The notes under the pieces: model-generated | Databases searched by the model: none | Seen by the model: only the letters and a program-made list of their open reading frames with translations | Told to the model about the DNA's origin: nothing | Shown: piece by piece, positions 1 through 64,000 of the stretch | Layout of the letters: the number at the start of each line of letters is the position of its first letter | How positions within the stretch are numbered: position 1 is the first letter of the stretch | DNA from: Pontiella sp. | Lineage (GTDB): Bacteria > Verrucomicrobiota > Kiritimatiellia > Kiritimatiellales > Pontiellaceae | Assembly (NCBI GenBank): GCA_050290185.1 | Contig: JBNKHE010000005.1 | Location: 160,001-224,000, forward strand | Direction of reading: 5' to 3' | DNA: 64,000 bases | Position numbers and translations under genes: made by a program

Positions 1-56
1 ATCTTTCCTGCTTATCGAAAAAGGTCACGACTCATAAATCACACATCACGAAAAAC

Positions 57-416
57 ATGGCAAAAAACGTTTTAGGAACAGCATTGATTACTTGCAGCGA
101 GGATCCGATGACCGGGTTCTTCCGCAATGGAAAGTGCGATACTCGCGCAGAGGATCAGGGCATGCACACCATATGCGTCCTCATGACGGACGAGTTTCTG
201 GAGTTTTCGCGTGAGCAAGGAAATGATCTTTCCACGCCCATTCCAGAATTTGGTTTTCCCGGACTATCAGGTGGCGACTATTGGTGCCTCTGCCTGTCCC
301 GCTGGATTCAAGCCTATGAAAAAGGAATGGCGCCTAAGGTAAAGTTGGAATCCACCCACGCCTCCGTCCTTGAATTCATTGAGTTGCACCGGTTGCAGGA
401 ATACGCCGTCCGTTGA
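57..416 (+). CDS. DUF2237 family protein
   Basis: NVLG..L..CS.DPMTGFFRNG.C, 'GD.WCLC..RW' and 'AP.V.L..TH' motifs typical of DUF2237. Confidence 0.9.
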   Translation: MAKNVLGTALITCSEDPMTGFFRNGKCDTRAEDQGMHTICVLMTDEFLEFSREQGNDLSTPIPEFGFPGLSGGDYWCLCLSRWIQAYEKGMAPKVKLESTHASVLEFIELHRLQEYAVR

Positions 417-530
417 TTGCCTTTTTGAGTGCGGCGGAAATCGAAGGGCCACGCCGCTTTCTAAACGGAAGGCCGATGCCGAGAAAATCGGTGTCGCACG
501 GCGTTTGCCGCCGCAGTCCAAATTTTATTT

Positions 531-2294
531 TTAAAACAACCCGGTTACCTTGCCCGTTTCCACATCCACATCGATGCGGCGGAAGCCGGGATTCGAGCCG
601 GTTCCAGGCATCAGTTTAATGTCTCCGGCCACAGGCACGACAAATCCGGCTCCCTTGTAGATCAATACATCACGAATCGGCAAACGCCATCCTTTCGGAG
701 CGCCTTTAAAGTCCGGATCGTGCGAGAGGCTCAGATGCGTCTTGACCATACAGATGCCCATGCGGGCCGCCTCGGGGTCGCCTTGGTACTGCGCGATCTT
801 TCTTTCAGCTTCGGGGGACCAATCGACGCCGCTGGCGCCATAAAGCTCATCGGCAATTAGCGAAACCCGTTGCTTGAGCGGAAGGTCCAGATCGTAGAGG
901 TAGTCGAACTGATTTTCCTCTTCACAGGCCTCCACAACGGCTTCGGCCAATTCGATCGCCCCTTCGCCGCCTTTTAACCAGTGCTCGGAAACCGCACATC
1001 GCGCACCCTGCTCTTCGGAAATGCGACGGATCAGATCATGTTCGGCATCGGTATCGGTATGGAATCCGTTAATGCAGACGACAGGAATGGAACCACTGCG
1101 TTGAACGGTGCGGATGTGGGCAACGAGGTTACTGCATCCCTTTTCCAGCAGGCCGAGATTTTCTTCAAGATAGGCGGGATCGAGCGGCTTGCCCGGTTTG
1201 ACGATTGGGCCACCTCCGTGCATCTTGAGCGCGCGCACGGTGGCCACGATCACGACGGCGTCGGGTTTGAGACCCGAACAGCGGCATTTAAGGTTCCAGA
1301 ATTTTTCGAACCCGATATCCGCGCCGAAGCCGCTTTCGGTGACGAGATAGTCGCCCATGCGGACGCCAAGCAGGTCGGCGATGACCGAACTTTGGCCGAT
1401 GGCGATATTGGCAAACGGACCGGCGTGTACAAGGACAGGATTTCCTTCAATGGTCTGCACCAGATTCGGATTGATCGCTTCGAGCATGAGTGCCGTCATG
1501 GCGCCGTCTACCTCAAGATCGGCAGTCGTCACTTCGTCTCCGTTGCGACTGTAGGCCACCACCATTTTCCCAATGCGTTCGCGCATATCTTTCAAACTGT
1601 TGGAAACCGCCAGAATGGCCATTAGCTCGCTGGAAACGGAAATCTGGAAGCCGGAGTCCATCTCGTAGCCATCCATCTTCCCGCCTTTTCCAATGGTAAT
1701 GTTGCGCAGCGACTGAGCACAAAAATCAATGCTCCATTTGATTTGAACGCGTTCCGGATCAATGTCCAAACGTTTGATCCCAATGGAGTCGAGCCGCTCG
1801 TCGTCATAGTTGTTTTCGTGCTGCATACGGGCTGTCAGGGCCACCATGCAGAGGTTATGCGCATTAGTAATGGCATCGATATCCCCGGTCAATCCGAGCG
1901 AAAATGGAGCAAGCGGTATACATTGGGCCAGGCCGCCACCGGCGGCAGAACCCTTGATATTGAAGGTCGGCCCACCGCTGGGCTGACGGATAGCGCCGAC
2001 CGGTTTTTTGCCGATTCTGCCCAGTCCCTCGACAAGTCCCATGGTGGTGGTCGTCTTCCCTTCGCCTAGCGGGGTGGGGGTTATCGCGGTGACATCGACA
2101 TACTTCCCAACGGGCAGATCCTTCACGCGCTGCCAGGTTTTGGTGTAGTCGATTTTGGCGACATTTCGTCCACGCGGGATCAGTTCTCCGGGCATTAAAC
2201 CGAGCTTTTCGGCAATCTGTTCGATGGGAAGAATATTCTGTTCGGCGGCTTCGGCAATCTGCCAGTCCGCCATCTGGGTTGGATCAAGATTCAT
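531..2294 (-). CDS. fhs: Formate--tetrahydrofolate ligase
   Basis: [44 protein letters not shown] and C-terminal MPG motifs; 587 aa. Confidence 0.97.
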
Positions 2295-2426
2295 ACGGTC
2301 ATGCCCTTATGTTTATACATGGTAATATACCTTTCAAATCTACAGCCGAATGGCTGATTAACCAACGAAAATCATGTCCATGAAACTCTTCCAGAAAATG
2401 GAGATCCAGCGGGCGAGTCTCATCTA

Positions 2427-2452
2427 CAAAAAAAAGTGCGGCGAACCGCACC
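2427..2452 (-). terminator. Intrinsic terminator-like hairpin between the radical SAM fusion gene and fhs
   Basis: Minus strand GTGCGG-TTCG-CCGCAC followed by a T-run. Confidence 0.55.
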
Positions 2453-2724
2453 TTGTACTTGCCCCGGGGAGGCTTTAATTTCGATTTAGTAGTTGATGAT
2501 TGCCGGCGCGAGACTCGCGGAATGGAGGCTGCCGCGCAATCCGTCCACAACACTGAATCGACTGATTTCAACTAGGTGGCCCAGATGGGGCCGAGTTCGG
2601 GGAATCGGCAGGGAATAGCGTTAGTCGTGGATACGTAGAGGGAGAAAAGATCGATTCAGCTTTTCATGCGTCCTCATTTGTAAGGATCGTAGAAATCGGC
2701 AAAAAACCGAAAAGAATTAATTCA

Positions 2725-4548
2725 TCAAAAGGAGTTCTGCTTATGTTCAAGGATCCGTTCCTGCCGATCGCGCAGTATTTCCTTGTTGGTCCAGACGCCG
2801 TAGGGATCGCAATAGGGCAGGCCGCGCGTGGTTTCGCGGATCGTTTTCAGTTCATCATCGGGTAGGGGAATTTCGATGTCTTCCGCCCGCATAGCTGCAA
2901 TTGTTCCGCCACGTTGCCGGCCAACCGGCGTGGTTTCTCCCACGAAAAAGCCGGCTTCCAGCAATCCCGCCCGCACCGGGATTGCGGCGCAATAGGTCAG
3001 CAACACGGCATCGGGTTTCATCACGCATTTTAGTTTGCGGAAAAAATCCACGGTCCAAAGTTCACTGTTGCGCTGGGTGGAAAAGGCGTCGAGGAAGACG
3101 AGGTCGAAATTGGACGTGGCTAGTTTGGTGATGGTGTGGCGCGCATCGCCCCAGTGAAGCATTGCCGATTGCCGATTGCTGATTTCCGATTGGCCATACA
3201 GATAAAGTTCTTCAAGAAACCGTTTCCAGTCGAAGGTGTCGGTTTTCAGCGTTTGGATGTTTTTAGCAGCGGCTCCCACCACGCGCCGATCCATTTCGAG
3301 AGCGGTGATTGATAGTCCTGGAGGGACGACGTCCTCGTCGTCCGCGGACAGCGGGGACGTTGTCGCTCCGGTTTTTCTCCCTCCAACCGCAAGGTTCATC
3401 GCGCAAAGGCTGTTGTAGCCCAATCCGAAACAGACATCCAGCAACTGGACATCGCCTTGCGCCAACCGCTCCTTGAGCTGGCTCGGCACGATATATTTTT
3501 CCTCTGCCTCCATTCGCGCGCCGGCCGGCGTGTGGTAGTGCTCCTTGTACTCCTCGTTCCAGAAGGTCACAGAGCCATCTTCGGTTTCGACGGATTTGAG
3601 CGATGTGCAAGGCCGGCAAGATGCCGGCGATACGTTCCGCAGGCTTCCAGCCTGTAAATCCCCTTGCCGCCATTCCCTGCAGATCATCTGCTGGATGACA
3701 TAGTCCTTGAACTGTCCCTTGGCCATGTGCCATTTCGGGGCGATGAGTTCTTCGTCGAGGGTGTCGGTCGTGAGCCGCATGATCGGAATGTGAGGCGGCA
3801 TCCGGCGGATGAAATCTATCAGGTGTTCGGCGAAATCGTATTCCATCAGAACAGGCAGGGGCGATAGCGCATGTTCCAGCGCCAACGTGGTTCCTTTTTC
3901 AATATGGAGATTGTGAATCTTGACCGCGTCGATCGGTAGCGCGGCCAACGTGACGGCCGTTTTTTGGAAATCCTCCGCAGTTTCCCCCGGCAGACCGAGG
4001 ATGGCGTGGACGGCGACTTTGATTCCTAGTTCATGTAGTTTCTGGATCGCTAGTTCGCTCGAAGCCCAATCGTGGCCGCGATTGACGCGTTCCAAGGTTT
4101 TGTCGTGTACGGTCTGGACGCCCAGCTCGACCCACACCTCGATATGCTTGTTGAGCTCGACGAGAAAATCGTATGCCTGCGGCGTAAGGCAATCGGGGCG
4201 CGTGCCGATGCTCACGGCAGTGAAGTCGAACGCATCGAGCAGGTCGAGATACATGGGTTGCTGGCTCTCGCCGAACGTGGCTGAAAACGCCTGGATGTAG
4301 GCCATGAATTTTTTCGCGCCGTAGCGCTCGCGCGCAAAGCGAATCGCTTCGGCCATTTGTTCCTCAACGGTGTTCTTTCCGATGGTTTGCACCGCCGCCG
4401 ACCCGCGTACATTGCAGAAGGTGCAACCGCCGGAACCATCGAGTTCCCGGTTGGGACAGCCTAGGTTGAAATCGATTGGAACGCGAAAGAGCGGCTCGCC
4501 GTAACGCTCTCGCATGAATTCTTTGTATTGGAGGTAAGGGGATTGCAT
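2725..4548 (-). CDS. Fusion of a TIGR01212 (YhcC/YtqA-MnmL-like) radical SAM domain and an MnmC-type tRNA (mnm5s2U34) methyltransferase domain
   Basis: N-half CPNR.....GGCTFC, IGTRPD, ELGVQT, NRGH, VKIHNL; C-half HYHT..GA..EA, DVCFGLGYN, VFLDAFS...N.ELWT, LTYCAA..VR..L..AGF. Start placed at MQSPY (4548). Confidence 0.88.
   Translation of the reverse strand: MQSPYLQYKEFMRERYGEPLFRVPIDFNLGCPNRELDGSGGCTFCNVRGSAAVQTIGKNTVEEQMAEAIRFARERYGAKKFMAYIQAFSATFGESQQPMYLDLLDAFDFTAVSIGTRPDCLTPQAYDFLVELNKHIEVWVELGVQTVHDKTLERVNRGHDWASSELAIQKLHELGIKVAVHAILGLPGETAEDFQKTAVTLAALPIDAVKIHNLHIEKGTTLALEHALSPLPVLMEYDFAEHLIDFIRRMPPHIPIMRLTTDTLDEELIAPKWHMAKGQFKDYVIQQMICREWRQGDLQAGSLRNVSPASCRPCTSLKSVETEDGSVTFWNEEYKEHYHTPAGARMEAEEKYIVPSQLKERLAQGDVQLLDVCFGLGYNSLCAMNLAVGGRKTGATTSPLSADDEDVVPPGLSITALEMDRRVVGAAAKNIQTLKTDTFDWKRFLEELYLYGQSEISNRQSAMLHWGDARHTITKLATSNFDLVFLDAFSTQRNSELWTVDFFRKLKCVMKPDAVLLTYCAAIPVRAGLLEAGFFVGETTPVGRQRGGTIAAMRAEDIEIPLPDDELKTIRETTRGLPYCDPYGVWTNKEILRDRQERILEHKQNSF
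3161..3195. repeat. Degenerate heptamer tandem repeat (ATTGCCG-like x5), in frame within the fusion gene
   Basis: attgccg attgccg attgctg atttccg attggcc; encodes GQSEISNRQSAM. Confidence 0.65.
3320..3369. repeat. Inverted pair of REP-like palindromes, in frame within the fusion gene
   Basis: GGAG-GGACGACG-TCCT-CGTCGTCC (perfect 8-bp stem) followed by an inverted copy reading GGAG-CGACAACG-TCCC-CGCTGTCC on the minus strand. Confidence 0.7.
3612..3654. repeat. Two back-to-back GTAG-type REP-like palindromes at the fusion linker
   Basis: GCCGGCA-AGA-TGCCGGC-GATAC abutting GTTCCG-CAGGCT-TCC-AGCCTG; encodes QAGSLRNVSPASCRP. Confidence 0.7.
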
Positions 4549-4579
4549 GGCGGGAATGTGCCGTAGTCCGTCGCACCGA

Positions 4580-6601
4580 TCAATTCCCAATAACCGCCGA
4601 AAAGCAAATCCGGCCATCGTCGGTTTCACGGGCCGTGACGCTGAGTTCTAGGTTTGGACTAAGCTGTCGGGCCCACCCCTCATCGCGGGCCGTCCATCGT
4701 CCGTTTTCCAGTTGACCCGGACGGGCCGTCCACGATTTCCCAAACTCCCGCTGGTTCGTCATGGACAGTCTCCAATGCGCCCTGGGATCATCGGCAGAAA
4801 AACCAGTGGTTGGCCCTGATGTTGCCTCCTCGAAGACCCTGAACACGCACGTGCGAAGCGAATTTCCGGAATCAGCTTCGCGGTCGTCTCCCCCATACTC
4901 GTAAAAGCCGAAGGACTCGTTGAGAGCGACTGTGCACGTGATATTGGTGGATTGAAGGGCGATGGGAATCAAGCCGATCGACTGCAGCACCGAGTCCGTG
5001 AGTGGTAGATCTTCCAACTTGTCTACACCCAGATCCTTCCCGAGTTTGTTCAAATTCTGCTGATTATCGTTTGGGTTCTGCAACAGGCGGTCCATGGCCA
5101 CGGCCCGGGCCAGCATATCAATGGCCCGCACTTGGTCATCTCTGCTTTTCCAGATCCGTGCCATTTCCATACAGGCTCTGACCGAGCATGGCTTGGCCTC
5201 GATCAAGTGGTTTTCGTATCGTTTTCGGAAGTCGTCGGTGTTTGGCCGGTTAAGGTATTGTTGCGAAAACGCCAACAGCAGTTCGACCGCTGTGGATTTA
5301 GTATTCAGCAGCGACTCGGCGGCCTGCAGAATTTCATCCTCGTTGAATGGCCGGAAATAGCAGGCCGTCATGACATCCGATTCCTTCCGTTCATACATGC
5401 CGGTGCTGGGTGGCTTGGTCTGGCGTATTAGCAGCAGATGTTCTCCATCATGGTTGAGTTCCAACGGGGTGGGGTAGCTGGAATCGAGATAGTCGTCGCT
5501 CCCGTTCCAACCTTCTTTTTCAAGGGCATTTTGAACGGCCTGCATGGCTTCATGCATGGGGCGCTCGTCGCGGTAGCTCCAGATCGTCATGTTATGGAAC
5601 AGGAAGCCGCATCCGCTTAGCTTGCTGATCACTTCCCGGTTCGCCTCAAAGGGCATCGTCGGCGCCGGTGAATAATTACCGTAGAATGCGTCGGGCATGC
5701 GTGGAAGAAGGCCGTTTTCATCGGCGGTTTGCGTGAGTGGTTTCAAGAGCTGATCACAGATGCTTTTACCGATGGCCTTGGCTTCGTCATCATGCACGGC
5801 CGATCCGGATTCGATGCCGGAGATCACACCTTTGTAGTTCACCGTGATGTTCTGGCTCAAGTCGACGAGCGGAATGTGGAAATTGTACGGAAAGTCCAGA
5901 TGATCGACCCCGCCGAATGCATTGCCGGAACAGGTGATGACGGCTTCCACGGCCCGGCCCGCCGGTCGTATGGATTGAGCATATGAAGGCATGTCGAGCC
6001 GCAGGTAATAGGAGGGAAGCAGGGCGCCGGGTTCGGGCGCAGAGCCCGCTGGATAGTACACCACTTCATCCACCATGGGCAGTCCGATCAGGGCCTGCTG
6101 GAGGAGATGCGCCGTTTTGATCATGAGGGGGTGGTCGCTGTCGTTCAGAATCGCGATGCGGCGGATATCCAACAATGCATTGGCCGGCACCGCCTTGCTG
6201 CTGGTTGCCGACGTATTGATCTGCGATTCACACGTGGTGGTCTTGAAGCCGGTCGGGCTTTGCTGCACAGGATCGCCTTTTCTGGCGGTAACGATATGGT
6301 CCGATGGTTTGGTTAGATGCAGTTCAAGAAACGTCACGATGACGGCGGACATGCCGAATACGATAATGCGGGAGCGAATCAGGTGTTTAGGTTTGTGTCC
6401 GGTCGGGCGAAGGAATACCCCAAACACGACATAGAGCAGTGTCATGAGCGGGTTGAACAGCAGGAAGGTCAGCCCCCACCACACCTTGGTCCCAAAATGG
6501 TTGTTCAGCACGGGGTAGAACGCCTTGCAACGGACCCAGTGAACAAGCAGGGCTATCCAGATCAGCAGGTAGGCTCCTCCGAGAAGTTTAATGAATGACA
6601 T
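4580..6601 (-). CDS. Hypothetical membrane-anchored protein (paralog of the upstream gene)
   Basis: Long ORF with about 3 N-terminal hydrophobic segments; shares RRIAILN.S..PL..KTA..LQQ.L...P.VDEV.YYPAG with 6641-8635. Confidence 0.75.
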   Translation of the reverse strand: MSFIKLLGGAYLLIWIALLVHWVRCKAFYPVLNNHFGTKVWWGLTFLLFNPLMTLLYVVFGVFLRPTGHKPKHLIRSRIIVFGMSAVIVTFLELHLTKPSDHIVTARKGDPVQQSPTGFKTTTCESQINTSATSSKAVPANALLDIRRIAILNDSDHPLMIKTAHLLQQALIGLPMVDEVVYYPAGSAPEPGALLPSYYLRLDMPSYAQSIRPAGRAVEAVITCSGNAFGGVDHLDFPYNFHIPLVDLSQNITVNYKGVISGIESGSAVHDDEAKAIGKSICDQLLKPLTQTADENGLLPRMPDAFYGNYSPAPTMPFEANREVISKLSGCGFLFHNMTIWSYRDERPMHEAMQAVQNALEKEGWNGSDDYLDSSYPTPLELNHDGEHLLLIRQTKPPSTGMYERKESDVMTACYFRPFNEDEILQAAESLLNTKSTAVELLLAFSQQYLNRPNTDDFRKRYENHLIEAKPCSVRACMEMARIWKSRDDQVRAIDMLARAVAMDRLLQNPNDNQQNLNKLGKDLGVDKLEDLPLTDSVLQSIGLIPIALQSTNITCTVALNESFGFYEYGGDDREADSGNSLRTCVFRVFEEATSGPTTGFSADDPRAHWRLSMTNQREFGKSWTARPGQLENGRWTARDEGWARQLSPNLELSVTARETDDGRICFSAVIGN

Positions 6602-6640
6602 GAGACTTTTCCTGTTTTGCGAACAGATCGCTGGATGCAC

Positions 6641-8635
6641 TTACAATTTCAACAGGTCGGGGATCGTCGGGACCTGTCTTTTCAAGGGAGTTACCGTAAA
6701 CTCAAATTTCTCGGTGCCGACCTGGGTTACCTCAACCTGGATGCGATCCAGTGGTTCGGGCACTTGTTCGCTGATGGCAGCATGCCATAGCCCCTTACTC
6801 GTTTGGCCTTCGGTAAAAGACCAGGAATGCATACCGATGGAATTATTTCCGTTGTATACCAGCGCCCAGTAATTATTCGGTAATGTTTTCCACCCCAGGA
6901 CCGGTGTAATTTTGAAGGGATCCTGAACAATTTTAAAAACATAGGTGCGTAGGCTGGCTCCCTTATCGACTCGATCATCGACATGATCTTGAAACAGATA
7001 GAAGCCCACGGGTTCTTCCGCCGAGACGGTCAGTGTCAGGTTAGTGGTTATCCTGGCCAGCGGGATCAAACCGTATTGCTGGATCATTTTTTCTGTCGGC
7101 AGCGCGTCGGCAAGTTCGGGGACGCCCAGATCCTCGGCCAACCTCCTCAGTTCGATGCGGGAACTTCCATCCTGTCTCAGGCTGAGGCCGCCGACGGCAG
7201 AGGTCAGTTCCTCGCTCGCTTTGTCTTTTTCCCCCTGGCTTGCCCAGAAACGGGCCAGTTCGAGGTGACCCTGCATGGATTTCGGCTCCTCCGACGCTAT
7301 CCGTTCCCTGAACTGTCCCATGATATCAGTCGATTGCGTTTCCCTGAACTGTCGCCCAAAGAACAACAGGGTGTACAACGGGTAGTCTGCATTCAGCAAC
7401 CCGGCGAGAACTGCATCCGTCTCTTCTGCCGAAAAGGGATTGCGGTAACGGGCGATCATGGGGAGGTAGGAGCCTTTTTTAAGCGGGTTGTCGGATCGAT
7501 AAACCCGCAGTTCCTCCTGCCCGCGGTGCATGCGAAGAAAGGTATCCCTGTCGGAATCGTCCACCCATCCGTCCTCCTCAAGCGCTTTCCGATAGAGGGC
7601 CAGGGCATCATCCGTTGATCGCACCTCCTCGACCCACCAGGTGGTGTGGTTGTGTGTGAGCAGGTCGGTACCGCTGATCATTTCCCGGATGGTGTCGTCG
7701 TCAAACGGCATGGGCGGAGTAGGCGTGCAGGTGCCTAGGGCGTTGTCCGGGACCGGTGGCTGGGGGAGACTGGCATACCAGGTTGTGCCAATCATCGATT
7801 TGAGATGGACGAACAAGGTTTTCACGATGTCCTCGGCCGCCGTCGAATATTTGGCCGCATATGATTCGTAGCCGAGCGTGGTGGATTCATGGTTGATGCT
7901 GATGGCCGTATCTTGTTTTCCCATAGGAAGAGGTAGCCAGGGGGCAGCAAGAGCTTGCGCAGCCTTGATCTTGAAATCCACCTTGGCACTGGTCATGTGC
8001 ATCATCGGAAGCACCGGGGCGCTGACACGCTCAACGTCCATGATAATGTAGATTCCGGGAAGGCGCGCGCCATCACGGGGGCTAGTTCCGGCGGGATAGT
8101 ACGATACCTCATCGACGGCAGGGGACTTCAATAGATACTGCTGAAGAATCTGAGCGGTTTTGACCGCGAGCGGATCCCTGCTTTTATTGAGGATCGCGAT
8201 ACGGCGCGCATCCAGAAAGGTAATGTTTTCAAAGCCGAATCCGCCGCTTACGGTGGTCGCATTGGAGGAGATCCGTATCGTTGCCTTGGATGACAGGTCG
8301 TATGCCTTGCGGGGGGTATCACTGACGACGATGCGGGGTTTGTCGGGAAGCCTGCCGATAGGCAGGGCCAGCAGAAGCGAAAGCCCAAAAAAAGGAAACA
8401 CGATTACCCGGGAACGTTTAAGATGCCGTGGTGGAGTTTCGCTCGGGCGCATTTTAACGCCATAGATAAAATAGAGCAGGGCCATTGCTGGATTCAGTGT
8501 CAGCAAGCCCACGCCCCAGAAGATCTTGGTGCGCCAACCCTTCCCCGCAATCGGATAAAACTCGGTTTTACCCATCCAGTGAATCAAAAGCCCAAGCCAC
8601 ACGAGAGCCGGGATTACGCCCATCACCAAGCCCAT
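6641..8635 (-). CDS. Hypothetical membrane-anchored protein (paralog of the downstream gene)
   Basis: Same architecture as 4580-6601; G-rich RBS upstream of MGLVMG. Confidence 0.75.
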   Translation of the reverse strand: MGLVMGVIPALVWLGLLIHWMGKTEFYPIAGKGWRTKIFWGVGLLTLNPAMALLYFIYGVKMRPSETPPRHLKRSRVIVFPFFGLSLLLALPIGRLPDKPRIVVSDTPRKAYDLSSKATIRISSNATTVSGGFGFENITFLDARRIAILNKSRDPLAVKTAQILQQYLLKSPAVDEVSYYPAGTSPRDGARLPGIYIIMDVERVSAPVLPMMHMTSAKVDFKIKAAQALAAPWLPLPMGKQDTAISINHESTTLGYESYAAKYSTAAEDIVKTLFVHLKSMIGTTWYASLPQPPVPDNALGTCTPTPPMPFDDDTIREMISGTDLLTHNHTTWWVEEVRSTDDALALYRKALEEDGWVDDSDRDTFLRMHRGQEELRVYRSDNPLKKGSYLPMIARYRNPFSAEETDAVLAGLLNADYPLYTLLFFGRQFRETQSTDIMGQFRERIASEEPKSMQGHLELARFWASQGEKDKASEELTSAVGGLSLRQDGSSRIELRRLAEDLGVPELADALPTEKMIQQYGLIPLARITTNLTLTVSAEEPVGFYLFQDHVDDRVDKGASLRTYVFKIVQDPFKITPVLGWKTLPNNYWALVYNGNNSIGMHSWSFTEGQTSKGLWHAAISEQVPEPLDRIQVEVTQVGTEKFEFTVTPLKRQVPTIPDLLKL

Positions 8636-8696
8636 AACACATCCCCCTTTCAATAAAGTTTAAAGGGTATGTTTAAATCAGCGAGGTGGCAAGCGG

Positions 8697-10025
8697 TTAC
8701 CAAGAATTGCGGTCGAATAATAGGCGCTGGCCGCGGATGGCATCGTTGATCTGTCCGTTTTGATAGGCAAGCTGGCCATTGACGAGGGTGGCTGCAATGG
8801 AGGTTTTGAAGGTGACACCTTCGAAGGGCGACCAGCCGCATTTATATTCGATGTTCTCTTTGGTGACCGTGGACGGGGTTTCCGTGTCTATCAGCACGAG
8901 GTCGGCCCAATAGCCCTCTCGGATAAAGCCACGGTCCAGACATTGGAAAATCCGGGCCGGATTATGTGCCGTCTTTTCGGCGACCATTTCCAACGGGAAG
9001 AATTCCAGTGCGGTGGTCATGGCGCTTTGGATCAGGGGAAGACCGGAAGGTGCCGAGCCGTAGGGGTTTTGCTTTTCTTCCCATAGATGCGGCGCATGGT
9101 CGGTTCCGATGGTGTCGATGACTCCATCGATGACGGCTTGACGGAGTGCGGTGCGGTCGGCTGGCGTTTTAATGGATGGGTTGCATTTGATGAGCGCGCC
9201 TTTTTCTTCGTAGTCGTCCGAAGAAAACCAGAGCATGTGCGGGCAGGCTTCGGCCGTGATTTTTTTTCCGGTAACCGGGCCCGCTTTAAAGAACTCGAGC
9301 TCCTTGGCGGTCGTCAGGTGCAGCACGTGAATCTGCGAGTTGTATTTGGTGGCCAGTTCAACGGCAAGAGCGGTGGAGCGGTAGCACGCTTCTTCGGAGC
9401 GGATTTTCCAGTGCTCGGAGAAGGGGATGTTCTCGCCATATTTTGCGCGGGCGGCTTTTTCGTTTTCGCGGATGGTATTGGTGTCTTCGCAGTGCAGGGA
9501 AATGGGCACTTTGATCTGTCCGAAAATGTTCTCCAACTGCTCGGTGCGGTCGACCAGCAGTCCGCCGGTGGAAGCTCCCATGAACAGCTTGACGCCACAG
9601 ACGGTTTTCGGGTCCATCGCAAGCAGTTCGTCGATATTGTTGTTGGAGGCGCCGAGATGGAAGGAATAGTTCGTGATGCATTTTGTGGCGGCAAGCGCAA
9701 ATTTATCTTCAAGCACGGCGTTTGTGATGGCCGCCGGCTTGGTGTTGGGCATTTCCATGATGGACGTGACGCCGCCTGCCGCGGCGGCCCGGCTTTCGGA
9801 ATGCATGTCTGCCTTGATTTCCAGGCCGGGCTCGCGGAAATGGACGTGGCAGTCGATCATCCCTGGCAACAAAGCCTTTCCGGCGGCGTCGATGACCGTA
9901 TCGGCGGACTGGTTCGTCAGGCCGGGGGCGATTTTCTCAATCCGTCCGTTCTTGATGAAAACGTCGGCGTCGGAGGTTTTGCCCTCGTTTACAAGCTTGG
10001 CGTTGGTAATCAGTGTCGTTTGCAT
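8697..10025 (-). CDS. pyrC: Dihydroorotase
   Basis: PGMIDCHVHFREPG, EMPNT, KLFMGASTG, KCNPSIK, TDHAPH. Confidence 0.93.
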   Translation of the reverse strand: MQTTLITNAKLVNEGKTSDADVFIKNGRIEKIAPGLTNQSADTVIDAAGKALLPGMIDCHVHFREPGLEIKADMHSESRAAAAGGVTSIMEMPNTKPAAITNAVLEDKFALAATKCITNYSFHLGASNNNIDELLAMDPKTVCGVKLFMGASTGGLLVDRTEQLENIFGQIKVPISLHCEDTNTIRENEKAARAKYGENIPFSEHWKIRSEEACYRSTALAVELATKYNSQIHVLHLTTAKELEFFKAGPVTGKKITAEACPHMLWFSSDDYEEKGALIKCNPSIKTPADRTALRQAVIDGVIDTIGTDHAPHLWEEKQNPYGSAPSGLPLIQSAMTTALEFFPLEMVAEKTAHNPARIFQCLDRGFIREGYWADLVLIDTETPSTVTKENIEYKCGWSPFEGVTFKTSIAATLVNGQLAYQNGQINDAIRGQRLLFDRNSW

Positions 10026-10086
10026 GCGGGGCAAGATAGTGGAGCAGCGAATGCAGGAAAAGCAACGATTACGGATTATTGCAAGG

Positions 10087-10329
10087 TTAGCTGATTATCA
10101 GCAATACCAGCCAGGGCACGAACACGAATACGATGAATACAATCTTGTAGACCCCGAGAAAACCGTAGAGCGTGGCTTTGATCGCATCTGGAGACAACCC
10201 GAACAGCTTGCCATGCACCCGTACGATAAAATCCTTAAGCACTATGCACATGACCGCCGAGAATATAAGCATCCCCAGATTGATCACCGTCATCCACATG
10301 AAGAAATCCTTAAGCAGTAAAACATTCAT
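10087..10329 (-). CDS. Small membrane protein, DUF6868-like
   Basis: 'FFMWMTVIN.G.L', 'H.KLF.L', 'YKI.FIVF..VPW.VL'; GGAGG RBS. Confidence 0.65.
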   Translation of the reverse strand: MNVLLLKDFFMWMTVINLGMLIFSAVMCIVLKDFIVRVHGKLFGLSPDAIKATLYGFLGVYKIVFIVFVFVPWLVLLIIS

Positions 10330-10530
10330 ACACCCTCCGTATTTATAGGACACCACTCCAGCGTTTTTGTTGACTCAATCATGGTTCTTAATCGAATTGA
10401 TCAGTACGGTCCAATATGGGTCTAATTACTTGTTATACAACGGGATTTAACATGGAATAAGTCGAAATGCTTTACTTTTCACGGGCTTTCCGGCATATAT
10501 GAAAGGCTATTTCATAACATAAGGAAAAAC

Positions 10531-13500
10531 ATGCATAAAACCACGTTTACCATTTTGGCTACACTACTTTCCGTGGCTGCTGCAAGAGCGGCGGTAGACC
10601 CGATCACATCGTTCAACAACCTTGATTTTGATAATTCGACGTCAGGAACAAGCGGTGGATTTGATACGGGCGGTTATGACGTTCCCGGTTGGACGGATTA
10701 CGATGCCCCCCTTGCCGACGCAGGAATTGGTGGAGTGCCTGGCGATTGGTGGAGTGCCCAGGATGGTTACGCCGCTTTTATGGCATCTGGCGACGCAGCC
10801 TACACGATGAGCACGTATACCATCCAGTCGGGGGATCGATTTGCCATCGACTTTTATGCCATGCACTGGGAATGGGAGGGGACGGGTGAATGGACCGTCA
10901 CTTTGTTTTATGACAATCCTGCCAATGTAATCGGTACCTTTGTACAGGGAGGTCTTCCCAACAGCGGTACATGGACCCGCTACACCAGCCCTGCAATTGC
11001 AGCAACACCCGCCTCGGTCGGCCATACGCTCGGTGTCCTGTTTACAAGCACGGGCACGGGCATCTCGCAAGTGGACGAAATTACGGTGGGTTGGCCATTG
11101 GACCTGCAGTATTACTGGGGCGATGACTTTTCCGGCACCTTGGTTAATGAAGACAAATGGCAAGTTAACGGGCCCGATTGGGGCATGTCCACTGCGTCTC
11201 CCACTGCGGCGTCGGCCAGCAAGGTGCATGTGGGTGATGGTAGTCTGTCGCTTGAGGCCACCCGGACGAAAGTCAACGGATCCAATAATGCTGGTGATGA
11301 AATATTTGATGGAGGTCTGATTTCGACCGACGGGAAACCCCGTTTCAGTGGAGATTGCTACATCGAGGCCCGCATCCTGCTCCCCGATACCATAGGCTCA
11401 TGGCCCGCATTCTGGGCGCTGCACAACGGCTGGCCGCCGGAGATGGACATCATGGAATATCCATACGGAGCCTACGGCAATGACCAGTATCATACGGCAT
11501 TTCACTACACGAATCCCAGTGGCGGGCAATCCGCCGGCGCCGGTGCGGTGAATCCGGGTTCGGCAGGCGACCTGCGAGGCTCGTACCATATCTTTGGTGT
11601 CGATTGGGACTATAACAACTCGGTCAGGTTTTATTTTGACGGAGCCGAGGTCAGCTCGTTCTATAGCACGACAGAAGTCTCTGAAATGGCGGACCTTTAC
11701 CTGATCCTCAACTACGCCGTCGGCGGCTGGCCTGCCGTGCCAAGCACCACCGACTGGCCGGTGGGTTTCACGGATGAGACATTGGTAGACTGGGTCCGCG
11801 TCTGGAAATACGGCGCAACCAAGGCGACGGCATGGCAGGGCGACGGTGCTGGATCAAATGCGGCTTGGAACAATGCCGGCCACTGGTCGAACGGGGAGCC
11901 TACCCTCAGCGGCGTGACGGCAAACTTCGATACAATTTCCCCGGAGACATCGCAAACCGTCGATATTCCCGGAACGCGCAGGGCATCGGTCATCAATCTC
12001 GACGGCAGCACCCGCTACCGATTCGGAAACGACACGGATCGACTCATTCTCGGCTTCGGCAATCTGGGCGCGATTCAGCCCGCCATCAATATGGCCGCCA
12101 CCACGACCACCGAGCAGGAATTCTGGTCTATACTCGAATGGTCCGGCACCCTCGGCATCAACAACGACTCGTCTTATCCCTTGCTGCTAACCGGGGGGCT
12201 TGTGGGTGGTGACGGGATCAATATCGACGGTCCCGGTGTGGTCAGTTTTGATGGCAGCGGCAACAATTTCATTGGAACGGTCAAGATTGGTGTCGGGCAG
12301 GGCCCCGGCATCGTCCGTGCGCGCGGGCAGCATGCGCTGGGTCATGGGGACACCGTGATTATCGGTGACACCGGCAATGCGACAACCGCCCGACTGGAAC
12401 TCGAGAACGATAGCCTTGTATCCAATCCGATCAATCTAAGTGGGCGTAGCAACGCCTCGGCCGGAATCGTCAACAACAGCGGCAGCAATACGATCTCCGG
12501 AACGGTCCGTGCCCAAACCGGCGGCGCCAACTACTGGGTCCAATCGGACGCCGGCCAACTTAACCTGACAGGTCCTGTGGCTATGAGCAGTATCGCAACC
12601 GGCACGCGAACCTTCACTCTGCGAGGAGCCGGAGACGGCATGGTCGACGGAGCCATCGAAAACGGAAGCGCCGGAACAATGAATATCGTCAAAGACGGTA
12701 CTGGCACCTGGACGCTCACGGACGGAATCGGCTCATTGTACTTCGAAGGTGCGAATACCTATTCCGGTACGACCACGGTTTCAGACGGCACCCTGGTTGT
12801 AAACGGAACCACCGGCTCCGGCGCAACCACCGTGGCCAGCGGCGCGACACTGGCAGGTCGGGGCTTGGTTCACAACAATCTGGTTGCCCAGTCCGGAGCC
12901 ACGATCCGTATCGGTGAAGATGGAATTCCCCATCTATCGAACCCGACATTTGCTCTGATCGACAATTTCGATAGCTACAACAACAGTGGCACCACCACGA
13001 TCGGCTCCAGCGGTAGCGGCGACTGCACCGCCGGTGTTTGGGACGGGGTGTTCGACGGAACCGGAAATGCAAGGGTTCTTGATGTCTCCGGGGCTGGCCA
13101 GGTGTTGGACGTTTACGGGATCCCCGCCAATGGGGCCACGGGGTGGCGCGGAGCAAAGACAGACCTGGCCAACAATTTCGGAGCGGACTTCACCGTGCCC
13201 GATAGTTCGGTTACCACACTCTTTTTCCGGTTCCGGGCCCGGAGCGGCGGCGGCAACTTCGACTGCATGTTCGGGTTGACCGACCAGGTCTACAATCTTG
13301 ACAACACGGATTCATGGCAGGATTTCGCGGTCATGCCGTTTCTGGCCGGCGGCGGCGTTGGCGCGGCTGATTTCCAGGTTGCTGAAACAACCATTATCAA
13401 TAACGTCGCGGCGGACACGTGGTACAATGTCTGGCTCGTAGTGGACACCACCGCCAATGATTTCGATGTCTATACCTCGACGGGAACCGCGGCCGGGACA

Positions 13501-14331
13501 CTTAAGTATGCCGGCTCCGCGTTCAGGAACGGTCTGGGCAAGGGATCGCTCACGACCTTTGGCGTGGCACAGCGGGAAGCAGGTCATGTCCAGATTGACA
13601 ACATCCACATTTCCAGCGGGGTGGATATTTCTAATCCACTGAACGTGGCGTCCCCCGCGCTGACGGCGGAAACGTTGTCGGTTGAAAACGATTGTTTCCT
13701 CGCGGCCAGCACGGCACTTGAGTTTGACCTCTTTGACACCAGCACATACGACCGCTTGGCCGTTGGCGGAAACCTCTCGGCAGGAGGAACCCTGCGAGTT
13801 GCTCAAGATGCCGCAGGAACCCCTCCGGCTCTGGGTGATACGTATGATCTGTTCGATGCCACGGGCTTCTCCGGAAACTTCGCGAGCTATGATCTGCCCT
13901 CGTTGGCTGCCGGATTGAAATGGAACACCGATTCCATCGGCAACGGTGTGATCAGCGTGGAAGCTGATCCGTCCGTCTTTGCCGGCTACATGCTCAACTA
14001 TGGCATTCCGGGTGCGCTGTTCGAGGATGATGCAAACTCCAATGGAATTCCGAACGGCATGGAGTATTATCTGGGCTGGAATCCAACCAATCCATTGACC
14101 ACGAACCGTGTTCTGTCCTTTACCAGCAACTATCTTTCCGTGGTGCACCCGTACAATTCTTCGGCATCCGGTGTGACGGGGTCCGTGGAATGGACAACGG
14201 ACCTGTTGTCCAGCAATTGGTTCACAACCGGCATCACCTATGCGACAAATAGTTCGCCGGATGAAATCGAAGCAACACTGGGAAGCACAACGACCAATCA
14301 GCTTTTCATTCGCTTGAAAGTGGAGCAGTAG
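10531..14331 (+). CDS. Secreted GH16 glycoside hydrolase with autotransporter-associated beta-strand repeats
   Basis: Signal peptide; GH16 motif WPAFW...WPPEMDIME (ExDxxE); repeats K.GTGTWTL...NTYSGTTTVS.GTL.V; C-terminal D.N.NGIPN..EY..G.NP ... FIRL segment. Confidence 0.88.
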   Translation: MHKTTFTILATLLSVAAARAAVDPITSFNNLDFDNSTSGTSGGFDTGGYDVPGWTDYDAPLADAGIGGVPGDWWSAQDGYAAFMASGDAAYTMSTYTIQSGDRFAIDFYAMHWEWEGTGEWTVTLFYDNPANVIGTFVQGGLPNSGTWTRYTSPAIAATPASVGHTLGVLFTSTGTGISQVDEITVGWPLDLQYYWGDDFSGTLVNEDKWQVNGPDWGMSTASPTAASASKVHVGDGSLSLEATRTKVNGSNNAGDEIFDGGLISTDGKPRFSGDCYIEARILLPDTIGSWPAFWALHNGWPPEMDIMEYPYGAYGNDQYHTAFHYTNPSGGQSAGAGAVNPGSAGDLRGSYHIFGVDWDYNNSVRFYFDGAEVSSFYSTTEVSEMADLYLILNYAVGGWPAVPSTTDWPVGFTDETLVDWVRVWKYGATKATAWQGDGAGSNAAWNNAGHWSNGEPTLSGVTANFDTISPETSQTVDIPGTRRASVINLDGSTRYRFGNDTDRLILGFGNLGAIQPAINMAATTTTEQEFWSILEWSGTLGINNDSSYPLLLTGGLVGGDGINIDGPGVVSFDGSGNNFIGTVKIGVGQGPGIVRARGQHALGHGDTVIIGDTGNATTARLELENDSLVSNPINLSGRSNASAGIVNNSGSNTISGTVRAQTGGANYWVQSDAGQLNLTGPVAMSSIATGTRTFTLRGAGDGMVDGAIENGSAGTMNIVKDGTGTWTLTDGIGSLYFEGANTYSGTTTVSDGTLVVNGTTGSGATTVASGATLAGRGLVHNNLVAQSGATIRIGEDGIPHLSNPTFALIDNFDSYNNSGTTTIGSSGSGDCTAGVWDGVFDGTGNARVLDVSGAGQVLDVYGIPANGATGWRGAKTDLANNFGADFTVPDSSVTTLFFRFRARSGGGNFDCMFGLTDQVYNLDNTDSWQDFAVMPFLAGGGVGAADFQVAETTIINNVAADTWYNVWLVVDTTANDFDVYTSTGTAAGTLKYAGSAFRNGLGKGSLTTFGVAQREAGHVQIDNIHISSGVDISNPLNVASPALTAETLSVENDCFLAASTALEFDLFDTSTYDRLAVGGNLSAGGTLRVAQDAAGTPPALGDTYDLFDATGFSGNFASYDLPSLAAGLKWNTDSIGNGVISVEADPSVFAGYMLNYGIPGALFEDDANSNGIPNGMEYYLGWNPTNPLTTNRVLSFTSNYLSVVHPYNSSASGVTGSVEWTTDLLSSNWFTTGITYATNSSPDEIEATLGSTTTNQLFIRLKVEQ

Positions 14332-14410
14332 GAATGAAGCGAAACCGGCGAGGTAGGGCGTATCAGCGGGCCAGCACTTACGCCGGGAAAATGGACCCAT
14401 GTTGGAGTGA

Positions 14411-14812
14411 GTGCGTCTGAACTATATCGGCAAGGGACAATCCGCTGAATCACCCTTCTTTCAAGGGCAGATCTTTCAACTGCGCCTGATGTCGAATGAA
14501 CTGACGGATATGAATGTAAGGAAGCTCGCGGAGCACGTGTCCGTTTATTTTAACGCCGGAGAGTTAAAGTTCGGGGTCTCTTCAGGCATGAAATTTTCAA
14601 AATCACTGGCAGGCACAGCCCAGGGAGGAAGCGGGAAGCTGCGATATGCAAAGACTGCCGGATCAGAATGGCTTACCATCCATCCGGATGGCAGCATGGA
14701 AGGGCGGTCGTCAAAATCCGACAAAGGTCTCAACATATTCATCATTACCGTGCAGGATGAAGAGGGCCGTATCGACGCAAAGAAGATGATGGTCGAGGTT
14801 CGGGGACGCTGA
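14411..14812 (+). pseudogene. Probable C-terminal fragment of a LamG + putative-Ig domain protein
   Basis: NYIGKGQ....PFFQGQI resembles a LamG tail; WLTI.PDG...G....D.GLN.F.ITV.D resembles an Ig-like repeat; no signal peptide or N-terminal part. Confidence 0.45.
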
Positions 14813-14816
14813 CGGT

Positions 14817-16244
14817 TCAGCATCTAAGCAGGTTAAACCGATGGGGTTGAAGAAAACAGTCCAGTAGCTTTCCGGCCTTCACCGAAGTCACATCGCGCGG
14901 CTGTGTTTCCGCCAGTTGCTGGTACAGGTTAAGCAGCCGGTTTCCATAGGCTTCGATGCCGTAGTGCTCCTGCACGATCCGGCGGTTATGTCCGATGCAT
15001 TCCGAGTCGATTAACGACGCGAAGGGGGGCATCTTGCTATGATCCTCCGGATGGTCAACGAGATGTTCAAGAACCCGACGTTGCAACGGCTCATCAAGAA
15101 TCCCGAAGTCCACCATGCCGTTGCTCATGAGAGTTGATATAGCCTCTTCAAGATATATCGGATTCCAGTCTCTTCCATACGATTGATAACTCTGCTTCAT
15201 CGCCCGTTCCAAGGTGCTCATGAACGCCGATTCTCCGACCCACTCGATCGGTACGGGAAGGGTGTCGTAGAGCGCGGACAGATCCAGTCCTTCTTCTTCG
15301 AAATCGGTGGTGATCTCGGGGAGCTTGCGACCCATGATCGATTTGCCTTCGAGCCACGGTTCAAGAAAGGCGAGCCCAAAACCTTCGGCAATACTGGTTG
15401 TGATCAACGCGTCTGCGTGTTGCACCAATTGTGAAAAATCGTGCTTTCGTCCAGCATCGAACTCAACGGGAAGGTCCAGCTCCTGAGCAAAGACGACCCA
15501 TTCGTTGTAGTACTTCTGCCATTGGGGGTTTTGAGGTGCGAGTGTGCTTTGGAACCGGTAGTCGTCCGGCGCCAACACGCTCCATAATAAAAACTCGCCC
15601 AGATTCTTCCGGCGAATTGCACGAGCAGGGTAGACAATCGTTTTAGTCCCCGTTGGATCCCGGACGACTTCCTGTTGGCTATGAGCCGCAATGGCGTTAG
15701 GGAGTTCGTGCACATGCGATAGCCCGATGTCGGCAAGGAAGGACTTGTCGCGATAGTTGATGGGGGCATACCAAACGTGTTCGGCCAACGGGTAGAGTAT
15801 TCGGTTAAGGGCATCCCCAAGATGCCCCCGCAGGAGCTGGTAGTTCTTCGGACGGCCGTCTTCTGCAAAATCGTGCGGTTGAAGCAACAGGCGGCAGCCG
15901 GCATTGGCCAGATGCCAGACCAGTTGTGGCATGAAGTTGTTTTTACCAAGTGCGTGGTTGTGGATGTGCCATATGTCGGGATCGCGCCCCAGCAGACTGC
16001 GGGCGGTAAAACGCAGATCCTCCGCCACCTGTTCGAAATCGTTGTGATGGTCTTCCGAATAACCAAGTGCTTCAAACGGTTCCGTGATCGGTGTCAATGC
16101 GTCGTCGGGAGCAGGGGCCTCTCCCGTAAGAACCAGAAAATCAACCTGGTCGCCAACCGCCTCGACCGCGCGTTCGATCACCCGCGTGACTCCTCCGGGG
16201 CGCAAGTGATAGTGAAGGATTGCAACTGCGAGTTTTCCGACCAT
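14817..16244 (-). CDS. Glycosyltransferase, GT-B/GT4-like
   Basis: HYHLRPGGVTRVI, HDFAED, RAIRRKN, EGFGLAFLE. Confidence 0.85.
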   Translation of the reverse strand: MVGKLAVAILHYHLRPGGVTRVIERAVEAVGDQVDFLVLTGEAPAPDDALTPITEPFEALGYSEDHHNDFEQVAEDLRFTARSLLGRDPDIWHIHNHALGKNNFMPQLVWHLANAGCRLLLQPHDFAEDGRPKNYQLLRGHLGDALNRILYPLAEHVWYAPINYRDKSFLADIGLSHVHELPNAIAAHSQQEVVRDPTGTKTIVYPARAIRRKNLGEFLLWSVLAPDDYRFQSTLAPQNPQWQKYYNEWVVFAQELDLPVEFDAGRKHDFSQLVQHADALITTSIAEGFGLAFLEPWLEGKSIMGRKLPEITTDFEEEGLDLSALYDTLPVPIEWVGESAFMSTLERAMKQSYQSYGRDWNPIYLEEAISTLMSNGMVDFGILDEPLQRRVLEHLVDHPEDHSKMPPFASLIDSECIGHNRRIVQEHYGIEAYGNRLLNLYQQLAETQPRDVTSVKAGKLLDCFLQPHRFNLLRC

Positions 16245-17218
16245 TACTCAATGCCGAATTTTTCGCGGTACTCAGAGATTTCAATCATGGGCGGGCGCTC
16301 TTCCTCGACAATTTCATAGGCGATCTGTTCGAAGGTTTCGTCCTTGGCCTGAAACTGACGCAGCAGGGTGCTGAGATCGGGCAACTTACCAATGACGCCG
16401 AGTGCTTCGGCTCTGAACAGAAACGCACGGAGAATACCGAAAGCCATTTTCCCGAGGTCGCGGGTTTCCTGGTTTCGGTGGACCCGCTGGTCGAGATCAA
16501 CCTGGGCAATCGCATCCATGCCCCATTTTTCATAGACATCTATCAGGTGCGAGGTTTCAACTCCGTAGCCGATGGGGAAGGGGATTTTGTCCAGGACTTC
16601 GCGCCGGACGGCATATTCGCCGGAGAGCGGCTGGATCAGCCCGGTCAGGTCGGGGAAGAAAAGCGAAAACAACGGCCGCACAAGAATCTCGGTCACCCGT
16701 CCGCCGCCGGATGGCCGCACCCCCTGGGAGAAAGCCAGCGGCCGGTCGTAGAAGGCTTTGACGTAGTGGACTTCCGGGCGGTAGATCAGAGGCGCAACGA
16801 GCCCGTATACAAAACGCGGATGAATGTTCTTAATGTCGGCGTCGACATAGACGATGATGTCGCCCGTCAGCTCGTATACCGCTTTCCATAGGTTTTCTCC
16901 CTTGCCCTTCTTTTCTCCGTATTGCGGAAGGATATCCTTGGAAAGATAGACGTCGGCACCAAAGGTCGATGCAATTTCCCGTGTGCTGTCGGAGGAGCCG
17001 GAATCGATTACGGCAATTTCATCAAGCAAAGGATAGCGGTCCATCAATTCAGATTTGAATATGACGATTTCTTTGCCAATCGTCTTCTCCTCGTTGAGGG
17101 TCGGCAGGCACAGGGAAATTTTAAGGCCCTGTTTCTCCTTTTCCTGTACAAGCTTCTTGAGGTCCCAGAATTGGGAGTGGTGGATGGTGTTGTTCTTGAT
17201 CCAGTTATTCAGGCTCAT
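16244..17218 (-). CDS. gpgS: Glucosyl-3-phosphoglycerate synthase
   Basis: LPTLNEE, DSGS.D, GKGENLW, VDAD, GGRVTE, QPLSGEYA, GYGVE, HRNQ. Confidence 0.92.
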   Translation of the reverse strand: MSLNNWIKNNTIHHSQFWDLKKLVQEKEKQGLKISLCLPTLNEEKTIGKEIVIFKSELMDRYPLLDEIAVIDSGSSDSTREIASTFGADVYLSKDILPQYGEKKGKGENLWKAVYELTGDIIVYVDADIKNIHPRFVYGLVAPLIYRPEVHYVKAFYDRPLAFSQGVRPSGGGRVTEILVRPLFSLFFPDLTGLIQPLSGEYAVRREVLDKIPFPIGYGVETSHLIDVYEKWGMDAIAQVDLDQRVHRNQETRDLGKMAFGILRAFLFRAEALGVIGKLPDLSTLLRQFQAKDETFEQIAYEIVEEERPPMIEISEYREKFGIE

Positions 17219-18386
17219 TGCAAAATCCTCCGTCGATGGCGAGTAGCACGGCAAGCAGCTGTGCAAGACCGGTATAGATGGGTTTGATGAGAATCGTTTC
17301 GTTAAGATCGTGCAGATTGCTGGCCTCGGTGATGCCCAGGGTGACTGATGGAAGTCCCCGGCTGATAAGTTCCGAAACCTCGGACATGCTTGGACGTATA
17401 GTGGGTTTGAGCTCCAGCTTTTCCATGATCCGTCGACAGTTCTTCACCAACGGATGGCCAACTTCGATACCGCCTGGTTCACGACTGGAAACCACGGTAA
17501 ATTCAAAATCAGCCTTATGCGACGCTGTGGCATGGGCAATGATATCGTCGATCCGTTCGCGGATCGATTCCACCAGCTCGGCACTTTCGCTACGCACTTC
17601 GAAGCGCAGGCTCGACTGCGTGGCCATGATGTTATAGCTCTTTCCTCCTCGGATGGCACCAAGCACAATCGTGGTTCGGGGGCGGCGCGGTATCGGTATT
17701 TCCAGTATGCGGTTAATAATATCATTCAATGCAATGATGGCACTGTTTTGGCCCGCCTTTTTCCAATCCAGCTCCTCGGGTAGTTTACAGGTAATGACAC
17801 CGCGGAACATCCCTTCGGCGCTGTAGCTGAGTCGGCCGATCTGCGCCCCCTCGACACAGATGCCGGCATCAAAGGGGATGCTGTTGTTTTCCATAAAAAA
17901 ACGGAGCCCGTCTAGATTGCCGCTGCCCAATCCCTTGGTGCTGCTCAACAACACGAGGTTTGCATTCAGCTGTATATCCAGCAACTCGAAGATACTGGGC
18001 AACGTGGCAAGAACGGCCATGCCCAGGCTGTTGTCGGCTACGCCGGGGCCGATAATTTCATCCGAGCGCACCGAGAGGGTGTGATCGGCCTTTTCCGTGT
18101 AGACCGAATCCGCATGCGCCACCAGCAGAATGTTGCGATCAGGATCCGTACCGCGAATAATGCCGACTCCATTCCCTTCTTCGTCGGAGGAAACGTTTTC
18201 AAGTCCGCATTCGACCATGCGTTGTAAAAGCAGTTTCACGCGGGCTTCTTCTTCAAAGGTCGGGGAGGGGATTTCGCTGAGCATGATCAGGTTGGCGATC
18301 AAAGTTTCCTGGATGCCTTCAAGTTGGTGAGGCAACTCAGGAACCCATGCCATGAGGTCATCGATGTCCTTGAATTTTGTTTTCAT
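17205..18386 (-). CDS. M20/M25/M40 family metallo-hydrolase-like protein
   Basis: IPSPTF.E..R, AHADSV, GPGVADN, dimerisation domain, C-terminal H..NE; the usual EE motif appears absent. Confidence 0.75.
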   Translation of the reverse strand: MKTKFKDIDDLMAWVPELPHQLEGIQETLIANLIMLSEIPSPTFEEEARVKLLLQRMVECGLENVSSDEEGNGVGIIRGTDPDRNILLVAHADSVYTEKADHTLSVRSDEIIGPGVADNSLGMAVLATLPSIFELLDIQLNANLVLLSSTKGLGSGNLDGLRFFMENNSIPFDAGICVEGAQIGRLSYSAEGMFRGVITCKLPEELDWKKAGQNSAIIALNDIINRILEIPIPRRPRTTIVLGAIRGGKSYNIMATQSSLRFEVRSESAELVESIRERIDDIIAHATASHKADFEFTVVSSREPGGIEVGHPLVKNCRRIMEKLELKPTIRPSMSEVSELISRGLPSVTLGITEASNLHDLNETILIKPIYTGLAQLLAVLLAIDGGFCNEPE

Positions 18387-18544
18387 ATAAATCCTTGGTT
18401 GATGCTGCTACGCCTAAACATTAGCAGAGCACTGAAATATGGCAAAGGGACATGATGTTAATCTTCGATTATGTATTGCTCTGCAAAAAGGCTTCACATG
18501 AACCATGGGGCGGCTATGCTTCCTTCTAGAACGAAAAGGTGGCC

Positions 18545-19807
18545 ATGAGCGAAAATATCGGATTTGTTTCAACGCGATTTGCAGGCACCGACGGCGTTTC
18601 GCTCGAGAGCGCGAAATGGGCCAAGGTTCTGTGGGATTTTGAACACCACAGCTTCTGGTATGCCGGCCGGCTGGACCGGGCATCAGAAGTGAGCTATTGC
18701 ATTCCAGAAGCCCACTTCGAGCATCCGGAAAATGTGTGGCTCAATGAGCGGATCTGGGGAAAATCCTGTCGCGATCCGATTGTCAGCCGGCGCATCCGGG
18801 ACATGGCCGAGTATCTGAAAACAACGCTCTATGAATTCGTCAAACGGTTCGACCTGCAGATTCTAGTCTTTCAGAACGCGCTCACCATTCCTATGCATGT
18901 TCCACTGGGTGTGGCCATCACCGAATTTCTGGCGGAAACACGCCTGCCTGCAATCGCACACCATCACGACTTTTACTGGGAGCGCGTACGCTTTTCCGTC
19001 AATGCCGTACCGGATTATCTCGATCTTGCGTTCCCTGCGCGCGACGACATGCTTCAGCACGTGGTCATCAACCAGGCCGCCCGGGAAGAGTTGTCGTGGC
19101 GAAAGGGACTGTCTTCGGAGCTGATTCCCAACGTCTTTGATTTCGAGATGCCCGCCCCCCAGCCGGACAACTACACGAAGAACCTGCGGGAAGATCTCGG
19201 TTTTGCGGAAGACGACATCCTGATTCTTCAGCCCACGCGCATCGTACCCCGCAAGGGCATCGAGCATTCCATCAAGCTGGTAGAATCGCTGAACGATCCG
19301 CGGGTCAAACTGGTGATATCACACTCTGCGGGCGACGAAGGGTATGAATACCAGTACATGCTGCAGGAACTGGCACACGATTCCGGGGTTGACCTGCGGC
19401 TCATCGACGACCGCATCGGCGAACTGCGCCAGATGAATTCGCTTGGACAGAAGATGTATACGCTTTGGGATCTATATCCGTTCGTGGATTTCGTCACCTA
19501 TCCGAGCCTGTATGAAGGATTCGGCAATGCCTTTCTGGAAGCGATCTATTTCAAGTTGCCGATCCTGATCAACCGCTACTCCATTTTCGCGCGAGACATC
19601 GAACCCAAGGGATTTCGCGTCCCCCTCATGGACGGCTACCTGACCAAACAAGTGATCGATGATGTCCGGCGTCTGCTGCAAGACGAAAACTATCGACGCG
19701 CCACCGTAGAACACAACTACGTCGTGGCCACCCGTTTCTATAGCTATGCCGTATTACGTCGCAGCCTGCGCACACTCATCACCAATATACGGGGACTGGA
19801 ATCATGA
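18545..19807 (+). CDS. GT4 glycosyltransferase, mannosylglucosylglycerate synthase (MggS)-like
   Basis: STRFAGTDGVSLE..KW, HHHDFYWER, QPTRIVPRKGIE, YPSLYEGFGNAFLE. Confidence 0.8.
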   Translation: MSENIGFVSTRFAGTDGVSLESAKWAKVLWDFEHHSFWYAGRLDRASEVSYCIPEAHFEHPENVWLNERIWGKSCRDPIVSRRIRDMAEYLKTTLYEFVKRFDLQILVFQNALTIPMHVPLGVAITEFLAETRLPAIAHHHDFYWERVRFSVNAVPDYLDLAFPARDDMLQHVVINQAAREELSWRKGLSSELIPNVFDFEMPAPQPDNYTKNLREDLGFAEDDILILQPTRIVPRKGIEHSIKLVESLNDPRVKLVISHSAGDEGYEYQYMLQELAHDSGVDLRLIDDRIGELRQMNSLGQKMYTLWDLYPFVDFVTYPSLYEGFGNAFLEAIYFKLPILINRYSIFARDIEPKGFRVPLMDGYLTKQVIDDVRRLLQDENYRRATVEHNYVVATRFYSYAVLRRSLRTLITNIRGLES

Positions 19808-21537
19808 TCAAAAACCTGGATATTCACGTGTTGGAACGCATGCGCACGCGCTTTAACCGGTTGTATGGCCCAAACGAAGTGGAGCACCTGCTCGAACGCA
19901 TGGTGGCCTTGATCGGACGTTATGGAATCGGGCTGGAAGGGTACAGCTCAGATGAGCTTTGGAACGAAAAAACGGCAGTTCTGATCACCTACGGCGACAT
20001 GGTGCAGAATGAGGGTGAACCGCCCTTGCAAGTGCTGAAGCGGTTTGTAGACCGGCATTTGGCCGGTTCCATCAACACCATTCATATCCTGCCGTTTTAT
20101 CCATACTCGTCGGATGACGGGTTTTCGGTGATCGATTATCGGGTCGTTGATCCAGCGCTGGGCGTTTGGAAAGATGTGCAGGAAACCGGACGGGAGTTTC
20201 GCTTGATGTTCGATCTGGTGCTCAACCATTGCTCGCGGAAGAGCAAATGGTTTGTCGACTACATCGGGAATATCGCGCCATACCGGGATTATTTTATCGA
20301 AGCCGATCCGAAGACCGACTTGTCCGCGGTAGCGCGGCCACGCGCGCTCCCGTTGCTGACACCGGTCCACACCCGGCACGGAGACACCCACATATGGACG
20401 ACCTTCAGCGACGACCAGATGGATCTCGATTTTTCCAACCCGGATGTCCTCTTCGATTTTCTCGATATCCTCCTGTTCTATATCTCAAAGGGCGCCACCA
20501 TCATCCGCCTGGATGCCATTGCCTATCTTTGGAAGCAGGTCGGGACGAGCTGCATTCATCTCGAACAGACACACGAAGTGGTCAAGATGATGCACGACCT
20601 GCTCGATATGGTTGCGCCGGAAGTCGTGCTGCTCACGGAAACGAATGTCCCTCATGAGGAAAACATTTCCTATTTCGGTTCAGGCGACGAGGCGCACATG
20701 GTTTATCAATTCAGCCTGCCTCCGCTTCTGCTGCATGGCCTGATCAACAATAATGCATCCTATCTCACCCATTGGGCCGCTTCACTAGGCAAACTTCCGA
20801 AGCACTGCACCTTTTTTAATTTCACGGCGTCGCATGATGGCATCGGGGTGCGACCTCTGCAGGGAATCATCCCCGATGATGCACTGGGAAAACTGGCTGA
20901 TCACGTTCGCTCGCTCGGTGGACACGTGTCAACGAAGTCCAACAGCGATGGCACCGAAAGCCCCTATGAGCTGAATATTACCTATTTCGATGCGCTGGGC
21001 GACGGTTCCGAATCCGTGACGGATCTGCACATAGCCCGCTTCCTCTGCTCGCAAACCGTGGCGATGGAGCTGCGCGGCGTGCCGGCTCTATATTTCCACA
21101 GCCTCACGGCAACGCGCAACTACGCGGAAGGGGTGGAAGAAACGGGCAGGGCACGTACCATCAATCGCCGCAAATGGAACGAAGAGGAACTCAATGCTTT
21201 ATTGAGCGATCCAAAGTCGTCGGCCGCCCGCGTGCTGAAAATCTGCAAGCAACGGCTTCAACTGCGCTCCCAGCACAAGGAATTCCATCCGGATGCTGAC
21301 CAGGAGATTATCGACCTCGGATCAGACTGGTTTATCGTGGTGCGAAAATGGAAAAACAAACTGGTAGTCTGTATCAGCAACTTCACTGCTGAATACCGGG
21401 AGTTGAAAATTGATGACCGGCTCGATCTTCTGAATCGTGCCGATGCGTGCTCGGATATACTAACGGGAAACCGCTATATGGGTGAGGGGAAAGTCATTGC
21501 CTTCGACCCCTACCAGACCGTCTGGCTGCAGTTTTGA
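19804..21537 (+). CDS. GH13_18 phosphorylase, probably glucosylglycerate phosphorylase
   Basis: LITYGD, HILPF.P.SSDDGFSV.DY, RLDAIAY, TETN (not the EIH of sucrose phosphorylases), ASHDGIG, YELNITY; located beside gpgS. Confidence 0.85.
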   Translation: MIKNLDIHVLERMRTRFNRLYGPNEVEHLLERMVALIGRYGIGLEGYSSDELWNEKTAVLITYGDMVQNEGEPPLQVLKRFVDRHLAGSINTIHILPFYPYSSDDGFSVIDYRVVDPALGVWKDVQETGREFRLMFDLVLNHCSRKSKWFVDYIGNIAPYRDYFIEADPKTDLSAVARPRALPLLTPVHTRHGDTHIWTTFSDDQMDLDFSNPDVLFDFLDILLFYISKGATIIRLDAIAYLWKQVGTSCIHLEQTHEVVKMMHDLLDMVAPEVVLLTETNVPHEENISYFGSGDEAHMVYQFSLPPLLLHGLINNNASYLTHWAASLGKLPKHCTFFNFTASHDGIGVRPLQGIIPDDALGKLADHVRSLGGHVSTKSNSDGTESPYELNITYFDALGDGSESVTDLHIARFLCSQTVAMELRGVPALYFHSLTATRNYAEGVEETGRARTINRRKWNEEELNALLSDPKSSAARVLKICKQRLQLRSQHKEFHPDADQEIIDLGSDWFIVVRKWKNKLVVCISNFTAEYRELKIDDRLDLLNRADACSDILTGNRYMGEGKVIAFDPYQTVWLQF

Positions 21538-21630
21538 GCCCCGATCCGTAAATTTGCTCCGTAAAAAGTTCCAGCCCATCATTTTTTTCTGCTAGATTTA
21601 CAGCCTTTCGAACGCAGAAAGGATTTTGTA

Positions 21631-22323
21631 ATGAACAAGGCGGAATTGATCGTGGCGCTGGATGTGCCGAATACGGAAGCTATGGAGCAAAAACTCCAGC
21701 AAATGCCTGATTTTATTGAATGGTACAAGGTGGGATTGGAGCTGTTTTGCGCGGAAGGGCCGGCGGTGCTCGAACCGCTTAAAAAGCGCAACAAGAAGAT
21801 TTTCCTCGACCTCAAGCTGCACGACATTCCGCGTACCGTTGGCAATGCCGTGAAAACCGCTGCCGAACACGGCGTCAACCTGATGACCGTCCACGCCATT
21901 GGCGGGCGCGCCATGCTCGAAGAAGCCGCCAAAGCGGCCACCGAATGTGCAAATCCGCCGAAGCTGGTCGCCGTTACAACACTGACCAGCCTAAGCCAGG
22001 ACGATTTCAAGGATCTCGGAATTCAACGAACCGTTTCGGAGCAGGCGCTGGAACTGGGACGGCTGGCCATTTCATCGGGCATTGACGGCATGGTTACCAG
22101 TGCACACGAGGCGAAAGTACTTCGCGATGCCTTCCCGGATGCTATTCTTGTTACGCCGGGCATTCGCATGCCGGAAGGTGACATTGGCGACCAGAAACGT
22201 GTGGCATCACCGTCTTATGCCGTGGAGCAGGGCGCGACGCACCTGGTAATAGGACGCCCGATCATGCAAGCCGATGATCCGGCCGCAGCCGCGACAGCAA
22301 TGCTGAACGATATGAACAAATAG
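21631..22323 (+). CDS. pyrF: Orotidine-5'-phosphate decarboxylase
   Basis: ALD, KVG, DLKLHDIP.TV, VTPGIR, DQKR, GRPI. Confidence 0.96.
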   Translation: MNKAELIVALDVPNTEAMEQKLQQMPDFIEWYKVGLELFCAEGPAVLEPLKKRNKKIFLDLKLHDIPRTVGNAVKTAAEHGVNLMTVHAIGGRAMLEEAAKAATECANPPKLVAVTTLTSLSQDDFKDLGIQRTVSEQALELGRLAISSGIDGMVTSAHEAKVLRDAFPDAILVTPGIRMPEGDIGDQKRVASPSYAVEQGATHLVIGRPIMQADDPAAAATAMLNDMNK

Positions 22324-22422
22324 AATTTAGATTTTTGAATGCCGAATTGTGGGTCTGCGACCGCTTTGCTTTACGGACATGGCCAGAACCCATCCACAAA
22401 TCAAAATTCGAAAATCGAAAAT
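22321..22422. repeat. Intergenic inverted structure built from degenerate heptamers
   Basis: Left tagaatt tagattt ttgaatg ccgaatt gtgg; right ccacaaat caaaatt cgaaaat cgaaaat. Confidence 0.5.
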
Positions 22423-22436
22423 AAGGAAAATACATC

Positions 22437-23234
22437 ATGAGCAAACCGAAGGTTTTGATTATTACGGGATATGGGGTGAACTGCGAGGCAGAGTCGGCCC
22501 ATGCGTGGAAGCGGGCCGGTGCCAAGCCCAAACTGGTGCACCTTAACGATCTGCTGGATAATCCGTCACAGCTCGAAGAATTTCAGGCCATGATGTTTAT
22601 CGGCGGATTTTCCTATGGCGATCATATGACCAGCGGCCATGTTTTTGCCATGCGCGTGAAACATCACATGCAGTCCGAGCTGCAAAAGTTCATCGATGAC
22701 GGCAAGCTCATCATGGGCATTTGCAATGGCTTCCAGGTGATGACCAAGATGGGCCTTTTGCCCGGTCTCAACAGCAACTATTTCGAGCCAACGGTTTCGT
22801 TGATGCAGAACGACTGCGGCACCTTCCAGAACTTCTGGGTGGATATCCGCTTCGAGGATAGCTCACCTTGCGTATTTACCAAGGAAATCGGCACCCTTCC
22901 GCTTCCAATCCGGCACGGTGAAGGCAAGATCTTCACCCTCGACAACGAACTGCTCGAACGCATTGAAGCGGAAGGCTGTGTGGCCGCTCGGTATGTCGAC
23001 AAGAGTAATAACCCCACGCAGGACTTTCCGGCCAATCCAAACGGCTCGCTCAACGCCATTGCCGGGCTGTGTGACCCGACTGGACGCATATTCGGCATGA
23101 TGCCGCATCCGGAAGCCTACCTCTTCCCCGAAAACCATCCCAGCTGGGACAAACAAAAGCTGGATGGCACGCTTCCTGAACAGGGCCTCGGCTTGAAGCT
23201 GTTTAAAAACGCGGTGCATCACATCACCGGATAA
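22437..23234 (+). CDS. purQ: Phosphoribosylformylglycinamidine synthase glutaminase subunit
   Basis: G.NCE.E, GGFSYGD, GICNGFQ, HGEG, NPNGS, GMMPHPE. Confidence 0.95.
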   Translation: MSKPKVLIITGYGVNCEAESAHAWKRAGAKPKLVHLNDLLDNPSQLEEFQAMMFIGGFSYGDHMTSGHVFAMRVKHHMQSELQKFIDDGKLIMGICNGFQVMTKMGLLPGLNSNYFEPTVSLMQNDCGTFQNFWVDIRFEDSSPCVFTKEIGTLPLPIRHGEGKIFTLDNELLERIEAEGCVAARYVDKSNNPTQDFPANPNGSLNAIAGLCDPTGRIFGMMPHPEAYLFPENHPSWDKQKLDGTLPEQGLGLKLFKNAVHHITG

Positions 23235-23241
23235 GCAGGTC

Positions 23242-23445
23242 TTAGTCTGGAGCTGCTTTTTTAAGGACCGAAGAGCTATCTTCCGTCTTCTTCGGAACAG
23301 AACTATCACCGCGACGTTCGACAATGTGATGTTCGGGCGTTTGGTGATGAGGTGTATGAATCGACAAATGTTCCTCGTTCCGATCCCATGCCTTCGGCCC
23401 CATGCCGCTCATGCTTGACCATTTAATATCGATTCGTTTTTTCAT
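23242..23445 (-). CDS. Small hypothetical protein (67 aa)
   Basis: AGGGAGG RBS before ATG; fills the gap between convergent genes. Confidence 0.4.
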   Translation of the reverse strand: MKKRIDIKWSSMSGMGPKAWDRNEEHLSIHTPHHQTPEHHIVERRGDSSVPKKTEDSSSVLKKAAPD

Positions 23446-23612
23446 CGAACCCTCCCTTATACAGCCCAAAACGCTGATTTGATTGGGCAGTAGACTCCAT
23501 TGCTTAATCACCATGAATTTGATGAGAAATCCACTGACCTCCTCCATTACAGTAAGACACACGCATCGTGGAAACCGTGCAAAAATACATCGCGTTTTTT
23601 GCTTTAGTCCAC

Positions 23613-24581
23613 TCAAGGAATGGTGGTGCGCAGGATCGTGGCATTTCCGGAAAGGGTGTAGGCCGGCAGGGCGGAAGGAACGAGAATCGAGGTACCTGCC
23701 GTAGCACAAAGGCTCTCTTCCTCCCAGCCGATGACCACGTCTCCTTCGGACACGAACAGGGCGTGGAAGGTGCTGCCATCCAGCGGGACTTCCAGCGGTG
23801 CGGTGAAGACCAGTTTTTCCAGTCTGAAATATTCACACTTCAGAACGTCCCAGCACTTGAAAGTGCCCGTATCAACAAGGATCTTGGGTTCGACAAGTGG
23901 GTTGGCGCTGTCATCCCAGTTGATGACGTCGATGGCTTTTTCGATATGCAGCTCACGGGGCTTGCCGTCGTTACCCATACGGCCCCAGTCGTAGATGCGG
24001 TAGGTGGTGTTGGAATTCTGCTGGATTTCCAAAATCAGACATCCGTCATCGATAGCATGCACGCGTCCGCCACGTACAAAAACCGCGTCGCCTTTGGAGA
24101 CGGGTACGGGGCGCATGGTTTCGCCGCTGGTTCCATCGGCCACCGCCTGCAGGAAACTTTCTTTGGTGACACCTTCATTCAGACCGCAATAGACCTGCGT
24201 ATCATTTTTACCAAGCATATACCACATTTCCGTCTTGGCTTCTCCGCCGAACCTGACGGCGGTTTCGTCATTGGGATGAACCTGGACGCTGAGCTTTTGC
24301 TTGGCATCGATCAGCTTAATCAACAAGGGGAACTTGGATCCCTGCACCTTGCTCCCCATGATCTCTTGAGCATTGTTTTGCAGGATTTCCCGGAGGGCTT
24401 TTCCGGCTAACGGGCCATTGGCGATGATGCTCATGCCGTCATCGTGGTCGGCAATCTCCCAGGATTCAGCGTAGATACCGGGAGGTACATCACGGTTGAA
24501 GGTTTCAGGAATGCGGGATCCGCCCCAGGGATAATCCTTGTAGACGGGTTTGAAGGTCATGGGATAACATGGTGTTTTCAT
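23613..24581 (-). CDS. manA: Mannose-6-phosphate isomerase, class I
   Basis: WGG, AESWE, FPLLIKLIDA...LSVQVHP, KTEMWY, HAI, EIQQNS..TYR.YD. Confidence 0.93.
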   Translation of the reverse strand: MKTPCYPMTFKPVYKDYPWGGSRIPETFNRDVPPGIYAESWEIADHDDGMSIIANGPLAGKALREILQNNAQEIMGSKVQGSKFPLLIKLIDAKQKLSVQVHPNDETAVRFGGEAKTEMWYMLGKNDTQVYCGLNEGVTKESFLQAVADGTSGETMRPVPVSKGDAVFVRGGRVHAIDDGCLILEIQQNSNTTYRIYDWGRMGNDGKPRELHIEKAIDVINWDDSANPLVEPKILVDTGTFKCWDVLKCEYFRLEKLVFTAPLEVPLDGSTFHALFVSEGDVVIGWEEESLCATAGTSILVPSALPAYTLSGNATILRTTIP

Positions 24582-24641
24582 GCGCGAATTAAAGGGATGA
24601 ATGGGTTGTGAATCAACCCTTCTTTGTGGCTCAATGAGCCC

Positions 24642-25025
24642 ATGGAAGACCCGCGGAACAGCAAGCGCAACGATGCGAGATGGTATATCGACAAGATTCG
24701 ATACCATCTTGCCAAGCCCGTTGCTCCCAATCGCGAAATCCGTCGCATCGACAGCGTTCTCAAGGATGTGCTGGACGGTCTTGAAGAGCCCCCCTGTGAA
24801 AACATACTAGTCCTGCGGAATGCGTGGCCGGAACTGGTGGGCAAACAAATCGCGAAGCACAGCCAACCTGTCTCATTGGAATACAATACGTTGCGAATCA
24901 GCGTAGATCATCCTGGGTGGCTTCCCGAGCTGGAGCGGTCAAAACGAATCCTGTTGCAGAAGTTGCAGGCGCAATACCCAGATCTGCGTATCCGGAAACT
25001 GTATCTGAAACTCATCCATCGATAG
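24642..25025 (+). CDS. DUF721 / DciA family protein
   Basis: W.ELVG..IA.HS.P......L.I.V..P.W..EL pattern. Confidence 0.8.
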   Translation: MEDPRNSKRNDARWYIDKIRYHLAKPVAPNREIRRIDSVLKDVLDGLEEPPCENILVLRNAWPELVGKQIAKHSQPVSLEYNTLRISVDHPGWLPELERSKRILLQKLQAQYPDLRIRKLYLKLIHR

Positions 25026-25052
25026 GTGGAGGGTCGGGCAATGCCGTACCGG

Positions 25053-26384
25053 CTACAGCAGGCTGCCCGCCAGATCGGCCAGTTCCGAACGTTCCCCCTT
25101 GGTCAAGTTGATATGGGCATACAGCCGTTGTCCCTTCATGCGTTCGATGAGGTAGCTGAGCCCGGTTGAATGACTGTCCAGATAGGGATGGTCGATCTGG
25201 AAGATGTCACCGGTAAAAACGATTTTGGTTCCTTCGCCGGCCCGGGTAATGATCGTCTTGACTTCATGCGGCGTCAGGTTCTGGGCTTCGTCGACAATGA
25301 AAAACGTGTTTACGAGGCTTCGTCCGCGAATGTAGGAAAGCGGTTCGATAACGAGCTTCTTCTCTTCCAGCAGCTTGCCCATCTGGCTTCGCTTGGAGTC
25401 ACCTTGCCCCTGCGCATGTTCGATCACCCCCAGATTGTCGAAGAGCGGTTTCATGTAGGGATCCAGTTTGGATTGGATGTCGCCAGGAAGGAAGCCGATG
25501 TCCTTGTTGCTCAGCGCAACAATGGGACGTGCCATCAGGATTTGGCGGTAGCTCTTCTTGCGCTTCAGCGCACCGGCGAGGGCGAGTAACGTTTTTCCGG
25601 TGCCCGCCTTGCCGGTCAGGCTCACCAACCGGATCTTATCGTCAAGCACGGCGTCAAGCGCAAAGGTCTGCTCCGCGTTGCGCGGCGTGATGCCGTAGGC
25701 TGGAACCTTGTCGACATGCTTTATCAGGTTCAGTTCGTCATCATACACCGCCAATGCCGACTTATGCTCGCCTCGGAGAATAAGGTATTCGTTCGGGATC
25801 AGCGGAAAATCGACATCGAGCTCTCTGGCGTCGAATTCGTATGGCGGCGTATACATCAATGAGATCAATTCCGGAGACACATTTTCTTTAATTCGGGTTC
25901 CGGTGTAGAGTTGCTGAACATCCTGCACATGATCGTTCTTGTAGTCCTGTGCGAGCAAGCCCACGGCTTTGGCTTTCATCCGGAGGTTAACATCTTTGGT
26001 TACCAGGCAGACGATACGGTCCGGATTGTCATGCGCGACCTGATAGCCAATGTTGAGAATATGATGATCCGGTTTCTGTTGTGAAAAGTTTGCCGCAATG
26101 CTGGCGTCGAACTCCCGCTCCAGCTTAATGCTGATTTTTCCACGACCGGATCCGATGGGAACCCCCCCGTTGAACAGTTTGTCCCCGCTGAGGATATCGA
26201 GTCTTCGGGCAAACTCGCGGGCGTGAAAATTCAGGGAGTCGTTACCTTTTTTGAAATTATCAAGTTCTTCGAGAACGGTAATAGGGATCACTATGTCGTG
26301 TTCGCCAAATTGATTAATACAACTGCTGTCGTGGAGGATTACGTTGGTATCTAGGACGAATATTTTGCTTTGGCTTGTGGTCAT
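25053..26384 (-). CDS. PhoH2-type protein (PIN domain + PhoH ATPase)
   Basis: VLDTNV PIN start; G.AGTGKT, GFLPGD, RGRS, DEAQN, GD..QID. Confidence 0.93.
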   Translation of the reverse strand: MTTSQSKIFVLDTNVILHDSSCINQFGEHDIVIPITVLEELDNFKKGNDSLNFHAREFARRLDILSGDKLFNGGVPIGSGRGKISIKLEREFDASIAANFSQQKPDHHILNIGYQVAHDNPDRIVCLVTKDVNLRMKAKAVGLLAQDYKNDHVQDVQQLYTGTRIKENVSPELISLMYTPPYEFDARELDVDFPLIPNEYLILRGEHKSALAVYDDELNLIKHVDKVPAYGITPRNAEQTFALDAVLDDKIRLVSLTGKAGTGKTLLALAGALKRKKSYRQILMARPIVALSNKDIGFLPGDIQSKLDPYMKPLFDNLGVIEHAQGQGDSKRSQMGKLLEEKKLVIEPLSYIRGRSLVNTFFIVDEAQNLTPHEVKTIITRAGEGTKIVFTGDIFQIDHPYLDSHSTGLSYLIERMKGQRLYAHINLTKGERSELADLAGSLL

Positions 26385-26759
26385 GGAGAGAAAGACCCTT
26401 TCATGTTTTATTACTTACAATATTTGTGTCCCGGTGTAGCGCGATAAGACAAACCTCCTTTCATTTTTCTTAATACGAATGCTCACGATCTACCAAGTAC
26501 AACACGCTTATACAACGAAGCAATTTTGCTGGAACCCGCCGGCATGGTCAATGGGTAAATTGTGCAACAAGCTGCATCGATGCACAAAATGTTGTGGTTG
26601 AGACGCCTGTGTTTCAAAATATTTTGCTTCCCGCGCGTCTACCATCCAGTGCACCGGATTGCCTAAACTCGTATCTGCCAAACATTGACGGGATCTTTCG
26701 AATGTTGTAATTTCCTGTTAGTCAGGAAGTTGGTTAAGATTGAAGGCTTGGAGGGGATT

Positions 26760-27440
26760 ATGAATACGATAGCCATTGTAATTGCATGCGGCAGGGAAGA
26801 AGAAGTTTCTACAGAAACAGAAGCCGGCTTCCTTACCCTAGGGGATACCCCCGTGATAGCCCACTCCCTAAAAACCCTCGAAAAAACACCTTCCATTGAG
26901 GGCATTATCATCGCGGTATCCAAGAACCGCGTAGATTCAGCAATGCACGTAATCAAACGCTTTGGCATCCAGAAAGTATTCGGCGTTGTCGTGGGCGGAG
27001 TAAATCGTCATAGCACGCTGAAGACGGTTCTAGCCAAACTTCCCCATCAGCCCTCTATCATTGTTATACACGAAGCATCGCGCCCTTTTACTACCCGGGA
27101 AGTATTCGAAGAAACGGTGAAGGCTGGCAGGCGATACGGATGCGCCATTGCCGCACACAAGTTGCCGGATGCTGTAAAACTGGCTCCCAAAGGGCTGAAG
27201 GCAACGGGTACATTGGAGAGGAATACGGCCTGGTCCGCACAAACCCCACAGGTGTTTAAAACGGATGTGCTTGAAAAAATCGCAGGAAACAAGAGTGCTA
27301 AAATCGTCGATGATGAATCGGAGTTTGTCAAAAAACCGACTGAGGTTCACATGGTTGAGGCCGGCGGGGTTAACATGAAAATCCGCACATCGGATGATTT
27401 GGCCATAGCAACGGCACTGATCAATGCCAAAATTACCTGA
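26760..27440 (+). CDS. IspD-like cytidylyltransferase with degenerate motifs
   Basis: GG..R..T, H.ASRP, AQTPQ.F, N.KI.T..DL; the N-terminal AAG.G.R..K motif is replaced. Confidence 0.7.
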   Translation: MNTIAIVIACGREEEVSTETEAGFLTLGDTPVIAHSLKTLEKTPSIEGIIIAVSKNRVDSAMHVIKRFGIQKVFGVVVGGVNRHSTLKTVLAKLPHQPSIIVIHEASRPFTTREVFEETVKAGRRYGCAIAAHKLPDAVKLAPKGLKATGTLERNTAWSAQTPQVFKTDVLEKIAGNKSAKIVDDESEFVKKPTEVHMVEAGGVNMKIRTSDDLAIATALINAKIT

Positions 27441-27443
27441 ACG

Positions 27444-28169
27444 CTAGCGTCCGTAATCCAACCGTAGGGCATTCCTGAAGGGCAGACCGGCGTTTCTTAT
27501 TTTTTTCTGCGTGGCGGAAATCTCATATTCTACCCGGCGCAGCTCAATCGTTTCCTGCTCCAGGTCGTAGATGGCGTAGGCCGACTTTGGATTGCGGTCG
27601 CGCGGCTGGCCGACACTGCCGACATTAACTAGGTATTTGAAGCCGGGTTTGAGCTTCAAGGTTTCGTAGAATCCCTTTTCAATGCTGTCGCCATCGCTTA
27701 CAAATGCAAGCGGTACATGGGTGTGGCCAAAGAAGCAAACGTTTGAAAACTGATTGAGGAAACTGGACTCGGCAGCGGTGCGCTTGAATATATAATTCCA
27801 ACGGTTTGGATTGCTCAGGGAACTATGGACGATCGTGAAACTTTCGATGTCCTTGAGCATGGGAAGCTCACGCAGGTATTTTCGATCAAGCAGCGAGAGC
27901 TGCTTGCGGGTCCAGTAGATGCTCCGCTGAGCCATCGTGGTGAAAAGTTCCATGGATTCATTGCACCCGGCATAATAGTCGTGGTTGCCCTGAACCACTT
28001 CGCAACCAAGCCCGCGAACCAATTTTAAACAAGCCTTGGGGTCTGCATTATAGCCCACCACATCACCCGTACAGGCATAATGCGTTACACCCTGTTTTTC
28101 AGCATCCTGCAGGACGGCCTGCAGCGCCTCAAGATTGGCATGTATGTCGCCTAAAATTGCATACTTCAT
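27444..28169 (-). CDS. Calcineurin-like metallophosphoesterase
   Basis: GDIHAN, GDVVGY, GNHD, GHTH, NVGSVGQPRD. Confidence 0.9.
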   Translation of the reverse strand: MKYAILGDIHANLEALQAVLQDAEKQGVTHYACTGDVVGYNADPKACLKLVRGLGCEVVQGNHDYYAGCNESMELFTTMAQRSIYWTRKQLSLLDRKYLRELPMLKDIESFTIVHSSLSNPNRWNYIFKRTAAESSFLNQFSNVCFFGHTHVPLAFVSDGDSIEKGFYETLKLKPGFKYLVNVGSVGQPRDRNPKSAYAIYDLEQETIELRRVEYEISATQKKIRNAGLPFRNALRLDYGR

Positions 28170-28459
28170 TAAAATGAGATCCCAAATCGGTTGTATTTTC
28201 CTGTGGCGGTTTCCCAGCCAACCCGATCCTGCATGATATACGGCCTCAATGGCGAGTTCCGGATATCATAAATAAAATCGGAAAGTTCGGCCTCTTCGCC
28301 CTCGGCGACCAGCTCCACATCGCCATTGTCCAGATTCCGCACAAAACCAGTGACCGCAAATTTCTCGGCAATGCGGCAGACGGTGAACCTGAAGCCGACG
28401 CCCTGTACCCGACCGGAAAAGAGGGCGTGGAGACGCTTCTGCTCTGCATCGGAATTCAT
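28169..28459 (-). CDS. acyP: Acylphosphatase
   Basis: [20 protein letters not shown]. Confidence 0.92.
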
Positions 28460-28572
28460 CGGTTTCTTATAGCCCAACATGGACTGAGCAGCAAAGTTTC
28501 AATAGGTTAAAATAAAGGTATTTAAATTCGGTAAACCATGCACAATCAAAACGCTGAACGAAGGAGATCCGT

Positions 28573-29214
28573 ATGACTGAAAATCAATTCGAAGGACGCT
28601 ACCAGTCGGGAGATACCCCTTGGGATCATGGCATGGTGGATGACAATCTTATCGAAGTCGTCTCCAGGCATACGATAAATCCATGCCGTGTTCTGGATGT
28701 GGGTTGCGGAACCGGCGAAAACGCCATCTGGCTTGCACAGCAGGGTTTTGATGTCGTCGCATGTGATTTGTCGTCAACAGCGATACAGCGGGCCAAAGCA
28801 AAGCTTTCTTCGATAACCACAGACATATGCTTTCTCGTTGCCGACTTTCTGGTCGACTCCATTTCTGATGCACCTTTTTCCTTTATATTTGACCGTGGCT
28901 GCCTGCATTGCATGTCGGGAGATTCCGACCGAAAATCCTTTGTACAAAAAATCGCCAAGCTTCTGGATGAAGAGGGCTATTGGCTATCACTTGTCGGCAA
29001 TGCCGATGAAGGGGAGCGGGGGGTTGGACCACCCCAGCTCACGGCAAGCGAACTGACTTCGGTCGTGGAACCGTATTTCGAAATCCTGTCGCTCACCGCC
29101 GGCCATTTTGGTTCGGACCAGGAGATTCCTCCCCGAGCGTGGATCTGCCTGATGCGCAAACGAAGGTCACGACGATCGTTCGGACCGGGTAAAAACCGGT
29201 TCTCCAGGCGTTGA
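28573..29214 (+). CDS. Class I SAM-dependent methyltransferase (TPMT-like)
   Basis: TPWD, VLDVGCGTG, FDRGCLH. Confidence 0.85.
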   Translation: MTENQFEGRYQSGDTPWDHGMVDDNLIEVVSRHTINPCRVLDVGCGTGENAIWLAQQGFDVVACDLSSTAIQRAKAKLSSITTDICFLVADFLVDSISDAPFSFIFDRGCLHCMSGDSDRKSFVQKIAKLLDEEGYWLSLVGNADEGERGVGPPQLTASELTSVVEPYFEILSLTAGHFGSDQEIPPRAWICLMRKRRSRRSFGPGKNRFSRR

Positions 29215-29931
29215 AAGTTCAGGCATGTATTCGTAGCCGTCTTCGGAAAATCCAAGAATCCCATCGGCATCGGTCACCCGGTTTTCAATAAGAAAGCGCG
29301 CCATGGTCCCGCGCGCTTTCTTGGCATAGAAGCTGATGATCTTGAATTTTCCGTTTTTCTCGTCCTTGAATACGGGGGAGATAATTTTCTTTTCCAGTTT
29401 CCTGCAGTCGATGGCCTTGAAGTATTCCTGAGAGGCCAGATTCACAAGCAACGTTCCTTTTTCGGAATTAAGGCTATCAGTAACCGTACCCCGCCAGAAT
29501 TCATACAGGTTTTTCGCTCCGCGGGTTTCCAGAGGCCGGCCCATTTCGAGCCGGTAGGGCTGGATCAGATCGAGCGGGCGAAGCAATCCGTAAAGACCGG
29601 AGAGAATGCGCAGGTGGTTCTGGGCATACTGTAGGTCGCGCTTCTTCAAGTTGGATGCATCCAGGCCTTCGTAGACATCGCCGGTAAATGCAAGCAGGGC
29701 CTGCTTGGCGTTCTCAAGCGAGAAGGGCGGATTCCAATCCGCGAAGCGTTGGTGGTTGAGCTGGGCCAGCTTTTCGCTGATGGCCATGAATTCCATCAGT
29801 TCAGAAGTAGAAAACCTGCGGGCTTTTTCAACAAGCTTTTTGGATTGTTCAAGGAACGCCGGTTGCGTGGCACCGGCCACTTCTGCGGGTTCCATATCCA
29901 TGCTTTTCGAAGGTGAGAGTACAATAATCAT
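29167..29931 (-). CDS. yaaA: Peroxide stress protein YaaA
   Basis: SPSK, GDVY, LSGLYG.LRP.D.I.PYRLEMG, NLAS.EY, AKKARG. Confidence 0.95.
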   Translation of the reverse strand: MIIVLSPSKSMDMEPAEVAGATQPAFLEQSKKLVEKARRFSTSELMEFMAISEKLAQLNHQRFADWNPPFSLENAKQALLAFTGDVYEGLDASNLKKRDLQYAQNHLRILSGLYGLLRPLDLIQPYRLEMGRPLETRGAKNLYEFWRGTVTDSLNSEKGTLLVNLASQEYFKAIDCRKLEKKIISPVFKDEKNGKFKIISFYAKKARGTMARFLIENRVTDADGILGFSEDGYEYMPELSTPGEPVFTRSERSS

Positions 29932-29950
29932 TTTTCAAGCATCTTACGAA

Positions 29951-30220
29951 TTACGAATGGGTTCGAGCAGGAATAAATCGCGCCCTTTGTCTGAAGGTTC
30001 CCGGCAATTCGGGATTGAATCCGCAGATGTGTTGGGAGCCGGACAGCGCGTGAAAAATAAGGATGGCGTTATCCTTGTTTTCATTCTGTGTACCCTAGGT
30101 TTCGTAGGTCAGAGAGACCGGATCAAATTCCTGTCCATCGTGCAGCATAAGGCGGGATTCTGAATTTTCATCATAGGTGTAGAATTGAGTGCCTACTTCC
30201 GCCGCATCCAATAAGGCCAT
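29951..30220 (-). pseudogene. metX: Truncated homoserine O-acetyltransferase remnant with an in-frame TAG
   Basis: Hand translation: MALLDAAEVGTQFYTYDENSESRLMLHDGQEFDPVSLTYET*GTQNENKDNAILIFHALSGSQH...; TAG at 30095-30097 where Trp/Tyr is expected; lies just downstream of metY. Confidence 0.8.
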
Positions 30221-30245
30221 CCCCGTAAAAAGGGATGGCCTTATT
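30210..30245. terminator. Perfect 14-bp stem-loop after metY, overlapping the metX remnant start codon
   Basis: AATAAGGCCATCCC-N8-GGGATGGCCTTATT. Confidence 0.55.
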
Positions 30246-30252
30246 GCATTAC

Positions 30253-31533
30253 TTAAACATTCGACAAAGCCTGATCAATATCAGACAGGATGTCGTCGAT
30301 ATGCTCAAGTCCTACCGAGAGACGAACCAGATCCGGAGTGATGCGTGCTCCGGCCTGTTGCTCTTCGGAGAGTTGCGAGTGCGTCGTTGTCGCCGGATGG
30401 ATCGCCAGACTGCGCGCATCGCCGACGTTGGCGAGATGAGAGAACAACTCGAGGTTCTCAATGAACTTCTTGCCGGCTTCCGCACCGCCTTTGATGCCGA
30501 AGACCACCATGCCGCCAGCGCCATCGGGGAGGTATTTCTGGGCCAGCTCGTAGGACGGGTCGCCTTCGAGTGCCGGATGGCGGACCCAGGTCACCTTGTC
30601 ATGATTCTTCAGATGCTTTGCAACAGCAAGACCGTTCTGGGAATGCCGCTCCATGCGCAAGCCCAGGGTTTCAATGCCCTGTAAGGCCATCCAGGCGTTG
30701 TCCGGCGATATGCAGGCACCGAGATTACGTAATGGAATCAGTCGCATGCGAAGAATGTAGGCAAGCGGTGCTAGATCTCCGAGATCGTTGGCAAAGCTGA
30801 CGTTCCAATAGCTCGGTTCGGGATCGGAGAGCAGGGGATGCTTGCCGGTGGTCCAGTCGAACTTTCCGGAGTCGACCACAACCCCGCCGATGCCGGTGCC
30901 GTGTCCGCCCAGCCACTTGGTGAGCGAGTGAACAACAATGTCAGCGCCGTGTTCCAGCGGACGACAAAGTGCCGGGGTGGTGAAGGTGCTGTCGACGATC
31001 AGTGGAAGACCATGCGCGTGAGCGATATCGGCAATGGCCTGAATATCAACCACGTCTAGCAGCGGGTTCCCGACGGTTTCAGCGTAGAGCGCCTTGGTCT
31101 TGCTGGTAATGGCCGCTTCATAGTTTTTCGGATCGGTGGGATCAACGAAATTGACCTTAATCCCCATCGACGGAAGAATATTGTTAAACTGCGTGTAGGT
31201 GCCGCCATACAGATTGTTGGCCGATACGATTTCATCGCCGGATTTAGCCAGATTGATGATACTGTAGAAAATGGCACTCGTACCGGATGCAAGCCCCAAA
31301 CCGGCCGCGCCGCCTTCGAGCGCGGCAATGCGCTGCTCAAGCACATCTGTCGTCGGGTTCATGAGCCGGGTATAGATATTTCCAAGCTCTTTCAGTGTAA
31401 AGAGGTTCGCGGCATGTTCGGTGCTGTCGAAGCGATAGGATGCAGTACGGTACAACGGTACGGCATGTGATTTTGTCGTGGCTTCCACGGACTCGTAGCC
31501 TGCATGGAGGCATTTTGTTTCCAGTTTGCTCAT
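30253..31533 (-). CDS. metY: O-acetylhomoserine sulfhydrylase (aminocarboxypropyltransferase)
   Basis: GNIYTRL.NPT, VHSLTKW.GGHG (PLP Lys), HLANVGD.RSL.IHPA.TTH.QL. Confidence 0.94.
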   Translation of the reverse strand: MSKLETKCLHAGYESVEATTKSHAVPLYRTASYRFDSTEHAANLFTLKELGNIYTRLMNPTTDVLEQRIAALEGGAAGLGLASGTSAIFYSIINLAKSGDEIVSANNLYGGTYTQFNNILPSMGIKVNFVDPTDPKNYEAAITSKTKALYAETVGNPLLDVVDIQAIADIAHAHGLPLIVDSTFTTPALCRPLEHGADIVVHSLTKWLGGHGTGIGGVVVDSGKFDWTTGKHPLLSDPEPSYWNVSFANDLGDLAPLAYILRMRLIPLRNLGACISPDNAWMALQGIETLGLRMERHSQNGLAVAKHLKNHDKVTWVRHPALEGDPSYELAQKYLPDGAGGMVVFGIKGGAEAGKKFIENLELFSHLANVGDARSLAIHPATTTHSQLSEEQQAGARITPDLVRLSVGLEHIDDILSDIDQALSNV

Positions 31534-31629
31534 GGTTTTTCCCTTTCTGTGTTTAACTGCACGTAATGCGAACATGCAATAGAGAGAGAGGAACTTTGAG
31601 GAAAGTCGCCGACTATTTTCCCTTCCCGG

Positions 31630-31735
31630 GAACACATCGTTCTTTGCTCAGCAAAGCCTGGCCTTGGCACCTTAACTTTTCAGGTTGCCGGGCGATCAAT
31701 GGGCCAGTTCCCTCACGCCACTCTCAATGCATAAA
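31630..31735 (-). promoter_or_regulatory. SAM-I (S-box) riboswitch upstream of metY
   Basis: Minus strand gcATTGAGAG-TGGC.GAGGGA-CTGGCCC...GCCCGGCAACC...GGTGCCAA..CCAG, P4 hairpin CTTTGC-TGA-GCAAAG, closing GATG. Confidence 0.88.
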
Positions 31736-31853
31736 TATGATTAACAAGGTAGTATATTGGGTGATTTAGTCAAGTGCTCTAGGTGACAATTTTTACCCCA
31801 TGAACACCAACCAATTACACCACCTGCGCATGAGTTGCAATAGGGTTCGCAGG

Positions 31854-32600
31854 CTAGGTGTCCATCGATTTTTTATCCGCGATGGCTTTGCGCAACAGTT
31901 TTAATTCGGCCGGTTTTGCATATCGCCATTCGCCTGGCTTGAGGTCTTCCATGCGAATCGGTCCGATGGCAATACGCATCAACCGGAACACCTTTTTTTC
32001 AAAGTGCTCCATCAGGCGACGGATATGACGGTTTCGCCCCTCGCCAAGAACGATCGTGTATTCGACACCCTTGCGGGTGGAGTGCCCGTCATCGATATCA
32101 AGCACACGCAACGTTTCGCCCTTATTGGGGATTCCGCGTTTCATCTTTTGCAACTGATAATGCCCAAGCGGGGTATCGACCCAGACCTTGTAGATTTTTT
32201 CCACGTGGTATTTTGGATGCATTAGAGCATGGGCAAGTTCGCCGTCGTTGGTGACGATGATCAATCCCTCACTCATGAAGTCGAGGCGGCCCACGGTATA
32301 GACACGTTCAGGAAGATCATCCAGCAGGTCGAGCACGGTGGTCCGTCCGTTGGGGTCATCGGATGTGCAAATGACCTGCGGGGGTTTGTTCATCAGAATA
32401 GTAACCGATGCTTCCTTCGCGACCCGCTTCCCGTTACAAAGGACCTTTTGAGAGGGAACCACCTTGGTACCCAATTCGGTCACAACCATTCCATCCACTG
32501 AAACCCGGCCGGCCGTGATCAGTTTTTCGCAAAACCGCCGGGAGCCCAGACCGCAATCGGCCAGGTATTTCTGCAAACGAACTGGTTCGTGACAGGTCAT
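31854..32600 (-). CDS. Pseudouridine synthase, RsuA/RluB family
   Basis: S4 domain RLQKYLA..G..SRR; VGRLD..SEGL...TNDG; EGRNR.IRR. Confidence 0.93.
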   Translation of the reverse strand: MTCHEPVRLQKYLADCGLGSRRFCEKLITAGRVSVDGMVVTELGTKVVPSQKVLCNGKRVAKEASVTILMNKPPQVICTSDDPNGRTTVLDLLDDLPERVYTVGRLDFMSEGLIIVTNDGELAHALMHPKYHVEKIYKVWVDTPLGHYQLQKMKRGIPNKGETLRVLDIDDGHSTRKGVEYTIVLGEGRNRHIRRLMEHFEKKVFRLMRIAIGPIRMEDLKPGEWRYAKPAELKLLRKAIADKKSMDT

Positions 32601-32671
32601 TACATTCCGTCAAAGAAAAAGCACCCCAGAGACACGCCCGGAGTGCTTTTAATATAAATCCTGTTCGGCGA

Positions 32672-32827
32672 TTAATCTTCGGACTTGGTCTTTGGAAGGT
32701 TGAACGCGCGATCGCCGTCTTTCCATTTGCCGTCCTTCTTGAGGACTTCAATTCGTTCAAACCGCTTCAAAACGTTTCGTTTCGTGCGGATCTTGGCCGC
32801 GCCCTTCAGGCTGCTGTGCATGGACAT
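32672..32827 (-). CDS. Small basic protein, PVC superphylum signature protein
   Basis: MS.H.SLK......KRNVLKR.ERI..L...G.W.......LPK; GGAG RBS. Confidence 0.88.
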   Translation of the reverse strand: MSMHSSLKGAAKIRTKRNVLKRFERIEVLKKDGKWKDGDRAFNLPKTKSED

Positions 32828-32956
32828 AGTGTTTCTCCGTCGTTGATTTCCCAAAAAATGATCGCGGAAATTAACCCCTTGGATAGGCGATGTCAAAGCC
32901 TAACCTCGGCTTTTTTTGCCGATAATCGATCAAAATCCAGACGACTCATTCAGGCT

Positions 32957-32988
32957 AAAAAAAAGGCCTCCTTAAATGGAAGCCTTTT
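32957..32988 (-). terminator. Intrinsic terminator
   Basis: AAAAGGC.TCC...GGA.GCCTTTT hairpin with a T-run on the minus strand. Confidence 0.6.
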
Positions 32989-33008
32989 GAAAAATCAGGA
33001 ATTACTGA

Positions 33009-33191
33009 TTATTTCTTTTCCTGCAAGGTGAGTTTTTTTCCGGAACTTAACCATTCCGTCAAAATAACCTTGCAGTATTTACTGGTTGAAAGATGCATTG
33101 AGTTTGCACGCTTTTCCAGTTCATCAGCCATTTCTTTGGACATATTGATTCCGATAGTTTTTGTATTCTTGCCGATAGGATTTGTTGCCAT
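33009..33191 (-). CDS. Small protein, ribbon-helix-helix-like DNA-binding candidate
   Basis: KTIGINM strand, helix (ADELEKRA), S.SKY..helix; GAGG RBS. Confidence 0.6.
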   Translation of the reverse strand: MATNPIGKNTKTIGINMSKEMADELEKRANSMHLSTSKYCKVILTEWLSSGKKLTLQEKK

Positions 33192-33359
33192 GTAATATAC
33201 CTCGTTATTTGTTAAAGATAAACATGGTATAAGCCATGCGCATTTTGAGGTCTAGTAAATATTACTAAAAAAAACCATTCGCGCATCTTTACTCGGAAGC
33301 TAGTCTTTGAAAGTATCCATATTATCGTAAATATATGTTATATTTAGCAGGGAGTAACG

Positions 33360-33611
33360 ATGTGGTGGCCATTTCAAAATAAACGCGCAGAAGCCAGCGA
33401 AGAATATCAATCTTTTTGGAAAGAAGACTTTTCCGACTGCGTTGCCATCAAATACCTGCCGGATTATTCCGTGTGTAAATGCAAAAACAACCGCCGATGC
33501 CGCTACGTGGCTATGTATGCAGGCCTGACTCTTTGCTGTAATCCGAAACACAGAATATTCGTGCCCGAAGGTTCGGCACCCTACGACCCTCATGAAGGGC
33601 CATTCTTTTAA
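33360..33611 (+). CDS. Small Cys-rich hypothetical protein
   Basis: GGGAG RBS; C..., C.C....C, CCNP. Confidence 0.45.
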   Translation: MWWPFQNKRAEASEEYQSFWKEDFSDCVAIKYLPDYSVCKCKNNRRCRYVAMYAGLTLCCNPKHRIFVPEGSAPYDPHEGPFF

Positions 33612-33661
33612 TTGCCAGCCCACTCTTGCCTTCCACGCAGGACTGCGTCTATCTTCCGCGC

Positions 33662-34744
33662 ATGTCCACTCCTGAAAAACCAATCAAAAAAGGTCGCGTA
33701 GCTGTCGGCATGAGCGGGGGAACCGACAGTTCTGCCGCCGCCGCGCTCCTCGTTGATCAAGGGTATGAAGTGATCGGCCTCACCGCCCACATGTGGAAAG
33801 ACGGATCACGATGTTGCTCGCTGGAGGACGTCGAAAGAGCCCGCAGGGTCTGCACTTATCTGGATATACGGCACTACGTGGTCAACGCGCAGGAAATCTT
33901 CACCGACAAAATCGTAAATCCTTTCGTCGACGCCTACGCATCCGGCCGTACTCCCTCACCCTGCATCTACTGCAATTCGTTCGTGAAGTTCGGTTTTCTA
34001 ATGGATCGCGCGCTGCAGCTCAATTGCGACCATCTGGCGACGGGACACTACGCCCATGTTGAGAAACAGGAAGACGGAAACTACCACTTGTTCTGTGCCA
34101 AGGACCCCACCAAGGATCAATCCTATTTCCTGCACAGGTTAAATCAGCAGCAACTGGGCTTCCTGTTATTCCCGCTGGCCGACATGCCGAAGACGGTGGT
34201 GAAGGCCTATTCGAAAGAGCGCGGCCTGCCCATCGTTCCTCGCGGGGACAGTCAGGACTTGTGTTTCGTGGAAGAGGGGCGGTTGCCGGAGTTTGTTGAG
34301 CAACGCGACCCTTCAGTCATCAAACGCGGCGAGATCCACGACCAGAACGGTAATGTGGTCGGTCATCACGATGGGCTGCATCGTTTCACGGTCGGCCAGC
34401 GCGGCAAGCTGGGCATCGCCTTGGGTGAGCGCATGTATGTGAAACGGCTCGACAGGGAAAACAATGTCGTGGAAGTTGCCCCCCGCCCAGGTGTCATGAA
34501 GTCGGAATGCATGCTCAGCGACATCCACTGGATTTCCGGGAAGCCCCCGGAAAATGATCTGCAGTGCGAAGTACGCCCCCGATATCGAAGCAACGGTGCC
34601 ATAGCATCGGTAAAACTGTCGACGGATAATACGGGACGTGCGGTCTTCGACAAACCCCAGTTTGCACTTACACCCGGTCAGGCCGCTGTCTTCTATCGGG
34701 ATGGAGAGGTGCTGGGTGGCGGATGGATCGATCAGGTTCTGTAG
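33662..34744 (+). CDS. mnmA: tRNA 2-thiouridine(34) synthase
   Basis: SGGTDS, TP.PC..CN, ATGHYA, KDQSYFL, DSQDLCF, FTVGQR, PGQAAV.Y. Confidence 0.95.
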   Translation: MSTPEKPIKKGRVAVGMSGGTDSSAAAALLVDQGYEVIGLTAHMWKDGSRCCSLEDVERARRVCTYLDIRHYVVNAQEIFTDKIVNPFVDAYASGRTPSPCIYCNSFVKFGFLMDRALQLNCDHLATGHYAHVEKQEDGNYHLFCAKDPTKDQSYFLHRLNQQQLGFLLFPLADMPKTVVKAYSKERGLPIVPRGDSQDLCFVEEGRLPEFVEQRDPSVIKRGEIHDQNGNVVGHHDGLHRFTVGQRGKLGIALGERMYVKRLDRENNVVEVAPRPGVMKSECMLSDIHWISGKPPENDLQCEVRPRYRSNGAIASVKLSTDNTGRAVFDKPQFALTPGQAAVFYRDGEVLGGGWIDQVL

Positions 34745-34852
34745 AGCCGCTCTAAATACAGATGCAAGATCTGTTAGAGTTTGGTGAGAGCTGATTATCT
34801 TGTCGAGTTCAACCCATGAACCTTGGTATAGCAAATCCACAGGAGGATTTAC

Positions 34853-35590
34853 GTGCAGGCAAAAAATGCCATTTTGGGCCTTGGAGAACGTTTCGGAATA
34901 GAAGCGCCGCATACAAAACACGTTACCCGGTTGGCGCTGGATCTCTTTGACGAATTTTCCCCTTTCGAGGGTTTTTAAAAGAAAGATCGTCGTCTTCTCT
35001 TTGCCGCCTCCCAGCTCCATGACATCGCATACGCCACCGCCCCGAAAAACCATGTCATCAAGGGAGCCCGCATTCTGAAGGATCATCCGATCAAGGGATT
35101 TCCGCCCGACGACTGGCTTGAGGTCATTGGAATTGTGATGCTCCATAAATACGACTGGCGCTCCAAGCTGGATCATGACCTTTTTCCAAAGGTCGGCGAA
35201 AAGGAATTGGTGCGCATCAAAAAACTGGCCGCCATTCTTCGCGTTGCCGACGGACTCGACCATGACCATATTCAGGACGCAAGGATCCAGTTTTTCCGGC
35301 GTGGCAGGAAGGTCGACAAGCTTGGAGTGGAATGGAGGTGGTATGCGGGAAACATTCCATGGGCCGAGGCCAAAGCAGACCTCTGGGAAGCGGTTTTCAA
35401 ACGCAGCTTTCGGATTGATGGAAAACTCAAGCAGAGTAAGAAGATGTTCAAGGAGGTTGTTCACAAAAAGGATTCCGTTGCATCGGCCGCCCTCCGACTT
35501 CTCTATTCCCAATTGGTGCATCATGCGCGACAACGTTCCGGACATGATGGAGGGGAGCGACCTTGAATGCCTCCATAGCTACCGGGTGGC
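34853..35590 (+). pseudogene. HD-domain (Ppx/GppA-like) + CHAD protein remnant
   Basis: AGGAGG-GTG start; H..HV.RLAL.LFD, LHDI, LRVADGLD; in-frame TAA at 34976-34978; frameshift near 35513; only the CHAD start (DLECLHSYRVA) remains. Confidence 0.75.
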
Positions 35591-35903
35591 CAGCCGGATT
35601 GCGCGCGAAATCCAGAAAGCGGCCGGCATCGAGGTGCGCTACACCTCGCTGGGCCGCGTCCAGCGCGGCGGCACGCAGACGGCCACGGACCGGCTGCTTT
35701 GCACTCGCATGGGCACCAAGGCCGACGAATTGCTGGCCGAGGGAGTCTACAACGTCATGGTGGGCGTCCGGAGCGATACGTGCGAGGCCGTCCCGCTTGC
35801 CGAAGTCGCCGGCCGTCCCAAGTTGGTTCCCGCGGGTCACCGCTGGCTCAAGACCGCGGCATTGGTTGATACCTGCCTCGGTGATGAACTAAACTTAGGA
35901 TAA
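35591..35903 (+). pseudogene. pfkA: C-terminal fragment of 6-phosphofructokinase
   Basis: E.RYT.LG.VQRGG..TA.DR.L.TR.G..A, VPL.EV; N-terminal two thirds missing. Confidence 0.75.
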
Positions 35904-35934
35904 TCCGTCCAAAACGGCGGAACGGAGGTGCTCC

Positions 35935-36059
35935 ATGAGTTGCCGAAGGGAAAATCCAAGCATAAGCGCAAACCGGGTCTTTACGAATGCAAGAAATGCG
36001 GTGCGGTCGTAAAGAAGAAGGACAAGGTTTGCAGCGGCAAGAAAATCAAAGACGAATAA
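35935..36059 (+). CDS. Tiny Lys-rich CxxC...C protein (possible frameshift at the 5' end, or TTG start at 35940)
   Basis: GGAGG-ATG is out of frame with KGKSKHKRKPGLYECKKCGAVVKKKDKVCSGKKIKDE*. Confidence 0.45.
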
Positions 36060-36224
36060 GGCCTTCGACGGAGTGTTGATTTTTTCGACGAAAACTACCG
36101 TGTCATGCCGACTTGTTACATTCATGTAACATCGATCGGGCTCAATGCGGCCAATCCATTATCCTTTTTGTTTTGTTTTTCCGGGGGAGGTCGTTTTATA
36201 TACGCGCCTTTTTGAGGGAAAACC

Positions 36225-37130
36225 ATGACGACTATTGAAGAACGGATCCAACAACTGAAACGCGAACGTGGCGCGATTATCATTGCCCACAACTACCAGC
36301 CCGACGAGGTACAGGCCATCGCCGATTTTACCGGCGACTCGCTCGAACTAAGCCGGAAAGCCGCCGAGCTTGACGAGGATGTCATTGTCTTCTGCGGCGT
36401 CCATTTCATGGCCGAAACCGCGGCGATCCTAAGTCCCGAAAAAACCATCCTGCTACCCGACCGCTTTGCCGGATGCCCCATGGCGGACATGATTACCGCC
36501 GAGCAACTTAGAGCGAAGAAGGCCGAGCATCCGGGTGCCGTGGTGATCTGCTATGTAAACAGCTCCGCCGCTGTCAAGGCCGAGTGCGATTTATGCTGCA
36601 CATCCTCGAATGCCATGAAGATTGTCAGCTCGGTTCCGGCCGACAAGGAAATCATTTTTGTGCCCGACACCCATCTCGGTCACTACATACAGGAAGAGCT
36701 CGGTCGGGAGATGATCATCTGGGACGGATACTGTCCAACCCACTCGCGTATTCGCGATGTTGATATCCGCCGTGAGCTGGAGGATCACCCCGACGCCAAG
36801 GTCATGGCACATCCCGAATGCCCACTCCCGATCCGCGACTTGGCAGACTACCTGCTATCTACCGGCCAGATGTGCACGCATGCCAAGGAGTCAGATGAAA
36901 AGGAATTTATTGTCGCTACGGAAATGGGATTACTCTACCGCCTGCGAAACGAAAACCCGGATAAGAAGTTTTACTCCGTCAGCGATCGCGCGCTGTGCCC
37001 GAACATGAAAAAGATTGATTTGGAAAAGGTACTCTGGTCGCTCGAGGACACGCAGCATCGGATCACGGTACCGAAGGAGATTGCCGACAAGGCCCGCCTG
37101 TCGATCGAGCGCATGCTGGAACTGAGCTAG
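36225..37130 (+). CDS. nadA: Quinolinate synthase
   Basis: AHNYQ, GDSL, FCGVHFMAE, GCPMA, YVNS, CPTH, HPEC, CPNMK. Confidence 0.96.
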   Translation: MTTIEERIQQLKRERGAIIIAHNYQPDEVQAIADFTGDSLELSRKAAELDEDVIVFCGVHFMAETAAILSPEKTILLPDRFAGCPMADMITAEQLRAKKAEHPGAVVICYVNSSAAVKAECDLCCTSSNAMKIVSSVPADKEIIFVPDTHLGHYIQEELGREMIIWDGYCPTHSRIRDVDIRRELEDHPDAKVMAHPECPLPIRDLADYLLSTGQMCTHAKESDEKEFIVATEMGLLYRLRNENPDKKFYSVSDRALCPNMKKIDLEKVLWSLEDTQHRITVPKEIADKARLSIERMLELS

Positions 37131-37232
37131 TGAAACCGGGAATTTTAAACCTGAAACTTAAATGTGCGATTACCGCATACGGAATACACGCAATACGCGG
37201 TAAGCAATGCGAAATTTCGCAATAGGGGAACC

Positions 37233-38063
37233 ATGTGGGAATATACGGATAAGGTTACGGATCACTTCAAGAATCCGCGTAATGTCGGGGCGGTCGAAAA
37301 CCCGGACGGTGAGGGAACTGTCGGCTCGCTGGCGTGCGGAGATGCCCTGCGACTTACCTTCAAGCTCGATGAAAACAAGCGTATCTGCGAGGCCCGGTTC
37401 CAGACCTTTGGTTGTGCCAGCGCGATTGCCTCCTCCTCCGCGTTGACGGAAATGGTTCTCGGCAAGACCATCGAGGAAGCCGAGAAGATTACCAATAACG
37501 ATATCGTCGAATATCTCGGCGCGTTGCCGAAGCAGAAGATTCATTGCTCGGTCATGGGCCGCGAAGCACTCGAAGCGGCGATCTACAACTACCGCACCGG
37601 AAAGACGCTCGACAAGAAGCTGGACGGCGAAGTGATCTGCCACTGCTTTGGCGCTACCGACAAGGAAATCGAAAAGCTGGCCCGCGAGCAAAACCTGACC
37701 ACGGCCGAAGATATAACCAACGCCTGCAAGGCCGGCGGCGGATGCGGCCAGTGCATCCCGGAGATCGAAACGATCATCAATCGCGTCATCGACGAGGGAC
37801 AGGCCAAAACGGAAATAAAGCCGAAACTGACCCAGCTGCAGAAAATCAAGCTGATCGAGGAAACCATCGACCGCCAGGTCCGCCCGATCCTGCGGCGCGA
37901 CAATGGCGACCTCGAGTTGCACGACGTCGACGGCGACAAGGTCTTCGTTAAGTTTGTCGGCGCCTGCGTGAGTTGTCCCGTCTCGACCGTCACCCTCAAG
38001 GATGTTGTCGAAACCCAGCTCCGCGAAGCCATCTCCGACGACATCGTCGTGGAGGCCGTCTAG
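37233..38063 (+). CDS. nifU: Three-domain Fe-S scaffold NifU
   Basis: IscU domain (CGD, FGC, HCS), BFD-like C.CF...AGGGC..C, Nfu domain GAC..C. Confidence 0.93.
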   Translation: MWEYTDKVTDHFKNPRNVGAVENPDGEGTVGSLACGDALRLTFKLDENKRICEARFQTFGCASAIASSSALTEMVLGKTIEEAEKITNNDIVEYLGALPKQKIHCSVMGREALEAAIYNYRTGKTLDKKLDGEVICHCFGATDKEIEKLAREQNLTTAEDITNACKAGGGCGQCIPEIETIINRVIDEGQAKTEIKPKLTQLQKIKLIEETIDRQVRPILRRDNGDLELHDVDGDKVFVKFVGACVSCPVSTVTLKDVVETQLREAISDDIVVEAV

Positions 38064-38159
38064 ATTTAACAAAATGATTTAGGGCAGAAAAATTTCAACC
38101 GGCAGCATGGAATCATTTTCCACAATAATTTTGTCAGATAACAATTCCGGGGACAGGAA

Positions 38160-39326
38160 ATGAACAAGTCAGTGTATGTCGACAACAACGCCACGACTGC
38201 GGTAGCGCCCGAAGTCACGGAAGCCATGTTGCCTTTCTTTCACGAGCATTGGGGTAATCCTTCGAGTATGCACGCCTTCGGCGGAAACGTTAAGAAGCAC
38301 ATTGATACTGCCCGCGAAAAGGTGGCGGCACTCATCGGAGCGGAACATCCGAGCGAAATTATTTTCACGAGTTGCGGCTCCGAAAGCGACAACATGGCCA
38401 TCCGGGGAACGGTCGATGCCATGGGAGGCCATCCGCACATCATTACGACGCGCGTCGAGCATGCGGCGGTACTTGGACCGTGCCATCATCTCGAAGACCG
38501 CGGCTACCGTGTGACCACCCTCGATGTGGACGCCATGGGCAACCTCGATCTCGACCAGGTTCGCGATGCCTCTGCGAGCGGCAAGAAAACCGTCGCTTCC
38601 ATCATGTGGGCCAACAACGAAACCGGCGTAATTTTCCCGATTCCAGAACTTGCAGCACTTGTCAAGGAGGGCGGGGGTATCGTCCATACCGACGCCGTCC
38701 AGATTGCCGGCAAACTGCCTTTCGCGGTGAAGGATCTTCCCATCGACCTTTTATCCATATCCGGCCACAAGCTGCATGCGCCCAAGGGAATCGGAATGCT
38801 ATACGTCCGGCGTGGCACCAAAATCACGCCACACATCATGGGCGGACACCAGGAGCGTGGACGTCGTGCCGGAACGGAAAACGTGCCGTATATTGTCGGC
38901 CTCGGAAAAGCCTGTGAACTGGCCATGGAACGCATGGATCAGGACGCAGAACACGAACGCAAACTGCGCGACCGACTTGAACTGGGCATTCTCGAAACCT
39001 GCAAGGGCGCGCGCATAAACGGTGATGTCTCGCACCGCCTGCCCAACACCACTAACATCAGCTTTGAGTATGTAGAAGGAGAAGCCATCCTGCTCATGCT
39101 CGACGACGTCGGTATCTGCGCCTCCACCGGCTCGGCCTGCGCATCCGGCTCGCTGGAACCGTCGCATGTACTGCGCGCCATGGATGTACCGCGCTCGATG
39201 GTTCACGGATCCATCCGTTTCAGCCTCAGCCGATACAATACCGAGCAGGACGTCGACTATGTTCTGGAAAAGATGCCCGTCATCATCAACCGCCTCCGCG
39301 AACTTTCTCCGTTTGTGAAAGACTAG
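38160..39326 (+). CDS. nifS: Cysteine desulfurase (NifS type)
   Basis: DNNATT, GNPSS, ANNETG, SGHKLHAPKG, STGSAC, RFSLS. Confidence 0.94.
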   Translation: MNKSVYVDNNATTAVAPEVTEAMLPFFHEHWGNPSSMHAFGGNVKKHIDTAREKVAALIGAEHPSEIIFTSCGSESDNMAIRGTVDAMGGHPHIITTRVEHAAVLGPCHHLEDRGYRVTTLDVDAMGNLDLDQVRDASASGKKTVASIMWANNETGVIFPIPELAALVKEGGGIVHTDAVQIAGKLPFAVKDLPIDLLSISGHKLHAPKGIGMLYVRRGTKITPHIMGGHQERGRRAGTENVPYIVGLGKACELAMERMDQDAEHERKLRDRLELGILETCKGARINGDVSHRLPNTTNISFEYVEGEAILLMLDDVGICASTGSACASGSLEPSHVLRAMDVPRSMVHGSIRFSLSRYNTEQDVDYVLEKMPVIINRLRELSPFVKD

Positions 39327-39495
39327 AGAACATCAAGAGGAATTTGAACAGAAGGACGCAAATAGCGCATAACGCTCAACATACGAGTCCAACAATTTGT
39401 GGCGACCGTTAAAATCTGTTCTGATATTAGCAAAATCTATGGATTCCAGTCATGGCGCCTGCTATGTTTCTTCGTCTTGAAACTGGAGAAACTAC

Positions 39496-40587
39496 ATGAT
39501 TCCGAAAGACTATATTTCCGACCTGAAAGTATATGAGCCGGGCAAGCCGATTGAAGAGGTCGCACGCGAACTGGGATTTGATGACATCGCCGAAATCGTA
39601 AAAGTCGCATCGAATGAAAACGAACTGGGGCCGTCGCCCATGGCGGTCGAAGCGATGCAGGAAGCCATTTCGGAGATGCACCGATATCCCGACGGCGGCG
39701 CGTTTTATCTAAAGCAAAAACTGGCCGGCAACCTGGATGTCTTGACCAACCAACTGCTTTTCGGCGCCGGCAGCAACGAACTGATTGTATTCCTCGGACA
39801 CGTCTTTCTGGAGGAGGGAACCAACTTGATCATGGGCGCCGAAGCCTTCGCCGTCTATTTTCTCGTGGCTGCCATGTACAACGCCGAAACCATTCGGGTT
39901 CCAATGCCCGCACATGTCCACGACCTCGACGGCATGCTCGCTGCTATCACGCCCGAAACGCGACTGGTGGTCATTTGCAACCCGAACAATCCCTCAGGAA
40001 CGATAGTTACGCCGGAAGCCATCGACACCTTCATTGAAAAGCTTCCCGACCACGTGGTGGCCGTTTTCGACGAAGCCTATTTCGAAGTCATGCCTGAAAA
40101 GATGAAACCCGATGTGCTCAAGCATATCCGGGCCGGCAAGCGGAATATTATCCTGCTGCGCACCTTCTCCAAGGCTTATGGACTGGCCGGCCTGCGCATA
40201 GGCTATGCGATAGGGCATCCCGAGCAGATCGGACTGCTCAATAAAGTGCGCCAGCCGTTCAACGTCAACGGCATGGCCCAGGCCGCCGCCATGGCAGCAT
40301 TAGACGATATTACCCATCTGGTAGAAACCAAGGAAATGGTGGAGCAGGGGATTCAATACTTCGAACGGGAACTGACCGCGCTCGGCCTGGAAACCGTACC
40401 CACCGCCGCCAATTTCATCATGGTCAAGACGGGCAACGGCCGCTCCGTATTCCAGGAACTTCAGAAGCGCAAGGTCATCGTGCGCCCGATGGACCCCTAC
40501 GGCCTGCCGGAACATATCCGTATCACGATCGGCACCCCTGAACAAAACCAGAAAGTTCTCTCGGCACTCCAGGAGGTATTGGCATGA
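39496..40587 (+). CDS. hisC: Histidinol-phosphate aminotransferase
   Basis: ASNEN, YPD, CNPNNP.G, DEAY, RTFSKAYGLAGLRIGY. Confidence 0.93.
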   Translation: MIPKDYISDLKVYEPGKPIEEVARELGFDDIAEIVKVASNENELGPSPMAVEAMQEAISEMHRYPDGGAFYLKQKLAGNLDVLTNQLLFGAGSNELIVFLGHVFLEEGTNLIMGAEAFAVYFLVAAMYNAETIRVPMPAHVHDLDGMLAAITPETRLVVICNPNNPSGTIVTPEAIDTFIEKLPDHVVAVFDEAYFEVMPEKMKPDVLKHIRAGKRNIILLRTFSKAYGLAGLRIGYAIGHPEQIGLLNKVRQPFNVNGMAQAAAMAALDDITHLVETKEMVEQGIQYFERELTALGLETVPTAANFIMVKTGNGRSVFQELQKRKVIVRPMDPYGLPEHIRITIGTPEQNQKVLSALQEVLA

Positions 40588-41213
40588 GCACGCCCTTCGA
40601 GGCAAACGATTTAATCCTTTTCACCGGCGATAGCATTACCGACTGCAACCGAAACAGGAAAGTCCCCGACTCCCTCGGCATGGGCTACGTCGCAATGATT
40701 TGCGGACGGCTGGGGCTCGATCATCCGGAATTGAATCTCAGGTTTCGCAACACCGGCATCAGCGCGGATCGCACCTGCGACCTGCTGAAACGCTGGGACC
40801 GGGACTGCATCGATCTGCAGCCAAACTGGGTTTCGATTCTGGCTGGCGTAAACAATGTCTACTACCGCTATGACCGGAACGATCCGACGCCGGCTGATGT
40901 CTTTGAGTCTGAATACCGCGAGTTGCTGCAACAGATCAAGGACAAGACATCCGCCCGGCTGATCCTCTGTGCACCGTTCCAGTTGCCGATCAACGATTTT
41001 GTAGCCGGCATGCGCGAGGACCTCGAACCAAAGATTGAAGTGATCAAGAAGCTGGCTGGAGAATTCGACGCCATTTGGGTCGATTTCGACGCGGCCTTTG
41101 TCTCCGCCGAGCAGCGCCATATTCCGTCCTACTGGGCCGAAGACGGAGTCCATCCTTCCATCGCCGGCCACGCCCTCATGGCCGAAACCTGGCTCGGCGT
41201 CGTCGGGAAATAA
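40584..41213 (+). CDS. SGNH/GDSL hydrolase
   Basis: GDSIT, N.GIS, G.N, DGVHP. Confidence 0.9.
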   Translation: MSTPFEANDLILFTGDSITDCNRNRKVPDSLGMGYVAMICGRLGLDHPELNLRFRNTGISADRTCDLLKRWDRDCIDLQPNWVSILAGVNNVYYRYDRNDPTPADVFESEYRELLQQIKDKTSARLILCAPFQLPINDFVAGMREDLEPKIEVIKKLAGEFDAIWVDFDAAFVSAEQRHIPSYWAEDGVHPSIAGHALMAETWLGVVGK

Positions 41214-41410
41214 CGAACCTCAAAAGCGCAAAGATCGTTAAGAAAGGGGAATCCCGATTTGCGGATTTGAACCATTCGTTGCGCTTATTGCCTGCTCCGA
41301 AAATTATCTATTCGGGAAATTCTGGCGTCCAAAGTCTCCTATTCCACATCCCGACGATCCAATAATCCGGTCAAAATATGATTATGCTCTTCTTTTTTAA
41401 GCATCCCCGC

Positions 41411-41438
41411 TTGACTCAAAATGTGGAATAAGTACGAT
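41411..41438 (+). promoter_or_regulatory. Sigma70-like promoter for tRNA-Val
   Basis: TTGACT-16 nt-TACGAT, 20 nt upstream of the tRNA. Confidence 0.5.
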
Positions 41439-41458
41439 GTCGGCTCCTTTGAACAAAT

Positions 41459-41535
41459 GGGCGTTTAGCTCAGTTGGCTAGAGCATCTCGTTTACACCGA
41501 GAGGGTCGGCGGTTCGAGCCCGTCAACGCCCACCA
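41459..41535 (+). tRNA. tRNA-Val(TAC)
   Basis: GGGCGTT/AACGCCC acceptor stem, TCTCG-TTTACAC-CGAGA anticodon arm, GGTTCGAG T-loop, encoded CCA. Confidence 0.97.
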
Positions 41536-41541
41536 TTCTTT

Positions 41542-41573
41542 GAGGCTGGAACTTCGGTTTCAGCTTTTTTATT
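41542..41573 (+). terminator. Intrinsic terminator after the tRNA
   Basis: GGCTGGAAC-TTCG-GTTTCAGCT followed by a T-run. Confidence 0.7.
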
Positions 41574-41619
41574 TCCAGCATAATGGACATTCCAGTTTCG
41601 ACGAGTTAACCATCATCTC

Positions 41620-42042
41620 ATAAAAAACATCTTGTTCATTTGCAGCCGTAACAAGTTGCGGAGCCCGACGGCGGAGAAGGTCTTCTATGAGCGGGAAGGG
41701 TGGGATGTGCGGTCGGCAGGACTGGCGAGCAAAGCCCCCAATGACCGTGTTTACTGGCTGGCCAACAGTCTCATGGCAGGCAGTGACTGGATCACCCTGG
41801 AACCGGGGGTTCCGCTGGATTTCGAAGCGATCGTTGGCGAAGGTCCGGGGGGCGAGTTTCACGCTGGACTGCTGGTTGAGGTAAAAGACGAGGAGTACCC
41901 GTTGAACGATCGGGGAACACCGATCTTCCCCATATTTGCGATGAAAAAACCCTCGTGGGAACTGGAGGACACCATATTGGAATATCTCTGGGATGGGGAT
42001 GCCAATGTAACGAAGGTCACGACTATTTTCAGAGACTATTGA
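41620..42042 (+). pseudogene. Chimeric remnant: low-molecular-weight phosphatase N-terminus joined to an unrelated C-terminal fragment
   Basis: ATA in place of ATG, then KNILFICSRNKLRSPTAE..F......V.SAG (C-x5-R loop); similarity ends near 41740. Confidence 0.6.
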
Positions 42043-42053
42043 GGTATGGAAAA

Positions 42054-42830
42054 ATGAGCGAGTTACACTGGCTTAAAATAAAAAAATGCCTATGGAACGG
42101 AATCGCTTTTGTTGCGGCAGCCGTTGTGCTGACGGGCACTTGCGCCTACGGCGAGTCGCGGATATGGACCAGCGCTTCCGGTAAAACCATCGAAGGCGAA
42201 TATCTTTCAAAAGCCTTCGATACCGTATATATATAAAGGATGCCGAAGGCAATGAGATCAAGCTTCCGTTTGAGATGCTCTCCAGAGAGGATCAGTGCTA
42301 TGTCGAGCTCGCCAATCCACCCACCCTCAAAGTGGATTTTCTCGTGTCGGAGAAGCAGGTTTTCTACAAGCCATCACCGCTCTGGGCCGACAACAGCCCC
42401 ATTGCCATCCTAGATTACTGCTTTGGGGCGCGCGTCAAACAGGTAAGCACGACTGATTACCCCCATGAGCTTACCGTCGAAGGGTATGAGTTTTCCCAAC
42501 AGGTCTGGGAGATGGACAACTACCGACTCATCTTCAAGTTTAAGAGCAAGCCGTTCATCCTTACGAAAAAGAAAAACGAATTCGAGTATCAGCATCCTAC
42601 CACCGTGCGTCTCTACAAGATTACGATCGACCAGGTCACAGGCGCCGCGCTCCCCCGTGGCCAGAAGTTTGCGAACAGTCTGGTTATCGTGCGGGACGAA
42701 CGCGGGCAGGTTGTTGCCTACCGGTCTACCGCCAAATGGCTGTACACGTATCTGGAGCGACTTGAAAAGCTTCCGGTAGGAGCCTGATTGAATAATAAAT
42801 GCGTTCGGATTCATCCTGCCAGCCCGCCCC
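42054..42830 (+). pseudogene. SHD1-domain secreted protein with a (TA)5 frameshift
   Basis: Signal peptide, then R.WT..SG..IEG ... LS..DQ.YV; frame break at TATATATATA 42226-42235; TGA at 42785-42787 may also be premature. Confidence 0.65.
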
Positions 42831-42956
42831 CCTACAGACTCGGTTATATGCCGTCGGAATATTGATTCATGCCGAGGAATCCCTCCTTCAGCAGCTCAAT
42901 TATTGAGCCGCGCCGGATTTCATAGACTTCCCAGTAATCCACATATTAAAACGCGA

Positions 42957-43784
42957 TTAATTTGCCCGTGTGATCTGAAACATGCAGATGCTACCGGCGA
43001 TGGCGGCGTTGAGGGATTCGCATTCTTTAGCGAGGGGGATGGTGATTTTCTTTGTGGCAAGCTGCATTAGTTCCCTGCAGATACCATGGGCTTCAGAGCC
43101 AATGACGAGGATGGTTTTTTTGCCGAAGATCGTTTCGTAGAGACCGTCACCATCGTGGCCTGTGGTGGCACAGATGTCGTAGCCATGTTCCCGCAGTTCG
43201 CTGATTTCCACATCACCAACATTCCATATGTTGATAAAGGCAAAGGTACCCATGGTGGAGCGGATTACTTTTGGATTAAACGGTTCCACGCAGTCGCCAT
43301 AGAGCAGGATGCCGTCGAAGCCGGCGCCGACAGCCGAGCGAATCAGTGTGCCGAGATTGCCGGGATCGCGCAGGTTGTCGAGCAGCAGATAGCGGCCAGT
43401 GTCGGGATAGAACTCGAAGGGGCAGGGCGTGTGGCGAACGACGCCAAGAATGCCCTGGGCGTTTTTGACATCAGAGATCTTTTCAAAGATATGGTCGGGC
43501 AGAACAACAAGATCCAATCCCTCAGATCCGCCGGACGAGGACTCCCGGCCTATATCGTCTGTAGACGGTGACACCGACCGAAGGCGCGAATCGTTGCTCC
43601 AATCAGGAGAGACAACCAGTGTTTCGAGCGTATATTGCCGGCTTTCATGACGAAGCAGGGTATCGATTCCTCGCCACCCTTCGATCAGAAAGGTGCCGCT
43701 TTCTTGACGCGCTTTCTTGGAGGTGGCCAGCGCACGCAGCTGTTTGACGAAGGGGTTGGTGGCCGAGGTGATTTCGCGAATCAT
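42957..43784 (-). CDS. TrmH/SpoU family RNA methyltransferase
   Basis: ITS..NP..K, DPGNLGTLIRSA, GSEAHG, ESLNAA. Confidence 0.92.
   Translation of the reverse strand: MIREITSATNPFVKQLRALATSKKARQESGTFLIEGWRGIDTLLRHESRQYTLETLVVSPDWSNDSRLRSVSPSTDDIGRESSSGGSEGLDLVVLPDHIFEKISDVKNAQGILGVVRHTPCPFEFYPDTGRYLLLDNLRDPGNLGTLIRSAVGAGFDGILLYGDCVEPFNPKVIRSTMGTFAFINIWNVGDVEISELREHGYDICATTGHDGDGLYETIFGKKTILVIGSEAHGICRELMQLATKKITIPLAKECESLNAAIAGSICMFQITRAN
43528..43590. repeat. Degenerate REP-like insert within the TrmH gene
   Basis: Minus strand ATAG-GCCGGGA-GTCCTCG-TCCGGC next to plus strand GTAGACGG...; encodes the low-complexity loop SRLRSVSPSTDDIGRESSSGG. Confidence 0.45.
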
Positions 43785-43880
43785 GTATAACTCCATCGGA
43801 TTGGGTAAACTTGATGATGTCGAGGGCTTGGAAATTAGCCGAGGGACAATTAGCATGGCGAGAATTTAACGGAAGAAACC

Positions 43881-44816
43881 ATGATCGATGATGTCCTGTT
43901 GACCCGCCTGCCCGAATCCGCCGTTGTGGTGCCGAATGCTTTCCTGCGCAACTATACCACGTTCAATCTGGGAGGTGCCTGTCCCGCGTTGATTCAATGT
44001 CCAACCGCTGCGGTCTTGTCGGAAACCGCCGCTGTGCTGCTGCATGAAGCAATCGAATTCATTGTGATCGGTCAAGGCTCCAACCTGTTGGTATCAGACG
44101 AGGGCATTCGCAGGGTGGTGCTACGCTATTGTGCCGAAGAGCATCCACAAATTGCCTTTGATGGATGTCGTGTATCTGTATCCGGGAATACCCTGCTTGA
44201 CGATTTGGCGCGCCTTACGATCGATCAAGGGGTGGGGGATGTTTCCTTCTGCAGCGGCATACCGGGAACCGTGGGGGGAGCGATTGCCGGGAATGCCGGC
44301 GCTTTCGGACGGCAGATTGGCGATGTGGTCAAATCGGTTAGGTTGATGGAGCTGGATGGATCGATCAGAGAGGTCAATTCCGACGAACTGATCTTCGAGT
44401 ATCGCTCATCTATGCTGAAGCAAACCGGTGCTGTAGTCCTCGATGCCGAGCTGAAACTGAAACCCTGTGATCGCGAAACCATGCTGAAGGAGCGCGAACG
44501 GATTCTGGAGCTTCGCAACGTAAAGCATCCGGACTGGAAAACGACACCGTGTGCGGGAAGTGTGTTTCGTAATATCGAACCGACCTCTGCGGCGGAGCGG
44601 CGGCAGGCGGCCGGCTGGTTTTTGGAGCAGGCGGGCGCCAAGGGTTTCCATGTCGGAGGAGCTCGTCTTTTCGAGAAACACGCGAATATCATTATTGCCG
44701 GTCCGGAGGCGACCGCTTCCGATGTTTTAAAGCTCTCGGAAAAGATGATTGCAGCAGTCAGGGATAAATTTGGTTTTGAACTGGTTCGGGAGATCAAGCT
44801 GCTGGGAAATTTTTAA
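43881..44816 (+). CDS. murB: UDP-N-acetylenolpyruvoylglucosamine reductase
   Basis: G.GSNLLVSD.G, IPGTVGGAI.GNAGAFG, F.YR.S, AGSVFRN, HAN. Confidence 0.93.
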   Translation: MIDDVLLTRLPESAVVVPNAFLRNYTTFNLGGACPALIQCPTAAVLSETAAVLLHEAIEFIVIGQGSNLLVSDEGIRRVVLRYCAEEHPQIAFDGCRVSVSGNTLLDDLARLTIDQGVGDVSFCSGIPGTVGGAIAGNAGAFGRQIGDVVKSVRLMELDGSIREVNSDELIFEYRSSMLKQTGAVVLDAELKLKPCDRETMLKERERILELRNVKHPDWKTTPCAGSVFRNIEPTSAAERRQAAGWFLEQAGAKGFHVGGARLFEKHANIIIAGPEATASDVLKLSEKMIAAVRDKFGFELVREIKLLGNF

Positions 44817-44947
44817 ACCGTAGAAGACTCGGAACCGAAACGCCGGAATTTTTAAACGAAAACCGCAACGCTCGCAAAGCAGGTCTTTTTTCCGTCCGTT
44901 GCGATCTTGGTATCAATCCATGAGACAGCCTTGTATGGAGGTGAATA

Positions 44948-45901
44948 ATGGAAAAAATACGCATAGGGGTTAGCTCCTGTCTGTTGGGCGAGAAGGTACG
45001 CTACGACGGTCAACACAAGCACGACAGCTATATTACGGGCATTCTGTCGCAGTGGTTCGAGTTTGTGCCGGTCTGCCCTGAATTCGAACTGGGGCTGGGA
45101 GTGCCGCGCGAACCGATGCGTCTGGAGGGCGATTTCGAAAAGCCCAGACTGATGACAAGCAAAACCCGTCGAGACCTCACCGACGCAATGCAGACCTGGT
45201 GCGACAAGCGGGTTCAGGCGCTGGAACTGGAAAACCTGTGCGGTTTTATCTTCAAGAGCAAATCGCCGAGCAGCGGCATGGAGCGGGTGAAGGTCTATCC
45301 GTCCGACGGTGGAATGGCAGCTAATAAAGGCCGGGGTCTTTTTGCCGCCGCTTTCATGGATCATTTTCCCAACCTGCCGGTGGAAGAGGAGGGGCGGTTG
45401 CATGATCCGGCGCTCCGGGAAAACTTTATCGAATGTATTTTTACCCTGAAGCGTTGGCGGGAAATGCTGACCAACGAGTCCACGCGGCGTGGATTGGTGA
45501 AGTTTCACGAGCAGCACAAATACATCCTCATGGCCCACAGCAATCCCTCGTATCGCGAACTGGGCCGGATTGTTTCCGATATGAAGGGGCACCGGCTTGG
45601 ACAGGTTCAGGAGGACTATCACGCGCGGCTGATGCAGGCCCTGAAACTGCGGGCCACCGTAAAAAAGCATGTGAATGTACTGCAGCACATGGCCGGTTAC
45701 TTCAAGAAACAGCTGGATGCGGATGAGAAGCAGGAACTGCAGGATGTCATCGGGAATTATGCGCGCTGCCATGTTCCGCTTATCGTGCCTGTGACCATCA
45801 TCAACCACTACGTACGCAAGTATAAGGAACCGTATTTGAAGAACCAACATTACCTAAAACCGCATCCCATTGAACTTCAGTTGCGCAACCATGTCTATTG
45901 A
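44948..45901 (+). CDS. DUF523 (2-thiouracil desulfurase-like) + DUF1722 protein, YbgA-like
   Basis: SSCLLG..VRYDG, VCPE...GLGVPR, KSPS.G, EEGRL, HK..LMAH, H..GYFK. Confidence 0.88.
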   Translation: MEKIRIGVSSCLLGEKVRYDGQHKHDSYITGILSQWFEFVPVCPEFELGLGVPREPMRLEGDFEKPRLMTSKTRRDLTDAMQTWCDKRVQALELENLCGFIFKSKSPSSGMERVKVYPSDGGMAANKGRGLFAAAFMDHFPNLPVEEEGRLHDPALRENFIECIFTLKRWREMLTNESTRRGLVKFHEQHKYILMAHSNPSYRELGRIVSDMKGHRLGQVQEDYHARLMQALKLRATVKKHVNVLQHMAGYFKKQLDADEKQELQDVIGNYARCHVPLIVPVTIINHYVRKYKEPYLKNQHYLKPHPIELQLRNHVY

Positions 45902-45967
45902 ACCACGACAACGGAGTGCTGGGCTTGATGGTTGATTTGCCCGGATACCTCAATTAGACTTTTGGTG

Positions 45968-47074
45968 ATGGCACACGAAGCAAACATCCAAGGATCCGGC
46001 GATGCCCTTCCAGAGCGACGGAGGAGGGCCAGGGAAGTGCGGCCATTGACGACGGACGAACGGGCGTCGTTTGTCATTCTGGCGCTATACATGACCGCAT
46101 TCTGTATCGCAACCTTCGTCTACTGGGACTCGATGGTGCTGATGATTCTTGGGGCTACGGTCGCCTCGGCGGGGCTCTTTCTTTTTTTTGCAGCCTTTTT
46201 CAACACGGAGGCCCCGGAGCAAAGCAATTCAATACACCCATTGCGTTCGTACCTGATCAGTTTTTTCCTGGTGCTGCTTACCCTTTTTCTACTTCGGTTT
46301 ATCGGAGGACTGATCACCAACTTCATCCTATCGGTCGCGGTGACGTATATTGGATTGCTGGCGGCCCTGATTATCTTTCGCAAAGCCATGGTGCAGGTGA
46401 GTTCGGCCATGCTGGCCCTGGTATTTCTTTTTGTAACCTTTCATAATCTGAACGATATTCTCGCCAAACAAATGGGTTTCAGGGATGCAATCCAGCAATG
46501 CGGGCATGCCATTTTTCAAATCGGGCCCATTCAGGATGTCGCCAATATGCTGCTCGCCGGATCCTATGTGACATACCTGAACCGCATAGACTATCGGAAT
46601 GAACAGATCAACAACCTGGCCGCAAAGAAAGTGGCCTTGCAAAATGACGATGACCGGCGCAAAGCCACCGTCCTGCTCAAATTTGTGAGCAATGAAATTC
46701 ACTATGTGTCCGACCCGGACGATGGGTTTGAATATGCCAAGAATCCCATAGACACCCTGATTGCAGGCGCAGGGGATTGCGAGGATCAGGCCCTGCTTCT
46801 CTGTTCCTTGCTGGAGTCGGTCGGTGTCAAAACCTACATGGCGTTTACCGATGATCATGTCTTTATTCTGGTCCGGTTGTCCAAGCCCTATCCCGACCTC
46901 AAGGTTACCCCCTATGTATACATCGATGACTCGCCCTGCTATGCGCTCGACCCGGCCGATCCGCAGGCGGTCTTCGGAGTTTCCCTGGCATTGCCGCCCC
47001 AGATCAAGCGGATCTTTGACGTGCGTAAAAAAACACTGACGCATTTTTCCGCTATAACGGATGAACAAGAGTGA
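45968..47074 (+). CDS. Membrane protein with a C-terminal transglutaminase-like domain
   Basis: About 5 TM segments; GDCED, H and LD candidate Cys-His-Asp triad. Confidence 0.78.
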   Translation: MAHEANIQGSGDALPERRRRAREVRPLTTDERASFVILALYMTAFCIATFVYWDSMVLMILGATVASAGLFLFFAAFFNTEAPEQSNSIHPLRSYLISFFLVLLTLFLLRFIGGLITNFILSVAVTYIGLLAALIIFRKAMVQVSSAMLALVFLFVTFHNLNDILAKQMGFRDAIQQCGHAIFQIGPIQDVANMLLAGSYVTYLNRIDYRNEQINNLAAKKVALQNDDDRRKATVLLKFVSNEIHYVSDPDDGFEYAKNPIDTLIAGAGDCEDQALLLCSLLESVGVKTYMAFTDDHVFILVRLSKPYPDLKVTPYVYIDDSPCYALDPADPQAVFGVSLALPPQIKRIFDVRKKTLTHFSAITDEQE

Positions 47075-47146
47075 CTTGGCGCTCCCGAGCGCTTTGCTTG
47101 TGCTTCAGGAGCTGTTACATTACCTGCATTGATATAGGAGAAAGCC

Positions 47147-47398
47147 ATGCCGATACGTGAATATGCCGCCACCGATGTTAAGAACTGCTGCGATCATTGC
47201 AGAAACGGTTTCGAGCATGTGGAGTCGATTGATGCAGCGGCCCTTAAAACCTGCCCGCGTTGCGGTGGAAAGGTGGAACGGCAGATGTCCGCGCCAAGCA
47301 TCGGGCGCTCGGAAAGCGGATTACATGACCGGGCCAAAAGTGCCGGCTTTACCACCTACAAGAAATTGAGCAAGGGTGAGTACGAAAAAAAGTATTAG
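47147..47398 (+). CDS. FmdB family zinc-ribbon protein
   Basis: MPI.EY....C..C...FE........CP.CG. Confidence 0.85.
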   Translation: MPIREYAATDVKNCCDHCRNGFEHVESIDAAALKTCPRCGGKVERQMSAPSIGRSESGLHDRAKSAGFTTYKKLSKGEYEKKY

Positions 47399-47406
47399 CG
47401 GATTGA

Positions 47407-49563
47407 ATGGACAAGCTGGACGGTCAGATTGAGCGGGTCGTTTTCCGGAATGAGGAAAACGGCTTTTGCGTATTGCGCGTGAAGGTGCGGGGCCACAAGG
47501 ATCTGGTCACCGTTACCGGCACAACCCCCACCATCAGCGCCGGCGAATGGCTGGCCGCCGACGGCGAGTGGCTGATGGACCCGCGCCACGGACGCCAGTT
47601 CAAGGCGGATAAGATGCGCATGTCGCAACCCGACACCATGGACGGCATCGAAAAATATCTGGCCTCCGGCATGGTCAAAGGTATCGGCAAGGAATATGCA
47701 AAGCGTCTGGTCAAAACCTTCGGACGCGAGGTATTCGACGTTATCGAAAACTCTTCCGGAAAGCTCCTGAAAGTCGAAGGTATCGGTCGGCAGCGGAAGG
47801 ATAATATAAAAAAGGCATGGGACGAACAGAAAAACGTCAGAACCATCATGTCGTTCCTCTTCAGCCACGGAATCAGCACCACGCGCGCGTTCCGCATCCA
47901 CAAGATCTATGGCGATAAGGCCATTGAATTGGTTCAACGCGATCCCTATTGCTTGGCGCGCGACATCCGCGGTATCGGGTTCGTGATTGCCGATCAGATT
48001 GCCATGAAGCTCGGTATCGCAAAAGACTCGGATCTGCGGGCCCGGGCTGGACTGGAATACATGCTGGGCGAACTGACGGCCAGCGGGCATTGTGCGTACG
48101 TTCGCAATGACTTGCTATCACGCACAGCCGAGTTGCTGGACATCGATCTGGCGATCATCGAGCGCGCGTTGAACCATTCCATTGAAAACGATCGGTTGAT
48201 TCTGCGGACGGATTTTCAGGGCAGGGATCTGGTCTACCTGCCCAAACTTTATTTTTCGGAAATCGAACTGGCTAAGAAACTGAAGATCCTTTCCGAGGAA
48301 CGCCATCCATGTCCAGCCATCGATTTCCAGAAAGCGCTGGAGTGGGTACAGAACAAGTCAGGAATTGCCCTGGCCACCGCACAGCGGGAAGCGCTTAAAA
48401 CAGCCATCGAATCCAAGGTGATGGTCATCACCGGCGGGCCGGGTGTGGGCAAAACCACGCTGGTCAATTCGGTACTGATGGTACTGAAAGCCAAGAAGAT
48501 GCGGGTTGCCCTGTGTGCGCCGACAGGCCGGGCAGCCAAACGGATGGCGGAAACCACCGGCATGGAGGCAAAAACCATACATCGCCTGCTTCAATACAAT
48601 CCCGGCACCGGCGGTTTTGTCCATAAAAGCGATAATCCGTTGGAATGCGATGTGCTGATCGTGGATGAATCCAGCATGATCGATATCGTGTTGGCCTCGC
48701 AGTTGATCGACGCGGTTCCATTGCATGCCGCCGTCGTGATTGTGGGCGATGCGGACCAGTTGCCATCCGTTGGTCCCGGCCGCGTACTGCAGGATATCAT
48801 TCGTTCGAAAACAATTCCTGTCGGCCATTTGAGTGAGGTTTTTCGTCAGGCGTCCTCCAGCCGCATCATTACCAATGCACACCGGATCAATCAGGGGCAG
48901 ATGCCTGAATTCCCGGACGACGGGGAAACCAGCGATTGCTATTTCGTTGAAGCCGAAGATCCGGAAAAAGCCCTCCAGCTCATCGGGAAAATGATCAAGC
49001 AGTCAATTCCCGAAAAGTTCCGGTTTGACCCGAAAACCGACATCCAGATCCTGACGCCCATGCAAAAAGGGGAACTTGGCGCCCGCAATCTGAACCAGAC
49101 ACTCCAGCAACTGCTTAATCCAAACGGTAGCGAGGTTGAACGGTTCGGCGTGGTATACAGGGAGGGCGACAAGGTCATGCAGACCGAAAACGACTATGAC
49201 AAGGATGTTTACAACGGAGATATCGGGCGCATTGCCCGCGTTGACACGGAGGCGTGCGAACTGGCGGTGGATTATGATGGGCGCATCGTGATCTACGATT
49301 TCCGGGAGCTGGATGAACTAGTGCTCTCCTACGCCATTACCATTCACAAGAGCCAGGGCAGCGAATATCCCTGTATCGTCATCCCTCTGCATACCCAGCA
49401 CTTTGTACTGCTGCAGCGAAGCCTCATCTATACGGCGATTACCCGCGCCAGACAACTGGTGATTGTGGTCGGCACCAAGAAGGCACTCAATCTGGCCGTT
49501 ACCCGGTCCGAATCGCGCGAGCGTGTCACCACGTTGGCCGAACGCCTCAGGGAATATTCATGA
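47407..49563 (+). CDS. recD2: ATP-dependent RecD2-like DNA helicase
   Basis: HhH N-terminal region, GGPGVGKTT, APTGRAAK, DESSM, GDADQLPSV, TIHKSQGSE, YTAITRA. Confidence 0.95.
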   Translation: MDKLDGQIERVVFRNEENGFCVLRVKVRGHKDLVTVTGTTPTISAGEWLAADGEWLMDPRHGRQFKADKMRMSQPDTMDGIEKYLASGMVKGIGKEYAKRLVKTFGREVFDVIENSSGKLLKVEGIGRQRKDNIKKAWDEQKNVRTIMSFLFSHGISTTRAFRIHKIYGDKAIELVQRDPYCLARDIRGIGFVIADQIAMKLGIAKDSDLRARAGLEYMLGELTASGHCAYVRNDLLSRTAELLDIDLAIIERALNHSIENDRLILRTDFQGRDLVYLPKLYFSEIELAKKLKILSEERHPCPAIDFQKALEWVQNKSGIALATAQREALKTAIESKVMVITGGPGVGKTTLVNSVLMVLKAKKMRVALCAPTGRAAKRMAETTGMEAKTIHRLLQYNPGTGGFVHKSDNPLECDVLIVDESSMIDIVLASQLIDAVPLHAAVVIVGDADQLPSVGPGRVLQDIIRSKTIPVGHLSEVFRQASSSRIITNAHRINQGQMPEFPDDGETSDCYFVEAEDPEKALQLIGKMIKQSIPEKFRFDPKTDIQILTPMQKGELGARNLNQTLQQLLNPNGSEVERFGVVYREGDKVMQTENDYDKDVYNGDIGRIARVDTEACELAVDYDGRIVIYDFRELDELVLSYAITIHKSQGSEYPCIVIPLHTQHFVLLQRSLIYTAITRARQLVIVVGTKKALNLAVTRSESRERVTTLAERLREYS

Positions 49564-49564
49564 C

Positions 49565-49598
49565 AAAAAAAAGCGCCCTCTATAAGAAGGCGCTTTTT
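49565..49598. terminator. Bidirectional intrinsic terminator between recD2 and glgP
   Basis: A8-GCGCC...GGCGC-T5. Confidence 0.75.
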
Positions 49599-49619
49599 AC
49601 AGGAATCCTATTCCTTCTT

Positions 49620-52088
49620 CTATTCTTCAGGCATGTCAACGGAACAAGGCTCCAGATGCCAAATATCATCGCAGTAGTCCTGAATCGACCGGTCTGACGA
49701 GAACCACCCCATACGAGCAACATTGAGAATGGCCTTTTCTGCCCACTTTGAGGACGTGGAATACAGTTTGTCTACTTCGTCATTGCACTTCACATAGTCG
49801 GCAAAGTCGGCGAGATAGAAGTAGAAGTCGCCATGTTCCGTGAGATCATTGTAGATATCCTTGAATAGATCGGGCATCGAGGGATCGAAGATGTTGTCGC
49901 GGATGGCTTCCAGCACCTTGGTCAGATCCTTGGATTTATCCATGTAGGAGCGCGGGTTGTATCCCTTGCGGCGGAGCTCCTCCAGATCCTCGGTGCGGTT
50001 TCCGAAGATGAAGATGTTATCCTCGCCTACATGCTGTGCAATTTCGACATTTGCGCCGTCCCAGGTACCCACGGTCAGCGCACCGTTGAGGGAAAGCTTC
50101 ATGTTGCCGGTCCCCGAAGCTTCGAGTCCTGCGGTGGAAATCTGCTCGGAAATATCCGCCGCCGGAATGATTTTTTCGGCGAGAGAGACATTGTAGTCCG
50201 GAAGGAAGATTACCTTCAGGCGTCCGGCCACATCAACGTCATGATTGATCACGTCCGCCATCGAGTTAATCAGCTTAATCACCGACTTGGCGATGAGATA
50301 GGCCGGCGCGGCCTTCGCCGCAAAGATGAAGGTACGCGGCTGGATCTTGACCTTCGGGTTTTCCTTTATCTTGTTGTAGAGATAGATGATATGCATCGCT
50401 TTCAACAACTGGCGCTTGTACATATGCAAGCGCTTGATCTGAACATCGAAAATCGAATCAGGACTGACGTTATGCCCGGTAAGGTCAAGGATCGTTTTGC
50501 ATAGTTCGGCCTTATTGGCGCGTTTGATCTCCATAAAGCGCTTCTGGATGCCACGGCTCTTGGCCGATTCCTCAAAGGCCTTCAGCAGCGAGAGATCCTT
50601 TTTCCACTCAACTCCAATCTGCCCGGAGATCAGATCCGTCAGTGCCGGATTAGCCTTGAGCAACCATCGCCGGTGCGTAATGCCGTTGGTGATATTGCAG
50701 AACTTGCCTGGATAGAGTTTGTCGAACTCGGGCATGGTCTTAGTGCGAAGCAATTCGGAATGCAATGCGGATACGCCGTTGACCTTGCTGCTGCCAACCA
50801 CACATAGATTGGCCATGCGAACCTGTTGGTGCGGACCTTCTTCGATCAGAGAAACATTGCGCATCAATTCGCCGGCACCGGGGCTGGAAATTTCCACTTT
50901 TTCCAGGAAGCGGTGGTTGATCTCGTAGATGATCTGCATGTGGCGCGGAAGCACGCGCTGCAACAGGTCGACCGTCCATTTTTCCAGCGCCTCAGCCAGC
51001 AGGGTGTGGTTCGTATAGCAGAAGGTGTTGGACGTAATTTCCCAGGCCTTGTCCCACGGAATCCGTTCTTCGTCGTGGAGCACACGCATCAGTTCTGGAA
51101 TCGCGAGGGTGGGATGGGTGTCGTTGAGCTGAATCACATTTTTTTCAGCAAACCGGGTGAAATCGTTATGGTTCTTCTTGTAGCGGCGGATAATGTCCCG
51201 TACGGAGCAGGATGCGAGGAAGTATTCCTGAATCAGCCGCAACTCCTTGCCGGCATAGGTAAAGTCCGAGGGATAAAGTACCTTGGATACGTTTTCCGCC
51301 CAGTTCTTTTCTTCAACCGCACGGACATAATCGCCTTGGTTGAAAACATCCAGCCGGAAGCCTTCGGCCGCCTGTGATTTCCAAAGTCGGAGCATATTTA
51401 CCGAATTTACGCCATAGCCAATGATCGGCACATCGTAGGGAACAGCTTCGAAGACCTGGAAATCCTCCCAGATATCGGCATCTCCTTTTCCGGGCGCAAA
51501 GTTTTTCTTTACCCGGCCGTATACGCAAACCGGCAATGTGTATTCCGGTCGGATCAATTCCCATGGATAACCGAGCGCAAGCCATTCATCGGGACGTTCA
51601 CACTGCCAGCCGTTATCGAATTCCTGACGAAAAATCCCGTGTTCATAACGGATGCCATAGCCATAGGCCGGCAGCTGCATGGTTGCGAGGGAATCCAGAT
51701 AGCAGGCCGCAAGACGACCGAGGCCGCCATTGCCGAGACCGGCTTCAACATCGAGATCGAGAACCTCTTCGACCGTGGTATCCAGGGCCTTGAGTGCTTC
51801 GGGAACAATCTTTTCTATGCCAAGGGCGTACATGTTGTTCTCGAGCATCTTGCCGATGAGATACTCCATGGACAGATAATTTACACGCCGCACATCCTGT
51901 TCCAGATACTGCTTCTGGGTGGCAATAAATCCGTCGACGGCCATGTCGCGTACAGCATGCGAAAAGCAGCTCATCTTATCGAATGTGGTCGCGGCTCCGA
52001 GATCCTTGCCCCGGCTGTACTTGAGATGAAACAGAGCCCGCTTGCTCAACCGCTCCGCCGTGATGCTATCTTTAAAATGTTTTGACAT
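49620..52088 (-). CDS. glgP: Glycogen/alpha-glucan phosphorylase
   Basis: GLGNGGLGRLAAC, QLNDTHP, NGVS.LH, EASGTGNMK. Confidence 0.96.
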   Translation of the reverse strand: MSKHFKDSITAERLSKRALFHLKYSRGKDLGAATTFDKMSCFSHAVRDMAVDGFIATQKQYLEQDVRRVNYLSMEYLIGKMLENNMYALGIEKIVPEALKALDTTVEEVLDLDVEAGLGNGGLGRLAACYLDSLATMQLPAYGYGIRYEHGIFRQEFDNGWQCERPDEWLALGYPWELIRPEYTLPVCVYGRVKKNFAPGKGDADIWEDFQVFEAVPYDVPIIGYGVNSVNMLRLWKSQAAEGFRLDVFNQGDYVRAVEEKNWAENVSKVLYPSDFTYAGKELRLIQEYFLASCSVRDIIRRYKKNHNDFTRFAEKNVIQLNDTHPTLAIPELMRVLHDEERIPWDKAWEITSNTFCYTNHTLLAEALEKWTVDLLQRVLPRHMQIIYEINHRFLEKVEISSPGAGELMRNVSLIEEGPHQQVRMANLCVVGSSKVNGVSALHSELLRTKTMPEFDKLYPGKFCNITNGITHRRWLLKANPALTDLISGQIGVEWKKDLSLLKAFEESAKSRGIQKRFMEIKRANKAELCKTILDLTGHNVSPDSIFDVQIKRLHMYKRQLLKAMHIIYLYNKIKENPKVKIQPRTFIFAAKAAPAYLIAKSVIKLINSMADVINHDVDVAGRLKVIFLPDYNVSLAEKIIPAADISEQISTAGLEASGTGNMKLSLNGALTVGTWDGANVEIAQHVGEDNIFIFGNRTEDLEELRRKGYNPRSYMDKSKDLTKVLEAIRDNIFDPSMPDLFKDIYNDLTEHGDFYFYLADFADYVKCNDEVDKLYSTSSKWAEKAILNVARMGWFSSDRSIQDYCDDIWHLEPCSVDMPEE

Positions 52089-52169
52089 ATATTAACCCCA
52101 TTTAAAGTACTGCTTCTCAACTGACCTTTAATTAGCTTAGAGGGTGGGGGGATGCAAGTTCCGTTGGGA

Positions 52170-52667
52170 TTAATTGTAGTTACGCTGTTCAATCGCGAGC
52201 AACAGACGCTTCCAGGCAATCCCGCAGGAGAATCCTCCCGGATTGCCATCGGAACAGATAACGCGATGGCAGGGTATAAAGAGAGGGACAGGATTACGTC
52301 CGCATGCATTTGCGACAGCACGGCATGCAGAGTTGTTTCCCAGCATTTCAGCCAGCTCTTTATAGGAACGTGTTTCTCCATGGGGGATTGTAAGCATTGC
52401 ATTCCAGACGTTCTGCTGAAAGATGGTCCCCCGTAATTTCCCAACAAGAGGACGTTCGGGATTTCCTCCCTCCAACAGTTCCTTAACGTAGCGCGAGAAC
52501 GGGTCGGTTACGGATTCCAAAACACCAAAGGAGTCTCGCGGGACATCGGTTAAATGCGGCAGGCTGCATTCCACCACGCCATCACGATCGTTCACTATCC
52601 GGATGGAACCCCAGCTGGAGAGGACGGTGCACACCTGGCTTTCATCCCTTATGGCGCAGGTGTTCAT
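52170..52667 (-). CDS. ogt: Methylated-DNA--protein-cysteine methyltransferase
   Basis: GT.FQ..VW, RAVA.AC..NP, IPCHRV. Confidence 0.92.
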   Translation of the reverse strand: MNTCAIRDESQVCTVLSSWGSIRIVNDRDGVVECSLPHLTDVPRDSFGVLESVTDPFSRYVKELLEGGNPERPLVGKLRGTIFQQNVWNAMLTIPHGETRSYKELAEMLGNNSACRAVANACGRNPVPLFIPCHRVICSDGNPGGFSCGIAWKRLLLAIEQRNYN

Positions 52668-52672
52668 CGTGA

Positions 52673-53407
52673 CTAATCTCCCAGCGAAGGAATCACCAGC
52701 GTCTGTCCAACGCGCAGTGAATTCGGATTGGAAAGCGAATCCCTGTTTGCATCGAATATGATATCTGAATGGGAAGAGTCACCGTAAAATTTTGTGGCGA
52801 TTTTCGTAAGGTTGTCGCCGGCTACGACCGTATAGATCGAATGGCTACGTGCCGGCTTGGCCGCAGGTTTCACCGTTGTCGGGGCCGGCTCCGGCTTGGG
52901 TTCCGTTTTAACAACCGCTGCCGCCTGGGGGGCTTGCCTGGAAGACGGGCCACTGGAGGCCAACTGCTTCCTGAGGGACTCGTTTTCCTGCTGCAGTCGT
53001 TTCAGTTCGACGGCCACCTTTTGAATCTCCGGTGATTGCTGGATTGCCTGAATTGCGAGCGCTCGCGATACCTTGTCGCGTTGCTCACGAATGAATGTCG
53101 CTTTTTCGGACTCGGGGCGAAGTTCAAGATAACGATCATAATGATAGATGGCGTAGATATAGTTCGGCTTGTACTGCTGATAGATCAGGGCGAGATTCAG
53201 GTGGGGTTTCGCCATGAGCGGATCGTTGTCCAGCGCCTCTTTGAAAGCCTGTTCCGCTTCATCCCATTGACTTTGCTCCATGTAGGCTACACCGGTTTTT
53301 ACCAGTGGATCTCGTTCCTCCTTCTCGTCGGCAGACAGTCCGTTGTCATTGCAACCCGTCATGGCGAGAACGGCGATACAGAGCGGGATAGAGTATAGTT
53401 TACGCAT
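52673..53407 (-). CDS. Lipoprotein with TPR, coiled coil and C-terminal LysM domain
   Basis: Lipobox MTGC; TPR-like helices; YTVV.GD.L..IA..FYG ... L.VGQ.L.IP. Confidence 0.85.
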   Translation of the reverse strand: MRKLYSIPLCIAVLAMTGCNDNGLSADEKEERDPLVKTGVAYMEQSQWDEAEQAFKEALDNDPLMAKPHLNLALIYQQYKPNYIYAIYHYDRYLELRPESEKATFIREQRDKVSRALAIQAIQQSPEIQKVAVELKRLQQENESLRKQLASSGPSSRQAPQAAAVVKTEPKPEPAPTTVKPAAKPARSHSIYTVVAGDNLTKIATKFYGDSSHSDIIFDANRDSLSNPNSLRVGQTLVIPSLGD

Positions 53408-53438
53408 AATTCCAATCCTTTTTTATTAACCAAATCCT

Positions 53439-54665
53439 TTATGGATGATTCGCATCAACCGAGGAAATATATCCCGTCGCCCTCACGAATCCCGAACTAA
53501 ATTTCTCGATTATTGAGCCGTCCGTTTCCCGTAGCAGGAACATGGCCTCGACACCCGGCCTGTTCTCAACCCACACCAGCCCTTCCTCCGGTCCCATTAC
53601 ATACAGGGCGGTCGCCATGCCATCGGCATCGGTGCAGTTATCTGCGAAAACCGAGACGCTCGCGGTATGGGAGAGCACGGTTCGTCCAGTTCGCGGATCT
53701 AGAATATGGGTATAGATGACTCCGTCCTTTTCCAGGTAGTTTCGATAGTCGCCCGATGTTGCAACGGCTCCGGAAGAAAAATTGAGAATCCCCTGCAGCG
53801 CGTCGTCCAAGGGGTTGGTGTCCGGATACTGGATGCCGATTTTCCAAGGGACTCCGGCAGGATTCAATCCCTTAACCACAACCTCACCGCCGATTTCAAC
53901 GAACCAGTTTTCGAATCCCGCTTTTTCCAGGATATGGGCAACGGCATCGACTCCATACCCCTTTGCAATGGCCCCCAGCGCCAATGATACTTCCGGTTCG
54001 CTCTTGCGCAGACCGGTCGGCGATGGCACCGAGACTTTCTCCCAGCCGGTCATCGCTTTGGCTTCGGCGATGGCTACATCGGATGGAACCGCACTGGTGA
54101 CACCTTCGCTTCCGAATCCCCACAGATTAAGCAAGGGTTGCAGTGTGGGGTCGAACGCTCCGTCCGTAGTTTCACTGAAATCCAAAGCCCGGGAGACCAC
54201 CTTTGCAAAACCTTCCGACACCGTGATGGGATTCGTTGAGATCGAATGGTTGAACATGGAGATTTCGCTATCCATATCCCAGGTGGACATCTGACGATTG
54301 ACCTCCTGTAATTCAAGGATGATGTCGTTGATTAGCTTTTCGGCACCGGCGGGTTGCAGATGGTCGGCTATCCGGATGCTGTATGTGGTCCCCATGGTCC
54401 GCCCCCAAATGGACGGTTGCAGCAATGAAACCTCCGGATTCCATTTATCCAACGGCAACTGGATGGCGACTGCGCCGATTCCGCTGGTGTGCGGCATTTT
54501 CTTCAAGTCGGCACGTTGCATTCCGCAAGTCATCGCAACCTGCCCGGGATCAATTTCAATCGAAACAGCCACAGGAAGCCGGTTCCAACGATAGTACCCC
54601 CCTGAAAAAAGCGCGATGACAAGCCCAAGGCCAATGAGATTGCGTTTCCAGGAATAGTTTATCAT
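53439..54665 (-). CDS. apbE: FAD:protein FMN transferase
   Basis: TMGT, GAFDPT, GAIAKGY.VD, GGE, ATSGDY, HILDPRTG, AD..ATA. Confidence 0.92.
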   Translation of the reverse strand: MINYSWKRNLIGLGLVIALFSGGYYRWNRLPVAVSIEIDPGQVAMTCGMQRADLKKMPHTSGIGAVAIQLPLDKWNPEVSLLQPSIWGRTMGTTYSIRIADHLQPAGAEKLINDIILELQEVNRQMSTWDMDSEISMFNHSISTNPITVSEGFAKVVSRALDFSETTDGAFDPTLQPLLNLWGFGSEGVTSAVPSDVAIAEAKAMTGWEKVSVPSPTGLRKSEPEVSLALGAIAKGYGVDAVAHILEKAGFENWFVEIGGEVVVKGLNPAGVPWKIGIQYPDTNPLDDALQGILNFSSGAVATSGDYRNYLEKDGVIYTHILDPRTGRTVLSHTASVSVFADNCTDADGMATALYVMGPEEGLVWVENRPGVEAMFLLRETDGSIIEKFSSGFVRATGYISSVDANHP

Positions 54666-55045
54666 CAGGCCTTGGCCACCAGTTCGATTTCCACCAGCGA
54701 AGCTTTGGGCAAGGCGGCCACCTGCACGGTTGACCGGGCAGGTGCGTTTTCTTCGCCAATGTATTCCGCATAAACGGTGTTGAGTTCAGGAAAGTCATTC
54801 ATATCTGCCAAGAATACCGTGGTCTTGATGACATCATCCAGCGTGCACCCGGCGGCCTCGAGAACGGCCTTTAGGTTTTCAAACACCTGGATGGTTTGTT
54901 CGCGGATTCCACCGTCCACGAGAACGCCGGTTGCCGGGTCAATGGGAATCTGTCCCGATGTATAGATGAGATGTCCACACTTGACGGCCTGATTGTACGG
55001 CCCGATCGGAGCGGGAGCCTGGTCGGTATTTATGATGTGCTTCAT
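54665..55045 (-). CDS. ridA: RidA family enamine/imine deaminase
   Basis: AP.PIGPY.QA, SGQIP, PARS.V.V..LP....VEIE. Confidence 0.93.
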   Translation of the reverse strand: MKHIINTDQAPAPIGPYNQAVKCGHLIYTSGQIPIDPATGVLVDGGIREQTIQVFENLKAVLEAAGCTLDDVIKTTVFLADMNDFPELNTVYAEYIGEENAPARSTVQVAALPKASLVEIELVAKA

Positions 55046-55060
55046 AATGCTATCCTTTCT

Positions 55061-56140
55061 TTAAGACGGTTTTTCAAGTTCCTCGATGATTTTCAAGTCG
55101 GCTTTGGAGTAGGGGTAGTCCCTTAGGTTCGAAATCCTGAGCCACTTGTAGTCCTGGCAGTGAATAGGGCGGGGACGGCCGGAGCGTATCCGCGCGTGGT
55201 ACGCATGCATATCCATGGTAAAATGGCTATAGGCGTGTTTTACCGTGACCAGAAAATCGCCGACTTCGATGTTTACGCCCAGCTCCTCCTTCAACTCTCG
55301 CGCAATACACTGCTGAATGGTTTCACCGGTTTCTTGCTTGCCACCCGGGAATTCCCACAGGCCTCCAAGCATATCCTCGTTCCTCCGCTGGGCAATCAGA
55401 ACTTCGCCTTTGCGGTTGGAGACAATCGCCGCACCCACAACCATGTGAGGCACCTTCTTTTTGGTCGCTTTTATCGGATAGTCAGTGGGGCGTTCGGACT
55501 TTTGAGCCAGACAGACGGATGAAACCGGGCAGATACCGCACTGGGGGTTCCTGGGGAGGCAGATGGTTGCTCCAAGCTCCATCATGGCTTCGTTATAGTT
55601 TCCCGCGTCACCGGCGACCAGCAGCTGATCGGTCATTTGCTGCAGTTCCTTTCGTGCGGCGCTTCCCGCCGTATCCTTGGTGTAGGCATACAGCCGAGAA
55701 AGCACCCGAATCACGTTTCCATCGAGCACGGCAAGATCCAGATTGAAGGCCAGCGATCCAATGGCGGCAGCGGTATAGCTGCCGATCCCCGGCAGTTGCT
55801 GGATTTCCTCGGCCGTCCGGGGAAAGCGCCCCTTATGTTCGTCTGCAATAATCCGAGCCGCCTTGTGCAGATTTCTCGCCCTCGAATAATAGCCGAGACC
55901 TTCCCACATTTTCAGCACGTCTTCCTGAGATGCGGCAGCCAGGGATTTCAGCGACGGAAACCGTTTCATGAAACGGTGGAAATAGGGCGTGGCCTGGTCC
56001 ACACGGGTCTGCTGCAGCATCAACTCCGAAATCCAGACGCGATAAGGAGTCCGGTTGCTTCGCCATGGCATACTGCGCCGGTTGGCGGAAAACCATGGAA
56101 GCAGTTTGGTTTTGATGGCCTGTTTGGTGTCCATTGTCAT
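55061..56140 (-). CDS. mutY: A/G-specific adenine glycosylase with a C-terminal MutT-like Nudix domain
   Basis: SELMLQQT, W.GLGYY.RARN, LPGIG.YTA, DGNV.RV, C.P..P.C..CP....C, HAYSHF. Confidence 0.95.
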   Translation of the reverse strand: MTMDTKQAIKTKLLPWFSANRRSMPWRSNRTPYRVWISELMLQQTRVDQATPYFHRFMKRFPSLKSLAAASQEDVLKMWEGLGYYSRARNLHKAARIIADEHKGRFPRTAEEIQQLPGIGSYTAAAIGSLAFNLDLAVLDGNVIRVLSRLYAYTKDTAGSAARKELQQMTDQLLVAGDAGNYNEAMMELGATICLPRNPQCGICPVSSVCLAQKSERPTDYPIKATKKKVPHMVVGAAIVSNRKGEVLIAQRRNEDMLGGLWEFPGGKQETGETIQQCIARELKEELGVNIEVGDFLVTVKHAYSHFTMDMHAYHARIRSGRPRPIHCQDYKWLRISNLRDYPYSKADLKIIEELEKPS

Positions 56141-56152
56141 TTGCGCAGAACC

Positions 56153-57400
56153 TCATCGGGGTATCATATGAATGATCTGGATCCGGCGATGGGTTGCCGA
56201 ATGGATGCGGAGCGTGTATCCAGGGACCTCCAGACTTTCGCCAACCTTGGGAATGCGCCCCAGTTCTGCAAAAACATATCCACCGAGCGAGTCATATTCC
56301 TCGCTTTCCGGAAGATTCGTGGACAGTATTTCATTCATTTCGTAAATAGGCATGCGCGCCTTGATCATAACGCTGCCATCGGGTCGACGGTGGAACTCCT
56401 TTTCTTCGAGGTCGTATTCATCCTCGATCTCACCCACCAATTCCTCAATCACATCCTCCATGGTCACAAGCCCCTCGGTGCCGCCGTATTCGTCGACGAC
56501 CAACACCATCTGGGAACGCGACGTCTTCATCAGTTGAAGAAGGTCGTTCAACGGCATCGTCTCCGGCACGAAATCAATGCGTTTGACCAGCTGACTGATT
56601 GAGGTTTCGGATTCAATGGCCGTGACCGACAGCCGAAGCAGATCCTTCACGTGCACCATCCCGACAACATCATCGATGTTTTCATGATAGACGGGAAAAC
56701 GGGAGTGCCTTGATTCCTTGACCTGCTCAATGCATTCGCCAACCGTCAAGGTGTCCTTTATTCCGCTGATATCGATACGCGGCGTCATGATCTCGCGGGC
56801 AATGGTGTCGCCAAACTCGAAAACACTGCGAATAATTTCCCGTTCCTCTTCCTCGAGATTCTGTTCATCCGTATCCTCCAGAAGACTGATGACTTCATCT
56901 TCCGTCGAGGGACGGTCCTCCTCATCGGACGCGGACATCGCATGGGACAACAACCGATCCTCGATTCGCTGCAACGGCCAGACAAAGATGTACAAAGCCA
57001 GCGTGACCGGCTCAACAATCGGAAGCGCAGACAATGAAATCCGATCCGCATAACTTTCGGATAAGATGTGGGGAATGATCCGCGCGATTAGCATATAGGC
57101 CAGTGAGTAGACAAACAGCGCCGCAAATAGCACCGGCGCCGCACAATCCCTGATTGATAGATAAAACAACACAAACGTCGCGATGGCGCACAGCGTCAGC
57201 AGCAGCCGGGTAGTTTTACAAAGCAGGTTCCATCGGTCCTTCCAACGCTCCAGGAGCTTTAATCTTCGGCCGGCACGCTCAATTAAGCGGGGGAGGCCAA
57301 CATCACCGGTATATCTTAAGGAGTCGAAAACGGAGGCAAGCAGACCTGCAAAAAAAAGAGCAATAAGGCTGTAGGCGAATAAATTCGTATGTATGTACAT
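56153..57400 (-). CDS. Hemolysin/CorC family transporter-associated protein (CNNM + CBS pair + CorC_HlyC)
   Basis: N-terminal TMs, REIMTPR, HSRFPV, VVDEYGGT.GLVT.ED..EE.VGEI.DE.D. Confidence 0.9.
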   Translation of the reverse strand: MYIHTNLFAYSLIALFFAGLLASVFDSLRYTGDVGLPRLIERAGRRLKLLERWKDRWNLLCKTTRLLLTLCAIATFVLFYLSIRDCAAPVLFAALFVYSLAYMLIARIIPHILSESYADRISLSALPIVEPVTLALYIFVWPLQRIEDRLLSHAMSASDEEDRPSTEDEVISLLEDTDEQNLEEEEREIIRSVFEFGDTIAREIMTPRIDISGIKDTLTVGECIEQVKESRHSRFPVYHENIDDVVGMVHVKDLLRLSVTAIESETSISQLVKRIDFVPETMPLNDLLQLMKTSRSQMVLVVDEYGGTEGLVTMEDVIEELVGEIEDEYDLEEKEFHRRPDGSVMIKARMPIYEMNEILSTNLPESEEYDSLGGYVFAELGRIPKVGESLEVPGYTLRIHSATHRRIQIIHMIPR

Positions 57401-57668
57401 CAACGCTTTCAATTATGGATTCAGTAATTTCTTTTCTGCCTGTACTAAAGCGCATGCTTCGTTTTCTTTCCAGTCAAACCCTCTGCCAAAGTGAAGTACG
57501 TTAAACCTGAATGAGTACCGAATCCGCGACGCTTCAGAAGAATGCATCCAAATAGTAATCAATCAATTCCTCATGAATTTGTCCGTCCAGTCCCGAATCT
57601 CCTCATAGTAGTCCGAATAGCCCGCAAACCAGCAAAACCACCATATTTAGAGCAAATCACAAACCATA

Positions 57669-57696
57669 TATAGACATAAGATTTATTATGCGACGT
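57669..57696 (-). other. dif-like XerC/XerD recombination site (candidate att junction of the prophage)
   Basis: Minus strand ACGTCGCATAA-TAAATC-TTATGTCTATA; 11-6-11 layout matching E. coli dif GGTGCGCATAA-TGTATA-TTATGTTAAAT at 7/11 in each arm, with the inner CATAA/TTATG intact. Confidence 0.72.
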
Positions 57697-57826
57697 TCTA
57701 ATTGTAAGTAACTCTGTTAATAGTTTTTGCATAAGTACCGAGGCCAAAAACTGGCCTGAAAAAAAGTGAAAATATTTTCATGCGATCCCCTCTAAAAATC
57801 GAATTTCGGATTTTGCGCAGTACGAA

Positions 57827-57988
57827 TTACGATTTTTCTTTGTTCTCGATGGCCTTCGTGATCAACAAGGCAAGCTTTCCTTGTTCGATGGCAGAAAGCT
57901 TTTCTAGTCCGTTGATCGTCGTGCGCAACATGGCATCTCTTATTAGCTTTGCGCGCTTTCGTTTCGTTGCTGGAAGAAATGGATTCAT
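57827..57988 (-). CDS. Prophage small basic protein (53 aa)
   Basis: Hand translation MNPFLPATKRKRAKLIRDAMLRTT...KEKS*; TAATG overlap with the upstream gene. Confidence 0.6.
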   Translation of the reverse strand: MNPFLPATKRKRAKLIRDAMLRTTINGLEKLSAIEQGKLALLITKAIENKEKS

Positions 57989-58224
57989 TATTCTTTAGAA
58001 GAAATTTCAGAGGCCCGATACCAAACCATCGTACCAGGAATGAGAAGCATCCGACCTTGACGCTTTCCTGTCTTGTGGTCGATCAAGCCTTCCGTCCACA
58101 TTCCGGAAGCCGGCACACGGTAGACGGCATCAGGATTGAATGTTGTTGTCAGCTTCGTACTGGCGCAGCTCGTCATTAAGAGAGTCACGCAAGCTATCGT
58201 TATCATCGGCGGGGCTTTCTTCAT
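57988..58224 (-). CDS. Prophage lipoprotein, o-spanin-like
   Basis: Hydrophobic leader with lipobox MTSC; overlaps the 3' end of a TM-anchored gene in another frame. Confidence 0.55.
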   Translation of the reverse strand: MKKAPPMITIACVTLLMTSCASTKLTTTFNPDAVYRVPASGMWTEGLIDHKTGKRQGRMLLIPGTMVWYRASEISSKE

Positions 58225-58330
58225 ATTTCATAGCCTCTGATTTTTGATCATGCCTGGACAATAGAACCTTGAGCACGGAAACCGCGATTGCGGCCAGAAT
58301 CGTGCCCAAGGTTGCGGCGAGAGATTCCAC
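58130..58330 (-). CDS. Prophage N-terminal TM protein, i-spanin-like
   Basis: Single N-terminal TM then a charged helical tail; GTG start 4 nt after the holin-like stop. Confidence 0.5.
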   Translation of the reverse strand: MESLAATLGTILAAIAVSVLKVLLSRHDQKSEAMKYEESPADDNDSLRDSLNDELRQYEADNNIQS

Positions 58331-58333
58331 CGG

Positions 58334-58618
58334 CTATTTACCGGCCTTGCTGCTCAAGTTAATGGCCAGCGTGTTGATGATCCGTTTTACGAATGCCCAG
58401 GCGGGCGGATCGGTTGGCTTGACCTCGAAGAAATTGGCAATGATTGAGCTGGCGGCCACCAGCAACGGCAGCACAACGGTCAACGCCATATCCCACCCTG
58501 CCGACCCCGTCGTTCCATCAACCGGCGCAACATCCGTCTGGGCCATTCCGATTGCGGGAAACATCAATACGACGAGCATCGCCAGCATTATAATCATTTC
58601 AGACATGTTCATTTTCAT
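58334..58618 (-). CDS. Prophage holin-like membrane protein
   Basis: AAGGAG RBS, Met-Lys-Met start, two hydrophobic segments, 'AASSIIA...KP.D....RIINTLAIN..KA' tail resembling small phage holins. Confidence 0.55.
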   Translation of the reverse strand: MKMNMSEMIIMLAMLVVLMFPAIGMAQTDVAPVDGTTGSAGWDMALTVVLPLLVAASSIIANFFEVKPTDPPAWAFVKRIINTLAINLSSKAGK

Positions 58619-58634
58619 TTTGATCTCCTTTGGG

Positions 58635-58811
58635 TTAATGAAATGCGTGGATTGCGCGATCCTCGATATGGCGATCCAGTCGAGCATGGGCTTTGCTGAT
58701 AGAGTTGTCCTGGTGATCGAGTCGGTTGAGCAAAAGCTTTATGGCAATCCCCGAAATGATCGTTTGAGCACCAAGCAACATTGCAATCACAACCCCTAGC
58801 GTTCCGTCCAT
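58635..58811 (-). CDS. Prophage small membrane protein (58 aa)
   Basis: Hand translation MDGTLGVVIAMLLGAQTIISGIAIKLLLNRLDHQD...AFH*; TAATG coupling. Confidence 0.6.
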   Translation of the reverse strand: MDGTLGVVIAMLLGAQTIISGIAIKLLLNRLDHQDNSISKAHARLDRHIEDRAIHAFH

Positions 58812-59152
58812 TACGTCCCTACCTTCTTAAAAACTTGCGTGATCGGTTTCCGGTATGCAATGAGCGTCGTTAGGCCAAGGGCCACCAGCGTTGATATTGC
58901 TGCCTTGGCGATAGTTTTCCCGGTGGCCGTGGCAGCGGTGGCGATTTGATCTCTGTATCCCCCAACCGTTTCGGCCACGGCCCCAGGAAGTTGAGCAATC
59001 AGTGAATCGTTTTGAAGTCCCCCATGGAATGCCACAAGTTCAGCGGTGCGCTGTTTTGGCCTGGAATCGTTCCATGTTGTCGCATTCCACCCGCGGGAAA
59101 TCAGGAAGTGCTTATAGGCTGGATTCGAATCGAGGGCATCCCATAGCGTCAT
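58811..59152 (-). CDS. Prophage protein with a C-terminal TM anchor; N-terminal domain paralogous to 63829-63990
   Basis: ATGA coupling; TM followed by a basic tail. Confidence 0.7.
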   Translation of the reverse strand: MTLWDALDSNPAYKHFLISRGWNATTWNDSRPKQRTAELVAFHGGLQNDSLIAQLPGAVAETVGGYRDQIATAATATGKTIAKAAISTLVALGLTTLIAYRKPITQVFKKVGT

Positions 59153-59835
59153 GGCGTTGCTCCATACAGTTCGGATCTACGACGCCACTCGGGCGAAACC
59201 GTAAAGATCACAACGTTTCCGGCTGCATCGCGGTATGGTTCGTGCGTCTTGTCGTAAAGAACCATATGCCAAGTAATGTTACGGGAATACTCGTTGACCT
59301 TGGCAGCGGCCAGCGTTGAGCGTGTCAACCAGGTTTCCGCCGAAAGCGGATTTGCATTTGGCGTCTCCAGTGCGAGACTATTGGCCGACATCAGCGCGTT
59401 GCTATTTCCGGTTGCTGCTGTTCGGTAATACACTTGCGCTTGTGTATCGACCTGAACACCAGTCTCGAAATTCTGGACATATTCAGTTCCCACATTAAAA
59501 ACGAATGTGTAGTACCCGTCGCCGTCGTAGGAAACGGGGCTCGGGCTTGCAAGTTCCGATAGCCCTCCCGACCATCCATAGGAAATTACGGACGCCTGCA
59601 ATGTTCCGTTGTACGAGTATGGAGTCGTAGAAATCGACGTAACCGTTTCGCCCGGATTGCCCGTCACAGTGGTGCTCCAAATTCCTAGCAGGACATTATC
59701 AACATGAACATTTAACACCGTGTTACTTGGTACGGTGCTGCCAAAATTGACAACGAGTTTATACCGCAATAAAACGGCGTTAGACTCCGATGCAGCAAGC
59801 AACCCAATGAGAGATAATAGAAATATTTTTTTCAT
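59149..59835 (-). CDS. Prophage signal-peptide-bearing, beta-rich protein (spike/receptor-binding candidate)
   Basis: AGGAG RBS; MKKIFLLSLIGLLAASESNA leader; S/T/V/Y-rich. Confidence 0.65.
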   Translation of the reverse strand: MKKIFLLSLIGLLAASESNAVLLRYKLVVNFGSTVPSNTVLNVHVDNVLLGIWSTTVTGNPGETVTSISTTPYSYNGTLQASVISYGWSGGLSELASPSPVSYDGDGYYTFVFNVGTEYVQNFETGVQVDTQAQVYYRTAATGNSNALMSANSLALETPNANPLSAETWLTRSTLAAAKVNEYSRNITWHMVLYDKTHEPYRDAAGNVVIFTVSPEWRRRSELYGATP

Positions 59836-59846
59836 GCTTAAGACTC

Positions 59847-60395
59847 CTATTGTAGAACCGTCGACGACCAATTTTTTCCCTGCAAGCTTGGGTAGTTGTC
59901 CCATTCCGCGGTTGATATTGAACTTGCATAAAATACCGGCGTCCCTGGAGCCGACTGGTCGATCGCGAACAATTCAAAATCACAATACGGGAATGTATTT
60001 GTGTTGATTCCCGAGGTGACGTTCGTTGTCACCAGATCCATAGCGGCAAAGGTTGGCGACACATTGGTCGTAATGGTTGCGACTGGCGCGAACGTCGGTG
60101 TCATGTTGGTAACGCTCACAAGTCCATTGCTAACGGTCGTGAATGACACAACATTTGTCACCCAGCCAGATAGAGCCTGAACGGTGTTCGTTGAAACATT
60201 GGTCACGCTCCCCGAATACGCCTGAACGGTGTTCGTTGAAATATTGGTCGCGGCAGCGGTGAATTCCGGTTGCAACTGCACAGGAATCACAAACCTCGCA
60301 TACGGTTTATAGATTGGATTGTTTATTGAGCTTTGGCCGAATGCTGCCGAAGCGCACACGGCAAAAATCATTAGTGCTGCAAAAAGTGTCCGCAT
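59847..60395 (-). CDS. Prophage signal-peptide-bearing Thr/Asn-rich repeat protein
   Basis: MRTLFAALMIFAVCASAAFG-Q leader; TN[IV]STNTVQA repeats. Confidence 0.65.
   Translation of the reverse strand: MRTLFAALMIFAVCASAAFGQSSINNPIYKPYARFVIPVQLQPEFTAAATNISTNTVQAYSGSVTNVSTNTVQALSGWVTNVVSFTTVSNGLVSVTNMTPTFAPVATITTNVSPTFAAMDLVTTNVTSGINTNTFPYCDFELFAIDQSAPGTPVFYASSISTAEWDNYPSLQGKNWSSTVLQ
60175..60252. repeat. 45-bp period tandem duplication in the TN-rich gene
   Basis: GCCTGAACGGTGTTCGTTGAAA(C/T)ATTGGTC at 60175 and 60220. Confidence 0.85.
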
Positions 60396-60397
60396 AA

Positions 60398-61099
60398 TTA
60401 CCCCTTCATGATTTCATTGATCGAAAGTGTGCTGTCGGCATCTTGCGCCACGAAATAGATTACACCGTGACAACTGAGGGACACCGAACCGCTCGGGAAG
60501 ATCGGGGTTCCCCTGCCCGCAGCCGGATTGACAGAGGAATCGCCCCACCATATTGTATAGTCGCCCGTGTTCACAACCAGGCGTTCTTTGACCAGAGCAT
60601 TCGCGGCCAGGACTGAGGGGTTTGCCGGATCTGTTCCAACGGCAAGCGGAGCGGGTGTGCTGACTGAAGACCCCGACAAATCGACTTGCAGAAATCCTTC
60701 AATGACCGCCCGCGTGTCAGTGATCGGCCCCAGGGAAAGGACATATTCAATCGTCATAGATTCATCACTGGTATTATGAAACCGAACCTTGTTGAAGGTC
60801 GCCGGTTCGTAGGTCTTCTTATCGGGAGACAAACGGACAACCGGATAGCCGGTTCCGGCCTTGATGAAATTTGAAATTCCATTGTCCATGGAAATTAGCA
60901 CGTCAGTCGAAGCGGTGTTCGAAAAAATAGCGACGTATGATCCAAGGAATGGAACTTCCTTCTCTGACTGGGCTGAAACTGTAACTTTCCCGAATTTCTG
61001 ATTATTGGAAATCGGCATATCCGAGTAAGGAACCTTTTGACTCTGTGCGGCCATCACGGCGGCAACAATGGCCTGGATGTCTTCCGGGGTCAGATTCAT
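60398..61099 (-). CDS. Prophage structural protein, vertex/penton candidate
   Basis: Two beta-rich halves; 'AN...K...V.N.G...IW.GD..V....G.PI.P.G.V.L....IY' resembles small jelly-roll virion domains. Confidence 0.55.
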   Translation of the reverse strand: MNLTPEDIQAIVAAVMAAQSQKVPYSDMPISNNQKFGKVTVSAQSEKEVPFLGSYVAIFSNTASTDVLISMDNGISNFIKAGTGYPVVRLSPDKKTYEPATFNKVRFHNTSDESMTIEYVLSLGPITDTRAVIEGFLQVDLSGSSVSTPAPLAVGTDPANPSVLAANALVKERLVVNTGDYTIWWGDSSVNPAAGRGTPIFPSGSVSLSCHGVIYFVAQDADSTLSINEIMKG

Positions 61100-61707
61100 C
61101 TTTTCTTACGTCCTTTCACGACCATTCCAACCAGGATCAATCCCCCTAGCCCAAGGCCTAGATTTGCTTTGGTGAAAATTGTTTTTTGTTTGGCCCCTGG
61201 TGTCGTTGGCTTGGAAATTCCGCCCCCTGACACAGTAGACCCACTTAGGAATGCCGGAGCTGCCGACAACTGCCCCGGTGAAAAATTATCAAGCACCTTG
61301 TTCGTGTTTTCGTAGGTGAGCTGCAAAGCCTGGTCGATGATCTCTTGTGTACGTTCATCGAGCGCATGGTTCACGTAGCTCGACCCCTCGCCCACAGTGA
61401 CACCGTAATTGACGCTCGAACCGTCGCCGATGATTTGCCCCTGGTTATTATCCATTGAGGTTTGGTTCACGGTGTATTCAGACCCGACGCCTTGCTGAAT
61501 GCCATTGTTGACCGCAGACCTGTCGCCATATATGACGCCTTGGTTTCCATCGATCTGACTTGCATTATCGCCGAGAACGGTCGCCCCGATTCCGACATCA
61601 GTACGGACGTTAGATGCCCCCTCCCCCAGCACAACGGCGTTATCAGACGCCATCATATTATTGTTCGTCGTTTGCTGCCGGTTAGATTGTTTGGATCCGC
61701 CGCCCAT
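61096..61707 (-). CDS. Prophage MGGG-start membrane/DNA-delivery protein candidate
   Basis: MGGGSKQSN.QQTTNN start, internal V[LI]G[DE].[AS]S.V repeats, C-terminal TM + GRKKR. Confidence 0.65.
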   Translation of the reverse strand: MGGGSKQSNRQQTTNNNMMASDNAVVLGEGASNVRTDVGIGATVLGDNASQIDGNQGVIYGDRSAVNNGIQQGVGSEYTVNQTSMDNNQGQIIGDGSSVNYGVTVGEGSSYVNHALDERTQEIIDQALQLTYENTNKVLDNFSPGQLSAAPAFLSGSTVSGGGISKPTTPGAKQKTIFTKANLGLGLGGLILVGMVVKGRKKR

Positions 61708-62159
61708 TAGACAATCCTCTTGTAATAGGTTTCGACCTTAACGAACCCATGTTGCTCCAACCGGCGATCCATGCCTTGGCGCATACTTCTAACGCTCCAT
61801 GATTCGATTCGGCTTTTTTCGGCGAGTCCGTGTAGCAATGGATAAAGGGTGCAGATGAACGGAATTTCCTGTTGAACTACCGACACCGCGTGCAAAACGA
61901 GGAAATTGCAGGGTTTCCCATATTCACATTCAACCTGGCCGGTAACGATCCCGATCAGCTCGCCTTCCCGCTCAACTCGATAAAGCAGAATTCCCCCGCT
62001 TCGAATCTGATTTTCGATCCAGTCCAGACGATCAACCAACCCGACCCGGGCGGTCGTATTGTTTCTCTCCGATCTGGCAATCAGATTGCGAACGCCCGGA
62101 AACATATCCGAACGTTCGCACCGAACCACCGCTAGATCTATGACTTGTGAATCAGCCAT
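61707..62159 (-). CDS. Prophage GNAT-fold-like protein
   Basis: 150 aa; LY.V...GE.IG strand pattern and C-terminal 'S.R.GM.R.L...GF...ET.Y' like GNAT motif B. Confidence 0.55.
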   Translation of the reverse strand: MADSQVIDLAVVRCERSDMFPGVRNLIARSERNNTTARVGLVDRLDWIENQIRSGGILLYRVEREGELIGIVTGQVECEYGKPCNFLVLHAVSVVQQEIPFICTLYPLLHGLAEKSRIESWSVRSMRQGMDRRLEQHGFVKVETYYKRIV

Positions 62160-62332
62160 GCCGAAATTCCGCCAATTGCAGCCATTCCGAGCAGCCCGAA
62201 CGCGATGGATTTACCAACCCCTCCACCGATCAAGGTCTGGCGGGCACCAGCAATAGCACCGAAGTCATTGCTCGTTGGCCCGTTAGACCCGCCCGTAAAG
62301 GAGGGATTGACAGTTACACCGCCGCCGCCCAC
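62138..62332 (-). CDS. Prophage small Gly-rich membrane protein (MGGGG start)
   Basis: GTG overlapping the upstream TAG; C-terminal TM. Confidence 0.6.
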   Translation of the reverse strand: MGGGGVTVNPSFTGGSNGPTSNDFGAIAGARQTLIGGGVGKSIAFGLLGMAAIGGISAWLIHKS

Positions 62333-62616
62333 TACTTGCCATCCTTTGATTTCATCCAAAGGCCCATCCCCAGCAGAAGCGAAGTCCCGCCGCCAAACCA
62401 AACCCACTTAGAAATCTTTTTGGGTTTGGCCGGTTCGGCAGGTGCGTTCATTGGAGCGGCAGCAACGGGGGCGGTCGGACTTCCGACCTGTTGACCGTCC
62501 CCATTGAATCCGGTGGCATCGTAGATCCTGCTTGCGGCAGCGTCCGCCCCCGCCGTGACCAGTCGCTGACCAACGTTCGAGTTTAGACCGCTGTTTAATA
62601 GATCCCGAAGAGCCAT
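62332..62616 (-). CDS. Prophage membrane protein with a C-terminal anchor (position of PM2 P3)
   Basis: Directly follows the capsid gene; Pro/Ala linker, then KWVWFGGG.SLLLG.GLW.K. Confidence 0.65.
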   Translation of the reverse strand: MALRDLLNSGLNSNVGQRLVTAGADAAASRIYDATGFNGDGQQVGSPTAPVAAAPMNAPAEPAKPKKISKWVWFGGGTSLLLGMGLWMKSKDGK

Positions 62617-62618
62617 GG

Positions 62619-63506
62619 CTACGCCGCCTTTCGATCCTTGAAGATCTGTTCGTACCACAGGCGACCGTTCGAGGTTACGCCAGCACCGTCATCCGCGAAA
62701 TTCGGAGTGACCAGGAGCGACCCCAGGCCGGTTTCGAAGAAATACGCCGGAACGTCTTCCTTGTTGAAATCGACCGTCGCAAATCCAGCCTGCGGCGAAC
62801 GATAGCGGTACTCCAGCCATCTGTTGATGATGACCTGGGGAACATCCCGATAGGGATACTGCTTGGAGTTGATTGCGACTGTCCAATCGGCAACCGACAA
62901 GTGCGCGGGCTCCTCGAAGTGAAGGGCATTCAGGCACAGGTTCGGATTGTCGAACGGAATCGTCGAGATTTCAACCTGTCCGCCACCGGCAGGAACCGTC
63001 ACCGACTGACTGCCGATACGAACGTGGTCGCCCAGTTCCTGTTTCAGGTTGAAGTCCACGTCTGCCCAGATGTCGATCCGGGTGCATCCGGTCGTATCGG
63101 CAGAATATTGGAACTCCGCCGTCATGGCCTTAAGATCCGCGGTTCCGATCGTCAACTGGTTGCGACGGCCTTCGTCCTTGCCAACACCGGCAGCAGGATC
63201 AAAGTTGATCTGCGACGCACTTGCGGCCACGCCGATCGTTTCATAATGAAACGCATCGCGATAATTCAGGAACGAGGGAGTCACCTTATTGAGCAGCGCG
63301 AATCCGTCGCCGTTCTGGTGGTCGACACTCAGTGTCAAATTGGCGAGTGCATCAGCAAGCGCCGTGCCCGCACATAACGTGCCGCCATTCCACCCCTGGA
63401 AAATGAACTTCCCGAAAGTGCCCTGGTGCTTGATGTCGATTTCAATCGGTTCATTGCCGCCATCTGAGACATTCACCGATCCGATTTTGAGAGGATTCCG
63501 AATCAT
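62619..63506 (-). CDS. Double jelly-roll major capsid protein, PM2 P2-like
   Basis: 295 aa, beta-rich; LTIGTADL..M..EF, GQVEISTIP......ALHF and N..LE...R.PQAG...VDF..E resemble PM2 P2 segments as I recall them; TAATG coupling. Confidence 0.75.
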   Translation of the reverse strand: MIRNPLKIGSVNVSDGGNEPIEIDIKHQGTFGKFIFQGWNGGTLCAGTALADALANLTLSVDHQNGDGFALLNKVTPSFLNYRDAFHYETIGVAASASQINFDPAAGVGKDEGRRNQLTIGTADLKAMTAEFQYSADTTGCTRIDIWADVDFNLKQELGDHVRIGSQSVTVPAGGGQVEISTIPFDNPNLCLNALHFEEPAHLSVADWTVAINSKQYPYRDVPQVIINRWLEYRYRSPQAGFATVDFNKEDVPAYFFETGLGSLLVTPNFADDGAGVTSNGRLWYEQIFKDRKAA

Positions 63507-63667
63507 TACGCGGCCGCCTTTCCTGTTGCGCCTGCGACGGTCGACTTGACCCTCGCTTCGGCTTTCATCATCGCACCGTGCAGACGGTTCGCGATCATTG
63601 ACCCGACCACAACCAGGGCAACTAAGCCCAAAGGGTTGGCCGGTAGCATTTTTTTCTTCGCACTCAT
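63506..63667 (-). CDS. Prophage small membrane protein preceding the capsid gene (53 aa)
   Basis: AAGGAG RBS; MSAKKKMLPANPLGLVALVVVGSMIANRLH...AAA*. Confidence 0.7.
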   Translation of the reverse strand: MSAKKKMLPANPLGLVALVVVGSMIANRLHGAMMKAEARVKSTVAGATGKAAA

Positions 63668-63760
63668 GTTGGCTTTTCTCCTTGGTTGTGATTTCCAACT
63701 TTCAGAAATAATTGTTTCACGGAAAAAAGCCGTTGGTCAGTTCGAGCGGAATTTCGCGGG

Positions 63761-63799
63761 AAAAAAGAAAGGGAACCCCTGAAATAAAGGGATTCCCTT
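63761..63799 (-). terminator. Intrinsic terminator separating upstream prophage genes from the structural operon
   Basis: Minus strand AAGGGAATCCCT-TTATTTC-AGGGGTTCCCTT followed by TCTTTTTT. Confidence 0.7.
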
Positions 63800-63828
63800 G
63801 CGAAATTTTACTAATTTTGTGCGGTCAG

Positions 63829-63990
63829 TTAATGCATTTTCGAGCGCATTTCAATCCAGTCATTGAAAAGATACCTTTCCGCTGTCCGCTCAAACGCAGT
63901 TGATTCGTTCCACATTACTTCTGTCCAACCTCTACGGATAAGGAACCGCTTATATGGCAAATCAAGCTTCAGGCACTCCCAAAAACTCAT
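63829..63990 (-). CDS. Prophage small soluble protein (53 aa), paralog of the 58811-59152 N-terminus
   Basis: Hand translation MSFWECLKLDLPYKRFLIRRGWTEVMWNESTAFERTAERYLF...MH*; GGAG RBS. Confidence 0.7.
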   Translation of the reverse strand: MSFWECLKLDLPYKRFLIRRGWTEVMWNESTAFERTAERYLFNDWIEMRSKMH

Positions 63991-64000
63991 TATTCTCCAC

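Follow-up and report, generated by a model that had tools for sequence, protein, structure and literature searches.

The fusion gene and its domains

The window, the whole stretch of 64,000 nucleotides of Pontiella sp. DNA that was analysed, contains a gene that encodes a radical-SAM domain and a methyltransferase domain in one chain, P0001 (Table 1). The open frame of this gene continues upstream of the start at 4548 to a GTG at 4629. The consensus start in the alignment of homologues is MxxPY, as opposed to this GTG extension.

Table 1. Features of the fusion gene and of the window. Positions are those of the window.
Feature	Position	Strand	Remarks
mnmL-mnmC2 fusion gene	2725..4548	-	single stop-free ORF, 607 aa (P0001), N-terminus MQSPY
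MnmL/YtqA radical-SAM domain, residues 5-296	3661..4536	-	Radical_SAM and Radical_SAM_C; TIGR01212
[4Fe-4S] motif C31-x10-C42-x2-C45	4414..4458	-	C31 = YhcC C33
Inter-domain linker, residues 297-318	3595..3660	-	variable in length and sequence
MnmC2-type class I SAM methyltransferase domain, residues about 319-607	2728..3594	-	PF05430, NF033855, 3vyw
Methyltransferase motif I, D371-N379 (DVCFGLGYN)	3412..3438	-	aligns with Aquifex MnmC2 motif I
Motif IV, D487-A-F-S	3079..3090	-	D487 = Aquifex MnmC2 D193 (catalytic) = E. coli MnmC D178
REP-like double-hairpin repeat, family B	3607..3654	.	in frame, linker
REP-like hairpin repeat, family A	3319..3369	.	in frame, methyltransferase loop, residues about 394-410
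Heptamer tandem repeat	3161..3193	.	in frame, second methyltransferase loop, residues about 452-463
mnmA	33626-34741		passes NCBIfam cut-off
nifU	37233-38060		passes NCBIfam cut-off
nifS	38172-39323		passes NCBIfam cut-off

The N-terminal part of the protein scores 244.4 bits with TIGR01212 (currently named tRNA modification radical SAM protein MnmL/YtqA), whose cut-off is 180, over model positions 2-297 of 302. It is 35% identical to E. coli YhcC across 266 amino acids. The C-terminal part matches PF05430 (Methyltransf_30) with 88.8 bits at residues 443-553, where the gathering score is 22; Radical_SAM, Radical_SAM_C and Methyltransf_30 all exceed their Pfam gathering scores. The MnmC2 model NF033855 covers residues 331-549 (model positions 3-204 of 209) with 93.8 bits, which is below its equivalog-domain cut-off of 136, so that P0001 does not count as a strict NF033855 equivalog. 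Insertions in the loops may have lowered this score. The top match in the PDB is the Aquifex MnmC2 structure 3vyw (E 5e-25). E. coli MnmC aligns with the methyltransferase half only, at 31% identity over 103 amino acids.

The FAD oxidase MnmC1 is absent from P0001, NF002480/NF002481 giving 64.7 bits against 540 and no alignment to the oxidase being obtained, and a Pfam profile search found no match to MnmM (PF06962) in the protein or in its own genome. P0001 accordingly fits the class of YtqA/MnmC2 fusions, in which a radical-SAM domain of the YtqA subgroup and MnmC2 share a chain that has no MnmC1. The initial annotation had described one ORF with a radical SAM domain followed by the methyltransferase half of MnmC, lacking the FAD oxidase. 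The profile scan it had suggested confirmed this through TIGR01212, PF05430 and 3vyw, with NF033855 remaining below cut-off.

The cluster cysteines C31, C42 and C45 are invariant across a 42-sequence alignment (A1), and the motif was found in all of the 112 full-length close homologues, a set that excludes the query and seven shorter sequences. Motif I is kept in 111 and D[APG]FS is present in all 112. The methyltransferase motif set in P0001 comprises motif I (GX)GXGXN, the motif II glutamate E418 and the motif IV DXF residues D487/F489. Residues D468, A469, D487, F489, N494 and E496 align with Aquifex MnmC2 D174, A175, D193, F195, N200 and E202, which are reported as SAM contacts and the catalytic base (PMC3527978), and E418 likewise maps onto the Aquifex residues for SAM binding and catalysis. 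In the radical-SAM half, P0001 keeps the equivalents of YhcC C33, R118, D120, E143, K212, H214 and R260, as do 111-112 of 112 other fused rows. The alanine variant of YhcC C33 is reported to be inactive (bioRxiv 10.64898/2026.05.18.725915).

There are some departures from the known enzymes. The proline of DXFXP is replaced by threonine, T491 corresponding to P182 of E. coli MnmC and P197 of the Aquifex protein; P182 is reported to be more than 98% conserved among bifunctional MnmC proteins (PMC3648344). YhcC K21 is replaced by P19 and the neighbouring K24 by R22. YhcC R279 is replaced by K277, a lysine shared by 111 of 112 fused rows. The roles of K21, proposed to lie where the tRNA cleft opens, and of R279 are given as predictions in the YhcC preprint (bioRxiv 10.64898/2026.05.18.725915).

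The initial annotation also pointed to mnmA and a NifSU system in the window. These genes are present above their cut-offs, 29-35 kb from the fusion; their co-location is conserved in none of five well-assembled relatives, and we rejected it as supporting context on this ground. In three of these (G275, G269, G049) mnmA is 0.7-2.1 Mb away from the fusion, in two (G093, G308) it is on a different contig, and in none of the five does nifU lie within 0.5 Mb of the fusion on the same contig.

In flanks of about 2.5-3.5 kb around 73 fused loci, with some genomes represented twice, pyrC is the most frequent neighbour (17), followed by a gene like that at G000:C4:97455-98483 (16). A one-carbon link through an adjacent formate-THF ligase was considered and rejected, because this neighbour recurs in only two of the 73 loci. 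Between pyrC and the fusion in the window lie two tandem ORFs of about 670 amino acids (4580-8653, reverse strand), apparently paralogous and with hydrophobic N-termini, which have no Pfam or NCBIfam match. At two loci of the same genus pyrC directly abuts the fusion. A series of short ORFs at 58337-63476 on the reverse strand is possibly a mobile element; the five that were scanned have no NCBIfam match at E 1e-20.

Repeats in the loops and the origin of the fusion

Three variable loops of the fusion gene carry genomic repeats that are read in frame. The family B repeat has 16 hits in the genome (G000), 11 of them intergenic, including a copy of 98% identity at G000:C1:589977-590024; its fold z is -3.80. 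Family A has 26 hits, 20 intergenic and six in ORFs according to crude gene calling, and a fold z of -3.34. Both families fold better than their shuffles; this was not the case for two nearby intergenic stretches. The loops were compared among 28 close coding sequences including that of the window, each loop being counted where the search patterns captured it. Of the linkers, 8 of 28 showed a periodicity of seven bases and 5 of 28 had at least three matching sites in G000. The corresponding counts were 3 of 22 and 5 of 22 for the first loops, 11 of 21 and 1 of 21 for the second loops, and 0 of 76 and 1 of 76 for the control stretches. In one low-depth contig from run X3, a different palindrome of 33 bases stands at the family A site in place of 84 bases, and the frame is kept. 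Several repeat families alternate among the relatives at the same three loops. The repeats are most likely tolerated passengers.

Other observations concern the rest of the genome. An ORF of 794 amino acids (L120:619-3003, G000:C2:301118-303502) encodes a B12-binding radical SAM protein (DUF4080) with an in-frame REP-associated tyrosine transposase domain at residues 545-645 (74.5 bits, cut-off 80). It contains four family B repeat hits and is a candidate mobiliser of family B. The genome also has six TIGR02436 four-helix-bundle genes and four Y1_Tnp matches. Family A hits occur within called ORFs (L115-L119) for a DusB-like dihydrouridine synthase, a GGDEF protein, an AddB-like nuclease, a VC0807-family protein and an ABC-F ATPase. 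MnmG (G000:C6:245565-247436) gives its profile match in two pieces around model position 228-232, as in most genomes of the class, which suggests a hot spot of variable insertion in another U34 enzyme.

The repeat in the linker bears on whether the fusion is genuine. Two separate genes might have been joined through the REP-like repeat, or by mis-assembly, a case that the initial annotation had named as its own refutation. The linker does hold a genomic repeat, and seven genomes of the class have the two genes apart. The check failed to support such an artefact. In the genus of the window a match is found in 43 of 44 genomes, and the junction is crossed in one frame in 39; four have fragments and one has no match. 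Fusions in other phyla have linkers that are short and unrelated in sequence. Contigs assembled by Logan from three runs of one study (X1 2449-5000, X2 3345-4348, X3 3485-4401) span the domain junction with zero differences; X1 is possibly the source sample. We therefore reject a fusion made by the repeat or by the assembly, to which we give practically no chance. The loop repeats do not create the fusion.

The fusion is found well beyond the genus. The best 120 of 434 homologue matches to residues 200-607, the query among them, all carry PF05430 and a radical-SAM Pfam domain, and those that are named belong mostly to Pontiella, the Pontiellaceae and other Kiritimatiellae/Verrucomicrobiota. 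Among 80 of 545 confirmed loci from a GTDB scan there are full-length fusions in Lentisphaeria, Desulfobulbales and Margulisbacteria, and in at least one MAG each of a spirochaete, a gemmatimonad and a planctomycete. In 201 genomes of the phylum, MnmL is present in 60, and in 52 of these it lies in an ORF of at least 565 amino acids, counted by length alone.

A FastTree phylogeny of 199 radical-SAM domains places all 113 fused rows inside one clade of 130 rows (SH 100). Among the 17 unfused rows of this clade are the seven proteins of family f23, three proteins whose tails look like eroded methyltransferases, and two QueH fusions. This tree, from rows that were collected with the fusion's own profile, with a midpoint root and no AU test, is compatible with a fusion that arose once, passed between phyla and was later split or eroded. 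The methyltransferase tree has many long branches, and we draw no claim on the origin from it.

Some members of the MnmL family have other architectures. In P0155, P0169 and P0260, MnmL is fused to the epoxyqueuosine reductase QueH, which is N-terminal in P0155 and P0260 and C-terminal in P0169. P0260 falls outside the fusion clade, so the MnmL-QueH fusion arose more than once; our literature search found no paper on a QueH-YtqA fusion. Four MnmL proteins of the fusion clade (P0150, P0172, P0179, P0161) have C-terminal tails that resemble an eroded MnmC2, and the DxF motif is unrecognisable in P0150 and P0172. In the seven genomes of family f23 (L020-L034) an unfused MnmL is nested in the fusion clade and MnmC2 is unlinked, a possible fission. 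Other long MnmL proteins are P0268, with a rhomboid domain, P0271, with a HAD hydrolase, and P0239 and P0256, with unassigned N-terminal extensions.

Gene set and proposed function

The genome of the window is 95.5% complete, and P0001 is its sole TIGR01212 match above cut-off and its sole PF05430 match. The genes mnmA, mnmE and mnmG are over cut-off, and the tRNAs Lys-UUU, Glu-UUC and Gln-UUG are encoded. MnmC1 was not found in this genome, the best score being 39.7 bits against 174.2. Two further observations are that ARAGORN reports ten tRNA genes with anticodon CAT and that a contig of 544 bases (G000:C115:1-544) holds a second, partial MnmE match of 146 bits, perhaps from a strain variant or contamination.

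Among 121 genomes of the class, which are kin so that their counts are not independent, MnmL is present in 27 and MnmC2 in 27. Both occur in 26 (19 fused, seven separate), and one genome each has a single domain. The domains therefore co-occur whether fused or not. The seven genomes with separate genes all belong to family f23, where the genes are unlinked and occur together in seven of the eight genomes that have either. MnmC1 is above cut-off in none of the 121 genomes (at most 13 candidates were scored per genome). MnmM is found in two, neither of which has MnmL. MnmG is present in 117 and 93 have neither MnmL nor MnmC2; since most of the class has MnmG yet neither domain, the step is dispensable.

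We propose, with a probability of about 0.85, that P0001 is a single-chain MnmL-MnmC2 enzyme that carries out the two final steps in the synthesis of mnm5(s2)U34. MnmEG, with MnmA, would produce cmnm5s2U34. The N-terminal [4Fe-4S] radical-SAM domain would convert SAM to the 5'-deoxyadenosyl radical, and the radical step would strip off the carboxymethyl group, so that nm5s2U34 forms independently of O2. With a second SAM, the class I methyltransferase at the C-terminus would then methylate the free amine to mnm5s2U34, with D487 as the base. Overall the protein would be a counterpart of E. coli MnmC in which MnmL takes the place of the O2-dependent flavin oxidase.

This mechanism is consistent with the domain content, the intact catalytic residues and the gene set of the genome. 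To the observed fusion, motifs and gene context it adds half-reactions that are known for homologues and are carried over to P0001 by analogy; we infer the activity of P0001, the site of hydrogen abstraction and the hand-off between the domains. Reconstituted E. coli YhcC is reported to convert cmnm5s2U-tRNA to nm5s2U-tRNA in vitro and to be required anaerobically, when MnmC1 is inactive (bioRxiv 10.64898/2026.05.18.725915). The Aquifex MnmC2, which stands alone without an oxidase, methylates nm5U (PMC3527978). Cultured Pontiella are described as anaerobes. The initial annotation had suggested a single chain in which radical SAM chemistry replaces the flavin oxidase, independently of O2, and the domains, residues, gene set, published work on YhcC and published prediction of the route from YtqA/MnmC2 fusions support this. 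Points against our proposal are the score below cut-off for NF033855, the replacements of P182 by T491 and of K21 by P19 and the dispensable nature of the step in the class.

A deletion of ytqA in B. subtilis is reported to accumulate nm5s2U and to lack mnm5s2U (bioRxiv 10.1101/2023.12.21.572861), and a simple role in the conversion of cmnm5 to nm5, as proposed here, fits poorly with this. The radical domain might instead turn cmnm5 directly into mnm5 by radical decarboxylation, or might need the methyltransferase domain in order to act, with the methyltransferase mainly handling nm5 made by MnmEG. An interplay between MnmL and the methylase was proposed in the same preprint, and at five columns, besides the K21 site, the residues of the fusion clade are unlike those of MnmL rows outside it. 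Such a division of labour is nevertheless improbable. Purified YhcC yields nm5s2U from cmnm5s2U, anaerobic mnm5s2U in E. coli needs MnmC2, and the ammonium route is reported to have no in vivo evidence in E. coli (bioRxiv 10.64898/2026.05.18.725915).

The stand-alone Aquifex MnmC2 functions without an oxidase (PMC3527978), and it could be that in P0001, too, the MnmC2 half alone works on U34. The radical-SAM half would then act on a different substrate, such as another position of the tRNA, or serve queuosine-related chemistry; some radical domains of the same clade are joined to QueH (P0155, P0169) or carry an eroded methyltransferase tail. Both subgroups with reported tests, YtqA of B. subtilis and S. 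mutans and YhcC of E. coli, serve the mnm5s2U pathway, and the unfused f23 genes are still paired in most of the genomes with either. We consider a different substrate very improbable.

The K21 site suggests a further elaboration. A basic residue (K/R) occupies this column in 57 of 69 rows outside the fusion clade and in 7 of the 130 rows inside it (5 of 113 fused, 2 of 17 unfused). From these sequences one might suppose, though we find it doubtful, that the clade is a coupled and mechanistically distinct MnmL that has lost the basic cleft residue. MnmC2 would bind and present the tRNA, and nm5s2U would be passed on without release, unlike in the independent domains of E. coli MnmC. If this were true, the four fusions with eroded tails would keep their domain as a tRNA-binding scaffold and the QueH fusions would be a scaffold swap. 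It is set against this that the seven unfused f23 proteins, whose MnmC2 gene is unlinked, also have no basic residue at the site, and that the role of K21 is a prediction (bioRxiv 10.64898/2026.05.18.725915).

For Pontiella-like bacteria and other, mostly anaerobic, lineages, a single-chain MnmL-MnmC2 enzyme completes the annotation of the pathway: one enzyme that needs no oxygen most likely makes their mnm5s2U34. In the literature the MnmL/MnmC2 route still has the status of a prediction, and the orthologue of a cultured Pontiella is therefore a convenient one-gene test. It is also a possible handle on the cooperation between MnmL and the methylase. The fusion itself opens no new question.

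Comparison with known systems

Earlier publications already cover this type of fusion, what MnmL does and the reasoning on oxygen. Jaroch et al. (bioRxiv 10.1101/2023.12.21.572861) report 73 YtqA/MnmC2 fusions, three from COG genomes and 70 from InterPro. These served to identify MnmL, and the MnmL/MnmC2 route is given there as predicted and awaiting validation. A later preprint (10.1101/2024.12.21.629855) repeats the pairing. The mechanism put forward in the initial annotation is therefore not a new inference. The main text of Jaroch et al., as far as it was available, does not name the Kiritimatiellae, and no experimental test of any MnmL-MnmC2 fusion was found in the literature covered, which mostly did not include subscription journals. 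P0001 shares with the published fusions the same families (COG1242/PF04055/PF16199 and MnmC2), the single chain and the predicted pathway. There is no difference at the level of the family; P0001 has three repeat-derived loops. The small additions made here are the fusion clade with its unfused family, the eroded-methyltransferase and QueH variants and the three repeat-filled loops.

In-frame short palindromic repeats in loops of conserved enzymes have already been described; the verrucomicrobium O. terrae and tRNA-modifying genes are among the reported cases (PMC3733652, PMC2229807). The repeats in P0001 resemble intragenic REPs and Rickettsia palindromic elements in being palindromic and read in frame in enzyme loops. 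The repeat sequences differ, and here several families alternate at three loops.

P0001 shares the TIGR01212 family, the cluster cysteines and most conserved residues with E. coli YhcC/MnmL and B. subtilis YtqA/MnmL. Those proteins stand alone and are partnered with MnmC or MnmM, and P0001 has the changes at K21 and R279. Compared with the MnmL-MnmM systems, P0001 has no PF06962 partner in the protein or in the genome.

The Aquifex aeolicus MnmC2/DUF752 (3vyw; PMC3527978) shares with P0001 motif I and the equivalents of D174/A175, D193-x-F195, N200 and E202. It is a stand-alone protein, whereas P0001 is fused, has threonine in place of P197 and contains two repeat-filled loops in this domain. 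The bifunctional MnmC of E. coli, comprising MnmC2 and the FAD oxidase MnmC1, also has one chain, a homologous methyltransferase and, on our reading of P0001, the same two net steps. P0001 differs from it in having no flavin oxidase and in the reversed order of the domains, with the methyltransferase at the C-terminus, and its first step would be radical rather than O2-dependent.

Follow-up and report, generated by a model that had tools for sequence, protein, structure and literature searches.

PM2-like prophages of the dif type are already known from Vibrio, and Vinavirales prophages from Verrucomicrobia. The Vibrio dif-type double jelly-roll (DJR) prophages and phage NO16 (proposed 'Asemoviridae', Vinavirales) are described as having no integrase, as occupying the chromosomal dif and as carrying a dif-like attP that is either full or one-armed, with dif regenerated at one junction and tandem arrays occurring (PMC12715192, PMC9966536). 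Clade A of the Vinavirales ('Mestraviridae') and the Verrucomicrobia-linked prophages reported in 2022 by Yutin et al. are described as combining a PM2-group capsid with a Verrucomicrobiota host and high divergence; the Verrucomicrobia-linked contigs were assigned Opitutae-like hosts (two supplement rows are labelled HGV-2), an IS630-type transposase was named for HGV-2, and integration of the remaining prophages was called unclear (PMC9502842). PM2 itself is a Pseudoalteromonas phage of the Corticoviridae, with a circular genome of 10.1 kb and a rolling-circle initiator. Integration at dif through host XerC/XerD, without an integrase and with tandem arrays, is also described for the IMEX of Vibrio cholerae, CTXphi and TLCphi, which are filamentous ssDNA phages or satellites. 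In the attP of TLCphi the XerC arm is good and the XerD arm degenerate.

The element described here lies at one end of a 64,000-nucleotide stretch (the window) of the Pontiella sp. assembly GCA_050290185.1 (JBNKHE010000005.1:160001-224000). It has the same tailless, integrase-free, dif-inserted DJR design as NO16 and the Vibrio prophages, but in a host from the Kiritimatiellales rather than a gammaproteobacterium. What is new is a PM2-like prophage of this kind in a new host class, and its insertion in a Pontiella-like dif. A first, sequence-only reading of the window had proposed a probably undescribed lineage of a virus type known mainly from Proteobacteria; this was overstated in view of the Verrucomicrobia-linked Vinavirales of 2022 (PMC9502842), although the literature searched contained no Kiritimatiellales case of a Vinavirales prophage. 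We consider it highly probable that the array in the window encodes the virion and lysis functions, as the late half of a temperate Vinavirales phage of 15.3 kb that looks complete, resides in a Pontiella-like chromosome and is likely to exploit XerC/XerD.

Extent of the prophage and its capsid protein

About 9 kb of the 15,279-bp prophage lie to the right of the window (positions there are given as L002 coordinates), and the minus-strand genes at 57827-64000 make up its late half. The prophage ends are marked by a 13-bp repeat with copies 15,279 bp apart, the left end being the att site at 57669-57696 and the right end falling at L002 16975 (window-equivalent 72975). Position 57827, at which the sequence-only reading had begun the array, is indeed the end of the last gene, g01, but the true left border is the att site, 131 bp further left. 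Transcription in the window runs from right to left. The early part encodes a ribbon-helix-helix-like regulator, small early genes, g23, a Dam methylase, a Rep_trans-like initiator, an SSB and g19; these are followed by an FtsK/HerA-type packaging ATPase, an HTH protein, a small membrane protein, the capsid protein and C-anchored membrane proteins, and at the late end by a 150-aa protein, an MGGG protein, spike candidates, and holin-like and lipoprotein lysis genes. All of the minus-strand ORFs listed earlier for 57827-64000 were present, with stops and starts coupled or overlapping and with five small ORFs at the left-hand end, down to 57827. The claim that tail, portal and terminase genes are missing was also borne out, as none of 28 element proteins matched a tail, portal or HK97 capsid family in Pfam, PHROGs or NCBIfam and no terminase-nuclease gene was detected; the same scans recognised no endolysin.

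The gene at 62619-63506 (minus strand), which had been expected to encode a PM2 P2-like double jelly-roll, starts at an ATG that gives a product of 295 aa, and its homologues also begin MIRNP. This protein is, on the evidence of its modelled fold and of profile searches, a major capsid protein of the PM2 P2 double jelly-roll type. The AlphaFold (AF2) model was of high quality (pLDDT 92.2, pTM 0.89), and Foldseek ranked PM2 P2 first (2vvf_A, E 1.3e-17, TM 0.76/0.83), the other matches listed being to viral capsids, most of them of the double jelly-roll type. Among solved structures, the family profile matched PDB 9t9v_A best, over the full length (E 7e-22), an entry cited for the NO16 capsid in the NO16 structure preprint. 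Comparison with PM2 P2 itself by hhalign gave a probability of 97.3% (E 1.8e-11); the two capsid proteins are only 14-17% identical. The Pfam domains P2_C and P2_N were matched by 20 and 10, respectively, of the 21 family members; the protein's own match, at 23.5 bits, fell just below the 25-bit gathering score.

The late operon and the genes beyond the window

By position, the order of the PM2 late operon is matched gene for gene, with each core position filled (synteny with the annotated PM2 record). All of the late genes are on the minus strand. At the right-hand end of the window, g15 (63829-63990, 53 aa) is a paralogue of the N-terminus of g05. The next gene, g14 (63506-63667, 53 aa), encodes one transmembrane helix, lies where PM2 has P7, with the ATPase gene on one side and the capsid gene on the other, and is 72% identical in the related element of genome G134. 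Downstream of the capsid gene, g12 (62332-62658; 108 aa from the GTG start as listed) has a hydrophobic C-terminal tail, the P3 position and a homologue in G134, and g11 (62138-62407, 89 aa) has a C-terminal membrane anchor and the P4/P8 position; a threshold scan for hydrophobic tails called g11 only, not g12. The position and hydrophobic helices of g11, g12 and g14 fit the PM2 layout, and the proteins are short and divergent. The virion presumably contains an internal membrane.

The next gene, g10 (61707-62159, 150 aa), stands where other Vinavirales have a GNAT gene, and it had been called GNAT-like. The position was correct, but the label is positional: Pfam searches with five family members gave no match at E values up to 10, a PDB GNAT chain (2ae6) matched with E 0.22 only, and Acetyltransf_1 appeared in 1 of 30 Atlas matches, carried by 12% of that match's members. 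The product of g09 (61096-61707, 203 aa) starts MGGG, has a hydrophobic and basic C-terminus, lies at the position of PM2 gp j and has homologues in G134, G435 and G420.

Three beta-rich proteins follow, in which vertex or spike candidates had been seen earlier. The gene positions agree with such roles, and it is from position that the candidates are named. The first, g08 (60398-61099, 233 aa), occupies the place of the PM2 spike/penton protein P1 and, among the structural proteins, is second only to the capsid in conservation (40-55% identical in G011, G134, G420, G435, G457, G465 and G467). From a weak AF2 model (pLDDT 65), VIA-align gave PM2 P1 as the best match (Z 10.0, rmsd 2.0 Å, 82 residues), tied with cupin domains; Foldseek with the same model ranked P1 17th, and hhalign gave no match to P1 (probability 0.5%). 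The other two, g07 (59847-60395, 182 aa) and g06 (59149-59904, 251 aa), both have a hydrophobic leader. The former contains an internal 45-bp tandem duplication at 60150-60239; the latter, which may be a distal spike or a protein for receptor binding, is conserved in part in G420 and G435 and weakly matches phrog_23347 (E 9e-4).

The last five genes would include the lysis functions. A C-terminal hydrophobic helix is found in g05 (58811-59152, 113 aa), whose first 50 aa have a paralogue in g15 (E 1e-13), and an N-terminal one in g04 (58635-58811, 58 aa). With two hydrophobic helices, g03 (58334-58687, 117 aa) is a putative holin-like protein. The lipoprotein-like leader of g02 (57988-58224, 78 aa) ends in Cys; the gene is conserved in G011, G420, G457, G465 and G467, and its PM2 P18 position makes it a candidate outer-membrane lysis factor. 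Finally, g01 (57827-57988, 53 aa), which adjoins attL, matched no family in Pfam, PHROGs or NCBIfam.

The sequence-only reading had predicted a packaging ATPase and a Rep past base 64000, and both were found directly beyond it. The ATPase (L002 8380-9075, 231 aa), just upstream of the capsid gene, is an FtsK/HerA-type P-loop protein with a Walker A motif GATGAGKG; BLASTP establishes its sequence homology to PM2 P9 (E 9e-8), and it also matches HerA and STIV B204. Its PHROGs match, phrog_2666 (E 6.5e-13), carries the label 'terminase large subunit', the only such label in the element. It is followed in gene order by the HTH protein (L002 8208-8498). Upstream, at the position of PM2 gp h (an ORF-h/PRD1 P10-like assembly factor), lies g19 (L002 9190-10065), which is conserved in four elements; hhalign gave no match to gp h from a very shallow profile (Neff 1.9). 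The SSB (L002 10460-10867, E 2.4e-32) is followed by the Rep (L002 10854-12527), whose family is Rep_trans/G2P-like: Rep_trans and Phage_CRI were each matched by 5 of 24 members, and the invariant columns read R-x-D-x-x-x-D, Y-D-K and R-x-E-x-Q. The element would, from this Rep, replicate by a rolling circle. The Dam methylase (L002 12487-13269; E 1.1e-8 in Pfam, 7.5e-38 in PHROGs) and g23 (L002 13266-14072; phrog_12600, no assigned function, E 1.6e-32) come next, and after the small early genes the terminal g32 (L002 16663-16869) is ribbon-helix-helix-like. With a capsid model that folds as a double jelly-roll, and with the ATPase and Rep adjacent, the earlier reading as a PM2-like tailless prophage stands; the element is most likely a tailless, icosahedral DJR phage resembling PM2 and NO16.

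The likeness to PM2 comprises the capsid fold, the ATPase homology, the gene order (ATPase, small membrane protein, capsid, membrane proteins, spike position, lysis) and a circular genome with a rolling-circle initiator, predicted here from the genes. The Pontiella element differs in its size (15.3 kb), in a Rep_trans-like rather than P12 Rep, and in its extra SSB, methylase and g23 genes, and no homologues of PM2 P1, gp h, P5, P13 or P14 were detected in it. Membership of the Corticoviridae sensu stricto (PM2 genus level) was rejected: tblastn against 50,697 phage records gave no meaningful match for either the capsid protein or the ATPase, and the Rep is not of the P12 type. Compared with NO16 and the Vibrio prophages, the terminal genes are instead the ribbon-helix-helix-like protein and a 53-aa ORF, no relatives of P16/RstR or P15/XafT were detected by Pfam, and the Rep_trans-like initiator, SSB and Dam methylase are additional. 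The lack of a recognisable endolysin, P15 or P16 is shared with clade A and the Verrucomicrobia-linked prophages as described, whereas a Pontiella-like host and integration at dif set this element apart from the latter as described (PMC9502842).

The dif site, its occupancy and the state of the prophage

The left border, attL (57669-57696, plus strand), is a full 28-bp dif-like site, TATAGACATAA-GATTTA-TTATGCGACGT, consisting of a XerD-like arm, a 6-bp centre and a XerC-like arm, and the same 28 bp are found at the empty site of relatives. At the right border, attR (L002 16948-16975, window-equivalent 72948-72975) has the centre and XerC-like arm only. Of 11 loci examined in the same genus, 6 were empty with the full 28-bp site; among 80 named loci the full site occurred at seven, all within the 17 closest. 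Five relatives each have a single copy of the 17-base dif core, with at most 1 mismatch, and in two single-contig genomes the dif site is separated from dnaA by 50.6% and 42.5% of the genome. Along the 287-kb contig, cumulative GC skew reaches its maximum about 8 kb from attL. The insertion target is the chromosomal dif, at the GC-skew switch/replication terminus. Judged by its ArgRS, which shares 81-88% identity with named Pontiella, Pontiellaceae and Kiritimatiellales records, the host is a Pontiella-like marine bacterium of the order Kiritimatiellales (Verrucomicrobiota), in agreement with the PVC/Kiritimatiellota host proposed earlier.

A cryptic, fixed remnant, descended from a PM2-like prophage but no longer producing virions or moving, is an unlikely alternative. 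It would account for the unrecognisable endolysin and the failure to find spike and ORF-h homology, and for att centres that differ at 2 of 6 bases (GATTTA in attL, GGTATA in attR), a mismatch that may hinder clean Xer excision. In the same-genus relative G134 no ATPase or Rep was found between the att site and the capsid gene, and therefore some copies decay; G011 copy 1 is truncated inside the ATPase gene, and the 2022 survey described its Verrucomicrobia-linked prophages as 'possibly degenerate' (PMC9502842). Against this, the 30-odd ORFs of the Pontiella prophage are all open and tightly coupled, and all of the core PM2 late-operon positions are filled. Moreover, both occupied and empty sites are present in public runs X3 and X4, where a 1.6-kb flank contig shows 0 differences. 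In the empty-junction contigs, all from one study, base 57696 is joined directly to the right host flank, giving left flank, dif and right flank with 17 loose letters at L002 1696; the contigs break at L002 16963, as expected from the branch at k = 31. Uninfected cells of the strain, and not excision, may be the source of the empty junction, and no circular attP junction was present among the 24 loose ends listed of 52. Among 89 species genomes from the order, 8 have a related element at dif, a patchy distribution that fits ongoing mobility. These observations favour a complete-looking temperate phage, which may be active at present.

Route of integration

No match to the integrase family PF00589 was found inside the element, compared with 10 elsewhere in the genome. 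The host XerD scored 364 bits (cut-off 330) and a XerC-like protein 309 bits, below the NCBIfam equivalog cut-off of 335. Because the element has no integrase, an att site that mimics dif and an insertion exactly in dif, integration through host XerC/XerD appears most likely. The attachment site imitates the centre and XerC-binding arm of the host dif, much like the attP of TLCphi, and insertion exactly in dif leaves a full dif at one junction. The host recombinases would carry out the reaction, and the element would behave as an IMEX, albeit an icosahedral DJR phage in contrast to CTXphi and TLCphi. No XafT-like factor was identified in the element.

The one-armed design, with full dif at one junction and the centre plus XerC-like arm at the other, recurs in G420, G457, G465 and G467; G011 has the mirror form, in which the element half-site copies the other arm in the opposite orientation. 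The layout is the same in all six related elements with enough flanking sequence. It is improbable that an unrecognised element enzyme, such as the Rep_trans-like nuclease or g23, performs the integration and that likeness to dif is target choice only. Several element proteins, g23 among them, have no assigned function and could conceal such an enzyme, but in 6/6 elements the half-site is a base-for-base copy of the centre and one Xer-binding arm, the mirror form of G011 is that expected of Xer substrates, the att design occurs in G457 and G467 although neither matches this Rep, and the same design is described for the Vibrio dif-type DJR prophages and NO16 (PMC12715192, PMC9966536). Least credible of all is a plasmid-like or other non-viral dif-integrating element bearing a cellular-type jelly-roll protein: the Rep_trans-like initiator, SSB and methylase do occur in plasmids and cellular homologues of DJR proteins have been described (PMC8812541), but in sequence and fold the capsid protein comes closest to virion proteins of NO16 and PM2, and its gene has a PM2 P9-like ATPase gene beside it and is accompanied, in the order seen in PM2, by genes for membrane proteins, the spike position and lysis.

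Gene content and capsid protein

The minus strand carries a run of ORFs without gaps from window position 57827 to 64000, in which stops and starts overlap or abut, and the ORFs listed there by an earlier sequence-only reading are exactly those present. The run goes on past 64000 on the same strand to about position 16870 of L002 (C5:216001–236000), a locus covering the right part of the window, which itself is G000:C5:160001–224000, and the DNA past it (window coordinate = L002 + 56000). It is flanked on the left by a host ORF of 419 aa (window 56153–57412) and on the right by the gene for arginyl-tRNA synthetase (ArgRS; L002 17379–19106). That reading had proposed a tailless PM2-like prophage devoid of tail and portal genes, with a packaging ATPase and a Rep expected beyond base 64000. 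Both are present there, as a P-loop packaging ATPase (L002 8380–9075, 231 aa) and a rolling-circle initiator (Rep; L002 10854–12527, 557 aa), and scanning 28 element proteins with three family libraries turned up neither tail, portal or HK97 capsid families nor an integrase. The element also encodes an SSB (L002 10460–10867, 135 aa; E 2.4e-32), a Dam-type methylase (L002 12487–13269, 260 aa) and g23, a protein with no assigned role (L002 13266–14072, 268 aa; phrog_12600, E 1.6e-32). Its right end consists of small early genes together with a ribbon-helix-helix-like ORF of 68 aa, for which a NikA-like match was under the cut-off (E 0.0044). The comparisons described here and in the next section establish the identities of the capsid protein, the ATPase, the SSB, the methylase and the Rep family, and also the insertion site.

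The capsid candidate, a 295-aa ORF at window 62619–63506, starts at an ATG, and its homologues of 289–299 aa share the start MIRNP. Its own Pfam match was to P2_C, the C-terminal domain of the PM2 coat protein (E 5.6e-5; 23.5 bits, just below the 25-bit cut-off), and in the aligned family P2_C was matched by 20 of 21 members and P2_N by 10 of 21. The single sequence gave only chance matches in the PDB, so a profile was needed; the family profile had one match, over its full length, to 9t9v_A 'Double jelly roll capsid protein' (E 7e-22), presumably the structure tied to a preprint on vibriophage NO16. Alignment of the family with PM2 P2 by hhalign covered 233 columns (probability 97.3%, E 1.8e-11). 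With an AlphaFold2 model of the protein (pLDDT 92.2, pTM 0.89), Foldseek ranked PM2 P2 (2vvf_A) first in the PDB (E 1.3e-17, TM 0.76/0.83), followed by entries for other viral capsids (PBCV-1, STIV and PRD1 among them), most of which are double jelly-roll proteins. The PM2 P2-like double jelly-roll predicted for this ORF is therefore borne out by model, Foldseek, profile and hhalign, and the capsid fold gives no ground for abandoning the proposal. Relatives of the protein are few: among 1.84 billion representative proteins only 24 were found at E ≤1e-3, 15 at 1e-10 and 9 at 1e-30. The single sequence retrieved no related loci from genome contigs or viral contigs, and tblastn against 50,697 phage records returned just two chance matches (E 3–4).

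The ATPase matched phrog_2666 in PHROGs (labelled 'terminase large subunit'; E 6.5e-13), HerA models, the STIV B204 packaging NTPase and PM2 P9 (BLASTP E 9e-8), and tblastn against the 50,697 phage records gave nothing at E up to 1e-3. For Rep, 32 relatives were found in a large protein collection, several of them named as hypothetical proteins of Pontiella, Pontiellaceae or Kiritimatiellales. Pfam Rep_trans was matched by 5 of 24 members of the aligned family (best E 5e-7) and Phage_CRI also by 5 of 24; the element's own sequence matched neither of these two Pfam families, and searches of the PDB with the single sequence or the profile gave nothing. The invariant columns of the family include R-x-D-x-x-x-D, Y-D-K and R-x-E-x-Q, which we take to be Rep_trans-type motifs.

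The PM2 record has the order Rep P12, P13, P14, gp h, ATPase P9, P7 (34 aa), capsid P2, P3, P4, P8, gp j, spike P1, P5, P6, gp k, gp l. In the element the order is Rep, SSB, g19, ATPase, HTH, g15, g14 (53 aa, one helix), capsid, g12, g11, g10, g09, g08, g07, g06, with five small ORFs for membrane proteins or lipoproteins at the end. The two orders agree position for position, with homology demonstrated for the capsid protein and the ATPase only. The model of g08, which occupies the spike position, was weak (pLDDT 65); VIA-align placed PM2 P1 first (Z 10.0, rmsd 2.0 Å, 82 residues) in a tie with many cupin domains, Foldseek gave generic jelly-roll and cupin matches (TM 0.2–0.3), and hhalign found no match between g08 and PM2 P1. 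There was likewise no match of g19 to PM2 gp h. The g10 product, previously called GNAT-like, had no significant GNAT match in sequence or fold searches; other Vinavirales are described, in sections of PMC9502842, as having a GNAT gene at this position.

Insertion at dif and the host

An exact 13-bp direct repeat occurs at L002 1684 and 16963, 15,279 bp apart. Its left copy lies within the full dif-like site TATAGACATAA-GATTTA-TTATGCGACGT (attL, window 57669–57696) and its right copy within the one-armed site ACGTGACTCTC-GGTATA-TTATGCGACGT (attR, L002 16948–16975). On the other strand the left site reads ACGTCGCATAA-TAAATC-TTATGTCTATA, and so includes CGCATAA and TTATGT, which we take to be the inner parts of the dif arms in E. 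coli; the arm names XerC-like and XerD-like are used by analogy only. A Vibrio dif consensus is quoted in a section of PMC12715192. A tRNA-type att site can be dismissed because the tRNA scan found no tRNA gene.

Empty sites in relatives, a single copy per genome, a position roughly opposite dnaA and the GC skew together indicate that the target is dif. In 6 of 11 same-genus loci an empty full 28-bp site, TATAGACATAA-(G/T)ATATA-TTATGCGACGT, was found without any insertion a few hundred bases from ArgRS, with flanks homologous to those in G000, the genome of the window; the other five loci, some of them short, had no match. Of 80 named loci, 7 had this site as well, and these were all among the 17 closest. 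The dif locus of cultured Pontiella strains likewise appears to be unoccupied. Its 17 specified bases occurred once per genome, with no mismatch in four of five relatives and one mismatch in the fifth, and matches with two mismatches were at the level of a reversed-pattern control. In two genomes of the order that consist of one contig, the site lies 50.6% and 42.5% of their rounded length away from dnaA. Along the 287-kb contig of G000, cumulative GC skew climbs to about C5:210,000 and then drops, attL being at C5:217,669; the sign switch, within window positions of about 50000–57700 (C5:205,000–217,700), places the replication terminus and the chromosomal dif in the window. The core ACATAA-N6-TTATG is unique in its own genome, which says little given a chance estimate of about 1.7 matches; the argument for dif rests on comparison with relatives and on the conservation of the longer site.

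The flanking ArgRS shares 81–88% identity with 17 named records (from Pontiella, Pontiellaceae, Kiritimatiellales or 'Verrucomicrobiota' MAGs) and 56–74% with the other 63 loci returned. This points to a Pontiella-like member of the Kiritimatiellales, which are polysaccharide degraders with few cultures, and agrees with the PVC/Kiritimatiellota-type host guessed from sequence. None of the 10 tyrosine-recombinase matches in the genome lies within the element. Host XerD (TIGR02225, 364 bits, cut-off 330) is encoded at G000:C5:56314–56832 (L013 1459–2346), on the same contig and about 160 kb from dif, and the gene for a XerC-like protein (TIGR02224, 309 bits, below the cut-off of 335) sits on contig C1.

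The element is present as contigs in four DNA runs, all of one study, and no RNA run was among the listed runs with the element. In each of two public DNA runs, X3 and X4, one contig passes through the left flank to L002 base 1696 and continues with 17 letters that equal the host sequence right of attR; right-flank contigs in the runs start at L002 16963. These contigs confirm the borders to the base and show that prophage-free cells of this or a nearly identical strain were present in both samples, the empty junction being compatible alike with excision and with cells that were never infected. The contig breaks suggest an assembly graph, with a presumed k of 31, in which the junction with the prophage existed alongside the empty dif junction. 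The 24 loose ends listed, of 52, included no circular attP junction. In X3 and X4 the prophage had a lower contig depth than its flanks, a quantity that does not measure cell share.

By analogy with related phages, lysogeny would be established when XerC/XerD recombine the one-armed attP with dif, leaving a working dif at attL. The genome would be a 15.3-kb circular dsDNA replicated from a Rep_trans-like nick with its own SSB, and the late operon would yield a capsid of pseudo-T=21 type enclosing a membrane vesicle with small C-anchored proteins. DNA would be packaged by the ATPase, and particles may be released via holin-like and lipoprotein factors. What this scheme says about Xer recombination, the membrane, capsid geometry and lysis is taken from relatives.

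Related elements and known phages

Of 401 genomes sampled across the phylum, 4 contained the gene according to the capsid profile, one of them with a weak match; of 89 species genomes in the order, 8 did, G000 counted. The att layout was comparable in the six elements with enough flank (G000, G011, G420, G457, G465 and G467); the contig of G435 was too short to place att borders. A full 28-bp dif-like site lies beside the lysis-gene end in all six, and in five the regulatory end has the centre and the XerC-like arm only. The exception, G011, has two tandem prophage copies at dif, about 91% identical (L009 and L010, G011:C9:68001–108000, joined positions 11933–32370), of which copy 1 breaks off within its ATPase gene. 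Where the two copies meet, the sequence is ATTAGACATAA-GATATA and then an unrelated arm; a full dif is at the far end. The attP of the G011 phage thus mimics the XerD-like arm instead, and, relative to dif, the prophage is inverted with respect to the G000 element. Between the HTH and capsid genes of copy 2 are two small ORFs of 80 and 138 aa, which by eye look like a candidate antitoxin/PIN-toxin pair.

In G134, of the same genus (L012 and L011, G134:C119, joined positions 14694–22442), a related structural module with a 71% identical capsid protein is found next to ArgRS. The XerC-like arm is on the ArgRS side, and the contig stops before the other border. The 2.8 kb between the structural module and ArgRS with its XerC-like arm contained nothing matching the ATPase, Rep or SSB of G000, and the element may be a decayed or recombined copy. 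A small two-gene pair similar to that of G011 lies upstream of its capsid gene. The elements of G465, G467 and G457 (L116, L117 and L118), from another family of the order, retain the att design and the module from the ATPase to the lysis genes; neither G457 nor G467 had a match to the Rep or SSB of G000, which fits the frequent replication-gene replacement reported for Vinavirales.

The element has no new mechanism or architecture. Sections of PMC12715192 describe dif-type double jelly-roll prophages in Vibrio with full, left-armed or right-armed attP and in tandem arrays, and a 17-bp dif-like attP in PM2 itself, and use of XerCD has been proposed for NO16-like phages (PMC9966536, in part). 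Verrucomicrobia-linked Vinavirales prophages were reported in 2022, in passages of PMC9502842, as extremely divergent, possibly degenerate and lacking P15, P16 and any known lysin; the linked contigs displayed in one supplementary file of that survey are Opitutae-like, and that file contains no Kiritimatiell- or Pontiell- names. In the literature searched, we found no report of a tailless phage or jelly-roll for Kiritimatiellales or Kiritimatiellia. These results support a dif-type Vinavirales prophage in a host class without a described case, far by sequence from deposited phages. A more ambitious reading is that the element represents a new, active lineage of family rank, made up of membrane-containing Vinavirales specific to Kiritimatiellia, the first temperate phage system defined for the class and the first double jelly-roll phage exploiting XerCD/dif outside Proteobacteria, within which attP switched between XerC-arm and XerD-arm mimicry and so flipped the prophage orientation; we regard the case for it as evenly balanced.

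The element extends to a distant bacterial lineage the view that PM2-like tailless phages are widespread temperate elements, and that many of them borrow host chromosome-dimer resolution and have no integrase of their own. Its borders are fixed to the base, whereas the 2022 survey, in the passages concerned, left integration 'unclear' for most Vinavirales prophages (PMC9502842). The 28-bp dif site is a usable marker for finding such elements, and a phage at dif could serve as a genetic tool for Pontiella.

Repeated sequences within the element

The first 50 residues of g05 (window 58811–59152, 113 aa, with a C-terminal anchor) are paralogous to the 53-aa g15 (window 63829–63990; 40% identity, E 1e-13), so that one small domain occurs twice in the element. 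In g07 a 45-bp tandem duplication (window 60150–60239, 80% identical; repeat family D3) gives a repeated 15-residue motif in a protein of the spike region. Two adjacent early genes, L002 15686–16126 (146 aa) and 16139–16444 (101 aa), are also paralogues, with 58% identity over 77 residues (E 7e-32) and no family match. A near-identical stretch is common to the starts of six early genes (L002 14979–16607; repeat families D1, D2 and D4); on the coding strand it consists of a Shine-Dalgarno-like AAGGAG, an 8-nt spacer and ATG, and it looks like a repeated translation-initiation cassette.
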